Assembly: GCA_977020255.1 (NCBI GenBank) | Contig: CDROCS010001360.1 | Span: 558,001-622,000 of the forward strand | Length of the DNA: 64,000 nt | Reading direction: 5' to 3' | Origin: Obrimoposthia wandeli | Taxonomy: Eukaryota | Shown here: positions 1-64,000 of the stretch, piece by piece | Numbering within the stretch: position 1 is the first letter of the stretch | How the letters are laid out: every line of letters starts with the position of its first letter | Made by a program: the position numbers and the translations under genes | Notes under the pieces: generated by a model | Database searches by the model: none | Seen by the model: only the letters and a program-made list of their open reading frames with translations | Told to the model about the DNA's origin: nothing

Positions 1-310
1 TACCCATAGTTATGTTTTGCATGGCAGTCTCTATCTCTCTTACTTCATCTTCAAGTTCTTGTTTTCTTTGCTTTAATACACCAATTTGTTCTTGTAATGG
101 GGCAACATCTTTTCCCTCTTTTTTATAAGAACCAAACTGTTGAGACAGCACTTTTTGCGTCGCTTGAGATGACTCCATCTCTTTTCTTTTTTCTTTTGCA
201 TCTTCAACTTGTGTTTTTAAACTTGCTAAAATCTCTGTTGTTACACCTTTTTTTTGTAAAGCAATACTTACTGTATCAAAATCTTTTTGTAAAAGTTTTA
301 TATCTATCAT
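1..310 (-). CDS. serS: Seryl-tRNA synthetase, N-terminal part (runs off the window edge)
   Basis: Not in the ORF track. Manual minus-strand translation from ATG at 310 gives MIDIKLLQKDFDTVSIALQKKGV...KQELEDEVREIETAMQNITMG, the typical SerRS N-terminal coiled-coil arm. Confidence 0.9.
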   Translation of the reverse strand, partial: MIDIKLLQKDFDTVSIALQKKGVTTEILASLKTQVEDAKEKRKEMESSQATQKVLSQQFGSYKKEGKDVAPLQEQIGVLKQRKQELEDEVREIETAMQNITMG

Positions 311-318
311 CTATTTTC

Positions 319-912
319 CTATTTTAATGTTTTTTCTATTATTTGAGTTATCTCTTCTTTTTTAACAAAATCAGAACCCATACTTACAATAAATTGACTA
401 GCTTCCGCAACTGTTAAAGTTGTTTCTTGTACTTTCGTTTTGTCAACTATTACTGTATACCCACTAGTAGGATTTGGACTCGTTGGAACAAATAAAACTA
501 ACACACTTTTATGTTTACTTAAAACATAAGCTGGCACCCATAAATCTGCTTTTGGATATTCTACTAACACAACTTCTTTTTTCTCATCTTTACTATTTGG
601 TTTAAATAGTTCAGTAATTTTTTTAATTATAGTGTAGATTGTTCCAATGGCAGGTACTTTTTCCAGTAGTCTGTCAATAATAGAAACTAAGTAAGATTTA
701 CCAGCACGTTCTATTGAAGATCCCACTAATGCTAAAATGATTATTACTAATACAAATAATCCTATAGTGTATAGAGGACTGTTTGTATATGAAGAAACAA
801 AAGCAAAAAGTTCTTTACTTAATGAATTAATCCAAAAAATTAGTTGGAGCACAACTAACAATGGTATAAGTGCCAATGCGCCAAGAAATATATATCTAAT
901 TAATTGTTTCAT
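319..912 (-). CDS. DUF502 family membrane protein
   Basis: Two N-terminal TM segments; VLVEYP...LFVPTSPNPTSG motif. Confidence 0.85.
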   Translation of the reverse strand: MKQLIRYIFLGALALIPLLVVLQLIFWINSLSKELFAFVSSYTNSPLYTIGLFVLVIIILALVGSSIERAGKSYLVSIIDRLLEKVPAIGTIYTIIKKITELFKPNSKDEKKEVVLVEYPKADLWVPAYVLSKHKSVLVLFVPTSPNPTSGYTVIVDKTKVQETTLTVAEASQFIVSMGSDFVKKEEITQIIEKTLK

Positions 913-966
913 CTAATACTCCATAAAATTTTGCTATTATAACGAAAATATACTAAGGATTGATTT

Positions 967-1932
967 TTGAGAATATTAAGTGGAATTCAACCAAGTGGAA
1001 CTATACATATAGGTAATTACTTTGGGATGATAAAAAAGATGATTGAGTCTCAAGATGATGGGGAACTATTTGCATTTATTGCATCATATCATGCACTAAC
1101 ATCAGTAAAAGAAAAAGAAGTTTTACAACAAAATATATTTGACGTAGCAGTTAATTTTTTGTCTCTAGGAATGGATCCAGACAAATCGACATTCTGGGTT
1201 CAAAGTGATGTTCCTGAAGTATTAGAACTATATTGGATACTTTCAAATCATACTCCAATGGGTCTTTTAGAGCGAGCACATAGTTATAAAGATAAAACAG
1301 CACGCGGAATTGCCTCAAATCATGGATTGCTTTCATATCCGGTATTAATGGCTGCTGATATATTATTATTTGATTCGAATATTGTACCAGTTGGTAAAGA
1401 TCAAATACAACACGTTGAGATTGCTAGAGATATTGCAAATACATTTAATAATGCATATGGAGATATTTTAATCATGCCTGAATCTAAAATTGATACAGAT
1501 GTGGCTACTGTTCCTGGTACAGATGGCGCTAAAATGTCTAAGAGTTATGGTAATACAATTGGTATGTTTGGTTCTAAAAAAACAATAAAAAAACAAGTAA
1601 TGAAAATTACTACTGATTCAAAAGAATTAGATGAATCAAAAGAATGGGAAAATTGTAATATATATACTTTGTGTAAACTATTTATGAATGAAGATGAATT
1701 AATGGCATTACAAAAAAGATATGAAACACCTGGTGAAGGTTATGGACATTTTAAATTGACATTATTAAATAAAATAGAAGAGTATTTTGAACCATATGCA
1801 AAAAAAAGAGAATATTATAATAATAATCCAGAAGTTGTAAAAAATATATTAGAAAAAGGTGCTAAAAAAGCACAAGCTGTTGCGCAAGAAAAGTTAAAAT
1901 TAATAAGAACTGCTGTGGGGCTTAACTATTAA
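967..1932 (+). CDS. trpS: Tryptophanyl-tRNA synthetase
   Basis: TTG start; SGIQPSG-HIGN (HIGH-like) and KMSKS motifs, VPVGKDQ. Confidence 0.97.
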   Translation: MRILSGIQPSGTIHIGNYFGMIKKMIESQDDGELFAFIASYHALTSVKEKEVLQQNIFDVAVNFLSLGMDPDKSTFWVQSDVPEVLELYWILSNHTPMGLLERAHSYKDKTARGIASNHGLLSYPVLMAADILLFDSNIVPVGKDQIQHVEIARDIANTFNNAYGDILIMPESKIDTDVATVPGTDGAKMSKSYGNTIGMFGSKKTIKKQVMKITTDSKELDESKEWENCNIYTLCKLFMNEDELMALQKRYETPGEGYGHFKLTLLNKIEEYFEPYAKKREYYNNNPEVVKNILEKGAKKAQAVAQEKLKLIRTAVGLNY

Positions 1933-1952
1933 TTTATATAAGATAAATAGAG

Positions 1953-2219
1953 TTAAATTAAGAACTCTTTTATCTTTTTTTGATGGTTTAATTCTGATTT
2001 TAAATTATTTAGGTAATTTTTTAAAAAAATAACATTTTTATGAAATAGTTCATGTAAGGTTTTTAATTGTTCTAGTTTTAAATCAAAATTTTCAATAGAG
2101 CCATTTGTTAAGTATGTCTCTACCCAAGCTTCCAATCTTTGTGCTTTTATGATGTCATCCAGAGAATCAATATAAATTAATTCTTGGAAAGCTTTTATAG
2201 ACCTGTTTCTTCTTTCCAT
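1953..2219 (-). CDS. Small helical hypothetical protein downstream of fliS (FliT-like position)
   Basis: 88-aa ORF overlapping the fliS 3' end by 25 nt; function inferred only from position. Confidence 0.6.
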   Translation of the reverse strand: MERRNRSIKAFQELIYIDSLDDIIKAQRLEAWVETYLTNGSIENFDLKLEQLKTLHELFHKNVIFLKNYLNNLKSELNHQKKIKEFLI

Positions 2220-2551
2220 GCTTCTATAAGTCCTGTTACTACTTTTTTAACTTGTAATATTGCACTAAGGTTACTATCTACCCCTGCACTAAATAATGTT
2301 TCAATTTGATATAAATATAACCCATCGAGATAATATGCTACATCTCCACCTTCAAAATCTAATATATTTCTCAATTCATCAAAAATTGCAATTGATCTAT
2401 TTATATATTCAAATTTTGCTTCAACATTATTATCTTCAATAGAATGTTCTACAAAAGATAAATATTTTAATAACCCTTCATACAGCTTTAGTATAAGCAT
2501 ATATGGATCTTCTGTTGTTGCCGCTTGCTGATTGTATATTTCTAAACCCAT
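2195..2551 (-). CDS. fliS: Flagellin export chaperone FliS
   Basis: Y-x-QQ N-terminus, LILKLYEG, ELRNILDFEGGDVAYYLDGLY; adjacent to fliD. Confidence 0.93.
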   Translation of the reverse strand: MGLEIYNQQAATTEDPYMLILKLYEGLLKYLSFVEHSIEDNNVEAKFEYINRSIAIFDELRNILDFEGGDVAYYLDGLYLYQIETLFSAGVDSNLSAILQVKKVVTGLIEAWKEETGL

Positions 2552-2580
2552 TAAAACTCTCCAATAATTATTATTAAAGG

Positions 2581-2603
2581 ATTATAATATATAAATACTT
2601 AAA
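2581..2603 (-). promoter_or_regulatory. Sigma70-type promoter for fliS
   Basis: Minus strand reads TTTAAGTATT-N7-TATAAT, matching the Campylobacterota RpoD pattern. Confidence 0.6.
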
Positions 2604-2628
2604 GTATATTAAGTATTTACACTATATC

Positions 2629-4353
2629 TTAATTGCTTACGTATGATTGTTTAATCATACTCTCTAAGCCAGCAAATGCAGATTCCATTTGCGTAATAGC
2701 GGAACCATATAAAGAAAACTGAGAAGCCATTGACGCATATTTAGAATCCAATGATGCAATAGCTTTTTCTCTTTCTGTTTCTAATTTTTCTTTTCTACTT
2801 GCAATACTTGCTTCGTATCTAGTCATCATTCCATCACTAGAATCTAATTCGTCTAAATAGTCTTGAATAACTGTTCCCATACCTAAGTATTTAGTATCAT
2901 CCGTACTTGCTAAATCTTCATCAACGGTATTTCCCAAAAATAAACTTTTGACATCATCATAATTATCGACTAATGCTTCTCCAAATTTATTTGCATCTAA
3001 AGATAAATTTCCTGATAAATCTAGTTCCAAACCAAAATTAAATAAATTCAAATCATTATCTTTTCCATAAGATCCAAATAAATTATCTTTAATAGAACTA
3101 ACTAATGAACGTAGTGCAGCATTATCATTCATTACTCCATCTGCTTTGCCTGTTTCTGTTGTAACCAAATCTACAAGAGCATTGTAACTACCAATCATAG
3201 TTTGTAAACCGTTTAAAATAGCACTGGTGTCTTTTTGGATATCAATAGTAGCTTTACCTGTCTCTACAGCAGTCATAGTTAAGTTTCCTTGAATAGTTAC
3301 TGTATTTGATGCTACGTCATAGTCAATACCATCAATATTAGCTTTAAGGTTTTGAGCTTTTTGTACTTGATTTGTAGTGTATCCTAAATCTATAGTAGTT
3401 TGTGCAATGTTAAGTGAACTTCCATCATCCACACTAATATCAAATGTCGTTCCATCCGATACCGTCGCCGTTATTCCCGGAATTGCATCTATTGAAACTT
3501 GTAAATCTGCATATGTAGTAGTTGCAGTTGTTGTAATTACATTTCCATTTATATTTAACTCTCCAGCACCTACTAAATCATTAGTAACGTCAGGAATAGT
3601 ATTTGTTGATGATTGACTGTCTCCAAATCCTAGATTAAAGTTTGTTTGAGTAATTGTTAATTCATTATCTTGTCCTGATTCACTACTTTTAATAACTAAT
3701 CTATATTCATCGGTACCAACTGCTTCAATTGAAGCGATAAAATTTTCATTATCATTAATTTCTGCAGCTAGTTCAACAATTGTCTTAGCACCCATATCTG
3801 CAATTAATACTTGAGTAGGATCTTGAACAATGCTAAAATCAAAAGTTTCAGTTCCAATTTTTATTGAGATACCTGCTGCTGCAACTAATGCAGCTGAAGA
3901 ATCATCAATTGCACTCATTTGGGCATCTTTTGAAGTTTCATTAAATGATATACTTTGATATACATCTCTTTGAGATAATTGTGATACATCAATATTTGTC
4001 GTACCCGGCTCTAGTCCACCTATATCAACAGCATCAAAAACAGCTGCTGATCCTGTAGTAGAGGCTGATACAGCTTCAAAAGCTGTAGTACCAGTTGTAT
4101 CAGCATCAAAAATAGACATTTTTGACATTAAATCAAGTGCTTGTGCTTTTATAACACTCAACGTGGACGCTTCTCCAAGAGTATCCAATACTTTACCTGT
4201 ATCAGCATCTAGACCTGTTATATCTTCTAGTTGTTGGTCAGTATTAAATAATACAGAACCTTTCTCTGCATTTTTTAATTTTTCTAATAACTCACCGTTT
4301 AGAGCACTTGCTCCACCTGTACTAAAACTTCCTAATAAACTGTAATCTGCCAT
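2629..4353 (-). CDS. fliD: Flagellar filament cap protein FliD
   Basis: N-term L...LLEKLKNAEK; central YRLVIKSSESGQDN; C-term LDSKYASMASQFSLYGSAITQMES; between flgK and fliS. Confidence 0.92.
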   Translation of the reverse strand: MADYSLLGSFSTGGASALNGELLEKLKNAEKGSVLFNTDQQLEDITGLDADTGKVLDTLGEASTLSVIKAQALDLMSKMSIFDADTTGTTAFEAVSASTTGSAAVFDAVDIGGLEPGTTNIDVSQLSQRDVYQSISFNETSKDAQMSAIDDSSAALVAAAGISIKIGTETFDFSIVQDPTQVLIADMGAKTIVELAAEINDNENFIASIEAVGTDEYRLVIKSSESGQDNELTITQTNFNLGFGDSQSSTNTIPDVTNDLVGAGELNINGNVITTTATTTYADLQVSIDAIPGITATVSDGTTFDISVDDGSSLNIAQTTIDLGYTTNQVQKAQNLKANIDGIDYDVASNTVTIQGNLTMTAVETGKATIDIQKDTSAILNGLQTMIGSYNALVDLVTTETGKADGVMNDNAALRSLVSSIKDNLFGSYGKDNDLNLFNFGLELDLSGNLSLDANKFGEALVDNYDDVKSLFLGNTVDEDLASTDDTKYLGMGTVIQDYLDELDSSDGMMTRYEASIASRKEKLETEREKAIASLDSKYASMASQFSLYGSAITQMESAFAGLESMIKQSYVSN

Positions 4354-4378
4354 GATTTATCCTTTCATATTTTTAAAT

Positions 4379-7048
4379 TTATCTTTTTAGATTCAGTAAT
4401 GTTTGTAACATTTCATCGACTACTGTAATCATTTTTGCATTTGCTTCATATCCTGACTGGAATTTAATCAGTTGAATCATCTCTTCATCTTTATCAACTT
4501 TTGTTAATTTATCATATGTTGATTGTATTGATTCTGTTACTGCTTCTTGTGATGTTTGATTAAAAATCACATTTTCCCTTGTATCTGCTATGGTAACTCT
4601 TAATGTTTGAAAGTATTCAGAAAATGATGCTGTATCTAATCCATCCTGATTAAAGTCGATATCTGTTTTCCACTGAATACTTGATAGATAGTCTAACTTT
4701 TGTTGAGATAAATTATTAACATTATTATCTTGGAACTGTAAAGTTTTTACATCAGCTCCTTTAAATAATCCTATGTTAGTTAAACCAATTCCACTATCAT
4801 CTATTTGTGCAGAATCCAGTCCATGTACATAAACCCCTGAAGAAGTTTCGATAAAATCCGAAGAATAATCAGATAATTTTTCAGCAAAATTATCTAACAT
4901 CTGTTTATATTCAGCAAAATTATTATTTCCAGAATCAGTTTTAAGATTATCAATCATTGGTTTTAGCATTCCTCCACTTAAAGATATTTTTTTGTCAAAT
5001 ATTTCTACATGAATATCATCTATGCCTTCTGTTGATAAATTATTTTCTTTTGAAATATTTATACCTACATAGTTGCCAGTTGTAGTGTCTTTATTTGAAT
5101 TGTCGTTTACTAACACTTCTCCTTTAAAAACTCCTGCTTCTCCATCAATATTTGATTCTACATATAGAAATCTATCTTTATTTGGAGATACTAAATCGTA
5201 GTCTGAATGTAAAGGGTTATTCGTTAATATTTTTGTACCATCATCTGCCAATTCATATTTACCATTATATGCAGTTATTTGACCACCAATGTAGTTTTGT
5301 TGATTGATTTTGTACACTAAAGCATTAATTACATTTTCTGCATCAACAATATCTTCTGTATTTGTTAATCCATCATTATTTATATCAGCAGGAGTTATCC
5401 CATCAGCTTCATAGATTATTTCTCCATGAGTTACAGTTATGGTATGTTCATTATCAAGAGTGTATGTTACTTTATCTTCTTCTGCACCTTTTGTTGTTTC
5501 AACACTTCTTTCATACTCCATACCTCTACTTGATGTTGCTTCTAGAACTGCAACATCACTCATATGTGGTTCATATGTAATAGTTAAGTTTCCAGTTGTA
5601 TCCGCTGTGATACTTTTTATTTGCTTATTTGCATTAGCTGGATCAGTATTCCAATTCCATAAAATATCACTTTGCAGTGGTCCATTTGGTAATGCTGGAT
5701 CAAATCCTAGTACTGCATCAGCTGCAATTAATGCTGCTGTTTGGGCTGCTGTTTCTCCAGTAGCAGAACTTGGAATAGCTGTTGACAAAAAATAGGCAGG
5801 ACTACTTGTTGTAGTACCTGTTAATGCAAGCGTCTGTACTTCTGAGATACTACTTGTTTCTCCTCCTCTTTGCATTTCTATACTATCTGAGAAAGTTATT
5901 CCATTTTCTGTTGATGCTGTTATATCAGGAATATTTCCTTCTGTATTTTGATAAGTAATTTGTAATACTGAAGTTCCTGCTCCATATGGTTGTGTAATTG
6001 ATGATATCTGTTTTGTTGGATTTGCAGTATTCCAATCTGTAACTAGTGTTCCTAAATTACCGACAATATGATCCGCAACAGATTCTGGAGTATTAAATGC
6101 TGATGCAGAATTGTTAACTGTAAAAGTTTGATCTAAAAAGTTAAAGCTATCAGCTCCTGAAGTTGTAGTCACACCACCACTAAGAGAAATATTTTGTATT
6201 TCTTGGTTTGAACTAGCTCCAATTTGTTTTCCCCATGTAGTTTTATCTATGATATTACTATCAAGAGGAATAATTGCGCTACCATCGGCATCTTTTTTTA
6301 CATAAGCATCTGCTTGTGGGGTATAGTTTTCAACTAGATTAATTTCTCTTACATTTGTATCAAATCTAATAGCAGTTACTCCCCCTATTTTGAGATGATA
6401 GGTAGATTCCCTTGTAACTTCTACATCAATATATTTAGCTAACTCTTTTTCTAAATTATCTCGTTTATCTAGTAAATCATTATTTTGTGTTGTTGACTCG
6501 GTTATTTCCTTACTAATATCACCTATACTTTTAAGTATGCTATTAATTTCACCAACCGCTAATTTTGCTTCACCTAGTGTAGATTCTTCTAAGTCTTCAA
6601 TACCTGAATAAAGTTCTTGCAGATTAGTTACTAAGATATTTCCATTACTTGCTAAATCTGATTTATAAATTGGATTACTTGGACTTGTTTTTAAATTTTC
6701 TATTGATTTAAAGTATCTATTTAAATCAGCAGATAAACCCGTATCTTCTGTTTCATAAAATATTGATTCGATACTGTTAAGCATTGAGTTTAGTGTTTTT
6801 ACATCACTTAGTTTGGCTTCTTCTTTTACAAGCTTATCAAACATATAAAGATCAGTAACCCTTGAAACACCATCTATAAATACACCCCGACCAGTCATCC
6901 TTGAATCATTGTGTTCAATTTCTGAGATATTCACAACTCGTTTTTTATAACCTGGTGTATGTTCATTTGCCAAGTTGTTCATCACATTTTCAACTTGCGT
7001 TTGAGATGATCTTAGTCCTGATTGTGCTACATTTAGTATATTTAACAT
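4379..7048 (-). CDS. flgK: Hook-filament junction protein FlgK, unusually long (889 aa)
   Basis: N-term LNVAQSGLRSSQ...NNLANEHTPGYKKR; C-term VDKDEEMIQLIKFQSGYEANAKMITVVDEML. Confidence 0.93.
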   Translation of the reverse strand: MLNILNVAQSGLRSSQTQVENVMNNLANEHTPGYKKRVVNISEIEHNDSRMTGRGVFIDGVSRVTDLYMFDKLVKEEAKLSDVKTLNSMLNSIESIFYETEDTGLSADLNRYFKSIENLKTSPSNPIYKSDLASNGNILVTNLQELYSGIEDLEESTLGEAKLAVGEINSILKSIGDISKEITESTTQNNDLLDKRDNLEKELAKYIDVEVTRESTYHLKIGGVTAIRFDTNVREINLVENYTPQADAYVKKDADGSAIIPLDSNIIDKTTWGKQIGASSNQEIQNISLSGGVTTTSGADSFNFLDQTFTVNNSASAFNTPESVADHIVGNLGTLVTDWNTANPTKQISSITQPYGAGTSVLQITYQNTEGNIPDITASTENGITFSDSIEMQRGGETSSISEVQTLALTGTTTSSPAYFLSTAIPSSATGETAAQTAALIAADAVLGFDPALPNGPLQSDILWNWNTDPANANKQIKSITADTTGNLTITYEPHMSDVAVLEATSSRGMEYERSVETTKGAEEDKVTYTLDNEHTITVTHGEIIYEADGITPADINNDGLTNTEDIVDAENVINALVYKINQQNYIGGQITAYNGKYELADDGTKILTNNPLHSDYDLVSPNKDRFLYVESNIDGEAGVFKGEVLVNDNSNKDTTTGNYVGINISKENNLSTEGIDDIHVEIFDKKISLSGGMLKPMIDNLKTDSGNNNFAEYKQMLDNFAEKLSDYSSDFIETSSGVYVHGLDSAQIDDSGIGLTNIGLFKGADVKTLQFQDNNVNNLSQQKLDYLSSIQWKTDIDFNQDGLDTASFSEYFQTLRVTIADTRENVIFNQTSQEAVTESIQSTYDKLTKVDKDEEMIQLIKFQSGYEANAKMITVVDEMLQTLLNLKR

Positions 7049-7102
7049 GCTTATTCCTCTATTTACTTATACAATAATACTATTGCAATTCTTAAAATTA
7101 GA

Positions 7103-7810
7103 TTAAAATGGAGAGATGCTCTCTATCAATCTTGTTCCCCAACCTTGATTTAGTGAATCAGATTCTACGCCTTCTTTATCATATAGAATCTTTAAATTTG
7201 CCAATTGATATGAAAATACAGTGTTTTCTGGACTAATATCATAAGGTCTTATGATCCCGCTTATTTGGATATTTTGTTTTTGTCCATTTATCAATATTTC
7301 TTTATTACCCTTTATAAAGTAATTACCATTTTGATATGTATCTTCAATGATTGCAGAAATTGTCGTAGTAAATTCTTCATCAGCTTTTGATGTTGCTGAA
7401 CCTTTAAAATTATTAGTAGTACCTGAATTAAAACCTACTCCCAATAAACTATTATTAAGTTTATTTACTTTATTTAATGTTCCAGTAGATGGTGCAGTAC
7501 CAAGAGAGCCAAATATTCCACCACCAATATTTGTAGTATTTGCTTTTTTTAACTCTCTTTCGTCAGTTGAGTCATTAGTTAACGTTTCTTCAATTTTTAC
7601 TTGAATAATATCTCCTATTTGCAGTTCTTTTTTATCTGCAAATAATGAGGCACCTCTTCTGGAATATAGTGCACCTTTTCTTTTTATTGATGGTTCAATT
7701 TTTTTAGTAACTTGCATTGTTGGTTTTTTGTCTATATTAATTTCTGGTTGGGTAGTACAGCCAACAAATAATATGGATAGAAAAAAAAGAATTGAAATTT
7801 TATGAATCAT
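7103..7810 (-). CDS. flgH: Flagellar L-ring lipoprotein FlgH
   Basis: Lipobox FVGC; LFADKKELQIGDIIQV; ISGIIRPYDI; GWGTRLIESISPF. Confidence 0.95.
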   Translation of the reverse strand: MIHKISILFFLSILFVGCTTQPEINIDKKPTMQVTKKIEPSIKRKGALYSRRGASLFADKKELQIGDIIQVKIEETLTNDSTDERELKKANTTNIGGGIFGSLGTAPSTGTLNKVNKLNNSLLGVGFNSGTTNNFKGSATSKADEEFTTTISAIIEDTYQNGNYFIKGNKEILINGQKQNIQISGIIRPYDISPENTVFSYQLANLKILYDKEGVESDSLNQGWGTRLIESISPF

Positions 7811-8222
7811 ATTTATTCTCCACTATAGTTTTTAAATCAATTGCTATTTTGATGTGATGTGTTGTATTTTTAACCATTGCACCTACACCGTATCTTATTA
7901 AAAGAGGTTCAATATCTGTAGTAAAATCAGAAATTATATATAACTTATCTTTAACGATTTTAATTGATTGTATGTGTTTCTGTTCCAATAAATTGACTAT
8001 AATAATTGCTTCTTTATAGATTGCTTTTTCTAAGTTTATAGATTTATCAATTTCTTTTTTAATAATTGTTTGATCTAATTTATTTACTAAGTCTGTATTT
8101 TGTTCTTGAAATTTATTGCTCATATGGTCGTAATAAAACCAGAACATTATTATAAGAGAAAACATTGATAATGCTTTGATTAATAATTGATTCTTATTTC
8201 TTGTTTTTAATATTATTATCAT
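7800..8222 (-). CDS. Hypothetical single-pass membrane protein in the flagellar operon
   Basis: N-terminal TM helix; overlaps the flgH start. Confidence 0.7.
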   Translation of the reverse strand: MIIILKTRNKNQLLIKALSMFSLIIMFWFYYDHMSNKFQEQNTDLVNKLDQTIIKKEIDKSINLEKAIYKEAIIIVNLLEQKHIQSIKIVKDKLYIISDFTTDIEPLLIRYGVGAMVKNTTHHIKIAIDLKTIVENKYDS

Positions 8223-8239
8223 GCTATTCTCTTTATTGC

Positions 8240-8782
8240 TTATTTAATTACAAATGACGTAAAGAATATATCTAAAACCATATTTTTCATTATGTCGTCA
8301 TTTCCATCTGTTGAATCGTTTAAGATATTATTTAGCTCATCAATCATTTCTTCTTTAAGCATAGCTTTACCCCCAACTGTAAGTAATTCTTCACTACTTC
8401 TTGCACTAATTTGTCTGATTACTGAATCTACCATTTCCGCTTTATTTGCTTCAATTAAAGATTCAATTGTTGGTTCACTTGCTTTCATAGTAAATGATAA
8501 TTTCATTAATTTAGCTCGACCTTTAGCATCAGTAATATTTAGTACTAGACTGTTTATACTAGCTTGAAAAGTTTCGCCAATCTCTTCTTTTTCCATCGTT
8601 ATATTTTTTTCAGCAACAGGTGCTGCTGCATTCATAGGTTGATCGCTAAATAGACCTTTTGCGTACATAAAGTAACCTATCCCACCAATAGCTAATAATA
8701 AAAGTATAACTAGTCCTACTAGAACCATCATCATTGGATTTTTATTACCTTTTTTTGCTTCTACTTCTTTTTCTTCAGCCAT
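8240..8782 (-). CDS. fliL: Flagellar basal body-associated protein FliL
   Basis: N-terminal TM; LVLNITD..GRAKLMKLSF; LLTVGGKAMLKEEM; IFFTSFVIK C-terminus. Confidence 0.92.
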   Translation of the reverse strand: MAEEKEVEAKKGNKNPMMMVLVGLVILLLLAIGGIGYFMYAKGLFSDQPMNAAAPVAEKNITMEKEEIGETFQASINSLVLNITDAKGRAKLMKLSFTMKASEPTIESLIEANKAEMVDSVIRQISARSSEELLTVGGKAMLKEEMIDELNNILNDSTDGNDDIMKNMVLDIFFTSFVIK

Positions 8783-8794
8783 CTTTTACTTCTC

Positions 8795-9283
8795 CTATTT
8801 TTTCTTATTTTCTTTATTTATTCTCATTTTTTTCATTAGAACAGTTGACACTTTAGTATCAAATTTTTTAAGTATTTTCATAACTCTTTTTTCTTTCATT
8901 CTCATCATTATATCAAATACTTCATCAATTTCACCATTTGCTATCATTTCATTAAAAACGTTAATAACTACACCTAATTTCATTTTATCGTACATTAACA
9001 TTGCTTTACTTGTAATAACACGATTTATTTCATCAAGAATATCTTGATTTGATTTTTTAACATTGATTATGTTTTGTTCAGATTCTTTGATACTTTTTTG
9101 AAGTTTTTCTAGTTCTTCTTTATTCTTTTGATAACCCAATTCTTTAATTTCATAGAATTCATTAAGTTCATCTTTTACAGCTATTAGCTCTTGTTTTTCT
9201 TTATATAACGCGCCTTCTTTGGTTGTGACTGCATTCGCAAAATTTAATAATAAAAATGTACAAAGTATAATTTTAGTAAGCAT
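8795..9283 (-). CDS. MotE/FlbB-like periplasmic coiled-coil protein
   Basis: Signal peptide, coiled coil and a C-terminal helical repeat (MKEKRVMKILKKFD); follows the fliJ-like gene as in Campylobacter. Confidence 0.7.
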   Translation of the reverse strand: MLTKIILCTFLLLNFANAVTTKEGALYKEKQELIAVKDELNEFYEIKELGYQKNKEELEKLQKSIKESEQNIINVKKSNQDILDEINRVITSKAMLMYDKMKLGVVINVFNEMIANGEIDEVFDIMMRMKEKRVMKILKKFDTKVSTVLMKKMRINKENKKK

Positions 9284-9698
9284 TTAAATCCTTTTTATTT
9301 TGAATATATTTTGCTTGCATATATTCAGCTGCAACTATTTCTTCATCTTTTAGTATCTGTTTTAATTTTTTCTTTTTATTTTCTTGTAAGATGTAATTAA
9401 ATTGTTCACTTTCTTTATTTAACGAAAGAATAATTTTATCGTAATAATCAATTTGTTGTTTTAGTTTAACTTTTTTTTGATTCAATTTAATCATATGCTC
9501 TTTCATTGTTTCTTTATGGATTTGCAAAACTCTAAAATCAGAAATCGCACCCATAATATCAAGTGTTGCCGTATGATAAGAATGATTTGTATCATATAAT
9601 TCTGCATCTATATCTTCTATTTTAGATAGCGACTGTTGTTTTAGTAAAACTTGCTGATTAATTTGTTGTTGTTTTAATTTATATAATTTATCAATCAT
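9273..9698 (-). CDS. FliJ-like flagellar export chaperone
   Basis: 141-aa all-helical Gln/Lys-rich coiled coil after fliQ; ESEQFNYI...DEEIVAAEY C-terminal pattern. Confidence 0.65.
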   Translation of the reverse strand: MIDKLYKLKQQQINQQVLLKQQSLSKIEDIDAELYDTNHSYHTATLDIMGAISDFRVLQIHKETMKEHMIKLNQKKVKLKQQIDYYDKIILSLNKESEQFNYILQENKKKKLKQILKDEEIVAAEYMQAKYIQNKKDLNAY

Positions 9699-9961
9699 TC
9701 TATTTTACCAAATTCTATAATCATATTCCAAAGTTCCATAGTATAACCCTCTATATTATCACCAATCCAAGGAAGTGAAATAACAATAAAAACTGAAACT
9801 ATAATCATTTTAGGTACAAAGGATAATGACGCATCACTAATTTGTGTAACCGCTTGAAAAATACTAATAATTAGTCCAATCACCATACTTACTATTAATG
9901 ATGGTAAACCAAGTAAAAGAATTATAGAAACAGTACTTTGTGATATTGCAATTAAATCCAT
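9695..9961 (-). CDS. fliQ: Flagellar export gate protein FliQ
   Basis: GLIISIFQAVTQISDASLSFVPK signature. Confidence 0.96.
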   Translation of the reverse strand: MDLIAISQSTVSIILLLGLPSLIVSMVIGLIISIFQAVTQISDASLSFVPKMIIVSVFIVISLPWIGDNIEGYTMELWNMIIEFGKIE

Positions 9962-9962
9962 T

Positions 9963-10337
9963 TTAATCTTTTATTTTTATTGTGATCTCAATTGTTTTAT
10001 TATTTAATAATTGACTTAATAAAGAAGCTAAATCATTTGATTTGAAAGTTGATTCAACCATTTGTATTTTTTCATCTTTATTTTCGATTTCTGGAATATT
10101 TTCATTTACTTCATTATAAGTATTATCAATTGTGTCTTCTAAGTTTTCAATTTTTATTTCTTCAGTTTCTTCTTCTAATGATAGATCTTCATTGAAGTCT
10201 TTAATATTTATGTTTTCACTAATTTCTTTTATACTTATTTCTTTGTTATTATTTTCATTAGAAATTGCTGTTTCTTGTCCCAGTGCTTCTAGTATATCTG
10301 ATTCGATTAGTTCATCTAATTGTGATAGTTCATCCAT
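9963..10337 (-). CDS. Acidic hypothetical protein in the flagellar operon
   Basis: 124 aa; start codon shares a base with the upstream stop; acidic linker between short terminal helices. Confidence 0.7.
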   Translation of the reverse strand: MDELSQLDELIESDILEALGQETAISNENNNKEISIKEISENINIKDFNEDLSLEEETEEIKIENLEDTIDNTYNEVNENIPEIENKDEKIQMVESTFKSNDLASLLSQLLNNKTIEITIKIKD

Positions 10338-10807
10338 TATTCAGCCTTTTTAAGTATTTCTGCATTATCGATATCTTCAAAAGCTTCAAAAATATCCTCT
10401 ACTGTATTTATTTCTGTAGCTTTAGGCTTTTTTATTGCAGTTTCTAATCTTTTTTCTATGTATAAAAGTAAATCAGTATAAGTTCTTTGACTTATATCTC
10501 CTATCCCATGATGATCCAAAAATTCTTTTGTAATTCCATCTTTTGGAAGAAGAAATTTTAAATATTTAGAGATGAAATCATCTTCAATAATTTTATTCTC
10601 ATCGATAAGAAAAATTTGATAAGGGTCTTCTATTATTAATTCTTTTAAATAACGTAATGTTGTTACATCAACTACATCTCCGTCTTCGATTTTAAATCTA
10701 ATGTTTCCATGGTCAAGAATTTTGTGTATTTCATTATTAAATGTTGTACTACCATAAATATATATATTCACAAGAAACCTCAATGTTAAATTATTTACCT
10801 TAATCAT
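10337..10807 (-). CDS. Hypothetical protein heading the leftward flagellar operon
   Basis: 156-aa ORF divergent from flgI. Confidence 0.7.
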   Translation of the reverse strand: MIKVNNLTLRFLVNIYIYGSTTFNNEIHKILDHGNIRFKIEDGDVVDVTTLRYLKELIIEDPYQIFLIDENKIIEDDFISKYLKFLLPKDGITKEFLDHHGIGDISQRTYTDLLLYIEKRLETAIKKPKATEINTVEDIFEAFEDIDNAEILKKAE

Positions 10808-10874
10808 ATCTTTATTTTATTAAAATTTAGATAAAATGATTTAGATAACAAATAAGTATATAGGATGACACAAA

Positions 10875-11933
10875 TTGAAAAATATTTTATTGACGCTTTT
10901 TCTTGCAATTACCATTTATGGTCAAACTATCAAAGATATATCAAACATTGTAGGTATAAGAGAAAATCAACTAATAGGACATGGTTTGGTTGTAGGATTA
11001 CCAGGTACGGGTGATAAAAGTCAATTTACAATGCAATCATTACAAAATCTTTTAAGAAATTCATACATTAAAATACCAGCATCTTCAATTAAATCTAAAA
11101 ATATAGCAACGGTTATGGTTACAGCAGTACTTCCTCCTTTTGCAAGGCAAGGAGATAAATTAAAATTAAGTATTTCTTCCATTGGTGATGCAAAATCTAT
11201 TGATGGTGGACAATTACTTTTGACACAATTAAAAGGTGTTGATGGTAAAGTATATGCCTTGGCTCAAGGTTCAATTATTGCGGGTGATGATATAAAAACG
11301 AATGGTTTAATTTATGATGGGGCTATTGTGGAAAATGAATTGTCTTATTCTTTAAAAGATGAAAAATATATTACACTAAGTCTTTTAAAACATGATGCAT
11401 CAATTGCATCGATAATTGAAGATAAAGTAAATAAAAAATATGGTAAAAAAATTGCAGTTGCTTATGATACTAGAACAATTGAAATATCAAAACCACATGA
11501 TACTTCAATAATACGTTTTATATCTGAAATACAAGGCATTAAAATTGATACAATGATGAAAAATAAAATTATTATTGATCCAAAAAAAGAAATTATTATT
11601 GCAGGTTCTGATATAACAATTAATCCAGTAACAATTTCAAGAAAAAATTTTACAATTAGAATTAAAAAAAGTGATCTTTCTGATAAAGCTTGGGAAGATC
11701 CTTTAAAAAATATAGGTGTTGATGTTGGGGATAATACTAAAGTTGAGAAAATTCCTGGAGCAGTTGATGTAGATATTGATAATGCATTAATTAATACAAA
11801 AAATCAACCTACTGTATCGGATTTAATGAGGGCAATGAAAACAATGAAACTTGACATTATGGAAATTATAGAAACTATAAAAATGCTTGATAGTTTAGGT
11901 GCTATTAATGCTGATGTAGAGATGGTTAGATAA
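10875..11933 (+). CDS. flgI: Flagellar P-ring protein FlgI
   Basis: TTG start; IVGIRENQLIGHGLVVGLPGTGD; DGKVYALAQG; LGAINADV. Confidence 0.96.
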   Translation: MKNILLTLFLAITIYGQTIKDISNIVGIRENQLIGHGLVVGLPGTGDKSQFTMQSLQNLLRNSYIKIPASSIKSKNIATVMVTAVLPPFARQGDKLKLSISSIGDAKSIDGGQLLLTQLKGVDGKVYALAQGSIIAGDDIKTNGLIYDGAIVENELSYSLKDEKYITLSLLKHDASIASIIEDKVNKKYGKKIAVAYDTRTIEISKPHDTSIIRFISEIQGIKIDTMMKNKIIIDPKKEIIIAGSDITINPVTISRKNFTIRIKKSDLSDKAWEDPLKNIGVDVGDNTKVEKIPGAVDVDIDNALINTKNQPTVSDLMRAMKTMKLDIMEIIETIKMLDSLGAINADVEMVR

Positions 11934-11934
11934 A

Positions 11935-13035
11935 ATGGCAGAATTTTTAAGTCAAGATGAAATTGATGCATTATTAGACATTGCGGATGAAGATGGTGCG
12001 TTAGAAGATTTACCTTCAGATGGTGGAAGTCCAAGTAAAGATAAAAGTTATGCTATATATGACTTTAAAAAACCAAATCGTATTTCTGCGGAGCAAATGA
12101 AAGCATTTAGTGCATTACATGATAAGATGTTGAGAACAACTATTAGTGAACTCTCCGCAATGCTAAGAAAAATAGTTGATGTTAAACTTTACAGTATTGA
12201 GCAAATGACATATGGGGAATTTATTCTTTCAATACCTCAAATTACAAGTTTGAATACTTTATCAATAAAACCATTAGAAGGTAGAATTGTAATGGAGTGT
12301 AACCCTGCAATTAGTCATAAAATTATTGCTCATTTACTTGGTAATGGTGAGAGTTCTTTGACTGATTCTACAGAAAAAGAACTGACTGAAATAGAATTAC
12401 AAGTATTTAACCACTTTTATCAACTTATTATGAAAAATTTAAAAAAAGCATGGGATGATGTTTCAACAATAAATCTTAAAACTGAAAGTATGGATACAAA
12501 TGCAAATGCTATTCAAATTATTTCAGATCATGAGATTGTATTATTGGTAGTATTTGAAATAACTATTGATGATGAATCAGGATTTTTATCTATTTGTTAT
12601 CCTATTTCCTATATAGAATCTTTATTGGATTTAATTGTGGAAAAAATATTTGCGGAAGCAAAAAATAGAAAAGTAAGTAAGAAAAAAGATATTAATGCGT
12701 TGATTTCTGGTTCTCAAATGAAAATTGATGTTATGCTTGCTGAAACAGAAATGGATGTTAAAGAGCTATTGGACTTAAAAGCTGATGATGTTATAGTATT
12801 TAGTAAAAATGCAACTAGTGCATCATCTAAAGTTTATATAAACAATAAAGAAAAATGGTCAGCTACTGCAGGGTCTTCAAATAATCGTAAGGCTATTCAA
12901 ATCAAGTCAAATATTGATCATGAAAAAATGGAGACATTAAATTCATTAAAAGAATTTAATGACGAAAGAGCAGAAAGAGCAAAATCAGCAAGTGATGCAA
13001 TCGCAAAACTTATAGCAACAAGAGATCAATTTTAG
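11935..13035 (+). CDS. fliM: Flagellar motor switch protein FliM
   Basis: LSQDEIDALL CheY-binding peptide; YDFKKPNRISAEQ; C-terminal SpoA domain. Confidence 0.96.
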   Translation: MAEFLSQDEIDALLDIADEDGALEDLPSDGGSPSKDKSYAIYDFKKPNRISAEQMKAFSALHDKMLRTTISELSAMLRKIVDVKLYSIEQMTYGEFILSIPQITSLNTLSIKPLEGRIVMECNPAISHKIIAHLLGNGESSLTDSTEKELTEIELQVFNHFYQLIMKNLKKAWDDVSTINLKTESMDTNANAIQIISDHEIVLLVVFEITIDDESGFLSICYPISYIESLLDLIVEKIFAEAKNRKVSKKKDINALISGSQMKIDVMLAETEMDVKELLDLKADDVIVFSKNATSASSKVYINNKEKWSATAGSSNNRKAIQIKSNIDHEKMETLNSLKEFNDERAERAKSASDAIAKLIATRDQF

Positions 13036-13104
13036 ATTTAGTATACCTTTATAAATAATTAGCTATAATCATCCAATAAATAATGAATTATTAAAAGGAT
13101 AGTT

Positions 13105-14202
13105 ATGCTTTTGACTCCTGGTCCTACAGCCGTACCTGAATTTGTAAGAACTGCTATGAGCAGTGAAACCTTACATCATAGAACACCTGAATTTGAAAAC
13201 ATCTTTAAAGAAACTAGAGAATTATTACTAGAACTATTTGATATGCCTGAAGCAGTAATGCTGGCATCAAGTGGTACTGGTGCTATGGAAGCTTGTGTTA
13301 CTAATTTAACACATAAAAAAGCTTTAACAGTAAATAGTGGAAAATTTGGTGAACGATTTGGAAAAATATGTGATGCACATAATATTCCATTTACAGAGAT
13401 TAAACATGAGTGGAATACTCCTGTAAGTATTGAAGAAATCACAAATGCAATTAAAAGTGACAGTGATATAGATGCTGTTTTTGTTCAAATATGTGAAAGT
13501 GCAGGAGGATTAAGACATCCTGTAGAAGAGATTGCACAAGCAGTGAAAGCTATTAATTCAGAAATTACAATTGTGGCGGATGGAATCACTGCTATTGGTG
13601 TAGAAAAAATAGATACAACAAATATTGATGCTATAATTACAGGAAGTCAAAAGGCACTTATGCTACCACCTGGATTAGCAATGATTGGGTTTAGCAATGA
13701 AGCTGTAGCTAAAATTGAAAAGAAATCTTTTGGTTATTATTTTAATTTAGCTACTGAAATTAAAAAACAAAAAACAAATACCACAGCATGGACTGCTGCA
13801 ACAACTTTAATTATTGGATTAGGAAGTATCTTATCTAAATTAAAAGAAAATGGATTTGATAATTTATATGCAAAAACTGCATTAAGAGCAAAAGCAACAA
13901 GAGAAGCATTTCAAGCTATTGGTTTAGAAGTGTATCCTCATAATCCTGCTAATGCAATGACTACTATTTATACAGAAGATTCAAATGCTATTAGAAAAGT
14001 ATTAAAAGAAAAATTTGATTTAAATATTGCAGGTGGACAAGATCATCTAAAAGGTAAAATTTTTAGAGTAAATCACATGGGATTAGTAGCAGATTATGAA
14101 GCATCTTGGGCAGTTAATGCAGTTGAAAAAGCATTAGATGAATTAGGATTAAGAACTTTTGATGGTACAGCTAATAAAGTCTTCATGGAAATAAATAATT
14201 AA
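13105..14202 (+). CDS. Class V PLP aminotransferase (alanine-glyoxylate / serine-pyruvate family)
   Basis: LLTPGPT, SSGTGAMEA, GSQKALMLPPG (PLP Lys), GGQDHLKGKIFRVNHMG. Confidence 0.9.
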   Translation: MLLTPGPTAVPEFVRTAMSSETLHHRTPEFENIFKETRELLLELFDMPEAVMLASSGTGAMEACVTNLTHKKALTVNSGKFGERFGKICDAHNIPFTEIKHEWNTPVSIEEITNAIKSDSDIDAVFVQICESAGGLRHPVEEIAQAVKAINSEITIVADGITAIGVEKIDTTNIDAIITGSQKALMLPPGLAMIGFSNEAVAKIEKKSFGYYFNLATEIKKQKTNTTAWTAATTLIIGLGSILSKLKENGFDNLYAKTALRAKATREAFQAIGLEVYPHNPANAMTTIYTEDSNAIRKVLKEKFDLNIAGGQDHLKGKIFRVNHMGLVADYEASWAVNAVEKALDELGLRTFDGTANKVFMEINN

Positions 14203-14204
14203 TT

Positions 14205-15050
14205 ATGATATTTGAACATGAAATACCAACAGGAAGTAGACTTTATTTTGGGAAAACTGCAAAGCTTAAAAGAACACTTGAAAATGATGCCAGCCAATTC
14301 TTAGAAGATAAAGGGTTTGAAGAAATTCTTACACCAAACTTTTCTTATTCAGGGCATCAAAGTATAGATAATGAAAAATCATTAATTACTCTAAGTGATG
14401 AAAAAAATAATAGTTTAGCGTTAAGAGCAGATAGTACTCTTGATGTTGTTAGAATTATTAGTAAAAGATTAGGACGCGCTACGTTACATAAAAAATGGTT
14501 CTATATGCAACCAGTCTTTACTTACCCAGCTAATGAAACTTATCAAATTGGTGCAGAATGGATTGGTCATGATAATATTTCTGACATGGTTAATTTAAAT
14601 TGTGACTTACTGAATAAACTAGAAATAGATTCATTAGTGCAAATTGCCAATATTAATATACCAATGATAATTTCTAAAGAATATGACATAAGTATCGAAT
14701 TATTTAAAAATGGTGAAATTGGTGCATTATTTGATTTAGAACTTGATTGGCTAACTAAACTTATTAGTGTTAAAACAGCTAAATGTTTAGAGAACATATT
14801 AGAAATTTTACCAGAATGTCTAGTAAAAGAATGTGAAAAACTTATAAATATAACAAAAGATATAGAATATGAAAATGTAAATGTATCACCAATATACTAC
14901 AGCGCAATGAAGTATTATGATGATATTTATTACAGAGTGATAAGTGATAATTTAACAATAGCAAAAGGTGGCGGATACAAAAGTAATGGTATCGATTCGT
15001 TAGGATTTGCAATATATACAGACAATTTATTAAAAGTGATGGAAGGATAA
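14205..15050 (+). CDS. hisZ: ATP phosphoribosyltransferase regulatory subunit
   Basis: EIPTGSRLYFG, LALRADSTLDV, YQIGAEWIG, GGGY; directly before purA. Confidence 0.85.
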   Translation: MIFEHEIPTGSRLYFGKTAKLKRTLENDASQFLEDKGFEEILTPNFSYSGHQSIDNEKSLITLSDEKNNSLALRADSTLDVVRIISKRLGRATLHKKWFYMQPVFTYPANETYQIGAEWIGHDNISDMVNLNCDLLNKLEIDSLVQIANINIPMIISKEYDISIELFKNGEIGALFDLELDWLTKLISVKTAKCLENILEILPECLVKECEKLINITKDIEYENVNVSPIYYSAMKYYDDIYYRVISDNLTIAKGGGYKSNGIDSLGFAIYTDNLLKVMEG

Positions 15051-15053
15051 GAC

Positions 15054-16307
15054 ATGAGTAAAGCAGACGTAATCGTAGGAATCCAATGGGGTGATGAAGG
15101 TAAAGGTAAGATAGTTGATAAACTTGCTCAAGAATATGACATGGTTTGTAGAAGTCAAGGTGGACATAATGCAGGACATACTATTTGGGTAGATGGCGTT
15201 AGATATGCATTACATTTAGTACCTTCTGGAATTTTAAATCCTAAGGCTGTAAATGTAATTGGTAATGGTGTTGTGTTAAATCCACAATCAATTATTACTG
15301 AAATGCAACAATTTGATAATTTAGAAGGTAGAATATTTATTTCTGATAAAGCACATTTAAATTTACCATACCATAGTTTAATTGATCAAGCAAAAGAGAA
15401 ATTAAAAGGTGACAATGCTATTGGTACTACAGGAAAAGGAATTGGACCTGCATATGCTGATAAGATTAACAGAATTGGTCAAAGAGCTGGCGAATTATTA
15501 AATCCTGAAAAATTATGTGCAAATATTATGAGTTATTTTAAAGAAAACAAAGTGATCTTTGATGCAATGGATGTAACGGTTCCAAACGAAAAAGATCTTT
15601 TAGCTGAACTTATTGACTACAATGAAAAAATTGGTAAATTTATTACAAATACGACTAATCTTATTTGGGATGCAATTGATGCTGATAAGAAAATTCTTTT
15701 AGAAGGTGCTCAAGGGACTTTACTTGATATTGATCATGGAACTTATCCTTATGTAACTTCAAGTGCAACTGTAAGTGCAGGTGCTTGTACAGGTTTAGGA
15801 ATTGCTCCAAGCGATATTGGAATTGTTACAGGAATTGTTAAAGCTTATACAACAAGAGTTGGAAATGGACCTTTCCCTACTGAAGATTTTACAGATGCTG
15901 GTGAAACAATGGCAGATGTTGGTAAAGAAGTAGGAACAACTACAGGACGTGGTCGAAGATGTGGTTGGTTTGATGCAGTTGGTGTTAAACACGCAAGTAG
16001 ATTAAATGGTTGTAACCAATTAGCATTAATGAAACTTGATGTTTTAGACGGTTTTGAAACAATTAAAATCTGTGTAGCATATGAAGTAAATGGCGAAAGA
16101 ATTAACTATGTACCTTCAAATATGGATAATATTATACCTATTTATGAAGATATCAAAGGTTGGGATAGTGTTGTAGGTTGTAGAGATTATAATAAATTAC
16201 CTGACACAGCAAAACAATATATTGAAAGAATAGAAGAGTTAACAAAAACTAAAGTAGGTATCATCTCAACAAGTCCAGAGCGTGAAGATACTATTATTAG
16301 AAAATAA
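15054..16307 (+). CDS. purA: Adenylosuccinate synthetase
   Basis: [36 protein letters not shown]. Confidence 0.98.
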
Positions 16308-16317
16308 GGAATAGATC

Positions 16318-16869
16318 ATGAAACTAAAAAAACAACATAGCCCTTATATCTCAAGAAAAATAACTAAGGATATTGTTAATTCATCTTTCATTGAAGTAAG
16401 AAAAGAAAAATCTTTTATTACTTCAGAGTGTGAAAGAATTTTAAATGAAGATATTCAAAAAGAAATTGAATTAGATGATGCTGTAGATGATTTATTAGAA
16501 ACACAAGAAGATGATATCGAATTTTATAAAGCAGATTATCGTCAACTATTCTGGATGACTAAAAAAAGAATGGCAAATGATTTTGGTGTTAATTTAAATT
16601 TTGAAGATAGATTTTCAAATATTGCACATTTAATTATGGATTATTTATACGAAGAAGATTTTATTCATTTTACTGTAAATGATAATCAAGTCAAAAATCT
16701 TATTTCAGAATCTATCAGTAATTTTATCAAAGGTTATGATGAAGCAGATTCTCTAGCATATGAAAAAATCAAAACATATAAAAGAAAACTTATTCCTGGT
16801 ACAGAAGATTATAGCATAGTATTTAATAGATTGTACGAAGAAGAATTGATAAAGAAAGGTTTAATATAA
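16318..16869 (+). CDS. DUF507 family protein
   Basis: MKLKKQHSPYIS...KRKLIPGTEDY pattern; usual purA-DUF507-carA context. Confidence 0.8.
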   Translation: MKLKKQHSPYISRKITKDIVNSSFIEVRKEKSFITSECERILNEDIQKEIELDDAVDDLLETQEDDIEFYKADYRQLFWMTKKRMANDFGVNLNFEDRFSNIAHLIMDYLYEEDFIHFTVNDNQVKNLISESISNFIKGYDEADSLAYEKIKTYKRKLIPGTEDYSIVFNRLYEEELIKKGLI

Positions 16870-16870
16870 A

Positions 16871-17992
16871 ATGAAAGAAATTTACATATATTTAGAAAAT
16901 GGAACTTATTTAACAGCTAAATCATTTGGTGCTGAAGGTACATTAGTAGGGGAATTAGTATTTAATACTTCGTTAACTGGATATCAAGAAATTATTACAG
17001 ATCCAAGTTATGCTGGTCAATTTGTAACATTTACTATGCCTGAAATTGGTAATGTTGGTGTAAATAGTAATGATAATGAAAGTTCTCAAGCTCACTGTAA
17101 AGGTGTATTAGTTAGATCTTATAATGAAAACTATTCTAATTTTAGAGCTGAAAAAAGTCTTTCAGATTTATTAAAAGAAAATAATACACTAGGTATTTGT
17201 GATATTGATACTAGATACATAACTAAAATGTTAAGAGATAATGGTGCTATGATGATGATAGCATCAACTGAAATTGATAATATTGATGAGTTAAAACTTT
17301 TATTGGATGCAAGTCCAAGAATAGAAGATATTAACTATATTGAACAAGTAAGTACTAAGACAAGCTATATTCATAAAAATGGTGCTTGGAATATGACTAC
17401 TATGGATTATAATAAAGCTGTAATGAGTGATAAAAAAGTTGTAGTAGTTGATTTTGGTGTAAAAAGAAATATTTTAAATGAATTAGTTGAAGCTGGTTTA
17501 GAAGTTGAAGTTATTCCTAGTGATTTTAATGGTGATGATTTAATTAGAAGATATGAATCTGGAGAAATTGGTGGAGTGTTTTTGAGTAATGGTCCGGGTG
17601 ATCCACTTACATTATCTAAAGAAAAAGTAGAAGTTCAAAAGCTTATTAATACTAATATTCCTATGTTTGCAATTTGTTTAGGACATCAAATGTTAAGTAT
17701 TGCTCATGGTCATGATACTTATAAATTGAAATTTGGTCAACATGGTGGTAACCATCCTGTAAAGAATACTAAAAATGTAGTAGAAATTACAGCGCAAAAT
17801 CATAATTATAATGTTCCTGATTCTATAGAAGAAATTGCAGAATTAACTCATATTAATTTATTTGATAATACAATCGAAGGTGTTAAGTATAAAAATAAAC
17901 CTATATTTTCTGTACAACATCATCCCGAAGCTAGTCCAGGTCCACATGAAAGTAAATATATATTTAAAGAGTTTGCAGACTCTATTAAGTAG
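16871..17992 (+). CDS. carA: Carbamoyl-phosphate synthase small subunit
   Basis: GELVFNTSLTGYQE, LSNGPGDP, ICLGHQ, QHHPEASPGP. Confidence 0.98.
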   Translation: MKEIYIYLENGTYLTAKSFGAEGTLVGELVFNTSLTGYQEIITDPSYAGQFVTFTMPEIGNVGVNSNDNESSQAHCKGVLVRSYNENYSNFRAEKSLSDLLKENNTLGICDIDTRYITKMLRDNGAMMMIASTEIDNIDELKLLLDASPRIEDINYIEQVSTKTSYIHKNGAWNMTTMDYNKAVMSDKKVVVVDFGVKRNILNELVEAGLEVEVIPSDFNGDDLIRRYESGEIGGVFLSNGPGDPLTLSKEKVEVQKLINTNIPMFAICLGHQMLSIAHGHDTYKLKFGQHGGNHPVKNTKNVVEITAQNHNYNVPDSIEEIAELTHINLFDNTIEGVKYKNKPIFSVQHHPEASPGPHESKYIFKEFADSIK

Positions 17993-17999
17993 AAAATTA

Positions 18000-18030
18000 A
18001 AAAGGACAGCTTCAGGGTTGTCCTTTTTTT
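18000..18030 (+). terminator. Intrinsic terminator after carA
   Basis: GGACAGC/GTTGTCC stem, 6-nt loop, T7 tail. Confidence 0.8.
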
Positions 18031-18046
18031 ATATAAAGGAATTATT

Positions 18047-18805
18047 ATGAAAGAAACAATTACATTTATTGGTAATGGTAATATGGCATTATCAATTGCC
18101 CAAGGATTAAAAGAAATATTTGACATTGAAGTTGTTGGAAGAGAAATGACTAAATTGGATAAGTTTGAAAGTAGTCTGGGTATAACTATAAGCAAAGCAC
18201 TATATGAAGATTTTGACATGAGTAATAAAAAAGTTATTTTATGTGTTAAACCTGCAAACTTAGAAGAAGTAGGAGTAAGACTAAAAGGTATTGCAAGCGA
18301 ACTTTATTCAGTACTTGCGGGAACAACGATATCATCTTTAAAAGAAAATATTCATGCAAATGCAATTGTAAGAGTAATGCCTAATTTAGCAGCAAGTGTT
18401 TGTAAATCAATGACAACAATGACTGGAGATATTACTTTAAAAATTGAAGCAGAGGAATTATTTAAAGCAATTGGTGAAACTGTTTGGTTAAGTAGTGAAA
18501 AAGAAGTAGATATTGCAACTGGTGTTGCAGGAAGTGGACCAGCATATTTAGCATTAATTCATGAAGCATTATGTGATGGTGCTGTAAAACAAGGTATGAA
18601 AAGGGTAGATGCAATTAGAGTTACAAATGGTTTATTTAGTGGCTTTGGAGAATTAATAGGTACCATTCATCCGGCACTTCTAAAAGATGGTGTTATGAGC
18701 CCTGGTGGAACTACAGCTGCTGGTTATGCTGCATTAGAAAAAGGTAATGTAAGAAGTAGTTGTATTGATGCTGTTGAGCAAGCATTTAAAATTACACAAA
18801 AATAG
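18047..18805 (+). CDS. proC: Pyrroline-5-carboxylate reductase
   Basis: FIGNGNMA, VRVMPN, GSGPAY, VMSPGGTTAAG. Confidence 0.96.
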   Translation: MKETITFIGNGNMALSIAQGLKEIFDIEVVGREMTKLDKFESSLGITISKALYEDFDMSNKKVILCVKPANLEEVGVRLKGIASELYSVLAGTTISSLKENIHANAIVRVMPNLAASVCKSMTTMTGDITLKIEAEELFKAIGETVWLSSEKEVDIATGVAGSGPAYLALIHEALCDGAVKQGMKRVDAIRVTNGLFSGFGELIGTIHPALLKDGVMSPGGTTAAGYAALEKGNVRSSCIDAVEQAFKITQK

Positions 18806-18814
18806 GATATTAAA

Positions 18815-20050
18815 ATGATAGAATTTTTAAAAAAAGCAAAACAATCCAGTAGAATAGTATCCCAACTTTCAGGAAAAGAAAAAAATAGAATTTTATTCGA
18901 GATGGCAGAATCATTAAGAATAAATGAAAATATAATTATAGAAGAAAATAAAAAAGACATGAATGATGGAGAAAAAAATAATTTATCTAGTGCATTAATG
19001 GATAGATTATTTTTGGATAAATCTAGAATAAATGCAATGGCTGTTGCAATTGAAGAAATAGCTGGACTCAAAGAACCTACTGGAAAAATTCTTGATGGTT
19101 GGATAACGGATGATGACTTAAAAATAGAAAAGGTTTCTGTGCCAATTGGAGTTATTGGAATCATTTATGAAAGCCGTCCTAATGTAACTTCTGATACAGC
19201 TGCTTTATGTTTTAAAAGTGGAAATGTGTGTGTACTTAAGGGTGGAAAAGAAGCTCAATACTCTAATGCAATTATTGCAACAACATTAAGATCAGTACTA
19301 GTTAAAAATGATCTGCCAGAAGAAATAGTATCGTTACTTCCAGATGCAACAAGAGAGGGTGTATCAAAACTAATTAAAATGGATAAATATGTTGATTTAA
19401 TTGTGCCTCGTGGAGGTGAATCTTTAATTAAATATATCTCAGATAATTCTAGTGTTCCTGTGATTAAACATGATAAAGGACAATGTCATATATATATAGA
19501 TAAAGACGCAAATATTGACAATGCAATTAAAATTGCAATTAATGCTAAATGCCAAAGACCAGGTGTATGTAATGCTATGGAAACTTTGCTTATTGATGAA
19601 TCAATTGCAGAAGATACATTAATAAAAGTAAAAAATGCATTTGATCATGAAAAAACACTTTTAAAGGGATGTGACAAGACACGAAAAATCATTGATGCAG
19701 AAACTGCAACACACGAAGATTTTCATACAGAATATTTAGCAAATATATTAAATATAAAAGTTGTTGATGGAGTTGATGAAGCTATATCTCACATTACGGA
19801 ATTTGGATCAGGTCATTCTGAATCAATTATTAGTGAAAATATTACAACTTCAGAAAAATTCTTAAACAGTATTGATGCTTCTAGTGTTTATGTAAATGCA
19901 AGTACAAGATTCACAGACGGTGGTTCATTTGGTTTTGGGGCTGAAGTTGGTATTAGTACTAACAAATTACACGCAAGAGGACCAATGGGAATTGAAGGTT
20001 TGACTACATATAAATTTAAGATATATGGAAAAGGACAGGCTCGAATATAA
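18815..20050 (+). CDS. proA: Gamma-glutamyl phosphate reductase
   Basis: PIGVIGIIYESRPNVT, VCNAMETLL, NASTRFTDG, KLHARGPMG. Confidence 0.97.
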   Translation: MIEFLKKAKQSSRIVSQLSGKEKNRILFEMAESLRINENIIIEENKKDMNDGEKNNLSSALMDRLFLDKSRINAMAVAIEEIAGLKEPTGKILDGWITDDDLKIEKVSVPIGVIGIIYESRPNVTSDTAALCFKSGNVCVLKGGKEAQYSNAIIATTLRSVLVKNDLPEEIVSLLPDATREGVSKLIKMDKYVDLIVPRGGESLIKYISDNSSVPVIKHDKGQCHIYIDKDANIDNAIKIAINAKCQRPGVCNAMETLLIDESIAEDTLIKVKNAFDHEKTLLKGCDKTRKIIDAETATHEDFHTEYLANILNIKVVDGVDEAISHITEFGSGHSESIISENITTSEKFLNSIDASSVYVNASTRFTDGGSFGFGAEVGISTNKLHARGPMGIEGLTTYKFKIYGKGQARI

Positions 20051-20142
20051 AATATATATTTATATATATTCTTTAAAGTGTCTTTTATTGTTAGTATGAT
20101 AAAGTAAATAAATTAAATTAATATAATATTAGGAGAAGTAGA

Positions 20143-20424
20143 ATGGCAGTAATAATTACAGATACATGTATATCTTGTGACGCGTGTTTAGATGAGTGTC
20201 CAACAGAATCAATTGTAGATAATGATGAGAATCCAACAGGTGAGGATATTTATTATGTAAATCCAGAAACATGTACAGAGTGTGTTGGTGATAATGATGC
20301 ACCTGCATGTGCTGATGCCTGTCCAACAGAAGGTTGTATTGTTTGGGATGACTCAAGTGTTGCTCCAGAACAACCTAGAAACGCAAATAGAGGAACTGAT
20401 GGTGAACCTTGCGTAGAAGACTAA
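20143..20424 (+). CDS. 2[4Fe-4S] ferredoxin
   Basis: CISCDACLDECP and CTECVG-x-ACADACP. Confidence 0.93.
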   Translation: MAVIITDTCISCDACLDECPTESIVDNDENPTGEDIYYVNPETCTECVGDNDAPACADACPTEGCIVWDDSSVAPEQPRNANRGTDGEPCVED

Positions 20425-20441
20425 ATTTTTAATTTAGGTTT

Positions 20442-20478
20442 AAAAAAGGCAAGAGATCGTTTCTCTTGCCTTTTTTTT
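20442..20478 (+). terminator. Intrinsic terminator after the ferredoxin gene
   Basis: GGCAAGAGA/TCTCTTGCC 9-bp stem, T8 tail, A-tract on the 5' side. Confidence 0.9.
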
Positions 20479-20482
20479 ATAA

Positions 20483-20494
20483 TTAAGCTATAAT
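20483..20494 (+). promoter_or_regulatory. Sigma70-type promoter for ndk and probably downstream genes
   Basis: TTAAGC-TATAAT about 30 nt before the ndk ATG; AGGAG RBS. Confidence 0.6.
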
Positions 20495-20525
20495 GCGCCA
20501 CTTTAATAAATAACAGGAGCACATA

Positions 20526-20939
20526 ATGGAACAAACATTATCAATTATCAAACCAGATGCAGTAGCAAAAAACGTTGTAGGTAAGATACTAGAAAGATTT
20601 GAAACAGCAGGTTTAAGAATCGCTGCAACAAAGAAAATACAATTAAGTAAAGCTGATGCTGAAGCATTTTACGCAGTACACGCTGAGAGACCATTTTATG
20701 GTGAATTAGTTGAATTCATGATTTCAGGACCAGTTGTTGTAACTGTACTTGAAGGTGAAGACGCAATGATTAAAAACAGAGATCTTATGGGTGCAACTAA
20801 TCCTAAAGAAGCTGAAGCAGGAACAATTAGAGCTGACTTTGCAGAATCAATTGATGCAAATGCAGTACACGGTAGTGATTCTGTTGAAAATGCAACAAAT
20901 GAAATTAACTTCTTTTTTGCACAAAAAGATATTTGTTAA
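20526..20939 (+). CDS. ndk: Nucleoside diphosphate kinase
   Basis: [22 protein letters not shown]. Confidence 0.98.
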
Positions 20940-20962
20940 TAACTCGTTGTAGATAAATATCA

Positions 20963-21346
20963 ATGAAAATTGAATTTAGAAAAATACCTTTACAGGAGAC
21001 AGAATTTGAAATATCTTCAAATTCAGTTAAGTTTTTAGGTACTTTTAGTAAAATATCATCAAAACTTGCAAAAATTAATTCTAACTTATCTGGTAATTGT
21101 GATGTTGACTGCTGTAAATGCGGTATAACATTTGATGTTACTATAGATAGTAAGATTGACTTTTTGCTTAGTGATGGTATTTATTCTTCTGAAAATAATG
21201 ATGAAGAATTAGTAATTATCGAAGTTGACGAACATATTTTGGACTTCAATGAGGTATTACATAGTGAGTTAGAATCACTAAAATCAGAATATCACGTATG
21301 TGATAACTGTAAAATAAACGACGATTTAGTCGAAATAGAATATTAA
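20963..21346 (+). CDS. YceD/DUF177-like protein
   Basis: CCKC and CDNC Cys pairs; directly before rpmF. Confidence 0.75.
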   Translation: MKIEFRKIPLQETEFEISSNSVKFLGTFSKISSKLAKINSNLSGNCDVDCCKCGITFDVTIDSKIDFLLSDGIYSSENNDEELVIIEVDEHILDFNEVLHSELESLKSEYHVCDNCKINDDLVEIEY

Positions 21347-21355
21347 GGATAAGAA

Positions 21356-21508
21356 ATGGCAGTACCAAAGAGACGAGTTTCACACTCAAGAAGTGCAAAA
21401 AGAAGAACACACTACAAAATTACATTAAAAAGACCAATTAAAGATACAGACGGGACATGGAAAATGCCTCACAATGTAAACCCTACAACAGGCGAATATA
21501 AAGCATAA
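21356..21508 (+). CDS. rpmF: 50S ribosomal protein bL32 (Cys-free form)
   Basis: Not in the ORF track. Manual translation: [50 protein letters not shown]; the stop overlaps the plsX ATG. Confidence 0.96.
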
Positions 21509-22497
21509 TGCTTAAAATAGCTATAGATGCAATGGGTGGCGACAATGGTTGCGAGCCTATTGTAGAAGGTGTTATCTCAGCACTAAAAAAGAACAAATAT
21601 TTTACAGCTATTTTAGTTGGTAAAAAGGATGTACTTTTACCTTTAATTCCTCAGAAATTTGATAGTCGAATTATTATTCATCAAGCCGATGATGTAATAA
21701 GCATGAATGATAGTGCAACAGACGCCCTCAAACGAAAAGAAAGTACAGCATATCAAGCTATTGAACTTGTTAAAACAGGTGAAGCCGATGCATATGTAAG
21801 TGCTGGACATAGTGGTGCTTCAATGAGTTTGGCGACACTTAGAATCGGAAGAATTAAAGGTGTAAGTAGACCTGCAATTGCTACATTATTACCAACTGTC
21901 AATGGTAATACTTTAGTATTAGACGTTGGTGCAAATGTTGATTGTGATGCAAAAAACTTAAGAGAATTTGCAATCATGGGTCAAGTTTATGCAGAAGATG
22001 TTTTAGGTATAGAAAATCCAATGACAGGATTACTAAGTAATGGTGAAGAAGAATCTAAAGGAAATGAAGTAACAAAAGAAGCTTTTAAACTTTTAGAAAA
22101 TTTACCAAACTTTGTTGGAAATGTTGAAGGAAATGATATTTTCAATGGAAGTGTTGATGTTGTTACCTGTGATGGTTTTATTGGAAACATCATGTTAAAA
22201 ACAGCGGAAGGTGTTGCTGATACAATTGGTAAAATCATTAAAGACAATCTACGAAGATCATTAGTTTCTATAACTGGTGCAGTACTTATGCGAAAAGTAT
22301 TTAAAAACTTAAAATTAAAAGTTGATTATGCAGAATATGGTGGAGCTCCCCTTATTGGAGTAAAAGCCCCTGTAATAATTGCACATGGAAAATCAAATGC
22401 TAAAGCTATTCAAAATGCTATTTTTCAGGCAATTGCTGCAGCTGATTCAAATTTGAATCAGGATATAGAAGATAAATTAAAACAATTTAAGGACTAA
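21508..22497 (+). CDS. plsX: Phosphate acyltransferase PlsX
   Basis: [36 protein letters not shown]. Confidence 0.97.
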
Positions 22498-22500
22498 AAT

Positions 22501-23460
22501 ATGTATGCTTCATTTAAATCTATAGGTGCCTATAAACCATCTACTGTTCGAACAAATAAATGGTTTGAAGATAAAATCGATACAACTGATGAATGGATTT
22601 TTAAAAGAACGGGAATTAGAGAAAGACTAGTTGCTGATGAAAATGAAAATACAAGTGATTTAGGTGCAAAAGCCTCTGAAGTTGCAATTGAGAGAGCTGG
22701 TATTACTGCAAGTGATATCGACTTAGTAATTTGTGCTACGTTAAGTCCTGATTTTAGTGCTATGCCTTCAACAGCTTGTTTGATTTCTGAAAAACTTGGA
22801 ATTAAAGATGTTATGGCATTTGATATTAGTGCTGCATGTACAGGTTTTGTATATGCACTTAGTGTTGCTAAAGCATTTATCGAGTCAGGTATGAAAAAAA
22901 ATGTTTTAATTGTTGGTGCAGAAAAAGCTAGTAATGTCATGGATTATACAGATAGAAATATTTGTATGCTATTTGGAGATGGTGCAGGTGCTGCAATCAT
23001 TTCAACAACAGAAGATAAAGAAAAATCTATTATTGATGTACAATGTAGTGCAGATGGTAATTTAAAAGAAATTTTATATATTCCAGGTGTTGGAAGTCCA
23101 GATGAGAAATTTATGCATATGAAAGGGAACGAAACTTTCAAAATTGCTGTTAAAACACTTACTTCTGATGTAGAAAAAATTATGGCAAAAAATAATTATG
23201 TTAATGAAGATATAGATTTATTTATTCCTCATCAAGCAAACATTAGAATTATAAAAGCTGTTGGAAAAGCATTAAAGTTAACAGATAGTCAAAAAGTATT
23301 AACTGTTGAAAAATATGGTAATACATCAGCTGCATCTATTCCTATGGCAATGAATGACTGTTTTGAAGATGGAAGACTAACAAATGGTAAAACAATGCTA
23401 TTGGATGCATTTGGTGGTGGGGCAACATGGGGTTCTGCTATCGTAAAATTCAATGGATAG
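22501..23460 (+). CDS. fabH: 3-oxoacyl-ACP synthase III
   Basis: AACTGF (Cys), PHQAN (His), YGNTSAAS (Asn), FGGGATWG. Confidence 0.97.
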
Positions 23461-23477
23461 CGAATAGCTAACCCACA

Positions 23478-23553
23478 CAACACCAGCCAAACTTACCGTG
23501 AGGTAAGGACGGAAAGCTACAGGTCTTAATAATAAGATGGCTGAGTTGCGTTA
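23478..23553 (+). ncRNA. Cyclic di-GMP-I (GEMM) riboswitch aptamer
   Basis: G-CC-AAAC-TTACC-GTGA-GGTAA-GGAC-GG-AAAG-CT-A-CAG-GTCTTA-ATAA-TAAGAT-GG-CTG-AG-TTGC aligns to the V. cholerae Vc2 aptamer with G20, C44, A47, G83 and C92 equivalents retained and compensatory pairs in P2 and P3. Confidence 0.92.
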
Positions 23554-23610
23554 AAACAAAACTACAGACTCTTATATTTGGATTATTAAATAAATATATA
23601 AGGTTGCATT

Positions 23611-23850
23611 ATGGCAAAACAACAAGAAAAAAAATCAAATTTTTTAACAATAATAATACTCACAGTAATTGTAGGTGCGGCTGCGTATTTCTATATTAAT
23701 GAACCAGCTGGTAAAGATAAATATAAAGTTAGAACTGCAGGTGGAGAAAGTGGATTTAAAGCTTCATTCATAAACATATCAGGTCAAGATGCAAAAGATA
23801 AAAAGATTGGTTTATCTGATGATTATTGGGAAGGTGGAAAGTTCAAATAG
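23611..23850 (+). CDS. Small single-pass membrane protein of unknown function, downstream of the riboswitch
   Basis: 79 aa; AAGG RBS; basic N-terminus, TM FLTIIILTVIVGAAAYFYI, soluble tail. Confidence 0.8.
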   Translation: MAKQQEKKSNFLTIIILTVIVGAAAYFYINEPAGKDKYKVRTAGGESGFKASFINISGQDAKDKKIGLSDDYWEGGKFK

Positions 23851-23879
23851 AAATATATATCTATTTGATCTAAAGGAAA

Positions 23880-24488
23880 TTAATTTCCTCTACTTCCTGG
23901 TTTATATGCTTCTGAACCGTCTTTACATAAAGGACAGTTGTCTGGTGAATACATTTCAAAAGTAAAATCTTCTAATGCAAATAATGGTTTATCTAATGGT
24001 AATTTACAATTATCTTTTTGATCTAAATCACTTCCAACTCTTGAACAAAAACCTCTATTAGCTAATGCCGCGTAAGCGACAATGTTACCACCATCAGCTT
24101 CTACTTGTTTAGCAGCTTCTAAAGCTGATCCACCAGTAGTTATGATATCTTCACAAATAACATAGTTTTCGCCCTGAGCTACTTCAAAACCTCTTCTAAT
24201 AGTCATGTCTCCATCAACTCTTTCTGCAAAAATAAATCTAACATCTAAAGCTGTTGCCAATGCAAATCCTGCAATTAACCCACCTAAAGCAGGTGAACAT
24301 ACAGCATCCACTTTTATACCAGATTCTTTAATTTGTACCGCTAAAGCTTCTGCTAGTTGTTTTGCTACTTTTGGATCTTCTAATACCTTTGCACTTTGTA
24401 AATAGTATTTAGAATGATTACCGCTACTAAGTTTAAAATGACCTTCTAATAATGCACTTGAATCTTTATAAATTTGTTCTACATTCAT
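23880..24488 (-). CDS. pyrE: Orotate phosphoribosyltransferase
   Basis: [27 protein letters not shown] loop. Confidence 0.96.
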
Positions 24489-24490
24489 AA

Positions 24491-25048
24491 CTATATCTTC
24501 ATTACTTCAATTTCTTTTGCTTTGTAAAGTGCATCAGCTTTTACACCGTAAGAATCAGTTACTTTTTGAATTTCATCTAATGCTTTTTTAGATTCATCTT
24601 CTGTAATTTCTTTATCTTTTAAAAGTTTTTTAATTTTATCATTAGCTGATTTTCTAATATTTCTAATAGCTACTTTTGAGTTATCAGTCATAACTTTTGC
24701 ACCTTTAACACTTTCTTTTCTTTGATCCTGTGTCATTGGTGGAAAAAATAATTGAACTGCTTCTCCATTATTATTTGGATTAACACCAATATTTGCAGAG
24801 CTAATTGCTTTTTCAATTTCTCCTACTAAATGTTTTTCCCAAGGTGTAATATTGATCGTAGTCGCATCAGGTACTAAAATTGAAGCAACTTGGCTTAATG
24901 CAGTTTGCGTTCCATAATAATCAATAGTAATATTATCCAAAATACTTGGTTGCACCTTACCAGTTCTTAATGTCATGTAGTCTCTTCTTAAAGCCTCTAA
25001 TGCTTTGTCCATATTCGCGATTGTCTCTTCGTAGTTTTCTTTTATCAT
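24491..25048 (-). CDS. frr: Ribosome recycling factor
   Basis: [31 protein letters not shown]. Confidence 0.97.
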
Positions 25049-25049
25049 G

Positions 25050-26015
25050 TTATTTCCCCTTTTTTATTTTAATTTTATTTATAATATTGTTTGAAATTGT
25101 AAAAACATTTGGTCCAATCATTACACGTGTTCTAGATCTTTTTAAATATGTATTTAATTTTAAATCAACGATACCATTAACAACTTTAACGTCTCTCCAT
25201 CCCTCATTTGTAATGTAGAGTTTAAGCTTTTTATATTTTTTATCAACTTTAACGTGGATTCTTTTGAGTATACCATCTTTTGGAAAAACTTTTGGTTCAA
25301 TCCAGTGTGCCTCAAATGTTTTATATCGTAATTTGTGATTAATATTTACATCACCAACTAAAGCTATTCTAGGTATATCAAAGATATCAGTTTTAGAATT
25401 TACTGATCCAGTACTTTGATTTAATAGAGATCGGAACGAAAAATTATCTTTTAAAATATTTTTAGTTTTCTCATTATATTCACCATATGGATAAACATAT
25501 GTTGTAGCTGTAATATTAGTGTGTTTTTTTAAAATATTAAGGGCATTTGATGTATCACTTATAAGCTCTTGTTTTGATAAGTTTTGCACTCTTTTATGTG
25601 AATATGAATGTAATCCAATTTCTCCATATTTTGATGATTCTTTAATTTGTTTCCAAGTCATAAAATCGCCATAGTGTTTTTCTGTAGCTTCTACGTAAAC
25701 ATATAAACTAAAAGGATAATTGTATTTTTTAAAAATTTCTAATCCATGTTCATAAAAACTTTTATATGCATCATCAATAGTTAATGCAATCCATTTATTT
25801 GGGATTTCTTCTTTTTTTTCTAATTTATCTAAGATTTTAGACAAGGGAACTACTTGATAATTATTTTCTTTAAAATAATCAAATTGCTTAGTTAATTCTT
25901 TGATTGTTGTATTTGCACTCGGATATCTGTCATCAGCAAACCTATGATAAACAAATATATGAGCATTAGCAAATATATAAGATGTAGAAATTAATAATAG
26001 AAATAAGTATTTCAT
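25050..26015 (-). CDS. Polysaccharide deacetylase (NodB/CE4), secreted
   Basis: Signal peptide; LTIDDAY, LHSYSH, YPYG motifs. Confidence 0.9.
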
Positions 26016-26028
26016 TTCTATTAATTAA

Positions 26029-26358
26029 TTATTTAGAAGGTGCCGAAGGAGCACTATTAACAGGTGTTGCTGTAATTGGTGCATTAGGAATTAATGAATT
26101 AATCTCAACATTATCTACCACACTTCTAGAGTTCTCTTGATTATATAAATAACCTAAATATAAAGTATTTAAAACAATAAGTAGTCCTAGTCCAAATGTT
26201 AATTTAGTTAAAAAATTAGCAGGGCCTTTTGCTCCAAACATAGATTCATTACTTCCACTGTATGCTCCAAGTCCCATGCTTGAACTCTTCTGTAATAAAA
26301 TTGCAATTGTAATTAAAATTGCTAAAATAAATTGTACTATTAATAACGATGATGTCAT
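26029..26358 (-). CDS. secG: Preprotein translocase subunit SecG
   Basis: ILLQKSSSMGLGAYSGS...MFGAKGPANFL, two TMs. Confidence 0.95.
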   Translation of the reverse strand: MTSSLLIVQFILAILITIAILLQKSSSMGLGAYSGSNESMFGAKGPANFLTKLTFGLGLLIVLNTLYLGYLYNQENSRSVVDNVEINSLIPNAPITATPVNSAPSAPSK

Positions 26359-26502
26359 ATTAATCCTTAAGCTTAAAATAATCGGAATTATACCTAACTA
26401 TCTATTAAATTTAAGTTATTTAATAGATTACCTTAATAAAATGAGAACAAAATTTTGAATTATAAATAAAATTGTTGTATAATAAATGAAAAGGAGATAA
26501 TA

Positions 26503-27003
26503 ATGGATGTAATCACAGATCAATTTGATAATATATCAATGACTCAATTACAAGCAAAATTATCTTCAAAATTTGCAGAACTGAATAAATTAGAAAAAAA
26601 AGATGAATTAGCTGCTATTCGTGTAAAAGATTATATTGAAGTAAGTCCTTCTGATAAAAATACTGATAACCTTGATTTTGAACGAGTGTTAACAAAATTT
26701 AAAAATAAAGATGCTGAAATACGAACTCATGAGCAAGCACATGCGAGTATTGGACATACTACTTCGCCTATTTCGTATAATTACCAAACAGGCCCAGATG
26801 GTAAAATGTATGCTGTCGGTGGAAGTGTAAGGTTGGATACTTCAATTCCTGATGATCCTAAAGCAGCTGCATTTAAACTTGATATGTTACAAAGAGCTGC
26901 TTCTGCTCCTACTAATTTAAGTGGAGCAGATGGAACTATTGCAACACAATCTAATTTAAATAAAATTTTACTTGAAATACAAGGAGATAAAAATGGAAGT
27001 TAA
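26503..27003 (+). CDS. SprA-related family protein (putative metalloprotease motif)
   Basis: DAEIRTHEQAH (HExxH), YQTGPDGKMYAVGGSV, AASAPTNLSGAD. Confidence 0.85.
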   Translation: MDVITDQFDNISMTQLQAKLSSKFAELNKLEKKDELAAIRVKDYIEVSPSDKNTDNLDFERVLTKFKNKDAEIRTHEQAHASIGHTTSPISYNYQTGPDGKMYAVGGSVRLDTSIPDDPKAAAFKLDMLQRAASAPTNLSGADGTIATQSNLNKILLEIQGDKNGS

Positions 27004-27250
27004 TAATAATTTAAATTCAATGTATCAGCTTGAAGAAAAATTAAATAAAAGTGCTGATAATATTAGTAAGTTAAATGCAACAGATAATGATGTTAAACAT
27101 AATGATGCAAAAAATTTAGTAGATCCTAATATAAATCTAGCTGAAGAAATGGTGAATCAAATAACAATTCCAATTGCATATACCGCAAATGCTGAAGTTA
27201 TATCTACGCAAGCTTCTATGGCTAGAACTGTGTTAGATATAAAAGCATAA
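26993..27250 (+). CDS. Mini flagellar rod/hook-like protein (Flg_bbr_C domain)
   Basis: Preferred ATG at 26993 behind AGGAG (the track uses TTG 26972); C-term INLAEEMVNQI...YTANAEVIST..SMARTVLDIKA resembles the rod/hook C-terminus. Confidence 0.75.
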   Translation: MEVNNNLNSMYQLEEKLNKSADNISKLNATDNDVKHNDAKNLVDPNINLAEEMVNQITIPIAYTANAEVISTQASMARTVLDIKA

Positions 27251-27277
27251 ATTTTAGGGATAAAACTACAAGTAAAT

Positions 27278-28105
27278 ATGATAATAATTGACAATATAAT
27301 AGAATTAAAAAATGTATTAAAAAAAGAAGGTTCAGAAATTGGGTTTGTTCCAACAATGGGTTCTTTACATGATGGACACATCTCTTTAATTAAAAGAGCA
27401 AGAGCTGAAAATAAGATCGTAGTTGTCTCTATTTTTGTAAATCCAACTCAATTTTTAGTGGGAGAAGATTTGTCTAAATATCCGAGAAAAGATGATGCGG
27501 ATAAAAAGATTTGTGAACTATGTGAAATAGATTATTTATTTATGCCAAATATTAATACTATGTATAAACAAGATGAAGTGTCAGTAAAAGCTCCAAATTT
27601 AAATAGTTATATTTTGGAAGGTGAAAGAAGACCTGGTCACTTTGATGGTGTTCTTCAAATTGTACTAAAATTACTAAATATCGTTAATCCTACAAATGCA
27701 TATTTTGGTAAAAAAGATGCACAGCAGTTATCTTTAATTGAGCAAATGGTTCAAAATTTGTATTTAGATGTAAATATAGTTGCCTGTGATATTGTACGTG
27801 AGACAGATGGTTTAGCATACAGTAGTAGAAATATTTATTTATCAAAAGAAGAAAGAGAGATATCGCTAAAAATTTCACAATCTGTTAACTTTGCTGCTAA
27901 AATGATTGGTAAAAATGAACTCAATGTAAATAAAATTATTGAACAAATGAAAATTATTTTAGAATCAGAAATGATTACAATTGAATATATCAATATAACA
28001 AATAGACAGTTTCAGAATATTGAGACAGTTGAGCTTAAAAATAGTATAGTATTAGTTGCTGTAAAAATAGGTACTACGCGACTTATTGACAATATTTGGG
28101 TTTAA
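27278..28105 (+). CDS. panC: Pantoate-beta-alanine ligase
   Basis: GFVPTMGSLHDGH, FVNPTQF, RPGHFDGV, FGKKDAQQ, LAYSSRN, RLIDN. Confidence 0.97.
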   Translation: MIIIDNIIELKNVLKKEGSEIGFVPTMGSLHDGHISLIKRARAENKIVVVSIFVNPTQFLVGEDLSKYPRKDDADKKICELCEIDYLFMPNINTMYKQDEVSVKAPNLNSYILEGERRPGHFDGVLQIVLKLLNIVNPTNAYFGKKDAQQLSLIEQMVQNLYLDVNIVACDIVRETDGLAYSSRNIYLSKEEREISLKISQSVNFAAKMIGKNELNVNKIIEQMKIILESEMITIEYINITNRQFQNIETVELKNSIVLVAVKIGTTRLIDNIWV

Positions 28106-28169
28106 TTATTGTGTTAGAAAATTGTAGATACAATTATTTAAGAAACAGATACATATTGAAGGGAAAATT

Positions 28170-28496
28170 ATGAAATCAAAATACCTAGTATTATTATGTA
28201 CCGTATTTTTTACTTTTGCTAATGCAGAAGATAAAAAAGTAGATTGTTTAATACTTGAGGATGAAAACTCGATAATTTGTAAATATTCTCATGAAAGAAC
28301 TTCATCAGAAAAAACTATTACAGTTAAATGGATTGAACCAAATGGAGAAGAAACAAGAACAAGAGATATGATTATTCCATCTTTTCATGGTTCTATATAT
28401 GATTATAGGTATGTAGAAGGTAGAACAAAAGGTAAGTGGACTTTTTCTGTTATTGATGGTGAGGATGAATATACAACTTCATTTATTATAAAATAA
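28170..28496 (+). CDS. Secreted hypothetical protein (beta-rich, Ig-like pattern)
   Basis: Signal peptide ending ANA; W-x-x-P-x-G and GKWTFSV patterns. Confidence 0.7.
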   Translation: MKSKYLVLLCTVFFTFANAEDKKVDCLILEDENSIICKYSHERTSSEKTITVKWIEPNGEETRTRDMIIPSFHGSIYDYRYVEGRTKGKWTFSVIDGEDEYTTSFIIK

Positions 28497-29705
28497 TTGA
28501 TGAATAAGAAAACAAAAATTGCTATTATTGGAGCAGGTGCTTCAGGATTATTATCTTCCATACTATTATCTTCAAAAGATTTTGAAGTAACCATATTTGA
28601 AAAAAGTAACAAGGTTGGAAAAAAATTACTGGCTACTGGTAATGGTAGATGTAATATTACAAATCAAAATATTAATCTCTCGAATTTCTATACAAACTCG
28701 GATATTTCACTTATCAAAAATCAAATAGAAGAATTTAGTTATGAGTATTGCAAAGAGTTATTTAATAAAATGGGAATAGAGTTTAAAAAAGGTCAAAACA
28801 CTCGTATGTATCCTTTATCTCTAAGCTCATCGTCAGTTGTGGATATTTTAGAATATGAAGCATTGCAAGCTGGTGTAAAAATAGAATTAAATAGTGAAAT
28901 TGTAGATGTAAGATATGAAAAAAATCAATTTGTTTTAAATAATGTAAAACGATTTGATAAGTTAATAATTGCAACAGGAAGTATAGCAATGCCTAAATTA
29001 GGAAGTAGTGAAAGTGGATACCATTTTGCAAAAAAATTTAAACATAAAATTATAGCTCCTTTCCCTTCTCTTGTACAACTTGTAAGTGATAATAAAAATT
29101 TAGATGTTGTAAGTGGCGTTAAAATTGAAGCTGTCATTGATAATAAAAGAGGAGACTTTTTATTTACTAAATACGGAGTGTCTGGTTCTTTAATATTAGA
29201 TATAAGTAGAAGAATATCCAAGGGACTCCAGTCACAAAAAAGTGTTAAAATTGTTGTCGATACTATGCCAGATTTTTCATACGAAGAATTAACTGATTTA
29301 TTAACTAAAAGAGTGAATAGATTAAAAGAGAAAGAACTCAATTTATGGTTAGATGGAATCATGAATAAAAAACTTGCAAAGTTTATTATATTAAATTCCA
29401 ATATACCCTCACATATTAAGTATGCAAAATTCTTATCTCAACAAGAGATTAGTAAAATTGTGAAAACAATTAAAAGTTTAGAATTTAATATTATCGATAC
29501 TAAAGGTTTTGAAAGCTGTGAAGTGTGTGCTGGTGGCGTGCAATTATCAGAAATAAACTTAGAAAATATGGAATCAAAATATCAAAAGAATCTATTTTTT
29601 ATTGGTGAAGTTCTTGATGTTGATGGTGACTGTGGAGGATATAATCTTCATTGGTCATGGAGTAGTGCTCATACGGTTGCTCAAAATATGAAAAAAGCTT
29701 TATAA
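28497..29705 (+). CDS. HI0933/YhiN family flavoprotein
   Basis: GAGASG, KLLATGNGRCNITN, GEVLDVDGDCGGYNLHWSWSS; alternative ATG at 28500. Confidence 0.92.
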   Translation: MMNKKTKIAIIGAGASGLLSSILLSSKDFEVTIFEKSNKVGKKLLATGNGRCNITNQNINLSNFYTNSDISLIKNQIEEFSYEYCKELFNKMGIEFKKGQNTRMYPLSLSSSSVVDILEYEALQAGVKIELNSEIVDVRYEKNQFVLNNVKRFDKLIIATGSIAMPKLGSSESGYHFAKKFKHKIIAPFPSLVQLVSDNKNLDVVSGVKIEAVIDNKRGDFLFTKYGVSGSLILDISRRISKGLQSQKSVKIVVDTMPDFSYEELTDLLTKRVNRLKEKELNLWLDGIMNKKLAKFIILNSNIPSHIKYAKFLSQQEISKIVKTIKSLEFNIIDTKGFESCEVCAGGVQLSEINLENMESKYQKNLFFIGEVLDVDGDCGGYNLHWSWSSAHTVAQNMKKAL

Positions 29706-29715
29706 CTATAAAGCT

Positions 29716-30423
29716 TTATTTAATTGCTACAAAAGTAGCAAAGTTAATCCATTTAAAAATACAATCAAAATTTTTAAAACCAGCATCTAAAATCATTTTT
29801 TGATTTTCCTCATAGCTGTAAGGAATTAGCACATTTTCTAGTGCTTCTCTTTTTTGAGATATTTCAAATTCACTATAACCTTGAGTTTTTTTAAAATCAT
29901 AATATTCATCAATATATTGTTTATTTAGTATTTTATTATCAGTAATTACTTTTTCACTAAAAATAAATATACATCCAGGTTCTAAAGAATTGTAAATTTT
30001 TTTAATAAGTTTTTCTCGTTGCATTGGTCTGATAAATTGAAGTGTGTAATTGGAAATAATAACATTAGATTTTTTGAAATCTACATTAAAAATATCATCT
30101 TCAATAAATTCAATATTAATTCCATATGCATTTGCTTTATGTTTTGCTCTATTTAACATAGCATCAGAAGTATCAATACCTACAAGTTCTAACTTATTAT
30201 TAGAATTTTTTGCAATATTTATTAGTGTGGTTGCCGTAGAACACCCTAAATCATAAATCACACTATTTTCGCTGACATATTTTAAAGCAAAAGAAGTTGT
30301 GAGATTTAACATATCCTCATAATGTGGAACAGAACGTGATAACATGTCATCAAATACTGATGCTACATCCTCGTCAAATTCAAATTGTTTTTTAATTGGT
30401 TTTTCAAATATATTATCTTTCAT
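29716..30423 (-). CDS. cmoA: Carboxy-S-adenosyl-L-methionine synthase
   Basis: [45 protein letters not shown]. Confidence 0.95.
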
Positions 30424-30472
30424 TAAAAGTATTGTATAATAATATATATTTCAAAGTATTTAAAGGGAAGTA

Positions 30473-30976
30473 ATGTCTTTTATGGATAGATTGATTAAAA
30501 AGGTTGAGTATTTAGCTCCAAGATTAAAAAAAAGAACTTTTGATCCGGAAGCAATGTCGATAGAAGATATCTCTTTACCTAATTCTTTGATGCAATTAGA
30601 TATATCCGATATTACAAAAATGATTGAAGAAGAAGTTTCTACTTTTAAGTCATTAGATTATAAAAATAAAACTCTAGATCAATTGAAAATAAATGAATAC
30701 CATTCTTATCAAATAGGGATAATGTTAAGATACATCAAAGAAGAAAGAGTATTTTTAATTCCTAAAATAGTTGAATTGATCCCAAATTTTATTATGGGTG
30801 CAACAAGGAGTCAATTACATATAAAAGTATTCGATATTGTATATCGATATGATTTAGCTGTAAACAAAGGCATGAGTATTATTCAATTAGAAAAAGAGAT
30901 AAAGTGGACACCAAGAGAAGCAGCATATTTGCTTCGTTATTTAGATATGGAAGATAGAACGATTACTGGAAAGTAA
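30473..30976 (+). CDS. Hypothetical protein
   Basis: 167-aa ORF with AAGGGA RBS; no recognisable motif. Confidence 0.7.
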   Translation: MSFMDRLIKKVEYLAPRLKKRTFDPEAMSIEDISLPNSLMQLDISDITKMIEEEVSTFKSLDYKNKTLDQLKINEYHSYQIGIMLRYIKEERVFLIPKIVELIPNFIMGATRSQLHIKVFDIVYRYDLAVNKGMSIIQLEKEIKWTPREAAYLLRYLDMEDRTITGK

Positions 30977-30997
30977 TATATAAAAAAGGAAAAAAAT

Positions 30998-31885
30998 TTG
31001 ACAAATACAAAATGTGGATTCGTAGCAACTGTAGGACGACCTAATGCGGGTAAAAGTTCATTACTGAACTGGTTAGTTGGAGAAAAAATTACAATGGTTT
31101 CTCATAAAGCGAATGCTACAAGAAAAAGATCAAATGTAATTGTAATGAATGAAGAAGATCAAATAGTCTTTATAGATACTCCAGGTATTCACGAAAATGA
31201 AAAACTGATAAATCAATTTATGTTAGAAGAAGCATTAAAAGCAATAGGTGACTGTGACCTTATTTTATATCTAGCTCCTGTTACTGATAAAGTAAAACAT
31301 TATGAAGATTTTTTAGTTAAAAATAAAAAAAATACAAAACATATTTTACTTTTAACTAAAACAGATTTTGTTTCGGAAGCAGAATTATTTGATAAAATGG
31401 GTGAATACAAACAATTTGATGATAAATATGAATCTTTAATTCCAATTTCGATTCAAAAAGGAAGTAAAGAGAAAGATCTTTTGGATGCAATTGTAAAACA
31501 TCTTCCAGATTCTCCACCATTATATGACACTGAAATCATGACTACTTCTCATTTAAGAGAAATCTATAGAGAGTTTATCAGAGAAGCAATTTTTGATAAT
31601 ATTTCTGATGAGATTCCTTATGAAGCAGATGTTGTAATTGAGAGAATTGAAGAAAAAGATAATGTTGATGTTATTAAAGCAACAATTGTAGTAGAAAAAT
31701 CTACGCAAAAAGGTATGATCATCGGTAAAGGCGCAGTGGCAATCAAACGAATAGGGTACAGTGCTAGAAAAAAAATCGAAAGACTTTCTCAAAAGAAAGT
31801 ATATTTAGAACTTTTTGTTTCAGTGAAAAAAGGGTGGACTAAAAATAAAGCATCTCTAAGTGAAATGGGATATAACTTCGACTAA
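30998..31885 (+). CDS. era: GTPase Era
   Basis: TTG start; GRPNAGKS, DTPG, TKTD, C-terminal KH domain GMIIGKG. Confidence 0.97.
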   Translation: MTNTKCGFVATVGRPNAGKSSLLNWLVGEKITMVSHKANATRKRSNVIVMNEEDQIVFIDTPGIHENEKLINQFMLEEALKAIGDCDLILYLAPVTDKVKHYEDFLVKNKKNTKHILLLTKTDFVSEAELFDKMGEYKQFDDKYESLIPISIQKGSKEKDLLDAIVKHLPDSPPLYDTEIMTTSHLREIYREFIREAIFDNISDEIPYEADVVIERIEEKDNVDVIKATIVVEKSTQKGMIIGKGAVAIKRIGYSARKKIERLSQKKVYLELFVSVKKGWTKNKASLSEMGYNFD

Positions 31886-31910
31886 TTAAATTATAAATTG
31901 ATACTCCGAT

Positions 31911-31949
31911 TCTTAATGATTAAATAAAAACTATTTTTAATCATTAAGA
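31911..31949. repeat. Perfect 14-bp inverted repeat (terminator or operator)
   Basis: TCTTAATGATTAAA-N11-TTTAATCATTAAGA between era and the gsp operon. Confidence 0.75.
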
Positions 31950-32076
31950 TACCTTCTTAAAAATATACTTAACTTACATAACTAGATAGTAAAAAATAAT
32001 AAAAATATTTATTTGTGACTCTAAATGTGACATTCTTATAATATAATGTTCTTATGCTTAAAATGGAAGAAAATAT

Positions 32077-32931
32077 ATGTATGCCTTAACTGTGAGTGAT
32101 ATATCAACATTAAGTATTGCAGTCACAGAAGAGATGGAAGAAAATAATTTACATAGTTTCTTAAGAAGCTCAATTATAAATAGTGAGTTACCAACTTCAA
32201 AAAATTGCTATTACTATTTTTATTATAATTCAAATGCATTCTCTTATGAAATAATCTTTTATGAGAAACTACAGAATAAAACTTCACTAGAACCTTTTTT
32301 ACTAATGAAACAATTTGCTACTATAGAAGATGACATAAAAGTACTTTTGTTAAAAAACTATTTTATGATTACACAAAATGGTAAATTACTTATATTGAAA
32401 AAAGTAAATAAGATTGACATGGATGAAATTCTTTTATATATACAACAAATATATAAAATAGATACATTTGAAGTTATTGATTTATCTAGTAAAACTATTG
32501 ATAATTTTTCCATTGAATCAGATGATTTAGAAACAAAACAGTTTTATCCTTTATTTCCAAATAAATCATTCTATTATTTTTTAGGATTTGTACTAAGTAC
32601 ACTAATTATTGTAATTGTATTATTATATATAGAGACTATTCAAAAAACAAAGACTAAAATTTTTCCTTCTTCATCAATTAATCTCCAATATATTTCTCAT
32701 AACAAAGTAATTCATGAAATAGTTGCATTATTCAAAGAGATTAAAGAAAACAAGATACGAATTGAAAAAATGAGTTATTTAAATAGACGAATGAAAACAA
32801 CTTTATATAGTAAAGAACAGTCAAAACTCTTAGACTTTGTAAATAGATATAATCAAAAAATTAAAGTAAAAACATTGAGATACAATGAGGACAAGAAACA
32901 ATACGCTATGGAGATCACTCTTGACTATTAA
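32077..32931 (+). CDS. Putative T2SS/T4P alignment protein (PilM/GspL-like cytoplasmic part, TM, PilN-like part)
   Basis: One central TM; short C-terminal domain ending YAMEITLDY; first gene of the gspE/F operon. Family call is inference. Confidence 0.55.
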   Translation: MYALTVSDISTLSIAVTEEMEENNLHSFLRSSIINSELPTSKNCYYYFYYNSNAFSYEIIFYEKLQNKTSLEPFLLMKQFATIEDDIKVLLLKNYFMITQNGKLLILKKVNKIDMDEILLYIQQIYKIDTFEVIDLSSKTIDNFSIESDDLETKQFYPLFPNKSFYYFLGFVLSTLIIVIVLLYIETIQKTKTKIFPSSSINLQYISHNKVIHEIVALFKEIKENKIRIEKMSYLNRRMKTTLYSKEQSKLLDFVNRYNQKIKVKTLRYNEDKKQYAMEITLDY

Positions 32932-33589
32932 AGAACGATTTGAACAATATAATATAAAAGATAAAGTATTATTATATCTAATCGTTTTGATGGTAAATTG
33001 CTTAGTATATATTTTTTATGAGAATTTATTGAAGGTTTTAAGTCTAGATACATCTCCAGTCTATAAAAAGGTTATTAGTCCTATATCCAAAATAAAAAGA
33101 TTATCTGATTTAGAGTTAATGAACTATTTTACTGTAAAGTCTAAAAAACATAAACTTTCTGCCATTGAAATGAAAATATCTCAAAGTCATATTTATTTTA
33201 AAGGGATAGGTCTTTTTGTGAATGTAATACCTTTTTTAAATGCAGTTGAACAAAATTTTAGATTACAACGATTTGAGATAACTTATAATGAGCATTTAGA
33301 AGTAACTATCAATGTGAATAAAAAATACTACAATACTTCTATATCCCCAATAGTTGCTTTTCAAAATATTTTAAACCCTTTTGTAATAAACAATCATCAG
33401 AAACTACCATCATTAAAGGAAATAAAAATTACTGCAATTTTAGATACGGAAATTTTAGTAAACAATGAATGGTATAAAACAGGTGAAAGAATACGACACC
33501 ATAAGATTCTTTCTATATATAAAGACAAAGTAATATTATTAGATACAAAACTGAATAAAAAAATAGAAAGAAGAATTAATTATGAATAA
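32885..33589 (+). CDS. Putative T2SS/T4P protein (TM, PilO-like and C-terminal PilP/MshK/CtsX-like domain)
   Basis: N-terminal TM; IKITAILDTEILVNNEWYKTGERIRHHKILSIYKDKVIL beta-domain pattern. Confidence 0.55.
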   Translation: MRTRNNTLWRSLLTIKERFEQYNIKDKVLLYLIVLMVNCLVYIFYENLLKVLSLDTSPVYKKVISPISKIKRLSDLELMNYFTVKSKKHKLSAIEMKISQSHIYFKGIGLFVNVIPFLNAVEQNFRLQRFEITYNEHLEVTINVNKKYYNTSISPIVAFQNILNPFVINNHQKLPSLKEIKITAILDTEILVNNEWYKTGERIRHHKILSIYKDKVILLDTKLNKKIERRINYE

Positions 33590-34979
33590 ATTACTTGAAT
33601 ATCATATTGACTATTCGTTATCTTTGAATATACCCAAAGAGATAATAAATAAATATAAAATATTACCACTAAAGAATCAGGACTTAAGTATATTACTTGC
33701 AACTTCAAACATAGAGCAAGATACAGAAGAATTAAAAACTATATTCAATAAACCTATTCAATTTCTTTATATAAATGATCAAGAACTAAATATGGAATTA
33801 CAATATTTAGAATTTAAACAAGAACTTTATCATTTGTCCATGCAGTCATTACATAATATGAATAAAAATAGTGAAAACTCGTACATTATAAGTTTTATGG
33901 AAGTACTATTCTCTTTTTGTATACATCATAATGCAAGTGATATTCATTTTGAAGCTGTAGATAGTAGTATGTTAATTAGATTAAGAATTGATGGCGAATT
34001 AAATCAAATATTTCGTTTTGATATAAAGTTATTTGCATTAATCAGTAGTATAGTAAAGTACTTTGGCAATCTTGATATATCTCAAAAAAGAATTCCTTTA
34101 AACGGTAGATTTTCAAAAGAGATTGATAATAGTATGTATGATATGAGAATTTCTACTATGCCAACCATTTATGGGGAGTCCATAGTTTTACGAATTTTGG
34201 ATAATGGAAATATACAAAAAGACATTCATAATATTGGATTTGAGGAAAATACATTAAATATAATAAAGAAAACTCTTCGTTTAAATCAAGGATTAGTTTT
34301 GGTTACAGGTCCAACAGGTAGTGGAAAAACTACTAGTTTGTACTCTATGATTAATACACTCAATACTAAAAGAAAAAAAATTATAACTATAGAAGACCCT
34401 GTCGAATATAAGATAAATGGAGTAATGCAAGTAAATATTAATGATGAAATTAATTTAAATTATCAGACAGTATTAAAAAATATTTTAAGACAAGATCCAG
34501 ATATATTGCTCATCGGAGAAATTAGGGATATAGAATCACTGCAAATTGCTATACAAGCATCTTTGACTGGTCATCTAGTCATTGCCACATTACATACAAA
34601 TAGTGCATTAGAGACAATTACACGGCTTAAAGATTTAAAAGCAGAATCATATTTAATTGCAAGTACATTAAAAATGATTTTATCTCAAAGACTATTACGT
34701 GTTTTATGTGATGAATGTAAGGTTACAACAAATGAAATAATTGATCCGAGTTTAACAGGGTGTTTAAAATGTGATTATAAAGGTTATAAAAATAGACAAA
34801 TTATAGCTGAGGTATTAGAAGTAGACTCAGAGATATCAGAGATGATTAGTAATAATAAATCAATGTTTACTATTCAAGAATATTTAGAAAAGATACAGTT
34901 TAAAAATTTAAAGCATAATGGGATGAAACTAGTTAAAGAAGGTAAAACAACATTAGAAGAATTTTACAGTAAGGTGTAA
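33582..34979 (+). CDS. gspE: GspE/PilB family secretion ATPase (CtsE-like)
   Basis: ASDIHFE, GPTGSGKT, TIEDPVE, LIGEIRD, GHLVIATLH, Cys4 motif. Confidence 0.95.
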   Translation: MNKLLEYHIDYSLSLNIPKEIINKYKILPLKNQDLSILLATSNIEQDTEELKTIFNKPIQFLYINDQELNMELQYLEFKQELYHLSMQSLHNMNKNSENSYIISFMEVLFSFCIHHNASDIHFEAVDSSMLIRLRIDGELNQIFRFDIKLFALISSIVKYFGNLDISQKRIPLNGRFSKEIDNSMYDMRISTMPTIYGESIVLRILDNGNIQKDIHNIGFEENTLNIIKKTLRLNQGLVLVTGPTGSGKTTSLYSMINTLNTKRKKIITIEDPVEYKINGVMQVNINDEINLNYQTVLKNILRQDPDILLIGEIRDIESLQIAIQASLTGHLVIATLHTNSALETITRLKDLKAESYLIASTLKMILSQRLLRVLCDECKVTTNEIIDPSLTGCLKCDYKGYKNRQIIAEVLEVDSEISEMISNNKSMFTIQEYLEKIQFKNLKHNGMKLVKEGKTTLEEFYSKV

Positions 34980-34987
34980 TTTTTATT

Positions 34988-36175
34988 ATGAAATTTAAAA
35001 TAATATATCAACAGAACAAAAGAGATAAAACAATTATTTTAGAAGCAGATAGTCTAGTAGCCCTAAAAAAGAGTGATAATTTTCCTTCAAATATTATCAC
35101 TGTAAAAGAGGTAAAAGAATTTAATTTCGATATCTTAATTAGAAGAAACTCTAAAAAAGAGGTGTATGAATTATTCACACAACTAGATATGATGTTAAGT
35201 GCAAATTTAACTTTTAGTGAAGCAATTGATCTATTGTTAGATTCTCTACAAGAAAAGAGAATAGAAGAAGTATTAAAAGTAATCAAACAATCACTTTCCT
35301 CATCCGTATCCTTAACTAAATCACTAGATAAATATAAATCTTTTTTAGGAGAGACAAGTTTATTATTTTTACAGCTTGGTTTTGAAAATGGAAATATAAA
35401 AGAATCAGTTCATTCTTTAGTTGAAATGTTAAGTGAAGATATAAAAAGTAGAGATAGTCTTAATGAAGTGATGAGGTATCCTCTGATTTTAGTAACTTCT
35501 CTTTTTATATCTATAGGTATGATTTTTTTATATGTTTTACCAAATTTTGAATTTATATTTACCTTATTAAAAGACGAAATTCCTTTTTCTACATATATAT
35601 TAATCAGTATAAAAAATATTTTATCTCAATATTGGATTCTTATTTTATTGAGTTTATTTTTCAGTACATTTATTTTCTTTTCTATAATAAAAAAGTATAA
35701 ATATACTTTTGATAAATTTTTATTATTATATATTCCTATATTTAGCAAAATGATTCAAGACTATTACTATTATAGATTGTTCTTATCTTTATCTATAATT
35801 GTTAAGTCAAAGTACCAATTTCAAGTTGCAATATCAAATAGTAAAAATGTGGTTACTAATTTATATGTACAAGAAAAGTTACATAATGTATTAATTAATA
35901 TTCAAAACGGATATTCTATATCTGAAGCATTTGAAATTAGTTATCTTTTTGATAGGTTAACAATGAAGTTATTAAATACAGCAGATAGTACAAATAACTA
36001 TGAGTATATTTTATCAGATATTACAACTCAATATAAAAAAAGGTTTCACAAGAGCCTGAAGAACTTTTCTTCTACAATCGAACCAATACTTATATTAGTC
36101 ATTGCTAGTGTTGTATTATGGCTTATATTAGCCATAATGTTGCCTATTTGGAATCTAGGTGCGGTTATAAATTAG
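34988..36175 (+). CDS. gspF: GspF/PilC family inner-membrane platform protein (CtsF-like)
   Basis: LFTQLDMMLSANLTFSEA, MRYPLIL, TIEPILIL...LAIMLPIW. Confidence 0.93.
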   Translation: MKFKIIYQQNKRDKTIILEADSLVALKKSDNFPSNIITVKEVKEFNFDILIRRNSKKEVYELFTQLDMMLSANLTFSEAIDLLLDSLQEKRIEEVLKVIKQSLSSSVSLTKSLDKYKSFLGETSLLFLQLGFENGNIKESVHSLVEMLSEDIKSRDSLNEVMRYPLILVTSLFISIGMIFLYVLPNFEFIFTLLKDEIPFSTYILISIKNILSQYWILILLSLFFSTFIFFSIIKKYKYTFDKFLLLYIPIFSKMIQDYYYYRLFLSLSIIVKSKYQFQVAISNSKNVVTNLYVQEKLHNVLINIQNGYSISEAFEISYLFDRLTMKLLNTADSTNNYEYILSDITTQYKKRFHKSLKNFSSTIEPILILVIASVVLWLILAIMLPIWNLGAVIN

Positions 36176-36182
36176 AAGTTTT
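36038..36182 (+). repeat. gspF 3'-end repeat, copy 1 (the functional gene end)
   Basis: 36038-36175 matches 40871-41008 at 115/138 nt (manual count); the last ~55 nt plus AAGTT also match 37416-37474. Confidence 0.9.
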
Positions 36183-37320
36183 TTATAATGTATCGAGTAC
36201 TTCTCCCACTTGTATCTTCTTTTTGTTTAATACAATTTTTTTCTAAGAGTTCACTTATATCTCGGGAAGCTGTAGCTGGAGTTGTATCTGCTATTGTGAT
36301 ATATTTCTTTTTACTTAAATCTCCTATAAAATTTTCACTTCCAATATCTAAAATTTTGTTGAGTACTTTAGTTTGTCTTGCGTTTAAATTACTATTTTTA
36401 TGCAGATCCCAAAATTTTGTTTTATCTATAATATAATTGAGAGATTTACTAGCTTCAAGAAGTGATTTATACAATGTATTAAAAAACCACTCACACCAAA
36501 AAGTTATATTTAAAGGGTCTTGATTTTTAATATATCCAGTTGTTTGCTCCAGAGCATTGTAGTATCCTTTACGATCCTCATTTATACTTTTTGACATCGT
36601 ATAGAGTTTTGAAAAAGAAGAATTTTCTATTTGAGAAAGAACCATATCTGTTATAGCTCTTGCAATTCTTCCATTTCCATCATCAAGTGGATGTATAATA
36701 ACAAACCATAAGTGAGTAATAGCCGATTTTATAAGTGTTGGGGGAGTATTATTATACCATTGTATAAATCCATCCATTTCTTGTTCTAATCCATCTCTAT
36801 TAGGTGCTTCATAATATACTGTTTCTTTATTGTAGTTTGTTGATACTATTTGCATTAAGCCATCGTCTCTAAATGTACCTACATTTATTTTATGAAAGTT
36901 ACTATACCCTTTTTCAAACATCAACCGATGCCAAGTAAATATTTTGTCCAATGAAAATTTTTCATTATAGTTTGTATTTGCATCGATAAGTATATCTACA
37001 TAATTATCTTCTTTTATTTTATGATTATAATGGGTATCATCTTCCAGTCCAAGTTTCTTTTTTATAGACGATCTTACACTATATCTATTGAGTACTTCTC
37101 CTTCAATGGCACAACTTGATATGATCTCATTTTCAAGGGCATTTACTTGTGTTTGTTTAATATTATCCGCATCCATAAGACTTAAAAATGCGATTAGTTT
37201 TCCTTGCTCAATCGTAATCTTTTGAATTAAAGGATCTAATATATTTCTATCATAAGTAAAGTTTGGATAGTTTTCATATTCCCATATCCATTGGGGTTGC
37301 TTTGTAATAGTATTTTTCAT
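36172..37320 (-). CDS. Fic family protein (DUF4172 + Fic + C-terminal HTH)
   Basis: QWIWEYENYPNF N-terminus; HPLDDGNGRIAR Fic motif; TTPATASRDISELLEK HTH. Confidence 0.93.
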   Translation of the reverse strand: MKNTITKQPQWIWEYENYPNFTYDRNILDPLIQKITIEQGKLIAFLSLMDADNIKQTQVNALENEIISSCAIEGEVLNRYSVRSSIKKKLGLEDDTHYNHKIKEDNYVDILIDANTNYNEKFSLDKIFTWHRLMFEKGYSNFHKINVGTFRDDGLMQIVSTNYNKETVYYEAPNRDGLEQEMDGFIQWYNNTPPTLIKSAITHLWFVIIHPLDDGNGRIARAITDMVLSQIENSSFSKLYTMSKSINEDRKGYYNALEQTTGYIKNQDPLNITFWCEWFFNTLYKSLLEASKSLNYIIDKTKFWDLHKNSNLNARQTKVLNKILDIGSENFIGDLSKKKYITIADTTPATASRDISELLEKNCIKQKEDTSGRSTRYIIKNF

Positions 37321-37336
37321 ACATATATTTTAACTT

Positions 37337-37404
37337 AAATGATACGCATAGTCAATATAATCATCTCATAAATGATACGATATATTTCTGTAATCGTATC
37401 ATTT
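37337..37404. promoter_or_regulatory. Putative operator upstream of fic
   Basis: AAATGATACG at 37337 and 37370; perfect 11-bp inverted repeat AAATGATACGA-N13-TCGTATCATTT (37370-37404). Confidence 0.7.
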
Positions 37405-37415
37405 TCAAATATTTG

Positions 37416-37520
37416 CTTATTTTAGTGATAATACTCCCTATTTGGAATCTAGGCGCAGTTATAAATTAGAAGTTTTAAATTTTCTCTACTACTTCTGATT
37501 TTTATAAGAAAAAGTAAATA
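37416..37520. repeat. gspF 3'-end repeat, copy 2, fused to a degenerate clpA 3'-end copy
   Basis: Plus strand encodes LILVIILPIWNLGAVIN*; after AAGTT the minus strand encodes FTFSY-(1-nt gap)-KSEVVEKI*, versus ClpA FTFAYTKLEVEEKV*. Confidence 0.88.
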
Positions 37521-37643
37521 TTTTTTTATACACGAGATGATCGGTCAAAACAATTATTTCTAATATTAATAAGTGAAAACATTAGTATATAATACATAAT
37601 TAAGTACAATAATCATACTACATTAAAGAATTTAAGGTTTATA

Positions 37644-40600
37644 ATGAATATTTCAATATTACATTTAAGTGATATCCATCTGAAGAGTGAAAATGATTCA
37701 ATTTTTGAAAAAAAAGATTTGATTAATAATGCAATAAAGAATAAAATTTTACATGTTGAATATTTATTTATTGTAGTTACCGGTGATATAGCAAACGCAG
37801 GCTCTGAAGTAGAATACGATAGTGCAAAGACTCTTCTTCTATATATTAAAGCTAGATTATTAGAATATAAAAGTACTTTAAAAGTAGAGTTTATTGTCGC
37901 ACCAGGTAACCATGATTGTGACTTTACAATAAAGAATCCATTAAGGGATTTGACAATTAAATCCTTATCTAATAATACTTTGGATCTCAAAGAAGTTGGG
38001 GATGAGATTATTGATCAATGCACAATGATTCAATCAAATTTTTTTAATTTTAGGGATTCCATAGAAAATAAAGATTCTATAGATTCTAATTTAAGTAATA
38101 AAGTATTTAAAAAATATAATTACCTTATTGAAGGAAAAAAAATATCATTTAATGCATATAATCTTGCATGGATGTCTCAACGTCATGAGCTGCAATCTGA
38201 AATATTTTTTCCTTGTTTCTTATTTAAAGAGAAGCTAATTAAGGAAAGTGGAGAAAATGATTTAAATATTACTATCTACCATCATCCTCTTCACTGGGTA
38301 CACCATAGCAATTTAAAGAATCTTAAAGAATTAATTAATATATCATCTAATATAGTGCTAAGCGGACATGAACATTCATCAATTGAACATAGTGAATATG
38401 ATCAAGTTAGTAAAACTACTCAATACATCGATTCACCTGCATTGCAAACTAACAATCATAATGAAAGTGCATTTAAATTACTAGAAATTGATATGGAAAG
38501 TGGAGATGAAAAAATATATGATTTTGTATGGGATAAAGATACTTCAAAATATACAGAGTCAGAAAATAAAAATAATATAACATTAGCAACATGCACAAAG
38601 CATTTTCCGATGAAGGAAGAGTATATTAATAAAGTTAATAATGATGGTATAAAAATTAATCATTCTTATAAATCAGATGTTTATCTTGAAGACCTATTTG
38701 TATATCAAGATATAGAGGATGTTAGGGATACAAACCTAGCCGATACTAATAATGCATCAAAATTTAAGGACTTTATGACTATTCAACGATCCATATTTAA
38801 TCACACAAGCTTTATCAGAAGGAAACATGGTATTGAAACATCACTAAGAATATTTACTAATAGAGCATAAGCAAAATGGAAGAATACCAATTTATATTAA
38901 TGGAAAAGATATTAAGGTTAAGGATCACACTAATGAAAGAATTAACACTTTAATTGAGAAATCATTTTTAAAACAATATGAAGAAGAAAATTTAACCGAT
39001 TTTAAACAAGAAGATAAATCAAATATTTTAATTATTATTGATGACTTATCATATGAAGTTAATGGTTTATTTTTTCAGTAAATGTGGTCAAACGATGAAG
39101 AAGTTCAAATTTGTAATATTGTAGAAATACACCTCTTGAAAATATTTAAAAAGCAACAGATCTTGTCTCATACCAGTCTAGAACTTGAATCTCTAAATGA
39201 TGATTTATTTGGAAAATCAATGTTAGAGTTTGATATATATAAGATTACGGAATTTGGTCATAAATTAAGGGATAAATTAATTAGACAATGGGTTCTTCTT
39301 GGTAGAGAAAATACTGTAAGCGCTCAAGAATTACATACGGAGACTGTAGAAAAAGCAAAAATTATCACAACAACTTTAGGTTATAATATTGTTCCTTCTT
39401 ACCCTATCTATATGCTTACTTTATTACAGTCAATGGAAAGTAATAATACAAATACTTTAAGTAAAAGTACCTATGGTCATTATTATAGCTATTTAATTAC
39501 TGATTCTTTAACTAGAAATGGTATTGATAAACAGGATTTAGATACATATTTTTCATATTTAGAAAAGTAATTGATAAGCAAAAAGAGATTTTAGTATTAA
39601 TAATGATAAATAGCTCTGATATTGATTTAAAATGTAGGGCATTGATGACTTTCACGATATTTGGAAATAGTAAAAAAGAATTACAAGCTAAAATGAAACA
39701 ATATTATTTATAAATAAATATCTTGACGGTTATTTGAGAATATAAAAGAGCAACTAACTAAAATTAATGATTATAATATTATTTCTTGATATTGGCTAAG
39801 TGGCTTTTAGAAAATAGACTTAAGATGAGAAATTATTGATTAATTGTAAAAATACCACGAACGCCAATTTGGAAATATACTAATGTTTTTGATTCATCAT
39901 ACAAATACTAATTATGTATTGACTTTATTGTTAAATGCATCAAAAAAAGTTTTTTCTGAGGTTGATGAGTTTGGATTTAAAGATGAAGAATTAGTAAAAA
40001 TAAATCTTTCTGTTTTAGATGAAAAAGAAGTAATAGAATTGGATGATGTAACACCTGAGCAAGCAAGGGAAAATTTTTTAACTTTACATTTTATTGAAGA
40101 TAAAGAACTCAAAACTCTGAACAACTAAAACCTATAAAAGATAGCAGCTGGAAGCCGATAATAAATATTAGATGATAGATATTGATTCAGAACTGAAACT
40201 TAGATTAGATTGCAACTTAATTTAGCATCAAAAATTGCTGATATATTAGGGGAAATTTCCAAAAACTATTATGGTTCTCTAGACGGTGATGTAAAACAAG
40301 AATTAATTAGAGAAACATATTCTTTAACACTCAGATCAGTTAATATGTTTGTAAAGAACTTTGAAGAACATCATGAATTAATAGTACAGGCAATTGATGA
40401 ATTACTAGAGAAGAAAGGCTATAATACTCAAGATAAAATGGAATTAACTTCTAAAAAGTTTGTATTTAATATTCTTTCTCGATTGACGGAAGGATTTATT
40501 TCGAAATTGTCTAAAAATATTGCATCAAAGAACCTACTTCCTATATATAAAGATATTGCGGATGATGAACCTAGTAATAAAGCGATAAGAATTATTAATA

Positions 40601-40827
40601 ATGCTATAGAATTGGATTTTCCGAATGGACTAAAAGATTCTACTATTACTCATTATTATGAGTTGAAAGGAAATTATTTAGCACAAGCAACACTTAAAAA
40701 ATTAGTTATTGATCATCTTCATATGTTTCATACTGATCACGATATAAAGGATAGATTCATGGAAAAATTTGAACTTAATCAAGGAAGTAAACAAGGAATA
40801 TTAATTAAATCTAACAAAATTAGCTAG
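37644..40827 (+). pseudogene. Decayed metallophosphoesterase-STAND (P-loop NTPase) fusion gene
   Basis: Intact phosphoesterase motifs HLSDIH, TGDIA, PGNHD, HHP, GHEH. Then out-of-frame pieces: eroded Walker A-like KHGIETS, Walker B ILIIIDD, VPSYPIYMLTLLQSME, YYFLILAKWL, NILMFLIHH and a helical C-terminus (ORFs 39082, 39883, 40210). Confidence 0.82.
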
Positions 40828-40850
40828 TTAAATATATTTGGTTATTTAAA

Positions 40851-41013
40851 GGATATTCCCTACAATATAAAAAAGGCTTCACAGGAGTTTGAAGAACTTC
40901 TCTTCTACAATCGAACCAATGCTTATCTTTATAATATCATTGGTCGTATTGTGGCTTATATTAGCGATAATGTTACCTATTTGGAATTTAGGAGCGGTTA
41001 TAAATTAAAAGTC
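40851..41013 (+). repeat. gspF 3'-end repeat, copy 3 (displaced gene fragment)
   Basis: 40871-41008 translates KRLHRSLKNFSSTIEPMLIFIISLVVLWLILAIMLPIWNLGAVIN*, 38/45 aa identical to the GspF C-terminus; no start codon. Confidence 0.92.
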
Positions 41014-43269
41014 TTAGACTTTCTCTTCTACTTCTAATTTAGTGTATGCAAAAGTAAATTCATTTTTTGTAAAATCTATTTTTACAGTACCACCATCTTT
41101 TAATTCTCCAAAAAGAATCTCATCTGTAAGTGGTATTTTAATTTTGTCACTAATTACTCTTTGTAATGGACGTGCGCCCATAAGTTTATCGTAACCTAAT
41201 CTTGCCAACTCTTTTTTTGCTTTCATTGAAAGTGAGATTTGGATATTTTTGTCTGATAAACTATTTTCTAAATCTTTAATAAATTTTGTAACAATTTTGA
41301 TTAAAATTGGTTCTGTAAGTGAGATAAATTTAACTGTAGCATCAAGTCTATTTCTAAACTCTGGTGCAAAGAATTTTTTCACAGCTTTGTCTTCATTGAT
41401 TCCATCATCTTTTGCAAATCCCATAACACTAGCTTGAGTTGCACCTAAATTTGATGTCATAATAAGTATTACATTTTGGAAGTCTGCTTTTGTACCATTG
41501 TTATCTGTTAATGTTGCATTGTCCATCACTTGTAGTAATAAACTCATTAAATCTGGATGTGCTTTTTCTATCTCATCTAGTAGTAAAACTGTGTGAGGGT
41601 GTTTTTTAATAGCTTCTGTTAATAAACCACCTTTTTCATATCCTACGTAACCAGCAGGTGCACCTATTAGACGACTCACTGTATGAGCTTCACCATATTC
41701 ACTCATGTCGAATCTTTCGAAGTGGATACCCATAACACCAGCTAATTCTTTAGCAACTTCTGTTTTCCCTACACCAGTGCTTCCTGTAAATAGAAAACTT
41801 CCTACAGGTTTATTTTCAACACCCATACCGGCGCGGTTTATCTTAATAGCTTTAACTATAGTTTCTATTGCTAAGTCTTGTCCAAATACTCTTTTTTGTA
41901 AGTTACTTTGTAGCTTTTTTAGAAGAGATAAATCTGATGATGTAGCAGTTTTTGGTGGAATTTGAGCAATACTCGAAATTGTTTTTTCTACATCTTTAGC
42001 AGTGATTCTAATATTCTTTTTAGATTTTTTCTCTAATTTTATAGTTGCCCCAACTTCATCAATAACATCAATGGCACTATCTGGTAAAAACCTATCATTA
42101 ATAAATTTTTTACTTAATTCAGCTGCTAATTGCAAACTTTCATCACTATATGTAATCCCATGGAACTCTTCATATTTATCTTTTAAACCATGTAGAATAA
42201 TCACACAATCTTCAATTGATGGTTCTTGTATATCAACTTTTGCAAATCTTCTACTAAATGCTTTGTCTTTTCCAAAGTCGTTTCTATATTCTTCATACGT
42301 TGTTGCACCAATCACTCTTAATTTTCCACTACTGAGCATTGGTTTTAAGATATTTGATGCATCCATTGTACTACCACTAACTGCACCAGCACCTACAACG
42401 GTATGTATTTCATCAATAAATAAAACTGCATTTTTCTTTTTACTTACTTCTTTTAATACAGCTTTTAATTTCTTTTCAAAATCTCCACGGTATTTTGTCC
42501 CAGCTAGCATTGATCCCATATCCAGAGAATATACTTTTGCATCAATTAAAAAATCAGGTACTTCACTGTTCGCAATAGCTAAAGCTAAACCTTCTGCAAT
42601 AGCAGTTTTACCTACACCTGTTTCTCCTAATAAAATAGGATTGTTTTTCTTTCTTCGTGCTAAAATCTCAATTACTCGATTGATCTCTTTTGTTCGATTG
42701 ATAACAGGATCAATTTTACCATCCAGTGCTAGAGCTACAAGTTCTTCACTATTTTCTTCTAATGGTGTCTCATCTTTGAGTTTCTTTTTATCAAGTTTTT
42801 GAAAATCAATCTCTTCAAACTCTGCATCCTCTTCACCTTGAGATTCTCCATGACTGATTTCCTCTAATATATCTATTCTCTCTAAACCTTGTTCTTGTAA
42901 TAAATATGTACAATATGCAGATTCATCTTTTAATATATATACAAACATATCTTCGACAGTAGATTCTGATTTTCCAGATAATGATGAGTGTGATATCATT
43001 TGTTCAATAGTATGTGTTAATGTTACAGTTTCTAATGGATCTTCATTAACCATCTCTTCTGGATATTGTGGAGTGTTTTTTAGAATATAATCTTTTAATC
43101 GCGCATTTAAAGAATCAATATCCATTTCCATTTGTTTAAATAGTTCGGCTATGGATTTTGATTTGAGTAGGTATACAAAAATATGTTCAGTTGTGATATA
43201 TTCATGATTATTGGCACGGGCATAATTTACTGCATCTGTAAATACTTTTTGTAATTTTTTACTTATCAT
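41014..43269 (-). CDS. clpA: ATP-dependent Clp protease ATP-binding subunit ClpA
   Basis: Two AAA+ modules (GETGVGKT, GSTGVGKT), FIDEIH, LLDEIEKAH; follows clpS. Confidence 0.97.
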   Translation of the reverse strand: MISKKLQKVFTDAVNYARANNHEYITTEHIFVYLLKSKSIAELFKQMEMDIDSLNARLKDYILKNTPQYPEEMVNEDPLETVTLTHTIEQMISHSSLSGKSESTVEDMFVYILKDESAYCTYLLQEQGLERIDILEEISHGESQGEEDAEFEEIDFQKLDKKKLKDETPLEENSEELVALALDGKIDPVINRTKEINRVIEILARRKKNNPILLGETGVGKTAIAEGLALAIANSEVPDFLIDAKVYSLDMGSMLAGTKYRGDFEKKLKAVLKEVSKKKNAVLFIDEIHTVVGAGAVSGSTMDASNILKPMLSSGKLRVIGATTYEEYRNDFGKDKAFSRRFAKVDIQEPSIEDCVIILHGLKDKYEEFHGITYSDESLQLAAELSKKFINDRFLPDSAIDVIDEVGATIKLEKKSKKNIRITAKDVEKTISSIAQIPPKTATSSDLSLLKKLQSNLQKRVFGQDLAIETIVKAIKINRAGMGVENKPVGSFLFTGSTGVGKTEVAKELAGVMGIHFERFDMSEYGEAHTVSRLIGAPAGYVGYEKGGLLTEAIKKHPHTVLLLDEIEKAHPDLMSLLLQVMDNATLTDNNGTKADFQNVILIMTSNLGATQASVMGFAKDDGINEDKAVKKFFAPEFRNRLDATVKFISLTEPILIKIVTKFIKDLENSLSDKNIQISLSMKAKKELARLGYDKLMGARPLQRVISDKIKIPLTDEILFGELKDGGTVKIDFTKNEFTFAYTKLEVEEKV

Positions 43270-43272
43270 ATT

Positions 43273-43569
43273 TTATTCCTCTTCGGCAATAGCTTTTAAT
43301 GGAAATTTTTCTTTTCGTGCCATTGTTTTTACTTGTGCAACTTTAGTAAGTGCAATTTCTTTAGTATATATACCACAAATTGCTTTTCCATTAGTATGAA
43401 CATTTAACATTATTGTTTCTGATTCTTCAAGTGTTTTTCTGAATACTTTAGTAAGTATTTCAATTACAAACTCCATTGTAGAAAAATCATCATTAAGTAA
43501 TAATACTTTGTATTTTTTTGGTTCTTCTAATTCTAAATCACTTTCTACTTCATATTTATAACTTGCCAT
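43273..43569 (-). CDS. clpS: Clp adaptor ClpS
   Basis: YKVLLLNDDFSTMEFV, MLNVHTNG, FPLKA. Confidence 0.96.
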   Translation of the reverse strand: MASYKYEVESDLELEEPKKYKVLLLNDDFSTMEFVIEILTKVFRKTLEESETIMLNVHTNGKAICGIYTKEIALTKVAQVKTMARKEKFPLKAIAEEE

Positions 43570-43583
43570 TTATAATAATACCT

Positions 43584-45197
43584 TTATTTTAATTTACATT
43601 TAGTAGCTTTTTCTATAAGACGTCTTGCTACTAGTTCATATTCATGCACAAAAGCATCGATGTGTAGGTCTTCAAAATCATCAAATTGTGATTCGTGAGA
43701 TATTTTTACAGTTACTGAAATATTTGGATCAATATTTTTAATAGTTTGTGTAATTAGTCTGATTTTTTCATCATTATCAATCGCAATAATAACTCCAATT
43801 GCATCTTTAATGAATAAAGAATTTAACATAGTTTTAGATGCAGCATTTCCAAAGAAAACAATATCTCCTTTTTCATGACCTTGTTTTACATGTTGTCTTT
43901 CATGTTCAATCGCAACATAATTAATACCAACAGCTTTAAGTTTTTTAACGATTTTTTGTCCTAACAAAGAGTATCCACATACAATAATATGATCTTTAAT
44001 ACCTGCATTTGTCATAACTGGTTCTTCAATAATATCTTGACCCTCTTTATTAAATAATTTTACAAAACTTCTTACGTGTCGAATAGCTAAAGATGTGAAT
44101 AATAACGATAAAATTACTACTGAAATCATGATTTGGTTTAATTGCTCATCTAATAATTGATTTGTACTTGCAAGTGCTAAAACAGCAAATGAAAATTCAC
44201 CAACCTGCGCTAGTGTAAGAGCTGTTTTAAACGATCTACTTGCTGTGTTGAAAAATCTAAGTATTGCAAAAATGATGACTACTTTAATTGCTAAAATTAC
44301 GGCTGTTAATGCAACTATTGTAAAGAAATTATCGATTACTGCTGTAAAATTAACTTGCATACCAACTGATATGAAAAATACACCCAATAAAATATCTCTA
44401 AAAGGAACAAGATCTGCTTCTATTTGATATTTATACTTAGTTTCAGCAATCAGCATCCCTGCTATAAAAGCACCTAATGAGTAAGAAAATCCAAATGTAT
44501 ATGCTAATAATGCCGAACTTAAGACAATAAGAATAATAGATAAAATAAATAATTCTTCAATTTTAGTATCTACTACATAGGCTAAAAATAGTTCAATTAT
44601 ATATTTTCCTAAAATAAATAAAATGATACCTACTATAATTGCAGAATAAAATGTATTTAAAAGGATTTCATCAAGTGAAACAGATGAGTCTGCTAATATT
44701 GTAATCATTAATAAAATTGGGATGACAGCTAAATCTTGAAATATTAAAATTCCAACACTATTTCTACCATACGGCCTATGAATATCTCCATTTTCATTTA
44801 AAGTTTTTAATACGATTGCAGTTGAAGAAAGAGCTAAAGCAGAACCTATAATAATAGATGTCTTCATATCTAACCCAAAAATGATATTTGTTATATATGT
44901 GAAGATAACTGTTGTAAGTCCAACTTGTAAAGTACCAAATACAAAAACTTCTTTTTTCATTTGTTTTAAGTGAGGTAATGAAAATTCGAGACCAATTGTA
45001 AACATTAAAAAAACGATACCAAACTCTGCAATATGTGCAATGTAACTTTGGTTTACGTGTGCAAGGTCAGTAAAAAATGCAACTATCATTCCAGTGAAAA
45101 TATATCCTACAATAGGTGATACATTGATTTTTTTAAGAATCAAACTTAATACTAACGATAAAAATAATGTAGCGACAATTATTGTCAAAATATCCAT
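43584..45197 (-). CDS. CPA2 cation:proton antiporter with TrkA-N domain (KefB/KefC-like)
   Basis: About 12 TMs; AEFGIVFLMFTIGLEFS, LALSSTAI, QVGEFSF; HIIVCGY...VFFGNA. Confidence 0.93.
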   Translation of the reverse strand: MDILTIIVATLFLSLVLSLILKKINVSPIVGYIFTGMIVAFFTDLAHVNQSYIAHIAEFGIVFLMFTIGLEFSLPHLKQMKKEVFVFGTLQVGLTTVIFTYITNIIFGLDMKTSIIIGSALALSSTAIVLKTLNENGDIHRPYGRNSVGILIFQDLAVIPILLMITILADSSVSLDEILLNTFYSAIIVGIILFILGKYIIELFLAYVVDTKIEELFILSIILIVLSSALLAYTFGFSYSLGAFIAGMLIAETKYKYQIEADLVPFRDILLGVFFISVGMQVNFTAVIDNFFTIVALTAVILAIKVVIIFAILRFFNTASRSFKTALTLAQVGEFSFAVLALASTNQLLDEQLNQIMISVVILSLLFTSLAIRHVRSFVKLFNKEGQDIIEEPVMTNAGIKDHIIVCGYSLLGQKIVKKLKAVGINYVAIEHERQHVKQGHEKGDIVFFGNAASKTMLNSLFIKDAIGVIIAIDNDEKIRLITQTIKNIDPNISVTVKISHESQFDDFEDLHIDAFVHEYELVARRLIEKATKCKLK

Positions 45198-45283
45198 TCA
45201 AAACCTCTTCATTTATAATTATGTGAATTTAACATAATTTTTTGTATAATGAACTTAAAAGTAGATACTAAAGGGAATATTGT

Positions 45284-45664
45284 ATGAAATATGGTGAAAA
45301 AGAGATTCGAGAATTCGATATAAATGCAGAAGAAAATTACTGGCCAAATCAACACAAAAAAAATTATACTATAAATATTGATTTACCAGAGTTTATGTGT
45401 TTGTGTCCAAGAAGTGGATATCCAGATTTTGCAACAATCAAATTAGAATATGTTCCAAATGACAAAGTTGTAGAGTTAAAAGCTATAAAATTATATATAA
45501 ATTCATTTATGCATAGAGAAATATCTCATGAAAATAGCGCAAATGAAATATATGATACATTATATAAAAATCTTAATCCTAAGAAAATGAAAATAATTGC
45601 TGATTATAACCCTAGAGGTAATGTACACACAGTTATTACAGTTGATAGTGAAGATAACAAGTAG
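45284..45664 (+). CDS. queF: preQ0 reductase (short type)
   Basis: PEFMCLCPRSGYPDFA, VELKAIKLY, HENSAN, PRGNV. Confidence 0.95.
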   Translation: MKYGEKEIREFDINAEENYWPNQHKKNYTINIDLPEFMCLCPRSGYPDFATIKLEYVPNDKVVELKAIKLYINSFMHREISHENSANEIYDTLYKNLNPKKMKIIADYNPRGNVHTVITVDSEDNK

Positions 45665-45675
45665 GACTTGAAGTT

Positions 45676-46302
45676 TTGAAAAAACTAGTTTCAAGTAATG
45701 AAGCCGCTCAAATATTAGGATTATCCCTTCAAGGGATACATTACCGTATAAAAAAAGGGCAACTTGAATCTATAAAAAAAGATGGAAAAATCTTTGTTTA
45801 CATTGATAATACACAAGTAAAAATCAATCAACCATCAACACCTGTACAATCACAAGTTACAAATAATTATAAACATTTAGAAGATAAGATATTAGAATCA
45901 AAAGATGAACAAATTCATCTTTTGAAAAAAACTATCAAATTTATGAAAAACCAATACACAAGTGAGATTAGTCGTTTAGATAAAAATCAAACTCAAGTAT
46001 TACAAGTATTTCAAAGTGAAGTAGATCTTTTAAAAAGTGCTTTTAATGAGATGCGAAATATTTATAAAATCGATCATAATGCAACTCTACAAACTACACA
46101 ATCAGAACCTACTGAAAATCAGAAAATGGAATTTATGGATATAAAAGATTTTTTTAAATTTATGAAAAACTACAATAAAACTGATACTCAAATAAAAAGT
46201 ATAATTTTAGATAAAGTAAAGAGTGGAGATAAGAGGTTTCTTTATAACAGAAACTCTAAAGAGATTCTGATTTATAAAAGTGATTTTTTAGATATTATTT
46301 AG
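45676..46302 (+). CDS. N-terminal HTH DNA-binding protein with coiled coil
   Basis: TTG start; EAAQILGLSLQGIHYRIKKG MerR/excisionase-like HTH. Confidence 0.75.
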   Translation: MKKLVSSNEAAQILGLSLQGIHYRIKKGQLESIKKDGKIFVYIDNTQVKINQPSTPVQSQVTNNYKHLEDKILESKDEQIHLLKKTIKFMKNQYTSEISRLDKNQTQVLQVFQSEVDLLKSAFNEMRNIYKIDHNATLQTTQSEPTENQKMEFMDIKDFFKFMKNYNKTDTQIKSIILDKVKSGDKRFLYNRNSKEILIYKSDFLDII

Positions 46303-46616
46303 TTTCCTACACTTACTGTACAATTTTTTAAAATATCTGGTTTCGTAATTTTAACTTTTAGTTTCTTGATTTTAAACTCTTTTGTTAATGCACGATCAAG
46401 ATAAATAATTGCATCTTCAATTAGTAAGAATTTTTCTTTTTTCATAATCATTTTTGCCATATTTGCTACATGACTATAATCAATAAACTCTTTTTGACCT
46501 TTAGTGAATTTGTAAGAAAAAGAGATGTCTAATATAACTTTTTGTTTTGTTATTCTTTCAAAATCTAAAATACCTATGATAGTTTTAAATGTCAAACTAT
46601 CTATAGATACTTTCAT
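46299..46616 (-). CDS. folB: Dihydroneopterin aldolase
   Basis: IIGILDFERITKQKV, IDYS, KITKPDIL; ATG 46616 preferred to the upstream start inside plsY. Confidence 0.88.
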   Translation of the reverse strand: MKVSIDSLTFKTIIGILDFERITKQKVILDISFSYKFTKGQKEFIDYSHVANMAKMIMKKEKFLLIEDAIIYLDRALTKEFKIKKLKVKITKPDILKNCTVSVGN

Positions 46617-46629
46617 AGTAGTTGATGAA

Positions 46630-47253
46630 TTAAGCAACTTTACTCTCTTCACCTTTTACAAGCCTAACGATATTTGGTATATGTTTGTAAAATATGATAA
46701 AAGTAATGATATACATTGGTGCATTAGAATCTATGCCTAATCCGTTAGTTAAAACTATAGCAGATATTACTACTCCGATAAGACCTAATAATGAAGATAT
46801 AGAAGATATTTTTAATACTTTTGCACAAAATCCCCAAACTAAAGCTCCGATAATAGTAGGAATAGGAATAAGAACTAAAAATACACCAAGTCCAGTTGCA
46901 ACACCTTTTCCACCTTCAAAACTTAAATAAATACTATAACAATGACCAAGTACAGAAATAACTGCAATAGCCCATAATGTTTCAGAACTCATTCCATAAG
47001 CCATCGCAGCTAAAATTACAATAGCACCTTTAATTGCATCTAATAAAACAGTTGCAATTCCCAGTTTTTTTGCTAGAGCAGGATTAGTTTCTTTAACAAC
47101 TCTTAAAACGTTAGTCGCACCAATACTTTTACTACCAGATTCTTGTACATTAACTCCAGCAAACTTTTTTGCAAGAATTAATCCAAAGGGAATTGACCCT
47201 ATTAAATAAGCTAAAATATAAAATATAATGTTTGGATTTGTGAAAAAGTCCAT
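46630..47253 (-). CDS. plsY: Glycerol-3-phosphate acyltransferase PlsY
   Basis: YLIGSIPFG, GSKSIGATNVLR, GHCYS..FEGGKGVAT, KHIPNIVRL. Confidence 0.96.
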   Translation of the reverse strand: MDFFTNPNIIFYILAYLIGSIPFGLILAKKFAGVNVQESGSKSIGATNVLRVVKETNPALAKKLGIATVLLDAIKGAIVILAAMAYGMSSETLWAIAVISVLGHCYSIYLSFEGGKGVATGLGVFLVLIPIPTIIGALVWGFCAKVLKISSISSLLGLIGVVISAIVLTNGLGIDSNAPMYIITFIIFYKHIPNIVRLVKGEESKVA

Positions 47254-47346
47254 AAAATTCCTTTGTATTAATTACGGTATTTTATCTAAATATTGTTTTA
47301 TTCATAATTAACATTAATTTTATATATTATATCTAACGCTGGAAAG

Positions 47347-47359
47347 TTTAAGATATAAT
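47347..47359 (+). promoter_or_regulatory. Sigma70-type promoter for nadAC
   Basis: TTTAAGA-TATAAT about 155 nt upstream of the nadA ATG. Confidence 0.5.
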
Positions 47360-47514
47360 CCGAAAATAGGAAATTTTGATATATTAAGAATAGTTGTATA
47401 GATATAAATGTAACATTTATCAAGAAAATAGAGATAAATTGACGTTTATAATATCTATATATAACTATTAATTTGATATATTTACATATATAGAAAGTTT
47501 AGGAAATAAAACAG

Positions 47515-48507
47515 ATGAATTTTAAAGAAGAGATTGAAAAGTTAAAAAAAGAACTTGATGTTGCTATTGTTGCTCATTTTTATCAAAAAGATGAAGTATT
47601 TGATATGGCAGATATAACAGGGGATAGCTTAGAACTCGCAAAAAGAGGGATGGCAGCACCACAAAAAAATATTATTTTTTGTGGGGTTGGTTTTATGGGA
47701 CAAAGTTTAAAAGTACTTGCCCCAGAAAAAAGAGTAATGATGCCAAAAATTGCCTGTTGTGCAATGGCAAAAATGATTGATGTTCAATATTTTAAAGAAA
47801 ATTTGAAAACATTAAATGATGCGGGAATATCAAATGATGATATTTTACCTATTTGTTACATTAATTGTTCTGCTGAAGTAAAAGCAGAAGTTGGTAAAAT
47901 GGGTGGTTCCGTATGTACTAGTTCAAATGCGTTTCAAATTATCACTAAAGGTCTTGAAAGTGGAAAGAAAATATTTTTTGTTCCTGATCGTTGTTTAGGT
48001 CAAAACTTTGCAAATCAAATGAAACTAAAATCTGCAGTTGTTGGAATTGATGATATAGAAGATGTTGTAAAAGCTGACATTATTTGTTTTAATGGATTCT
48101 GTTCTGTACATCAATTGTTTACTACAGATGACATAGATTTTTATAGAGAAAAATACCCTGATATTTTAGTGGCTGTTCATCCTGAATGTGATCCAGAAAT
48201 TGTTGCTAAAGCTGATTTTTCTGGCTCAACTTCTCAACTTATTCACTACATAACAAAAGAAATTTCACCTGATCAAAAAGTTGTTGTTGGAACTGAATTT
48301 AATATGGTAAATAGGTTACGTCCTAAGAATACATATGTATTAAGTTCTACAAAACCAGAATGTCCAACGATGAATGAAACAGTTATTGAAGATTTATATA
48401 ACAACTTGATTTCTATAAAAAATGGAACGTTTGAAAATGAAATTATTATTCCAGAAGAAACAGAAAAATATGCTAAAATGGCATTAGACAGAATGTTGGA
48501 GCTTTAA
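47515..48507 (+). CDS. nadA: Quinolinate synthase
   Basis: AHFYQ, TGDSLELA, FCGVGFM, CYINCSA, CTSSNA, CSVH, HPEC. Confidence 0.96.
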   Translation: MNFKEEIEKLKKELDVAIVAHFYQKDEVFDMADITGDSLELAKRGMAAPQKNIIFCGVGFMGQSLKVLAPEKRVMMPKIACCAMAKMIDVQYFKENLKTLNDAGISNDDILPICYINCSAEVKAEVGKMGGSVCTSSNAFQIITKGLESGKKIFFVPDRCLGQNFANQMKLKSAVVGIDDIEDVVKADIICFNGFCSVHQLFTTDDIDFYREKYPDILVAVHPECDPEIVAKADFSGSTSQLIHYITKEISPDQKVVVGTEFNMVNRLRPKNTYVLSSTKPECPTMNETVIEDLYNNLISIKNGTFENEIIIPEETEKYAKMALDRMLEL

Positions 48508-48509
48508 TC

Positions 48510-49334
48510 ATGGGTATAAATATAAGAAAATTTGTTAAAAATGCTATCGTTGAAGATAATGGTCGAGGTGATTTATTTTTTGATATAGCACCAAAAGGTA
48601 GATTCACAGCACGTGTTATTGCAAAAGATGAAGGTATTTTAGCTGGTGTTAAATATGCAAGAGTTTTAGCAAGAGCTGAAAAGTTTGATTGCAAGTTTTT
48701 AATAAAAGATGGAGAGACTGTATCTAAGGGTGATGTTATTGCTGAACTTGAAGGAAAAGCATCTGTTTTATTAAGTAGTGAAAGAACTTTTTTAAATTTA
48801 CTTCAACATGCATCAGGGATTGCAACAAGTGCTAATTCATATGCAAAACTGCTTGAAGGTAGTAGTGTTGTATTGTTAGATACGAGAAAAACAAGACCAC
48901 AATTAAGAAATTTTGAAAAGTATGCAAGTAGAGTTGGTGGTGCAATAAACCATAGACTTGGTCTTGATGATTGCTTAATGTTAAAAGATACTCATCTTAA
49001 AACAATTGATAATTTAGAAGAATTTGTAAAAAAAGCTAGAAAAAGAATATCTTGGGTTACAAAAATTGAAATTGAATGTGAGACTTTTTCTCAAGTTCAA
49101 GAAGCAATGCATGCGGGTGCTGATATTATTATGTGTGATAATATGTCTCCGGATCAAATTAAAGAGGTTGCAGTTTTTAGAGATGATAAGTATCCTCATA
49201 TTTTACTTGAAGCAAGTGGAAATATAACACAAAAAACAATTGAATCATATTTAGATACAGGAATAAATGCTATTAGTAGTGGGAGTATTATTCATCAAGC
49301 TACTTGGTTAGATTTTTCAATGAAGTTTGATTAG
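48510..49334 (+). CDS. nadC: Quinolinate phosphoribosyltransferase
   Basis: DTRKTRP, NHRLGLDD, LKDTH, IEIECE, DNM, EASG. Confidence 0.97.
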   Translation: MGINIRKFVKNAIVEDNGRGDLFFDIAPKGRFTARVIAKDEGILAGVKYARVLARAEKFDCKFLIKDGETVSKGDVIAELEGKASVLLSSERTFLNLLQHASGIATSANSYAKLLEGSSVVLLDTRKTRPQLRNFEKYASRVGGAINHRLGLDDCLMLKDTHLKTIDNLEEFVKKARKRISWVTKIEIECETFSQVQEAMHAGADIIMCDNMSPDQIKEVAVFRDDKYPHILLEASGNITQKTIESYLDTGINAISSGSIIHQATWLDFSMKFD

Positions 49335-49354
49335 TAAAATTTTACTTGGAAAAT

Positions 49355-49390
49355 AAAAAAGCCGTATTCAATTTGAATATGGCTTTTTTT
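49355..49390. terminator. Bidirectional intrinsic terminator between nadC and pgpA
   Basis: A6-GCCGTATTCA-ATT-TGAATATGGC-T7. Confidence 0.88.
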
Positions 49391-49406
49391 ATTGAAAATC
49401 TATTCT

Positions 49407-49862
49407 TTAAAATAGTAAATAATAGGTCATACTTGTAGATAGACCGGCAAATAATCCAGCAACCATATCATCACCCATTACTCCCCATCCACCTTTAATA
49501 TCTCTATCTATTTTTCCTATAATCGAAGGTTTCCAGATATCAAAAATTCTAAAATAAACAAATGCTAATCCTGCAATGATATAATTATCTGAAGTTGCAC
49601 TAGCAATTCCTAATGCAATCCACATACCAGCAAGCTCATCAATAACGATTTCTGAACCATCATGTGCTCCTACTTCTTTTTCATAGATATCTATTTGTTT
49701 TACTGCAAATGCAGAGATTAATAATGCCAATAAAAATAGTGTAGTAATACTTATATATTTCAATAATAAAAGAGCAAGAATTAAAGAAACAAAACTTCCT
49801 ACAGTCCCAGGTGCTTTTGGACTTAGTCCACTATATCCCAGTGTTAAAAAGAACTTTCTCAT
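49407..49862 (-). CDS. pgpA: Phosphatidylglycerophosphatase A
   Basis: SPKAPGTVGS, HDGSEIVIDELAG, FRIFDIWKP, GVMGDD. Confidence 0.96.
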   Translation of the reverse strand: MRKFFLTLGYSGLSPKAPGTVGSFVSLILALLLLKYISITTLFLLALLISAFAVKQIDIYEKEVGAHDGSEIVIDELAGMWIALGIASATSDNYIIAGLAFVYFRIFDIWKPSIIGKIDRDIKGGWGVMGDDMVAGLFAGLSTSMTYYLLF

Positions 49863-50759
49863 TTAGTTACCTCTATTTTTTTCGATACCGAATTTTTTTC
49901 TTTTTTCCCAAAGAGATTTTCTGCTAATACCCAATCTTCTACTAAGTTCTGTATCAGGGTATTTATTTTGAAAACTTACTACCATAAGTTTTACATAGTC
50001 ATTAATTGTTAAGATAGAATCTACTACTGATAATTTATTTTTTGATTCAATAGCAATTTTAGGATATTTGATCTCACCAATATCTTCTAGAGAACAAATA
50101 ATAACATCATAATCAGATATTGTATTTAGAATTAGTTCTTTTGATGCTTTTTTTGCATAATGAAAATCATAAATATATAGTAATTCATGTCTAAAATCAT
50201 CAGGATTTACTTTTGTATGTTTTTCCAAAGAGATGAACTTAATTGTTTTATTCAACTTTTTTGCAACATCAAATACAATTTTATCTGCAATTCTTTGGTC
50301 TTTTGTTTCTATTGCAAAAGGTAAAGATTTTGGTACATCTTCTTTGTGCTCTATATTGTTAAATGCAAAGTTAATATAGTTTTCTAGATTAATGTTATTT
50401 TGTTTTAATCTCTTAAATTCATCATAATGATATATTTTTCTTACTAGTTCATCCATAATAAAAGGTTTTACGATGTAATCACTTGCCCCATCTTTTAATG
50501 GTTTAGTTACTGTGGTATCATTGATGTATGAAACTAGCAAAATAACAATACTAGTTTTGAAGTGCATAATTATTTTATGTACGTCACTACTACTAATATT
50601 TGTAGAGAGTAAAACTGCATCATAATCTGTTTCAAATTGAATCTCTTTGATATTTGACACATGTGTACAGTTATTACCTTCTTCTTGCAATCTCATAGCA
50701 ACTTTTTGTGCTAAATAAACTTCTTCATCTAATATTAGTATATTCATTTTTTCGTCCAA
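49863..50759 (-). CDS. cemR: Atypical response regulator, HP1021/Cj1608 (CemR) family
   Basis: 298 aa; receiver with Ser at the phosphoacceptor position (VLLSTN); C-terminal Fis-like HTH (ELSRRLGISRKSLWEKRK); follows ispDF. Confidence 0.85.
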   Translation of the reverse strand: MDEKMNILILDEEVYLAQKVAMRLQEEGNNCTHVSNIKEIQFETDYDAVLLSTNISSSDVHKIIMHFKTSIVILLVSYINDTTVTKPLKDGASDYIVKPFIMDELVRKIYHYDEFKRLKQNNINLENYINFAFNNIEHKEDVPKSLPFAIETKDQRIADKIVFDVAKKLNKTIKFISLEKHTKVNPDDFRHELLYIYDFHYAKKASKELILNTISDYDVIICSLEDIGEIKYPKIAIESKNKLSVVDSILTINDYVKLMVVSFQNKYPDTELSRRLGISRKSLWEKRKKFGIEKNRGN

Positions 50760-51868
50760 TCATAATATTTCAGTGTTGCACTACTTAGTACAACTACACC
50801 TTCTTCTCTTCCAACAAAACTCATCTTTTCGGCTGTTGTTGCTTTTATATTTATTTTTTGTTTTTTTATATTTAGTAAGTTTGCCATCATTGATTTAATA
50901 GCTTTTTTATGGGGATTTATTTTTGGAATTTCAGCCAAAATCGTTAAATCAATATTTATGATTTCATAACCAACATTAGTAATAAATTCTACTATATGGC
51001 TTAATAATATTTTTGAATCTGCACCTTTATATTTAGGGTCTGTATCAGGGAAAAACTCTCCAATATCTCCTGCACCACATGCTCCAAGTAATGAATCAAT
51101 AACACTGTGGATTAATACATCTCCATCACTATGTGCTTTAAACCCAACCTGGGAATCTATTTTAACACCACCTAATACCATTTGTTTATTTGGTTCGAAT
51201 TGATGTATATCGATACCATTTCCTAAAAAAGTATTAGAATTTGGTTTTTTCAAACAAGTAAGTGAATCAATCTCTTCACCAAAAGTAATTTTAGTAGATT
51301 TTTTTGATCCTTGTATATATTTTACACTTCCACCTATATTTTTTATAGCACTACTATCATCAGTGAATTCTGTAGAAGTAAGAGTTGCTTTTTTTAAAAT
51401 ATCAGTATTTGATAATTGAGGAGTTTGAACGATTTTGACATTGTCTCTGTTAATTGTGTTGTTTTCATATATTACAGTATCTGAGACATTTAATACAGGA
51501 ACAATAATTGATGCATTATCTTTATTTTTAACTAAGTTTTCAATTACTGATTTCGGAACACAACATCTTGCAACATCAGTAATCATAACATATTTAGAAG
51601 TTACTTGCGCCAATGCATTTACAATTGATTGTTGTCTAGAATTTCCACCAGCAATAAAGCAAAAGTCATCGGAAAAATTTTCCATATATGATAACTCATT
51701 TGGATGACCAATTACAATTATTTTTTCAAAGTTTGCATATGAAGATAATCTTTTGGTTGTATTTAACCATAAAGGTTCATCATCAATTCTAATCCATTGT
51801 TTTTTAACTGACAACTCAAATCGAGTTGATTCTCCAGCACATAAAACAACTAACGTTATATCGCTCAC
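50744..51868 (-). CDS. ispDF: Bifunctional IspD/IspF
   Basis: LCAGESTRF, VQTPQ, TDDSS; GIDIHQF, HSDGDVLIH, GDIGEFFPD, KATTAE. Confidence 0.96.
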   Translation of the reverse strand: MSDITLVVLCAGESTRFELSVKKQWIRIDDEPLWLNTTKRLSSYANFEKIIVIGHPNELSYMENFSDDFCFIAGGNSRQQSIVNALAQVTSKYVMITDVARCCVPKSVIENLVKNKDNASIIVPVLNVSDTVIYENNTINRDNVKIVQTPQLSNTDILKKATLTSTEFTDDSSAIKNIGGSVKYIQGSKKSTKITFGEEIDSLTCLKKPNSNTFLGNGIDIHQFEPNKQMVLGGVKIDSQVGFKAHSDGDVLIHSVIDSLLGACGAGDIGEFFPDTDPKYKGADSKILLSHIVEFITNVGYEIINIDLTILAEIPKINPHKKAIKSMMANLLNIKKQKINIKATTAEKMSFVGREEGVVVLSSATLKYYDWTKK

Positions 51869-51982
51869 ATATCTCCTTAGTGTGTAAAAAAGTTACGTAT
51901 TTTACTCAAAAATTGCTTAATATGTTATTAGATAGCTTTTTGTTATAATTAAATCCTAAAAAATAGGTATAGAAGGTTTTAA

Positions 51983-52867
51983 ATGCCATTCATGTTAAAA
52001 AAGTTTTATATTGAAAATGAATCAGGTAAAAAGATTCAACAATTTTTAATAGATAATACAAAATTAAATATTTCTACTTCTCAAAAGATGTTAGCAAAAG
52101 GTCGTGTTTTTGATGAGAACAATAAGGTTTTGCAAAATGGACAAAAAGTAAAAGGTGATTTTATACAAGTCGCATTATTTGAAGGTCATACTCGAGGTTT
52201 AAAACCAATTTTTGAAACAGAAGATTTTGCAGTTTTTGATAAGCCATCTGGAGTGATGGTTCATCCAACTTCAAGAAATACTGAATATACATTACTTGAT
52301 GAAATAAGATATCATTTTGGAGAAGGGGCAAATTTAGCTCACCGCATTGATCAAGAAACATCAGGTCTGGTATTGATTAGTAAACATAAGTACAGTGATA
52401 TTATTTTAAAAGAGATGTTTGAAAATAAACAATATGATAAAAATTATTTAGCATTTGTTGATGGGGAAATTACTGAAAATATGACTTTAGATAGAGGTAT
52501 TCGTAAAGCTCAAAATAGTAAAATAGGTGTAAAAATGGAAACCTCTGATGAGGGAAAAGATTCTTTGACATATATTAAACCACTTAATTATTATGTTGAT
52601 AAAAATTGTACGTTAGTAGAGGCAACTCCCATGACAGGAAGACAACATCAAATACGTGTTCATCTAGATAGTGTTGGTCATAGAATTGTAGGTGATCCAA
52701 TTTATGGAATAGATGAAGAAATAGCTGATCAGTACTTATTAAAAAAATTAGATGATGTAACAAGAGTGGATAAAACAGGTAATAGTAGACTGCTTTTACA
52801 TGCAAATTATCTAAGTTTTAAATATAAAAACATTAATTATAAAATTTACTCTAAACTAAGTTTATAA
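51983..52867 (+). CDS. RluA family pseudouridine synthase
   Basis: DKPSG, HRIDQETSG (catalytic Asp), TGRQHQIRVH. Confidence 0.93.
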   Translation: MPFMLKKFYIENESGKKIQQFLIDNTKLNISTSQKMLAKGRVFDENNKVLQNGQKVKGDFIQVALFEGHTRGLKPIFETEDFAVFDKPSGVMVHPTSRNTEYTLLDEIRYHFGEGANLAHRIDQETSGLVLISKHKYSDIILKEMFENKQYDKNYLAFVDGEITENMTLDRGIRKAQNSKIGVKMETSDEGKDSLTYIKPLNYYVDKNCTLVEATPMTGRQHQIRVHLDSVGHRIVGDPIYGIDEEIADQYLLKKLDDVTRVDKTGNSRLLLHANYLSFKYKNINYKIYSKLSL

Positions 52868-52882
52868 GCGTTAAAATTAAAT

Positions 52883-53851
52883 ATGAAAACAAGAATGCTT
52901 AATTTAATTAAACTTGCTATTGATGATAATACAAAGTTAGAGAAACTAGAAAATATTTATGCTTTATATGATCAACTACAATATAGTGAAAATCTAAATG
53001 AGATGGCTGATAGTTTGGTCACATGGCTAGAAACAAAATACAACATAAAAAATGTAAGTTTTTCATTGTATGATTTAAAAGATGAAATAACAACTACCAT
53101 ATTAAAAAAAGGTGAAGACTTTTATTTAGATGGTGAATATACATTTTATTTCATAATCAATACTCACACCGAACTCAATGCAATAGTTTCATTTAATACT
53201 TTAAATAAAGAAGAATATACATTTATAAATAATGATAAAGAGTTTATCGACGCGGCCTTCTTTCAAATATCTCCAATTCTTCAAAATGGAATAATGAAGA
53301 AACATCATATTGAAGTTTCTTCAATTGACAGTGTAACAAATGTACATAATCGAAAATATTTAATTGAACATATACATAAAATCACTTCTTTATCAAATAG
53401 AAAAGAAGAAAATATATCTTTTTTAATGGTTGGAATTGACAGGTTTAAAGCAATTATTGAAGAGTTTGATTATGACATTGGTGATAAAGTCTTAATCGAA
53501 CTAGCAAAAGTTATTCACAAAAGTATAAAAGATTTTGATATTGTTGCCAGATTAACAGGAGATGAGTTTTTAGTTGCTCTTGTTAATATAAAATCAAATG
53601 AGAAATCGGAAGCAATTGCTAAAGAAATTATTGAAGAATTTTCAAAAGTAGAAATTATCGTAAATGAAGATACTTTACAAACACTCAAAAAAACAATTTG
53701 TATTGGAATTTCCTCTTTTCCTGAAGATAGTACAGATATAAATCAAGTTCTTAAAAATGCTGATAACTTTTTAACGGAAGCTAAAAATAAAGGCCGTGGA
53801 GAAGTTGCTGTTTATAAAGAAGAAGATAACAGTAGTATAGATTTATTTTAA
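52883..53851 (+). CDS. GGDEF-domain protein with a degenerate active site (TGDEF)
   Basis: DSVTNVHNRKY, VGIDRFK, ARLTGDEF, ADNFLTEAKNKGR; N-terminal GAF-like region. Confidence 0.88.
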   Translation: MKTRMLNLIKLAIDDNTKLEKLENIYALYDQLQYSENLNEMADSLVTWLETKYNIKNVSFSLYDLKDEITTTILKKGEDFYLDGEYTFYFIINTHTELNAIVSFNTLNKEEYTFINNDKEFIDAAFFQISPILQNGIMKKHHIEVSSIDSVTNVHNRKYLIEHIHKITSLSNRKEENISFLMVGIDRFKAIIEEFDYDIGDKVLIELAKVIHKSIKDFDIVARLTGDEFLVALVNIKSNEKSEAIAKEIIEEFSKVEIIVNEDTLQTLKKTICIGISSFPEDSTDINQVLKNADNFLTEAKNKGRGEVAVYKEEDNSSIDLF

Positions 53852-53942
53852 ATTTAGCTTAATTTTTGTATAATTCGCAACTTTAAATAAAGGGCGACAT
53901 CTAGACTCGACCCTTTGTAAGATAAAAACAAAAGGAAATATC

Positions 53943-54143
53943 ATGAAAAAAGAGATACACCCAGATTACAAAACTTGTGCAGTTAGTTGTGCTTGTGGAA
54001 ATGCATTTGAAACAAGATCAAATGTAGAAACAATGAAAATTGATATCTGTTCTGAATGTCACCCATTCTTTACAGGTGAGCAAAAAATCGTAGATGCTGC
54101 TGGTAGAGTTGAGAAATTCAAAGCTAGATACGCAATGAAATAA
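53943..54143 (+). CDS. rpmE: 50S ribosomal protein bL31 (Zn-binding Cys form)
   Basis: [29 protein letters not shown]. Confidence 0.98.
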
Positions 54144-54958
54144 TGCTTGCATTTGTTCCCACTCCTATTGGAAACTTAGGAGACATATCTTTTAGAACTA
54201 TTGAAGTTTTAAAAGATGGTGAACTAATCTTGTGTGAAGACACAAGAGTCACAAAGAAACTTATTTCTCTTATTTCTACTCGGTTAGAGATACAATTCCC
54301 CCAATTTGAATACATCAGTTTACATTCACACAATGAAAAAGATTTTTTAACTAAAGATAACCAATACTTACTCGAAACAAAAAAGTGCATATATATGAGT
54401 GATGCAGGAATGCCTTGCGTTAGTGACCCTGGAAGTTTACTTGTTGATTTTTGTTTAGAAAATGATATTGAATATGATGTTTTACCTGGAGCTAATGCTA
54501 TCTTGACTGCATATGCGAGTAGTGGTTTTGTAAATACTACATTTACTTTCTTTGGATTTCTTCCTCATAAAGGTAGTAATAGATCAGATATGTTAGATAA
54601 AGTTATGAACAGTGAAAATCTAGCCATCTTATATGAATCTCCACATAGACTAATGAAACTTATAGAAGAAGTTAATGAAATAGATCCAAATAGAGAACTT
54701 TTTCTTGCTAAAGAACTTACTAAAAAATATCAGAAAAGATATAAAGGATTAGCTAGTAATATTCTCACTGGCTTAAAAGAGACTACAATCAGAGGTGAAT
54801 GGGTTGTCATAATCAAAAACATTGAGTCTTTAAACCGTGGTATTATTACTGAAAATGATATATTAGAATTAAAATTACCTCCTAAACAAAAAGCAAAAAT
54901 ACTCTCCAAATTAACGGGAGTTAATATTAAAGATATTTATAATAGTCTTACAAATTAA
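54143..54958 (+). CDS. rsmI: 16S rRNA C1402 2'-O-methyltransferase
   Basis: PTPIGNLGDIS, CEDTR, SDAGMPCVSDPG, YESPHR, KELTK. Confidence 0.96.
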   Translation: MLAFVPTPIGNLGDISFRTIEVLKDGELILCEDTRVTKKLISLISTRLEIQFPQFEYISLHSHNEKDFLTKDNQYLLETKKCIYMSDAGMPCVSDPGSLLVDFCLENDIEYDVLPGANAILTAYASSGFVNTTFTFFGFLPHKGSNRSDMLDKVMNSENLAILYESPHRLMKLIEEVNEIDPNRELFLAKELTKKYQKRYKGLASNILTGLKETTIRGEWVVIIKNIESLNRGIITENDILELKLPPKQKAKILSKLTGVNIKDIYNSLTN

Positions 54959-54967
54959 AGTATAATT

Positions 54968-55558
54968 ATGCAGTTTATAGACTCTGAATATACTGATACT
55001 CTCGAAGTTAAAAAATCTAAATTTATAACGTACATTACATCAATGGAAAAGTTTGATGATATGATGTTACGATTAAAAAAAGATCATACAAAAGCTAGGC
55101 ATTTTGTGTATGCCTACAGATATTTAAATGAATTTGACCAAATAGTTGAAAATAGCAGTGATGATGGAGAACCTAAAGGAACAAGTGGTAAACCAACATT
55201 AAGTGTATTAGCAGGTTCAGAGTTAATTAACACTGCTGTAATAGTGGTGCGTTATTTTGGAGGAACACGTCTGGGAACAGGTGGTTTAGTTAAAGCATAT
55301 AGTGATGCCGTAAATTTAGTTCTCAAATGTTCTGAAAGAAAAAAATATGTAAAAATAGAAAGAAAAAAACTGTCTATTAGTTATGCCCAGTTATCCCAAA
55401 TAGAATATATTATATCTAAGTATGAAATTAAACTACGTGATAAAATCTTTTCAGAAAAGATTTCCTTGGTATTAGAAGCTTCAAGTGAAGAGTATGATAA
55501 ACTTACAACAGAACTATTTAGAGATAATACTTTAGAGGATTTAGAGACTACATGTTAA
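54968..55558 (+). CDS. YigZ/IMPACT family protein
   Basis: EVKKSKFI, DDGEPKGTSG, VVRYFGGTRLGTGGLVKAY. Confidence 0.93.
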   Translation: MQFIDSEYTDTLEVKKSKFITYITSMEKFDDMMLRLKKDHTKARHFVYAYRYLNEFDQIVENSSDDGEPKGTSGKPTLSVLAGSELINTAVIVVRYFGGTRLGTGGLVKAYSDAVNLVLKCSERKKYVKIERKKLSISYAQLSQIEYIISKYEIKLRDKIFSEKISLVLEASSEEYDKLTTELFRDNTLEDLETTC

Positions 55559-55983
55559 AAAAATACACACCACCTTATATTACGATTTTAATTGTTATTA
55601 ATATTTTAAATATCATTTCAAGTACATATTTTATTAGTTTCTTCCTTGCTGGAGTGACTTTTAAAATATTTACTATGTCAATTAAAAACGAACATAATTA
55701 CATTTTGATACTTTCTATAATAACTTTTTTGATAATTGAAAATACTCAAGGGTTAAAGCTATTTTCTCTTACAATAATTGCATTAATGGTTTATTTTTTT
55801 ATAATACCAAGGATAAAGCATCTATTTTCTTCTGCTGTGATGTTGGACTTTTTGTATATATTTGCATTCTATATATTATTTTATATCTATTTTCAAGCAT
55901 ATACAGCATTCAATGTATCTTTAGTAATTACATTTTTGATTAATTTTTTTATTGATATTGTTATAATAGGATTTATATTATGA
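55552..55983 (+). CDS. Integral membrane protein preceding PBP2 (MreD-like?)
   Basis: 143 aa, 4-5 TM segments, ATGA overlap with mrdA. Confidence 0.7.
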   Translation: MLKKYTPPYITILIVINILNIISSTYFISFFLAGVTFKIFTMSIKNEHNYILILSIITFLIIENTQGLKLFSLTIIALMVYFFIIPRIKHLFSSAVMLDFLYIFAFYILFYIYFQAYTAFNVSLVITFLINFFIDIVIIGFIL

Positions 55984-57749
55984 GACTAAAAGTAATAATA
56001 GGATTTATAGTTTTTATTATATGTCTTCTATTAGGTAGAGTATACTATCTAAGCGTAATTTCAAATGAACATTTTGAAAAACTTTCACAAAAAAACTACA
56101 TTAAAAAAATACATAATGCTGCATCAAGGGGTTCTATATTAGATAGAAATGGGAAGTATTTAGCTGTAAATAGAGTAGGGTTTAGTATCAATATTAAACC
56201 ACATTTACGAAGTAAGACAAAGTTTAAAAATGTAGAAGAAGTTGCTACTTTAATTGTCAAGTATTTTCCAAAATTCAAGTATAAAAAATTAATAAAAAAG
56301 TATAAACAATTAGATTCTCCTTATCGTCATGATTTAGTTCAACTTGTGGATTACATATCGTATGATGAATTTTTTAAATTTTATACGATTTTTAATTCAA
56401 ATGAAAATGTTGAAATCAAGTCTTCAACAATACGAGAATATTTATATAATGATGTTGGTGCTCATGTATTGGGATATATGGGAAAAACAACTAAACGAGA
56501 TATTAGAGAAGATGAAAATAGTAAGTACTATGATACCTCAGGACGAAGTGGAATAGAAAAATATTATGATAAAGAACTAAGAGGTAAATTAGGCTTTCAA
56601 GAGGTACAGGTAAATTCTCTTTACCAAAAAATTAAGGTTTTAAATGAAGTTAAACCAGAGAAAAAAGATATAAAGTTAACTATTGATATAGATTTGCAAA
56701 AATATATTCATACTCAATTTGGTGACAAATCAGGGGCCGTTATTGTTATGAATGTTGATAATGGCGAACTCTTGGCAGCAGGGAGTTTTCCCGAGTTCGA
56801 TAACAATTTATTTGTTAATGGAATTAGCCATAAAGCATGGAAAAAAATTCAAGATAATTTTAATCATCCATTTACCAATAAATTAATTAATGGTACTTAT
56901 CCTCCCGGTTCTGTTATGAAAATGGGTGTTGCTTTATCTTTTTTAGAAAATAAAATTTCTCCAAAATTTAGTGTTTATTGTAATGGTTCAATGCAACTTG
57001 GTGACAGGAATTTCAGGTGTTGGAAACCCACAGGTCATGCACATACTTCTTTTGTTAAAGCAATAAGTGAGAGTTGTGATGACTTCTTTTATAAAGGAAG
57101 TTTAAAAGTAGGTATTAATAATATACATGACACATTAGATAGATTTGGAATAGGTAAAAAAACAGGTATTGATTTACCAAATGAATCATCAGGTATTAAT
57201 CCAAATAAAAAATGGAAAAGGGCGGTTAGAAAACTTCCTTGGTATGTAGGTGAAACAGTAGTTGCTTCTATAGGTCAAGGGTTTATTAATGTTACTCCAA
57301 TGCAAATTGCTAGGTATACTGGGGCTATGGCAACAAATAAACTGCAAGTACCTCATTTCTTAAAAGATGATTCATTAATTGAAAGTGTTGATACTAATAT
57401 TTCAAAAAGAAATTTAAAAATCATACAAAAAGGTATGTATGCAGTTGCAAATAAACCTAGAGGAACAGCAGTACATTATATTAAGTCAAAAACTAAGGTT
57501 GCTGCAAAAACAGGAACAGCTCAGGTAGTAGGTATTCCCCAATCTGAGAAGAAAAGAATGAAAGAGCATGAGTTGGAATATTTTCAAAGATCTCAAGCTT
57601 GGCTTACTACATATGCTCCTTATCAAAATCCAAAATATGTTGTTACCATTTTAGTTGAACATGGTGGTCATGGTGGTAGTGCTGCTGGACCAATGGCTGG
57701 TAAAATATATGATAAATTAATAGAATTAGGATATATGAATGAAAAATAA
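55980..57749 (+). CDS. mrdA: Penicillin-binding protein 2
   Basis: RGSILDRNG, GRSGIE, SxxK (PGSVMK), SxD (SCD), KTGT. Confidence 0.95.
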   Translation: MRLKVIIGFIVFIICLLLGRVYYLSVISNEHFEKLSQKNYIKKIHNAASRGSILDRNGKYLAVNRVGFSINIKPHLRSKTKFKNVEEVATLIVKYFPKFKYKKLIKKYKQLDSPYRHDLVQLVDYISYDEFFKFYTIFNSNENVEIKSSTIREYLYNDVGAHVLGYMGKTTKRDIREDENSKYYDTSGRSGIEKYYDKELRGKLGFQEVQVNSLYQKIKVLNEVKPEKKDIKLTIDIDLQKYIHTQFGDKSGAVIVMNVDNGELLAAGSFPEFDNNLFVNGISHKAWKKIQDNFNHPFTNKLINGTYPPGSVMKMGVALSFLENKISPKFSVYCNGSMQLGDRNFRCWKPTGHAHTSFVKAISESCDDFFYKGSLKVGINNIHDTLDRFGIGKKTGIDLPNESSGINPNKKWKRAVRKLPWYVGETVVASIGQGFINVTPMQIARYTGAMATNKLQVPHFLKDDSLIESVDTNISKRNLKIIQKGMYAVANKPRGTAVHYIKSKTKVAAKTGTAQVVGIPQSEKKRMKEHELEYFQRSQAWLTTYAPYQNPKYVVTILVEHGGHGGSAAGPMAGKIYDKLIELGYMNEK

Positions 57750-58695
57750 TGAATTATTTAAAGATATGTATAATATTATTTTAGAGTCTCATTATGTACT
57801 TCTCGTGACACATAAAAATCCGGATGCGGATACAATTTCATCCGCTTTATCTTTGAGTAATTATTTTTATGAAAATAAGATAAAACATAAAGTGTTTAAT
57901 ATCTCATCGATTTTGCCACGTAAATTAAATTTTTTATCAAAATTTGATAAAATCACTAGTGAAATACCAAAGTTTTATGATTTAATAATTTATTTAGACT
58001 GTGCTGATGAGCATCGCGTGGGGCAAGAGTTTTTAAGTAACGTAAAAACGATCTCGATTGATCATCATAAATCTAATAGTAAGTTTGCAAGTATAAACAT
58101 ACTTGATGATACAAAAGGAAGTACATCTGAATTATTGTATTCTTTTTTTAAAGAGAATCAATTAAAAATATCTAAAAATGTTGCAGAATGTTTATACACT
58201 GGAATATATGATGATAGTTTAGCTTTTACAACACCAAAGACGGATAAAGAAACATTTACCGTAGTCAACGATTTGTTAAATAGTAAAATTAATATTTCCT
58301 CAATATCAAATAATCTATTACAAAGAGAATCGTTATCTAAATTTAGAATTATTCCTAAAATAATGAATACATTAGAGCTTTATAAAGAAGGAAAACTTGC
58401 GACAGTCTATTTAGATAGTTCATGGCTTAAAGAAACAGGAGCTTTAAGTGAAGAATGTGATGATATTGTTGATATGGTATTATGTATTGGTATAGTAGAG
58501 ATTGTCTCATATTTTAGAATTGTTGATAATAAAGTAAGAGTTTCTCTTCGAAGTAAGGGAAATATAGATGTTTCCGTGATTGCTAGTAAGTTTGGTGGTG
58601 GAGGGCATAAACATTCAGCAGGAATATCTTTGTCTTCTAGTGATTATAAAATCACTAGAAGAGAAGTTGTTAATGTTATTCTAGATTACATCTAA
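57739..58695 (+). CDS. DHH/DHHA1 phosphoesterase (NrnA-like)
   Basis: HKNPDAD, LDC, IDHH, GGGHKHSAG. Confidence 0.92.
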   Translation: MKNNELFKDMYNIILESHYVLLVTHKNPDADTISSALSLSNYFYENKIKHKVFNISSILPRKLNFLSKFDKITSEIPKFYDLIIYLDCADEHRVGQEFLSNVKTISIDHHKSNSKFASINILDDTKGSTSELLYSFFKENQLKISKNVAECLYTGIYDDSLAFTTPKTDKETFTVVNDLLNSKINISSISNNLLQRESLSKFRIIPKIMNTLELYKEGKLATVYLDSSWLKETGALSEECDDIVDMVLCIGIVEIVSYFRIVDNKVRVSLRSKGNIDVSVIASKFGGGGHKHSAGISLSSSDYKITRREVVNVILDYI

Positions 58696-60193
58696 TATTA
58701 AATTCTTCTTCTGTTACATTAACAGCATTACTGCTTATAGAGGAATTACTATCTTCTATTAATTGTATCATGTTTGATTGTAATGATTGTGTTTCAAATG
58801 GACCGATATAGATAGTTGTTTTACCATTCTTATTATTACATATGGAAATTCGAGCTTGATTTGTATTTGTTTTTTGTACTAATTCTTTAAATAAACCATA
58901 CTTTAAACTACTTGTAACAACGTAATGTAGTGTTTTTATTTCAATTTTATTTGTATCAATTACAACTTTACTTTTTTCCATTATAATGACAGGTTTTTCT
59001 ATCTTTACAGGTATTGCAGGTGTATTATCTGTAATAATGACATCGTCTTTTTCTACAGTAAATGTTTCTTTTTTAAACTTTGTTTTTTTATCAATTATAC
59101 GAGGTTCATCAAGTATTTTTTTCTCAAATAGTGCTTCTTCTTGATTTCTTTTAGAAAAGGCAAGAAGTTCTTTTTCTTTTTCTAATTCAAATAGTCTATT
59201 CTTTTCAGATAACTTTTGTGCTTCTAATTCATCTTTATTTAGTACTTTATATTTAGTTAATTCAGATAGTTTACTGTTCAATCTATCTTTATCGATATCA
59301 GATACTTTAAATAGGACCTTCTTAAGTGTCGTGTATTTAATCACCTCTACTTTATTTTTGTCTTTAACCATTTGTGTGGTGTTAGTATCTTTTGGTTTTT
59401 CCACTATTGGTTCTGAATCAAATGTTCCTATAAAATACATAATTAAAAATGAAATTATTATAAAGCCTAATAATCCTCCAACTGCAAAAATTATTAGCTT
59501 TAACTTTTTTTCATTTTTTCCTAAAGTGGCATCCAAATCAGATTTATCATCTTCACGTTCATCATCTGTATTTGTATTTTTATTATCCGGTTTTTGATCT
59601 TCTTTTGCCTCAATAATTTCATCTTCTTGAATTGTTTCTTTTTCAACCACTTCATCATAATGTGTTATTTCGGAAGAAGTGATTTCACTAACGAACGGCA
59701 GTATGGCTTCATCAAATGTAATAAATATAATTAATTCATTTCCTTCTAAGTCTACTAGGAATTTGTATGTATTTTCTAAATTTGTTACATCTTTCCCTTG
59801 AATGATTTCTTTATGGGAAATATTAAACTTTGTTTGTCCTATATCCTCAAATTCAGCACCATTTATTGAAGTGGTTAATGTTCCTGAGGTGTTAGATATA
59901 AATTCACCAATTGCATCTTCTGAATCATCATCTATTTCATCGGCTAATTCTGTGATAGGTGAACCCATCATTGTATTAAAAATTAGAGAAGAACTTTTGG
60001 CTGGTACGAAAAATGAAAACTCTGAAGAGAAATTGGAAAAGTCAAATACAGATTGTACTTTTAATACTTGGAGTTCTTCTAAATCTTTAATATGTGTTTG
60101 TGTAATTTTAAGGATTTTTGCATCTTTTGCAAGAAGTCCATTTAATGTAAGCGTAATACTATCTTGTATTAATTTTGATAAATCTGAAGCCAT
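58676..60193 (-). CDS. CheC/FliY-like domain, TM and C-terminal SPOR-like domain protein
   Basis: DAIGEFISNTSG CheC-like motif; TM LIIFAVGGLLGFIIISFLIMYFIG; IYIGPFET SPOR-like motif. Confidence 0.6.
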   Translation of the reverse strand: MASDLSKLIQDSITLTLNGLLAKDAKILKITQTHIKDLEELQVLKVQSVFDFSNFSSEFSFFVPAKSSSLIFNTMMGSPITELADEIDDDSEDAIGEFISNTSGTLTTSINGAEFEDIGQTKFNISHKEIIQGKDVTNLENTYKFLVDLEGNELIIFITFDEAILPFVSEITSSEITHYDEVVEKETIQEDEIIEAKEDQKPDNKNTNTDDEREDDKSDLDATLGKNEKKLKLIIFAVGGLLGFIIISFLIMYFIGTFDSEPIVEKPKDTNTTQMVKDKNKVEVIKYTTLKKVLFKVSDIDKDRLNSKLSELTKYKVLNKDELEAQKLSEKNRLFELEKEKELLAFSKRNQEEALFEKKILDEPRIIDKKTKFKKETFTVEKDDVIITDNTPAIPVKIEKPVIIMEKSKVVIDTNKIEIKTLHYVVTSSLKYGLFKELVQKTNTNQARISICNNKNGKTTIYIGPFETQSLQSNMIQLIEDSNSSISSNAVNVTEEEFNIRCNLE

Positions 60194-60195
60194 AT

Positions 60196-60627
60196 TTATT
60201 TTTCCAATTTTTTATTTAATCTGTTTTGTTTTTGTTGTTCCAAGATTTTTTCTTTATTTTTTCTGTAATATTCTTTTCTATATTCTTTTAGTTTTTCTTT
60301 TTTCTTATCTCGATATTCTTTGTCATACTCTAGACGTATTTCTTTATTATCTTCATAATATTTTTGTTTTTTTGAACGATATTCTTCTATTTTCTTTTTA
60401 ATAATATCTTCTCTTGATTGAATATGCTCTTTTTGCTTTCGTGCAATATCTCTAAGTTTTTCAGAAAAATTTCCCCCAAAAAGCTCAACCTCATAATCTA
60501 TAGAATTTATTTTTTTTATTTCAGTTTGCTTCTTATTTATTTTAGATTTAAGATAATAAGCTCTTTTTTTACGTTTATGCTCTAAAAGTTTTTCTTCTCT
60601 TCTTTTTTTTAATTCACTTAAATCCAT
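60196..60627 (-). CDS. Highly basic Lys/Arg/Glu-rich hypothetical protein
   Basis: 143 aa; repeated Y-Y-x-x-N-K-E units; between flgG and the CheC-like gene. Confidence 0.7.
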   Translation of the reverse strand: MDLSELKKRREEKLLEHKRKKRAYYLKSKINKKQTEIKKINSIDYEVELFGGNFSEKLRDIARKQKEHIQSREDIIKKKIEEYRSKKQKYYEDNKEIRLEYDKEYRDKKKEKLKEYRKEYYRKNKEKILEQQKQNRLNKKLEK

Positions 60628-60644
60628 AATATTAATTAAAAGTC

Positions 60645-61433
60645 TTATCTTTTCAGTTGATTAACTGTTTGAAGCATTGAGTCAGTTGTATTAATAGATT
60701 TTGAATTTGCTTCATATGCTCTTTGTGCTGTAATTAAATTAACCATCTCTGTAACTAATTGAACATTAGAACCTTCAATCATACCTTGTCTAAGTGATCC
60801 AACTCCATCTATTCCTGGAGTTGCTTCAATAGGATCTCCTGAAGTATTTGTTGCTAAGTATAGGCTATCTCCTTGCGGAGCTAATCCTGCTGGGTTAATA
60901 AAGTTTACTAATGTAATTTGACCCAATACTGATGTTTCTCCTGTTGTAGCATTTTGTCCAGTAACTGTTCCATCTTGTGCAATTGAAATTTTTATAAGAT
61001 CAGATGGGATTACAATTTCTGGATCAAGTTTATATCCTTGCGAGTCGACCATTGCCCCTTCACTGTCAAGTTTAAAACCACCATTTTTAGTATATGCAGT
61101 TTCTCCTGCAGGTGTTGTTATTTTAAAAAAACCATTACCTTGAATTGCCAGATCGTATGTATTTCCTGTTTCTTTTAAATTACCTTGCAAAAAGTTTTTT
61201 TGTATACCTGAAACTCTTACTCCTAATCCTGTATCTATACCCGTAGGGTTATTAGTTGTGGCAGATGTAGCACCTGCTGTATAGTTTAATGATTGGTACA
61301 TAAGATCTTGAAATTCAGCTCTATCTTGTTTAAATCCATTAGTATTTACATTGGCAATATTGTTTGAAATTACATCGATATTTGTTTGTTGAGCTGTCAT
61401 ACCTGCTGCGGCTGTGTATAATCCTCTAATCAT
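60645..61433 (-). CDS. flgG: Distal flagellar rod protein FlgG
   Basis: LYTAAAGM, SNNIANVNTNGFK, DLAIQGNGFF, GSNVQLVTEMVNLITAQRAYEANSK. Confidence 0.97.
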   Translation of the reverse strand: MIRGLYTAAAGMTAQQTNIDVISNNIANVNTNGFKQDRAEFQDLMYQSLNYTAGATSATTNNPTGIDTGLGVRVSGIQKNFLQGNLKETGNTYDLAIQGNGFFKITTPAGETAYTKNGGFKLDSEGAMVDSQGYKLDPEIVIPSDLIKISIAQDGTVTGQNATTGETSVLGQITLVNFINPAGLAPQGDSLYLATNTSGDPIEATPGIDGVGSLRQGMIEGSNVQLVTEMVNLITAQRAYEANSKSINTTDSMLQTVNQLKR

Positions 61434-61567
61434 CTCTTATCCTTATTGGTATTAATTACTAATATTTTACTAGATATTGTATTAAAGATATATAAAACAA
61501 AATTAAGATAAATTTTAAATAAACTTTAGTATACTGTATTTAGTATTTTATATTATAAAGGGATATT

Positions 61568-61936
61568 ATGAGGATATTAATAGTAGATGACAGTTCAACA
61601 ATGAGAAGAATCATTGGAAACGTAGTTCAACAATTAGGTGTACCAAAAGAAGATTTTGACGAAGCAGAAGACGGTGTTATTGCCTGGAAACTGTTCCAAG
61701 AAAACAATAATTATGATGTAGTTTTAACAGACTGGAACATGCCAAATATGAATGGTCTAGAGTTAGTAAAAACTATTAGAGCAGTAGATAAGAAAGTTCC
61801 AATTGTAATGATTACTACTGAAGGTGGTAAAGGTGAAGTTATAACGGCATTAAAAGCTGGAGTTAATAATTACATAGTAAAACCTTTTAGTGCCGAAATT
61901 CTAAAAGAAAAACTAGATGGTCTAGTTAAAGTATAA
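61568..61936 (+). CDS. cheY: Chemotaxis response regulator CheY
   Basis: VDDSSTMR, TDWNMPNMNG, TTEG, YIVKPF. Confidence 0.96.
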   Translation: MRILIVDDSSTMRRIIGNVVQQLGVPKEDFDEAEDGVIAWKLFQENNNYDVVLTDWNMPNMNGLELVKTIRAVDKKVPIVMITTEGGKGEVITALKAGVNNYIVKPFSAEILKEKLDGLVKV

Positions 61937-61939
61937 CCT

Positions 61940-62794
61940 ATGAGTATGAGTCAAGAAGAAATTGAAGCACTGATGAGTGGTGCGGATGATATACAAGTTG
62001 ACGACGTTGAAGAAGAAACAAGTGAAGATGAAATTTTAGAACAAGTTTCTATTGAAGATGAAGAACCAACAGAAGAGATTAATGTAGATGATATCTTAGC
62101 TGGTATTGATGGTATTGTTGACGATGAAGAATCATTAGAAGAGATTAATGTAGATGATATCTTAGCTGGCATTGATGGTATTATTGATGATGATGAAGTG
62201 TCAGAACCTGTCTCTTCTAATAAATCGGAAGTTTCAGAAATGGAAGAAAAGATTAATAGTAATCAATACCCTTTACCAGTAAGTGATGAAAATAAAGTTG
62301 TAAACCAGTTAAATGAAGTCGCAGATGATAGTGAAGAAAAAGCTTCACAAATATTTGATGTCTTGAGTTTTATTTTAGATGAAAATACTGAAATTGCAAA
62401 ATATAATAAGAATATGTCTGAATTTATAGCTCAACAAGCAGCGTTATTAGAGTCTTTATCTGTAAAATTTCCTAATGTAAATGTGTTTTCTGAGAATTTA
62501 GAGAAAGCAAAAGATTTGTTAATTACTTCTGATGAATTAGGGTCAAAAGTAGATGCCGAAAACAATAAAGTATTTGAAGCTATGGAATTGATGCAATATC
62601 ATGATATAAATAGACAAAAAATAGAAAGAGTTATGGCAGTAATTAAAAAACTTAGTAGTTATTTAAACGGAATATTTGAAGATGATTCAGGAAAAGCTGA
62701 AGTTCAAATTGCTAAACATATTTCAGGTGATTCAAATGATATCGTTGATAGTGATGATATTGAGTCATTAATTTCAGAATTTTCAGCAGAATAA
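61940..62794 (+). CDS. cheZ: Campylobacterota-type CheZ phosphatase with acidic repeat linker
   Basis: MQYHDINRQKIERV (D-x3-Q), C-terminal DDIESLISEF; directly after cheY. Confidence 0.8.
   Translation: MSMSQEEIEALMSGADDIQVDDVEEETSEDEILEQVSIEDEEPTEEINVDDILAGIDGIVDDEESLEEINVDDILAGIDGIIDDDEVSEPVSSNKSEVSEMEEKINSNQYPLPVSDENKVVNQLNEVADDSEEKASQIFDVLSFILDENTEIAKYNKNMSEFIAQQAALLESLSVKFPNVNVFSENLEKAKDLLITSDELGSKVDAENNKVFEAMELMQYHDINRQKIERVMAVIKKLSSYLNGIFEDDSGKAEVQIAKHISGDSNDIVDSDDIESLISEFSAE
62071..62193 (+). repeat. In-frame tandem duplication, period 66 nt
   Basis: AGAAGAGATTAATGTAGATGATATCTTAGCTGG.. at 62071 and 62137; EEINVDDILAGIDGI(V/I)DD twice. Confidence 0.92.
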
Positions 62795-62806
62795 AAAAGG
62801 AAAACT

Positions 62807-63526
62807 ATGACTCAAGGTATACATCAATTAACAGCAAGTATGGTAAATCAACTAAATAGAGTTGATGTAATATCTAATAATTTAGCCAATGTAAATACTG
62901 TAGGTTTTAAAGAAGATAACTTGGCAGAAGGTACTTTTAATAGATATTTAAAACAACAAGAAAAAAAAGATGAAGTTGTTTTAAAAGAGAGTCTAATCAT
63001 GGATACTATACCAAAAATTGATTCAAGTTATAAAAGTGAATCAGTTGGTGGATTAACACAAACAGGAAATAGTCTAGATTTTGCACTTAAAGATAGAAAC
63101 ATATTTTTTAAAGTACAAAATGATCAAGGAAATATTGAATACACTAGGGACGGTTCCTTTAAAAATATAGAGGACGTACTCGTTACTCAAAATGGTTATA
63201 AAGTGTTAGACAATAATAATGAATCAATAGACATTAATAATCCCGAATTTGCTAATACAATTTCAATTCAAAAAATAGATTTTAAAAATTTGGATAAAAT
63301 AGGAAATAACAATTATAAAGCTATCGATAATGAACAAATAGAGGTTGTAGCTTTCATTGACAATTATCTTTTACAAGGATCATTAGAAAAAAGTAACGTA
63401 AATACTATTAGAACGATGGTTGGATTAATTGAAGCACAAAGAAAATTCGAGCAATCACAAAAAGCCATAACAGGAATAGATCAAATTAATGCTAAAGTAA
63501 TTGAGTCTATAGGTAACTCAAAATAA
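62807..63526 (+). CDS. flgF: Flagellar rod protein, FlgF-like
   Basis: SNNLANVNTVGFK, TGNSLDFAL, YTRDGSF, EKSNVNTIRTMVGLIEAQRKFE. Confidence 0.78.
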   Translation: MTQGIHQLTASMVNQLNRVDVISNNLANVNTVGFKEDNLAEGTFNRYLKQQEKKDEVVLKESLIMDTIPKIDSSYKSESVGGLTQTGNSLDFALKDRNIFFKVQNDQGNIEYTRDGSFKNIEDVLVTQNGYKVLDNNNESIDINNPEFANTISIQKIDFKNLDKIGNNNYKAIDNEQIEVVAFIDNYLLQGSLEKSNVNTIRTMVGLIEAQRKFEQSQKAITGIDQINAKVIESIGNSK

Positions 63527-63539
63527 AAGGCTATAAAAT

Positions 63540-63944
63540 ATGCAAGCAAGTAGTGTAACTGAACTTTTATTTCATCAATTGAATTATCGAGGGGAAAGAC
63601 AAAAAACAATCTCTTCTAATATAGCAAATATAGATACACCTGATTTTAAAACTAAAGATTTGAAATTTAAAGATCAACTAAGAAAATCTAATGAAGAGAA
63701 CAATTTAAAACTAGCAACAACACATAGTATGCATATGGAGTTAAATAGTGATATGAAACAATCTTCTTTTGATGTTTATGAAGTTGAAGGTCTGGTAGAA
63801 CAAAATGATGGAAATAATGTAAATCTTGATACTCAAATGAGTGAAATGTCAAAAAACTCAGTTATGTTTAATGCTGTTAAAAGTTCGATTAAGAAAGACT
63901 CTACATGGTTTAAAACGATGATAGACTCTTCAAGTAAAAACTAA
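63540..63944 (+). CDS. flgB: Proximal rod protein FlgB
   Basis: RQKTISSNIANIDTPDFK, DGNNVNLDTQM. Confidence 0.95.
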   Translation: MQASSVTELLFHQLNYRGERQKTISSNIANIDTPDFKTKDLKFKDQLRKSNEENNLKLATTHSMHMELNSDMKQSSFDVYEVEGLVEQNDGNNVNLDTQMSEMSKNSVMFNAVKSSIKKDSTWFKTMIDSSSKN

Positions 63945-63961
63945 CGTAGGATATAATAAAT

Positions 63962-64000
63962 ATGGAACAAATTTTTAAGTTTATAAATAACCTTAATGCT
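63962..64000 (+). CDS. fliF: Probable FliF N-terminus (runs off the window edge)
   Basis: AGGA RBS; MEQIFKFINNLNA; 13 codons only, so the call rests on recalled Arcobacter FliF starts and gene order. Confidence 0.6.
   Translation, partial: MEQIFKFINNLNA

What the first reader, a model, noticed from the sequence alone, without database searches (positions are those of the whole stretch)
36038..41016. Triplicated gspF/clpA junction acting as a tandem cassette-capture site without an integrase
Seen: the 3' end of gspF occurs three times: in the gene (to 36175), at 37416-37469 and at 40871-41008, each followed by AAGT(T/C). Copy 3 matches the gene at 115/138 nt; 12 codons differ only synonymously and 7 differ non-synonymously, mostly conservatively, so it evolved as a real gene end. 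Copy 2 continues into a degenerate copy of the convergent clpA 3' end. Each interval between copies holds one foreign-looking gene (Fic; phosphoesterase-STAND). Inference: two successive single-crossover integrations of circles carrying a gspF/clpA junction (attP) from related genomes, each regenerating intact gspF and clpA ends. No recombinase lies in the array, so this could be a trans-mobilised or homology-driven (e.g. transformation-fed) cassette system at a DNA-uptake-type gene. Established: integrative islands often target gene 3' ends and supply replacement fragments. I do not know of a report for this site.
Basis: partly seen in the sequence, partly recalled or inferred. Interest (0 to 1): 0.88.

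Follow-up and report, generated by a model that had tools for sequence, protein, structure and literature searches.

The report
Integrase-free defence-gene hotspot with gene-end scars
The tight junction between a pilus/secretion gene (gspF) and clpA in this Arcobacteraceae genome is a strain-variable insertion spot now holding two anti-phage-type genes, and the three copies of the gspF end are most likely leftover scars of recombination with DNA from related strains, an ordinary kind of hotspot with unusually legible scars.

Summary
The gspF 3' end occurs three times, with 115/138 identities and 12 synonymous versus 7 non-synonymous codon differences. Copy 2 carries a decayed clpA end.

Seven related lineages have gspF and clpA abutting, 4-15 nt apart (empty site). 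Others carry different cargo there: TonB receptor plus PepSY, a WD40 protein, a 199-aa gene, or the same phosphoesterase-STAND gene without Fic. Metagenome contigs show empty and filled forms side by side.

The cargo here is an intact SoFic-like Fic gene and a dead PDC-S60-type phosphoesterase-STAND gene.

No recombinase lies in the array, in the syntenic flanks, or beside gspF in the six other lineages with readable cargo or downstream genes. No viral contig carries the gspF end.

Leftover lengths are scattered: about 157, 54, about 44, 13 and 0 nt, plus one internal 45-nt piece. Fic lost its own last codons at the joint. The whole four-gene gspE/F cluster, not only its tip, is a divergent allele, while copy 3 matches other strains' working alleles at 90-92%.

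Best reading: an element-free, homology-driven hotspot whose repeats are scars rather than att sites. Circle integration or a recombinase acting in trans is not excluded.

An earlier scan note (s1-229612) had flagged the broken gene.

The parts
32077..36175 (+). Hypervariable four-gene T2SS/T4P-type cluster (two unnamed genes, gspE/ctsE-like ATPase, gspF/pilG-like platform protein)
   Evidence: Pfam T2SSE 3e-119 and T2SSF 6e-27. NCBIfam hits lie below equivalog cut-offs. Amino-acid identity to L029 is 44/39/72/72%, while the flanking era and clpA genes are 93/92%.
34988..36175 (+). Intact gspF. It is a divergent allele: 75-80% nt identity to all relatives along its whole length, with L021 nearest.
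36017..36180 (+). Copy 1: the functional gspF 3' end plus the AAGTT spacer
36172..37320 (-). Cargo A: intact DUF4172-Fic gene (SoFic-like; motif HPLDDGNGRIAR at residue 209). Its last two codons and stop are formed by the AAGTT spacer and the gspF end.
   Evidence: Pfam DUF4172 5e-25 and Fic 2e-14. PADLOC SoFic 4e-33. NCBIfam SoFic scores only 37.9 bits against a cut-off of 550. C-termini compared; motif.
37321..37405 (-). Fic upstream module with a 10-bp perfect hairpin (37372-37381 / 37393-37402). Homology to Fic loci elsewhere ends at 37405.
   Evidence: Arcobacter cloacae plasmid match reaches query 1406, which is window 37405; joints at 37405
37415..37474 (+). Copy 2: a 54-nt gspF end with stop plus AAGTT. 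It is the leftover of the gene end that preceded the Fic insertion.
   Evidence: 91% to the L026 allele
37475..37530 (-). Degenerate clpA 3' end remnant. A still more eroded version is shared with L021.
37644..40827 (+). Cargo B: PDC-S60-type metallophosphoesterase + STAND NTPase gene, a pseudogene (one frameshift and many in-frame stops)
   Evidence: Pfam Metallophos. PADLOC PDC-S60 1e-32 / 1e-24 / 2e-27 on three pieces. Pieces align to P0237 residues 1-384, 399-624 and 718-1027. P0237 carries Metallophos + nSTAND_NTPase4.
40852..41013 (+). Copy 3: a gspF end remnant of about 157 nt plus the AAGTC spacer, abutting the clpA stop. It has the allele type of the L013/L026/L028/L029 group.
41014..43269 (-). 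Intact clpA (conserved flank), followed by clpS and a Na+/H+ exchanger

Best explanation
This is an element-free variable-gene hotspot (here a small defence island). It sits at the tight convergent junction between a hypervariable gspE/gspF (cts/pilG-like) cluster and the conserved clpA gene. Imported DNA from related strains recombines by homology on one side and joins illegitimately on the other (homology-facilitated illegitimate recombination or an equivalent). gspF and clpA are only 4-5 nt apart in the nearest relatives, so only products that keep a complete gspF and a complete clpA survive. A join that lands inside the resident gene therefore leaves a leftover gene end next to the cargo. 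Once a cargo is bracketed by gspF sequence, ordinary double-crossover homologous recombination can carry it, scars included, into other strains and place it upstream of cargo already present. That builds the tandem array.

Order of events: the phosphoesterase-STAND cassette came first (now dead), then the Fic gene.

Shown: the repeats, their allelic origins, empty and alternative alleles, scattered joint positions, absence of a recombinase, and cargo identities.

Inferred: the recombination route (transformation, RecA plus illegitimate joining) and the order of events.
For: Empty sites occur in seven lineages, with the gspF stop 4-15 nt from the clpA stop: L002/L014, L003, L011, L013, L015, L029-31, L039. 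Other cargo occupies the same place elsewhere: TonB receptor + PepSY_TM between gspF and clpA in L036-38, a WD40 protein in L028, an unknown minus-strand gene in L026/27, a 199-aa gene in L032, and the same PDC-S60 cassette without Fic in L021. Remnant lengths differ in every case: about 157 and 54 nt here, about 44 nt and 0 nt in metagenome contigs (joints 37405->40966 and 37405->37475), 13 nt fused as the PepSY stop in L036, and an internal 45-nt piece in L032. Fic lost its native last codons at the joint. The window's gspF is about 75-80% nt identical to relatives throughout, with no break at -157 or -54, and the whole cluster is hypervariable between flanks that are over 90% identical. Copy 3 is 90-92% identical to functional alleles of other strains, with 7-8 synonymous and 2 non-synonymous codon differences. 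No recombinase domain occurs in any ORF of the array, and the flanks are syntenic core genes. Depth in runs X1 and X3 shows cassette-bearing forms as a minority beside abundant clpA, and contigs join a gspF end directly to clpA. Cargo hits defence models. Framework: hotspots lacking mobile elements, with recombination at flanking core genes, are over-represented in transformable species (PMC5635113). HFIR is described in competent bacteria (PMC3240628). An Arcobacteraceae species is naturally transformable and has an adjacent ctsE/pilG pair of the same sizes (PMC8308473).
Against: No recombination event was observed directly, and competence of this organism is unknown. Two lineages (the window's copy 3 and the L032 remnant) have their left boundary at nearly the same place, about -157 to -167. 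Purely random joining does not predict that. It could reflect the edge of the conserved block of gspF, one old event, or a defined site. Most evidence for other alleles comes from short metagenome contigs. The joints rest on single contigs with short sides (19-44 nt). Tyrosine recombinases are reported elsewhere in this genome by unchecked scan notes, so action in trans cannot be excluded.
Confidence: 0.55

Rival explanations
1. Campbell-type insertion. Circular DNA carrying a copy of the gspF/clpA junction plus one cargo gene integrates by a single RecA-mediated crossover within the conserved last 160 nt or so of gspF. This duplicates the junction each time. Recombination between the repeats regenerates circles.
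For: The phosphoesterase cassette is bracketed by a repeat of about 215 nt covering both the gspF end and about 55 nt of clpA, which is what one crossover with a junction-bearing circle would give. The last 160 nt or so are the best-conserved part of gspF between alleles, so they are the natural homology block. The similar left boundary in the window and L032 fits a block of fixed extent. L021, which carries the same cassette, is the nearest relative of the window's gspF along the whole gene, as expected if only the tip was exchanged when Fic came in.
Against: No circle junction appears among the contig joints. The one 'goes back' joint (40851->36017) starts copy-1-like from its first base, which a crossover within the repeats cannot produce. 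Remnants of 13, about 44 and 0 nt and the truncated Fic end need additional illegitimate events anyway. The origin of the first circle is unexplained. A linear fragment with the same repeats gives the same product by double crossover.
Confidence: 0.2
2. The array is a remnant of site-specific integrative elements: decayed islands, or integrase-less elements flanked by att sites and mobilised in trans (CIME-like accretion). These would target the gspF 3' end, with the repeats serving as attL/attR.
For: Direct repeats of a gene's 3' end flanking foreign genes are the classic signature. All copies share the terminal motif ending in the AAGT spacer, and a 13-nt piece of it also survives in L036. 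Fic relatives lie on Arcobacter megaplasmids, one of them two genes from a tyrosine recombinase. Unchecked scan notes report tyrosine recombinases elsewhere in this genome.
Against: No integrase lies beside gspF in the six other lineages with readable cargo or downstream genes, nor in the array or its flanks. Repeat boundaries differ between the two cassettes on both sides (-54..+5 versus -157..+55). The identical stretches between copies are only 11-17 nt and coincide with conserved codons. The cargo units are single genes with no element hallmarks, and one is cut inside its coding end. No viral contig or phage carries the gspF end.
Confidence: 0.12
3. In-situ duplication. Each cargo was inserted once, with a local duplication of the target. 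The copies later diverged because the working gspF was replaced by other alleles through homologous recombination, and the clpA-side remnant was patched from empty-site donors.
For: The cluster is clearly subject to allele replacement. In L032 the remnant is 94% identical to its own gene, as expected for a young local duplication. In run X1 a contig has the same cassette-to-remnant joint but a different remnant allele, which suggests the remnant sequence is overwritten while the joint stays.
Against: This needs an unspecified mechanism producing 59-nt and 215-nt target duplications. It is hard to separate from the best explanation, of which it is partly a variant.
Confidence: 0.1
4. Assembly artefact: mis-joined strain variants in a metagenome-derived assembly.
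For: Independent contigs break inside copies 1 and 3, and no single contig spans the whole array.
Against: An independent contig spans Fic, copy 2, the cassette and the start of copy 3. Contigs from other studies join the cassette end to a gspF remnant and Fic to a remnant. L021 independently shows gspF followed by the cassette's left end.
Confidence: 0.03

Closest known systems
[quoted passage not shown] 2017, PMC5635113); 'minimal mobile elements' of Neisseria (discussed in PMC3082526)
   Same: A fixed interval between two conserved genes holds different whole genes in different strains, including an empty state. No integrase or transposase is present. One flanking gene shows elevated diversity. 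The family includes a naturally transformable species.
   Different: Here the two flanking genes are convergent and almost touching, so insertions left visible duplicated gene ends of varying length. Such scars are not part of the published definition. Transfer by transformation is not shown for this organism.
Core defence hotspots (Pseudomonas aeruginosa cDHS, PMC10250203; E. coli defence-island hotspots, PMC10121019)
   Same: Defence-type cargo (SoFic-like, PDC-S60-like) sits between conserved core genes and varies between strains.
   Different: This hotspot is much smaller (one or two single-gene systems). Other lineages carry non-defence cargo at the same place (TonB receptor/PepSY, WD40). 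Anti-phage activity is untested.
Homology-facilitated illegitimate recombination during natural transformation (summarised in PMC3240628)
   Same: There is one homologous anchor and one non-homologous joint. Joint positions are variable, and resident sequence is duplicated or deleted at the joint. No dedicated recombinase is needed.
   Different: This is inferred from scars only. Microhomology at the joints could not be assessed because donor sequences are unknown.
Tandem accretion of ICE/IME/CIME elements at the 3' end of a gene (e.g. Streptococcus fda-type sites, reviewed in PMC5704250; ssrA islands of Dehalococcoides, PMC3146451)
   Same: Repeated copies of a gene's 3' end separate successive foreign segments, and the gene stays intact.
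   Different: Those arrays depend on a tyrosine or serine recombinase and have a constant core. Here no recombinase was found at the site in any lineage, and the boundaries vary.

Membership tests
Element-free HGT hotspot between core genes | Same two conserved flanking genes in relatives, in the same order | tested here: met
   The era...gspF side and the clpA-clpS-Na/H exchanger side are syntenic in L029, L011, L015, L002, L003 and L039.
Element-free HGT hotspot between core genes | Gene content of the interval varies between strains, including an empty state | tested here: met
   Seven empty lineages, at least five different cargos, and mixed depth and joints in metagenomes.
Element-free HGT hotspot between core genes | No integrase, transposase or other mobility gene in the interval | tested here: met
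   Pfam on every ORF of the array. Called genes of L036-38, L028 and L032 show none next to gspF.
Element-free HGT hotspot between core genes | Raised recombination or diversity in flanking core genes | tested here: inconclusive
   The gspF side is strongly hypervariable (39-72% aa against over 90% in neighbours), but clpA is not. No formal recombination test was run.
Defence island / core defence hotspot | Cargo belongs to known or candidate anti-phage systems | tested here: met
   PADLOC SoFic 4e-33; PDC-S60 on three pieces, 1e-24 to 1e-32. The Fic protein fails the NCBIfam SoFic equivalog cut-off (37.9 vs 550 bits), so it is 'SoFic-like' only. Activity was not tested.
Site-specific integrative element or CIME array | Direct repeats (attL/attR) with one constant crossover core at every boundary | tested here: not met
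   Repeat extents are -54..+5 and -157..+55. Other alleles have 13, about 44 and 0 nt. Shared identical runs are only 11-17 nt within conserved codons.
Site-specific integrative element or CIME array | A cognate recombinase-bearing element at the same site in some genomes | tested here: not met
   None beside gspF in the six other lineages with readable cargo or downstream genes. No gspF-end pattern in IMG/VR. No phage match. The sample is small.
Site-specific integrative element or CIME array | Excised circular form | tested here: inconclusive
   No circle joint among Logan contigs of four runs. Contigs drop rare forms, and raw reads were not available.
Integron cassette array | IntI integrase, attI and attC sites bounding cassettes | tested here: not met
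   No integrase. The boundaries are gene-end copies, not attC-type imperfect palindromes.
Xer-exploiting elements (IMEX) at dif | Site lies at the replication terminus / dif | tested here: inconclusive
   GC skew shows no terminus-type switch at 36-41 kb beyond gene-strand effects. The dif sequence of this clade was not available for comparison.

The most novel reading that the evidence does not exclude
The leftover gspF ends are not inert scars. They act as portable homology arms: any single gene bracketed by gspF-end sequence becomes a cassette that RecA can insert, stack in tandem, or remove at the end of the (probable) DNA-uptake operon, using nothing but transformation. That would be an integron-like array with no integrase. 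The near-coincident left boundary (about -160) in two lineages would mark the edge of this arm.
Probability: 0.2. Interest if true: 0.6.

Novelty: new member of a known kind. Interest (0 to 1): 0.35.

Why it matters
The locus gives an unusually readable record of how single defence genes enter and stack in a chromosome without any mobile-element machinery. Where two essential or important genes leave no intergenic room, each insertion has to carry or leave behind a spare gene end. Those spares preserve the alleles of the strains involved and the order of events. The locus could serve as a natural test case for the idea that transformation plus host recombination drives hotspot turnover in Campylobacterota. 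It does not reveal a new class of mobile system.

Tried and rejected
1. Searched for a phage or plasmid attP mimic. Three degenerate patterns of the gspF end found nothing in IMG/VR. blastn of the array found nothing in phages and only distant Fic genes in plasmids.

2. Tested the terminus/dif (Xer) idea. The GC-skew profile shows no terminus at the site.

3. Looked at the genomic contexts of the closest Fic homologues (79-88% aa, L022-L025). None lies near gspF, so no donor junction was found.

4. Searched for close relatives of the phosphoesterase piece. The word-index search is limited by length and found nothing above 41%. The exhaustive search gave a 50% full-length relative in an unrelated, phage-like context.

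5. Looked for a recombination breakpoint at -157 or -54 inside the window's gspF. There is none; the gene is uniformly divergent.

6. Considered the 'goes back' joint 40851->36017 as a circle junction. Rejected, because copy 3 homology really starts at about 40852 and the contig is copy-1-like from its first base.

7. The genome-contig scan returned only 12 loci and did not include the window's own species, so no within-species catalogue could be made.

8. The chimeric-pattern test of copies 1 and 2 against L021 had only one informative site and was left undecided.
Full report
WHAT IS THERE

ORF listing and Pfam scans give this order:
- gspE-like ATPase, 33582-34979 (+)
- gspF-like platform protein, 34988-36175 (+)
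- a DUF4172-Fic gene, 36172-37320 (-)
- a metallophosphoesterase ORF, 37644-38870 (+), followed by unnamed ORF pieces up to 40827
- clpA, 41014-43269 (-), then clpS and a Na+/H+ exchanger

The gspF 3' end is present three times. A degenerate 33-nt pattern of it matches exactly three times, against none in 100 shuffles.

Copy 3 versus the gene is 115/138 nt, with 12 synonymous and 7 non-synonymous codons, and frame and stop are intact.

The tail after copy 2 (37475-37530) is a decayed copy of the clpA end. No control out of 5000 reached its alignment score.

Alignment A1 shows that copy 3 really begins near 40852, with two single-base gaps in its first 25 nt.

CARGO

The Fic protein hits the PADLOC SoFic model (4e-33) over nearly its full length. 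It keeps the catalytic motif HPLDDGNGRIAR. It is far below the NCBIfam SoFic equivalog cut-off, so I call it SoFic-like.

The three larger downstream pieces hit PADLOC PDC-S60. They align to residues 1-384, 399-624 and 718-1027 of P0237, a 1034-aa relative. P0237 carries Metallophos plus nSTAND_NTPase4.

The gene is dead here. It has one frameshift near 38800-38850 and in-frame stops at 39079, at seventeen positions between 39568 and 39847, and at six between 40126 and 40201. This agrees with the earlier scan note s1-229612.

THE SITE IN RELATIVES

In L002/L014, L003, L011, L013, L015, L029-31 and L039 the gspF stop and the clpA stop are 4-15 nt apart. In the nearest relatives the spacer is AAGT or a near variant. 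The ancestral state is therefore a tight convergent junction with no free intergenic DNA.

Other lineages carry something else directly after gspF:
- L036-38: a TonB-dependent receptor and a PepSY_TM protein, 3.4 kb, followed by clpA.
- L028: a WD40-repeat protein.
- L026/27: the end of an unidentified minus-strand gene.
- L032-34: a 199-aa gene, then genes of another region.
- L016-20: lactate permease, with no clpA nearby, probably a rearrangement.

L021 has the gspF closest to the window's (80% aa). Its gspF is followed by the same sequence that follows copy 2 here, namely the eroded clpA remnant and the left end of the PDC-S60 cassette, with no Fic. So that cassette predates the Fic insertion and is linked to this gspF allele lineage.

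POPULATION DATA

Logan contigs of four public runs were laid on 35900-41300.

One X3 contig of 4110 nt runs from Fic through copy 2 and the whole cassette into copy 3. The inner part of the array is therefore reproduced by an independent assembly.

Depth over the cassettes is far below depth over clpA. In X1 it is about 1-13 against 100-175. In X3 it is about 24-45 against 80-90.

Contigs join a gspF end plus AAGT directly to the clpA stop (joint 37473->41014; depth 28.5 in X1 and 7.0 in X3). This indicates that empty and filled forms coexist.

Two more joints show other architectures:
- In X2, the Fic upstream region is joined through three other letters to a gspF remnant of about 44 nt.
- In X1, the Fic upstream region is joined through six other letters straight to the clpA-like tail, with no gspF remnant.

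These rest on single contigs with short sides and are suggestive only. No joint of the kind expected for an excised circle was listed. The single 'goes back' joint (40851->36017) is explained by a strain whose remnant allele resembles the window's gene from its first base.

WHERE THE COPIES COME FROM

Copy 3 is 90-92% identical to the functional gspF ends of L013, L026, L028 and L029, but only 83% to the window's own gene. Against those alleles it differs by 11 nt, giving 7-8 synonymous and 2 non-synonymous codons against L013 and L026. It is therefore a barely decayed end of a common allele type.

The window's working gspF is about 75-80% nt identical to every relative along its entire length, with L021 nearest throughout. 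There is no change at -157 or -54.

More broadly, the four genes 32077-36175 are hypervariable (44, 39, 72 and 72% aa to L029). The genes on either side are 92-94% identical. Allele replacement thus affects the whole cluster, and the gspF/clpA junction is its right-hand edge.

JOINT POSITIONS

The two cassettes are bracketed by repeats with different limits on both sides. For Fic the repeat runs from -54 to the spacer. For the PDC-S60 cassette it runs from about -157 to about +55 into clpA.

Elsewhere the leftover is:
- about 44 nt or absent;
- 13 nt in L036, where the gspF tail plus spacer now supplies the stop of the PepSY gene;
- in L032, an internal 45-nt piece (about -165 to -122), 94% identical to that genome's own gene, lying after the 199-aa gene.

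At the gspF-proximal side of Fic the joint lies inside the last codons of Fic. Homologues end two to five residues differently, and here the last two codons and the stop come from the spacer and the gspF tail.

Homology of the Fic module to plasmid-borne relatives ends at 37405. That is the same point as the metagenome joints.

Identical runs shared by the copies are 11-17 nt and lie in conserved codons.

RECOMBINASES AND ELEMENTS

None of the array's ORFs has a recombinase domain. The flanks are syntenic core genes. No called gene beside gspF in the six other lineages with readable cargo or downstream genes is an integrase.

No IMG/VR contig carries the gspF end. The array has no phage match.

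Fic relatives at 67-70% nt occur on Arcobacter and Aliarcobacter megaplasmids. One lies two genes from a tyrosine recombinase, so Fic belongs to the mobile gene pool.

Unchecked scan notes mention tyrosine recombinases elsewhere in this genome. I could not examine them.

GC skew gives no sign of a terminus or dif site here.

INTERPRETATION

The data fit a hotspot that turns over by host recombination on imported DNA. Published work describes such hotspots:
- One-sided homologous plus illegitimate joining is documented in competent bacteria (PMC3240628).
- Aliarcobacter butzleri is naturally transformable and has an adjacent ctsE/pilG pair of 453 and 396 aa (PMC8308473). These sizes resemble the 465/395-aa pair here. 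Orthology was not tested.

Because gspF and clpA nearly touch, any imprecise join has to leave both genes whole. The survivors are those in which a spare gene end is left beside the cargo. Its length depends on where the join happened to fall.

Once cargo is bracketed by gspF sequence, a linear fragment can be inserted by an ordinary double crossover: left arm in the gene body, right arm in the gene end. This works in front of whatever a recipient already has, and it yields exactly the tandem arrangement seen.

I put this reading at about 0.55. The other readings are:
It explains the 215-nt repeat around the older cassette and the similar -160 boundary in two lineages. It has no direct support and still needs illegitimate events for the other alleles.
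- A recombinase acting in trans on att-like repeats (CIME-like accretion), about 0.12. It is weakened by the variable boundaries, the truncated cargo gene and the absence of any cognate element.
- Local duplication followed by allele replacement, about 0.1. It overlaps with the best reading.
- Artefact, about 0.03.

NOVELTY

The phenomenon belongs to a described class: element-free hotspots, minimal mobile elements, and core defence hotspots (PMC5635113, PMC3082526, PMC10250203, PMC10121019). What is special is the legibility of the scars at a junction with no spare DNA.

I rate it a new member of a known kind, with interest 0.35. The more novel possibility is that the gene-end remnants serve as portable homology arms for integrase-free cassette stacking. 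It is not excluded (about 0.2).

Noticed in passing
window 39047-39159, 39562-39866, 40080-40214: In the X3/X4 contigs these three stretches of the dead PDC-S60 gene are replaced by 75, 288 and 97 other letters, while the stretches between them are identical. The length differences (36, 15, 36) are all multiples of three. The three stretches coincide with the parts of the window's gene that hold the in-frame stops. This could be a mosaic of an intact and a decayed allele.
   Followed up: partly
window 32077-33589: The two genes upstream of gspE have no family hit and are only 29-47% identical to their positional counterparts in relatives whose neighbouring genes are over 90% identical. These are extremely fast-evolving or often-replaced components of the pilus/secretion cluster.
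   Followed up: partly
L011:6972-10780: In the single-cell genome closest by flanking genes, the two unnamed genes, gspE and the first 131 codons of gspF are missing. About 3 kb of other sequence takes their place, and the rest of gspF has a frameshift. The cluster is being lost there although the gspF/clpA junction is intact.
   Followed up: no
L036:5895-5935: The PepSY_TM cargo gene ends in a 13-nt piece identical to the gspF tail plus spacer, so a leftover of the old gene end now provides its last codons and stop. The clpA of this lineage is 8 residues shorter at its C-terminus.
   Followed up: partly
L032:11985-12030: A 45-nt internal fragment of gspF (about -165 to -122 from the stop), 94% identical to the same genome's gene, lies after a 199-aa gene and before a chemoreceptor gene. 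Synteny with clpA is broken exactly there.
   Followed up: partly
window 37372-37402: A perfect 10-bp inverted repeat with an 11-nt loop lies at the outer edge of the Fic upstream region. It is followed by TTTT on the + strand and is conserved with a plasmid-borne Fic locus up to 37405. It may be a terminator or an operator belonging to the Fic module.
   Followed up: no
L014:9011-10141: The genome of the Arcobacter sp. 15-2 type has an empty gspF/clpA site but carries a 63% identical Fic gene about 2 kb beyond the other end of the same pilus/secretion cluster.
   Followed up: no
L026:9875-9930 and L027:2566-2621: Two independent assemblies of the same gspF allele both stop 55 nt after the gene, as expected where strains diverge at a hotspot.
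   Followed up: no

Follow-up and report, generated by a model that had tools for sequence, protein, structure and literature searches.

The window (the whole 64,000-nucleotide stretch of DNA that was analysed) encodes on its minus strand a unit of three genes, flgG, orf143 and a gene for a 505-aa protein, which is divergent from cheY and cheZ, with a flgF-like gene and flgB following the latter pair (Pfam/NCBIfam). The initial annotation had called the open reading frame at 58676-60193, with 505 aa, and had placed it downstream of flgG and divergent from cheY-cheZ; the ORF list returned exactly this frame, and together with Pfam and NCBIfam it confirmed the placement. The genes and the parts of the 505-aa product are as follows:

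61940-62794, plus strand: cheZ, divergent (Pfam/NCBIfam; PF28017 CheZ_Pase on orthologues)
61568-61936, plus strand: cheY, divergent (Pfam/NCBIfam)
60645..61433, minus strand: flgG (distal rod), first gene of the unit (TIGR02488, E 2.7e-104, above cut-off)
60196..60627, minus strand: orf143, for a very basic, K/E/Y-rich protein of 143 aa, ending 2 nt upstream of the start of the 505-aa gene
58676..60193, minus strand: whole coding sequence of the 505-aa protein, ATG start
59648..60193, minus strand: cytoplasmic FliY-type CheC-like domain (the head), residues 1-182, two alpha-beta3-alpha halves (AF2, Foldseek, homology)
59882..59917, minus strand: helix motif DAIGEFISNTSG, residues 93-104 (alignment to CheX 3hm4, column counts)
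59510..59647, minus strand: acidic cytoplasmic tether, residues 183-228 (net charge -11; variable, gap-rich columns)
59426..59500, minus strand: single transmembrane (TM) helix, residues about 232-256, N-in/C-out (hydropathy peak 2.87)
59108..59341, minus strand: conserved periplasmic juxtamembrane segment and long helix, residues 285-362 (alignment, model)
58943..59107, minus strand: variable periplasmic linker, residues 363-417 (pLDDT 44-53; gap-rich columns)
58679..58942, minus strand: C-terminal periplasmic beta-alpha-beta-beta-alpha-beta(+alpha) domain, residues 418-505 (model pLDDT 84-92)
58838-58840, minus strand: invariant Cys, C452
58688-58690, minus strand: invariant Cys, C502
8240-8782: true FliL, encoded elsewhere in the window

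The flgG-orf143-target unit, divergent from cheY-cheZ-flgF-flgB, is kept in 19 of the 19 Arcobacteraceae loci examined, and the flagellar linkage holds while the downstream flank varies (nrnA-PBP2, rimM-rpsP-ffh or carA-purA); common descent may account for part of this synteny, which has been conserved within a single family only. CheYz and CheZ are the motor-coupled pair of Arcobacter and are kept in the flagellar locus (PMC9321776). A promoter scan yielded fewer promoter-like sites than in shuffled sequence, and a terminator scan yielded one terminator-like hairpin, located inside flgG. The conserved, basic orf143, lying between flgG and the 505-aa gene, was absent from the initial annotation. 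Its 103 homologues come from several genera of Arcobacteraceae, and every one is named 'hypothetical'; at 70-89 % identity in 12 loci it is more conserved than the 505-aa protein. In the loci examined the two genes are adjacent, often overlapping and always together, and orf143 is likely the operon partner of the 505-aa gene. The net charge of its product is +20, versus -32 for the acidic cytoplasmic part of the 505-aa protein; its K-x-YY-x-x-NKE repeats also occur in the tails of GIY-YIG nuclease-domain proteins, and Pfam/NCBIfam and sequence searches recognised no DNA- or RNA-binding domain in it.

The 505-aa product, a bitopic inner-membrane protein, is the 'long form' of what occupies the slot after flgG-orf143. 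A word search retrieved 83 full-length homologues and an exhaustive profile search 118 representatives of the family, so that the observed architecture is far beyond chance; a second word-index search, with a profile including divergent members, returned the same set and no wider taxonomic range. The protein is an uncharacterised one of Arcobacter-family bacteria. Among PDB sequences, neither single-sequence nor profile searches gave a significant match for any part (best, CheX 3hm4, E 0.6). Literature searches found no publication on a FliY-like head joined to a TM helix and a periplasmic Cys-pair domain, in agreement with the initial annotation, which had taken the architecture to be undescribed, though the JGI pipeline already labels a few family members 'CheC'.

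The head was modelled by AF2 with a pLDDT of 94.3 and a pTM of 0.89, and the element order of the model, H-E-E-E-H / H-E-E-E-H, is that of the CheC-like superfamily fold. In Foldseek its 38 best PDB matches are all CheC, CheX, FliY or FliM (E 1e-9 to 6e-6, the next at 6e-3), led by T. maritima FliY 4hyn (E 1e-9, TM 0.69), with CheX and CheC structures at E 1e-8 to 6e-6. The head is 34 % identical to FliY P0108 over 177 aa (E 1e-32), FliY proteins score E 1e-41 to 1e-3 against the family profile in the exhaustive profile search, a tree joins the head and FliY N-domains in one clade (support 97/96), and a MASDLS start is common to the head and Campylobacterota FliY. We conclude that the head and the N-terminal domain of Campylobacterota FliY are paralogues, which strongly supports, and sharpens, the CheC/FliY-like N-terminal domain of the initial annotation. 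Residues specific to the family, compared with FliY, lie in 'IFNTMMG', with F72 and N73.

Despite this kinship the protein is not a FliY, because it has no SPOA/FliN domain: a Pfam search of the 505-aa protein gave no FliMN_C or FliN/SPOA (PF01052) match, and true FliY relatives match FliMN_C at E 1e-16 to 1e-21. Close FliY homologues sit in a separate fliN-flgDE-fliY-motAB locus and the window has its own FliM and FliL, so the 505-aa protein is an extra copy and not the actual switch protein. We rejected the possibility that it is the genome's FliM or FliY, as FliM is encoded at 11935-13035, no SPOA domain is present here and the close FliY homologues lie elsewhere. A FliM-like CheY-binding peptide at the N-terminal 'DLSKLIQD' was likewise rejected, this stretch being helix 1 of the folded domain (pLDDT 92-97) and common to FliY. 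In Arcobacteraceae the FliY-type CheC-like domain has been copied also onto sensor-type membrane proteins.

Judged by sequence, the motif DAIGEFISNTSG corresponds to the CheC/CheX active-site helix in the form that the FliY lineage has, where Ser takes the place of the catalytic Asn. Column counts show D93 and E97 kept in 109 of 112 family members, S100 in 101/112 and N or Q at position 101 in 103/112, and in the alignment to CheX 3hm4 the family Ser falls at the CheX Asn site and the family Asn one residue later; the initial annotation was thus correct in describing D-x3-E as kept and Asn as shifted by one. The shifted Asn is a FliY-lineage trait, since the head is a FliY N-domain paralogue and D-x3-E-x2-S-N is common to it and Campylobacterota FliY. 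The CheC/CheX phosphatase consensus that we tested, D/S-x3-E-x2-N-x22-P in the first helix of a half-domain, was found on neither helix of the head: helix 1 has no such motif, and helix 1' has S100 at the Asn site, N101 shifted and not invariant, and no Pro at +22 (K122-F123). Pfam CheX (PF13690) matches 34 of 36 members, all below threshold (best E among members 1.2e-4), with the window's own domain at 18.8 bits against a gathering cut-off of 27, and no CheX or CheC match reached the gathering score. FliM, FliN and FliH are bound by epsilonproteobacterial FliY, which reportedly has no phosphatase active sites, and both the placement of its CheC-like domain in the C-ring and the role of that domain in Campylobacterota are an open question (PMC6946799).

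Beyond the head, hydropathy, charge and alignment recovered all the remaining parts listed in the initial annotation: an acidic linker, one TM helix, a charged region and a C-terminal two-Cys domain. The acidic tether, 35-120 aa long across the family (median 54), is probably disordered, judging from its composition and variability. The nearly invariant K227, K230 and K232 stand on the N-terminal side of the TM helix in the alignment, and this K-rich flank, the homology of the head to a cytoplasmic domain and the restriction of Cys to the region C-terminal of the TM helix argue for an N-in topology. The juxtamembrane segment carries the motif F-K-x-S-D-I-N-x-x-R-L-N-x-x-L-x-x-L-T-K-Y, with I300, N306, L309, L312 and F346 invariant in the alignment, and the structure model places periplasmic helices at 302-312 and 320-349 (pLDDT 74-94), followed by the linker at 363-417, which the model indicates is probably disordered. 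NCBIfam FliL matches the 505-aa protein weakly over the TM region (E 9e-4, 19 bits against a cut-off of 179). We rejected a FliL identity: this match and one JGI 'FliL' label stem from the TM region, the FliL periplasmic domain (PF03748) was not found in the 505-aa protein, and the window encodes its true FliL at another place.

C452 and C502, the only two Cys of the protein, never vary in the alignments, and of the 109 full-length members 106 have just two Cys in the periplasmic part, at a spacing of 45-52 residues. The C-domain model runs E-H-E-E-H-E(+H), which is the RNP-like fold order of SPOR, though this fold class is very common. Its top 50 Foldseek matches, PII-like first, are PII-like and other generic ferredoxin-like folds (E 5e-4 to 1e-2), and include neither a SPOR structure nor a PilN/PilO/PflD-type domain; the PDB profile search returned no SPOR chain at E<=10. 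Pfam SPOR (PF05036) does not match the window protein, and 2 of 36 members touch the model (best E 0.005). Aligned by hhalign with E. coli FtsN, DamX, DedD and RlpA, the family C-domain reached 7-10 % probability over 27 columns, versus 74-94 % in leave-one-out controls among true divergent SPOR domains, and the beta1 Gln invariant in these four E. coli domains is absent from the family beta1 ('KLxFVxxxS') in the alignment. On these grounds we reject the SPOR identity that the initial annotation had given the C-domain, of which only the fold class is compatible. The trans-envelope link built on it stands in part: the cytoplasm-to-periplasm anatomy is real, but peptidoglycan binding at the outer end is unsupported, and the suggested role as a polar landmark or motor scaffold is a hypothesis.

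The head is not present in every occupant of the slot. Aliarcobacter, Halarcobacter and Poseidonibacter have a short orthologue without it, which retains the TM helix, the DIN..LN..L..LTK segment within residues 285-362 and the C-domain, the last of these being found in every one of the 19 slot proteins (E 1e-12 to 1e-41). The cultivable Arcobacter sp. 15-2 is a carrier of the long form. Long and short forms part on one branch of an unrooted tree with 100/100 support, and because they differ by the presence of the head, one gain or loss separates the two.

From the homology of the head, the topology and the flagellar linkage of the gene, we propose, with a probability of roughly 0.4, that the 505-aa protein is an accessory of the flagellar motor in the inner membrane and that its head touches the switch complex. 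The TM helix and periplasmic core would form a static, membrane-embedded accessory laid out like the 'pillar' proteins PflB, FliL, FcpN/O and PflD, and in the long form the tethered head would reach down to the switch complex, where it might bind the targets of the FliY CheC-like domain (FliM, FliH or a neighbouring FliY) or CheY-P. CheY-P, if bound, would stay undephosphorylated, since the motif is the same as that of the epsilon-type FliY reported to lack phosphatase active sites. The head could link the rotor or switch with the scaffold in the periplasm or membrane, in assembly, positioning or modulation of rotation, and the acidic cytoplasmic part may also hold the basic orf143 product. 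It is mechanically awkward for a static membrane protein to hold a domain against the C-ring as this rotates, save through a contact that is transient, regulatory or confined to assembly. The generic nature of all structural matches of the C-domain, and a synteny that one family alone conserves, also speak against the proposal. A bolder version, to which we give little credence, is that the flexible tether lets a rotor domain, copied onto a static membrane anchor, engage the switch complex as it rotates and serve there as a brake or clutch, as a docking element or as a checkpoint of assembly.

The CheC/CheX/FliY fold of the head, its conserved D-x3-E, the Asn or Gln one residue late on the same helix face in 103/112 members, the adjoining cheY-cheZ genes and the CheC names given to some members by the JGI pipeline would also suit a membrane-anchored CheY-P phosphatase or sink, which would bind and perhaps dephosphorylate CheYz-P near the motor and complement CheZ. 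We consider this unlikely, given the nearly invariant Ser where the canonical E-x2-N requires Asn, the absence of a first-helix site, the replacement of the consensus Pro by K122-F123, the sharing of the motif with a FliY reported to have no phosphatase active sites (PMC6946799), the dedicated CheZ encoded next door, and the short orthologues, which manage without the head. The partner gene suggests another arrangement: the basic orf143 product would bind nucleic acid and regulate flagellar genes, and the membrane protein would anchor it or act as its anti-factor, sensing rod or envelope assembly with the periplasmic domain. The constant and often overlapping pairing of the two genes, the opposite charges of their products, the higher conservation of orf143 and its repeats of the GIY-YIG-tail type all fit such a pair, as does the reported loss in Arcobacter of the classical flagellar regulators, alongside that of FlgPQ and FlgVWX (PMC9321776). 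We nevertheless find it improbable, as no DNA- or RNA-binding domain is recognised in orf143, composition may explain the similarity of the repeats, and the gain or retention of a FliY-like head would be left unexplained.

Least probable is the reading that follows the initial annotation, a SPOR-type peptidoglycan anchor acting as a polar landmark, which would fasten the C-ring or the chemotaxis machinery to denuded glycan at the cell pole or the septum. The fold order, a local 'IYIGPF' resembling the SPOR beta3-alpha2 region and the weak Pfam matches in two members speak for it; the hhalign probabilities far below those of true divergent SPOR pairs, the lack of any SPOR chain in the PDB profile search or the Foldseek top 50, and the missing beta1 Gln speak against it. 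Probably, then, the protein is not a SPOR protein that binds the cell wall but an accessory or regulator of the motor, specific to its lineage.

Here the FliY CheC-like domain, whose own role in the C-ring is an open question, has been copied onto a membrane protein. Its copies on this protein and on sensor-type proteins suggest a portable docking module for a flagellar or chemotaxis partner, and the long and short forms in sister lineages offer a natural comparison for finding the partner of the head. If the reading of a tethered rotor domain is true, the two forms show a motor accessory acquiring a rotor-derived domain. Because Arcobacter-type motors are without several of the Campylobacter scaffolds and all classical flagellar regulators, a missing component, structural or regulatory, could well be supplied by the flgG-orf143-target unit.

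Among known systems, SPOR domains resemble the C-domain in fold order, in the 'GP(F)' turn before helix 2 and in their periplasmic, C-terminal position after a long linker, but the family passes none of the sequence and profile tests that pick out true SPOR domains, and it lacks the conserved Gln. In C. jejuni the stators are surrounded by bitopic inner-membrane scaffolds, and PflD and unfused FcpMNO are reported missing or altered in the lineage of the 505-aa protein (PMC11870540). PflD, FcpN/FcpO, PflB and FliL share with it a layout in which a TM helix leads through a helical or flexible segment to a small globular domain in the periplasm, and the 505-aa protein too is encoded with flagellar genes, but they have no C-ring-type cytoplasmic domain; the Foldseek top 50 and the PDB sequence searches held no sequence or fold match to them, and the likeness is one of analogy only. 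CheC, CheX and the FliY phosphatases of Thermotoga and Bacillus have the same alpha/beta fold as the head, which differs from them in being off consensus, below the Pfam CheX cut-off and membrane-tethered. Campylobacterota FliY, a C-ring protein with a CheC-like N-domain and a FliN/SPOA C-domain, differs from the 505-aa protein, which has an acidic tether, a TM helix and a periplasmic part in place of SPOA/FliN and whose gene follows flgG instead of lying beside motAB or fliM; yet the head is homologous to it over its whole length and carries the same D-A-x-x-E-x-x-S-N-x-x-G helix motif.

The open reading frame proposed by the initial annotation, together with its position after flgG and divergent from cheY-cheZ, is present exactly as described, in an AT-rich window (GC ~28%) containing no N characters: it lies downstream of flgG (TIGR02488, E 2.7e-104), and cheY and a cheZ of the epsilon type run divergently from it (Pfam/NCBIfam). 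An ORF between flgG and the target, here orf143, had been missed.

58676-60193, reverse strand, target gene, 505 aa, ATG start (ORF list)
60196-60627, reverse strand, orf143, 143 aa, ending 2 nt before the target ATG
61940-62794, cheZ

Hydropathy analysis likewise bore out the single TM helix that had been claimed, at residues ~232-256, flanked by a Lys-rich GKNEKKLKL on the N-terminal side and FDSEP on the C-terminal side. Net charge over the 228 residues of the cytoplasmic part is -32, and the two cysteines reported for the C-terminal domain, C452 and C502, both within the last 88 residues, are the only ones in the protein. The 3' end of the target runs 20 nt (58676-58695) into that of the convergent DHH/DHHA1 (NrnA-like) gene (57739-58695); 10 of 11 related loci having an nrnA neighbour show a comparable overlap of ~17-26 nt.

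A word-index search returned 83 homologues of 26-74% identity, the named ones all "hypothetical" and their named sources Arcobacteraceae or Campylobacterota. The family alignment (A1) resolves these modules:

Residues 1-182, head, conserved
Acidic linker after the head, variable
TM helix
Residues ~285-362, juxtamembrane and helical segment, conserved, with invariant I300, N306, L309, L312 and F346
Linker between helical segment and C-terminal domain, variable
C-terminal domain, conserved, with invariant C452, G464, F498 and C502

The cytoplasmic linker, acidic in most cases, spans 35-120 aa (median 54) across the 109 full-length members, of which 106 have exactly two periplasmic cysteines, 45-52 residues apart. 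This pair, invariant in the alignment, may form a disulfide. EukProt assigns one full-length member, P0067, to the eukaryote Anaeramoeba ignava; its source is presumably a bacterial symbiont or contaminant.

The claim of a CheC/FliY-like N-terminal domain held. Pfam CheX matches occur in 34 of 36 family members, all sub-threshold, and AlphaFold2 modeled the head from the domain alignment as two alpha-beta3-alpha halves (pLDDT 94.3, pTM 0.89), for which the best 38 Foldseek matches in the PDB are all CheC, CheX, FliY or FliM middle domains (E 1e-9 to 6e-6; the next match has E 6e-3), headed by T. maritima FliY 4hyn (TM 0.69). When 1.84 billion representatives were searched exhaustively with the profile, only 118 proteins passed E<=1e-3, among them proteins of 275-300 aa with a head-like domain at 1-175 and a strong C-terminal FliMN_C (SPOA) domain, which by this sequence architecture we identify as FliY; some carry the JGI label "FliN/FliY". 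The nearest of these match at E 1e-41 to 1e-31, a pairwise comparison shows 34% identity over 177 residues (E 1e-32), and target and compared FliY both begin MASDLS. In a maximum-likelihood tree the family groups as a clade (support 96/86) nested in a FliY-plus-family group (97/96), with sensor-type relatives outside it; the fragment P0131 bears the label FliY there in error, and P0120 stays unresolved.

These sensor-type membrane proteins (P0150, P0152, P0159, P0162 and P0174, ~650 aa; P0136, P0138, P0140 and P0184, 729-978 aa; locus L020) also carry a FliY-like domain, and an Arcobacteraceae MAG is the source of at least one (the P0184 cluster). In one type a periplasmic region lies between two TM helices and the FliY-like domain is C-terminal; in P0136, P0138 and P0184 a dCache_3 sensor is present and the domain follows the second TM helix. 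The D-x3-E motif is absent from most of these proteins, which may act as sensors whose output docks on the switch.

The target is distinct from the switch protein: Pfam detected no SPOA domain in it, the window has its own canonical FliM and a FliL in a second flagellar cluster (2629-13035), and FliY is absent from the 64-kb window.

2629-4353, fliD
4379-7048, flgK, 889 aa
7103-7810, flgH
8240-8782, fliL
10875-11933, flgI
11935-13035, fliM

Small ORFs of this cluster (7800-8222, 8795-9283, 9273-9698, 9963-10337 and 10337-10807) have no family match. The gene for a close FliY sits in a locus of the order fliH-fliN-flgD-flgE-...-fliY-motA-motB; in related organisms a TPR protein of ~665 aa (L018, 5613-7607; L017, 414-2426), which may be a PflB-like scaffold, and two small ORFs with no family match lie between flgE and fliY-motAB.

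Three loci encode, in the slot after orf143, proteins without the FliY-like head: Aliarcobacter (L024, 336 aa), Halarcobacter ebronensis (L025, 408 aa) and Poseidonibacter (L026, 326 aa). The acidic tail of these short forms measures 37-100 residues; they also have a TM helix, the DIN..LN..L..LTK segment, a charged linker and the C-domain with its Cys pair (hhalign 99.6% and 97.3%). The C-domain profile matched 19/19 slot proteins (E 1e-12 to 1e-41) and the head profile 16/19; the membrane and periplasmic part is therefore the conserved core, and the head a lineage-specific addition or loss. Because a single branch (support 100/100) divides long from short forms in an unrooted tree of concatenated neighboring genes, the head was gained once or lost once, in either direction.

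A pattern scan identified 12 Arcobacteraceae genomes (one locus, L004, ends within the target gene) with flgB-flgF-cheZ-cheY divergent from flgG-orf143-target and nrnA-PBP2 convergent with the latter. Divergent members (26-33% identity) keep fliH-fliG-fliF-flgB-flgF-cheZ-cheY <> flgG-orf~147-target, with rimM-rpsP-ffh or carA-purA downstream instead, so the unit moves with the main flagellar locus. This is the largest flagellar locus of Arcobacter, whose CheYz-CheZ are ancestral F3 system remnants and a predicted motor-coupled pair (PMC9321776). In the window and in L001-L012 and L021-L027, CheZ begins with the strictly conserved MSMSQEEIEALM, very near the FliM N-terminal CheY-P-binding peptide (the FliM of the window starts MAEFLSQDEIDALL), and ends in a conserved DDxxxLIxEF peptide; it may thus carry two CheY-docking peptides.

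One rival reading makes the target a membrane-anchored CheY-P phosphatase or sink. Its motif DAIGEFISNTSG (residues 93-104) follows the pattern D-A-x-x-E-x-x-S-N-x-x-G common to FliY and the family, with D and E in 19/19 FliY proteins and 109/112 family members and Ser in 18/19 and 101/112. Alignment to CheX 3hm4 places this Ser at the catalytic Asn position, in agreement with the initial annotation's shifted Asn, which from the common motif is a trait of the FliY lineage to which the head belongs. Phosphatase active sites are reported to be missing from Epsilonproteobacteria FliY, which binds FliM, FliN and FliH and whose CheC-domain position in the C-ring is stated as unknown (PMC6946799). 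Another rival pairs the target, as anchor, with orf143, as regulator: their charges are opposite (orf143 +20, cytoplasmic part -32), and the orf143 repeats K-x-YY-x-x-NKE-K recur in tails of GIY-YIG-domain proteins. Very basic, rich in K/E/Y and without family assignment, orf143 is better conserved than the target (70-89% identity) and always lies between flgG and the slot, with homologues in Halarcobacter, Aliarcobacter, Poseidonibacter, A. suis and A. porcinus.

The third rival, the SPOR landmark originally proposed, fared worse. In the periplasmic model two helices (302-312 and 320-349) are followed by a stretch of low confidence and then by a beta-alpha-beta-beta-alpha-beta(+alpha) C-domain (pLDDT 84-92). 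For this domain Foldseek returned just weak matches to generic ferredoxin-like folds (PII-like/SbtB, E 5e-4 to 1e-2), and none of its 50 best hits is a SPOR structure. Pfam SPOR touched just 2/36 members (best E 0.005), and profile searches of PDB sequences found no SPOR chain. Against the four founding E. coli domains (FtsN, DamX, DedD, RlpA), hhalign gave the family 7-10% probability over 27 columns spanning just the IYIGPF turn, versus 74-94% over ~60 columns in leave-one-out controls among those domains (14-23% identity) and 0.1% in negative controls; their invariant beta1 Gln has no counterpart in the family. The fold class is SPOR-compatible, and SPOR membership is unsupported.

We favor a membrane accessory whose head would most plausibly bind, but not act on as an enzyme, CheY-P or a partner that the CheC-like domain of FliY itself has. 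We rate this reading at only 0.4 because a static protein against the rotor is awkward unless contact is transient or regulatory. In layout, and by analogy only, the core resembles the bitopic inner-membrane stator scaffolds of other Campylobacterota, PflB, FliL, FcpN/O and PflD (PMC11870540). Automated pipelines tag a few family members "CheC" or "FliL", and our literature searches found no publication describing this architecture. The target belongs with known kinds, the CheC-like superfamily and flagellar accessory proteins, in an architecture that is new.
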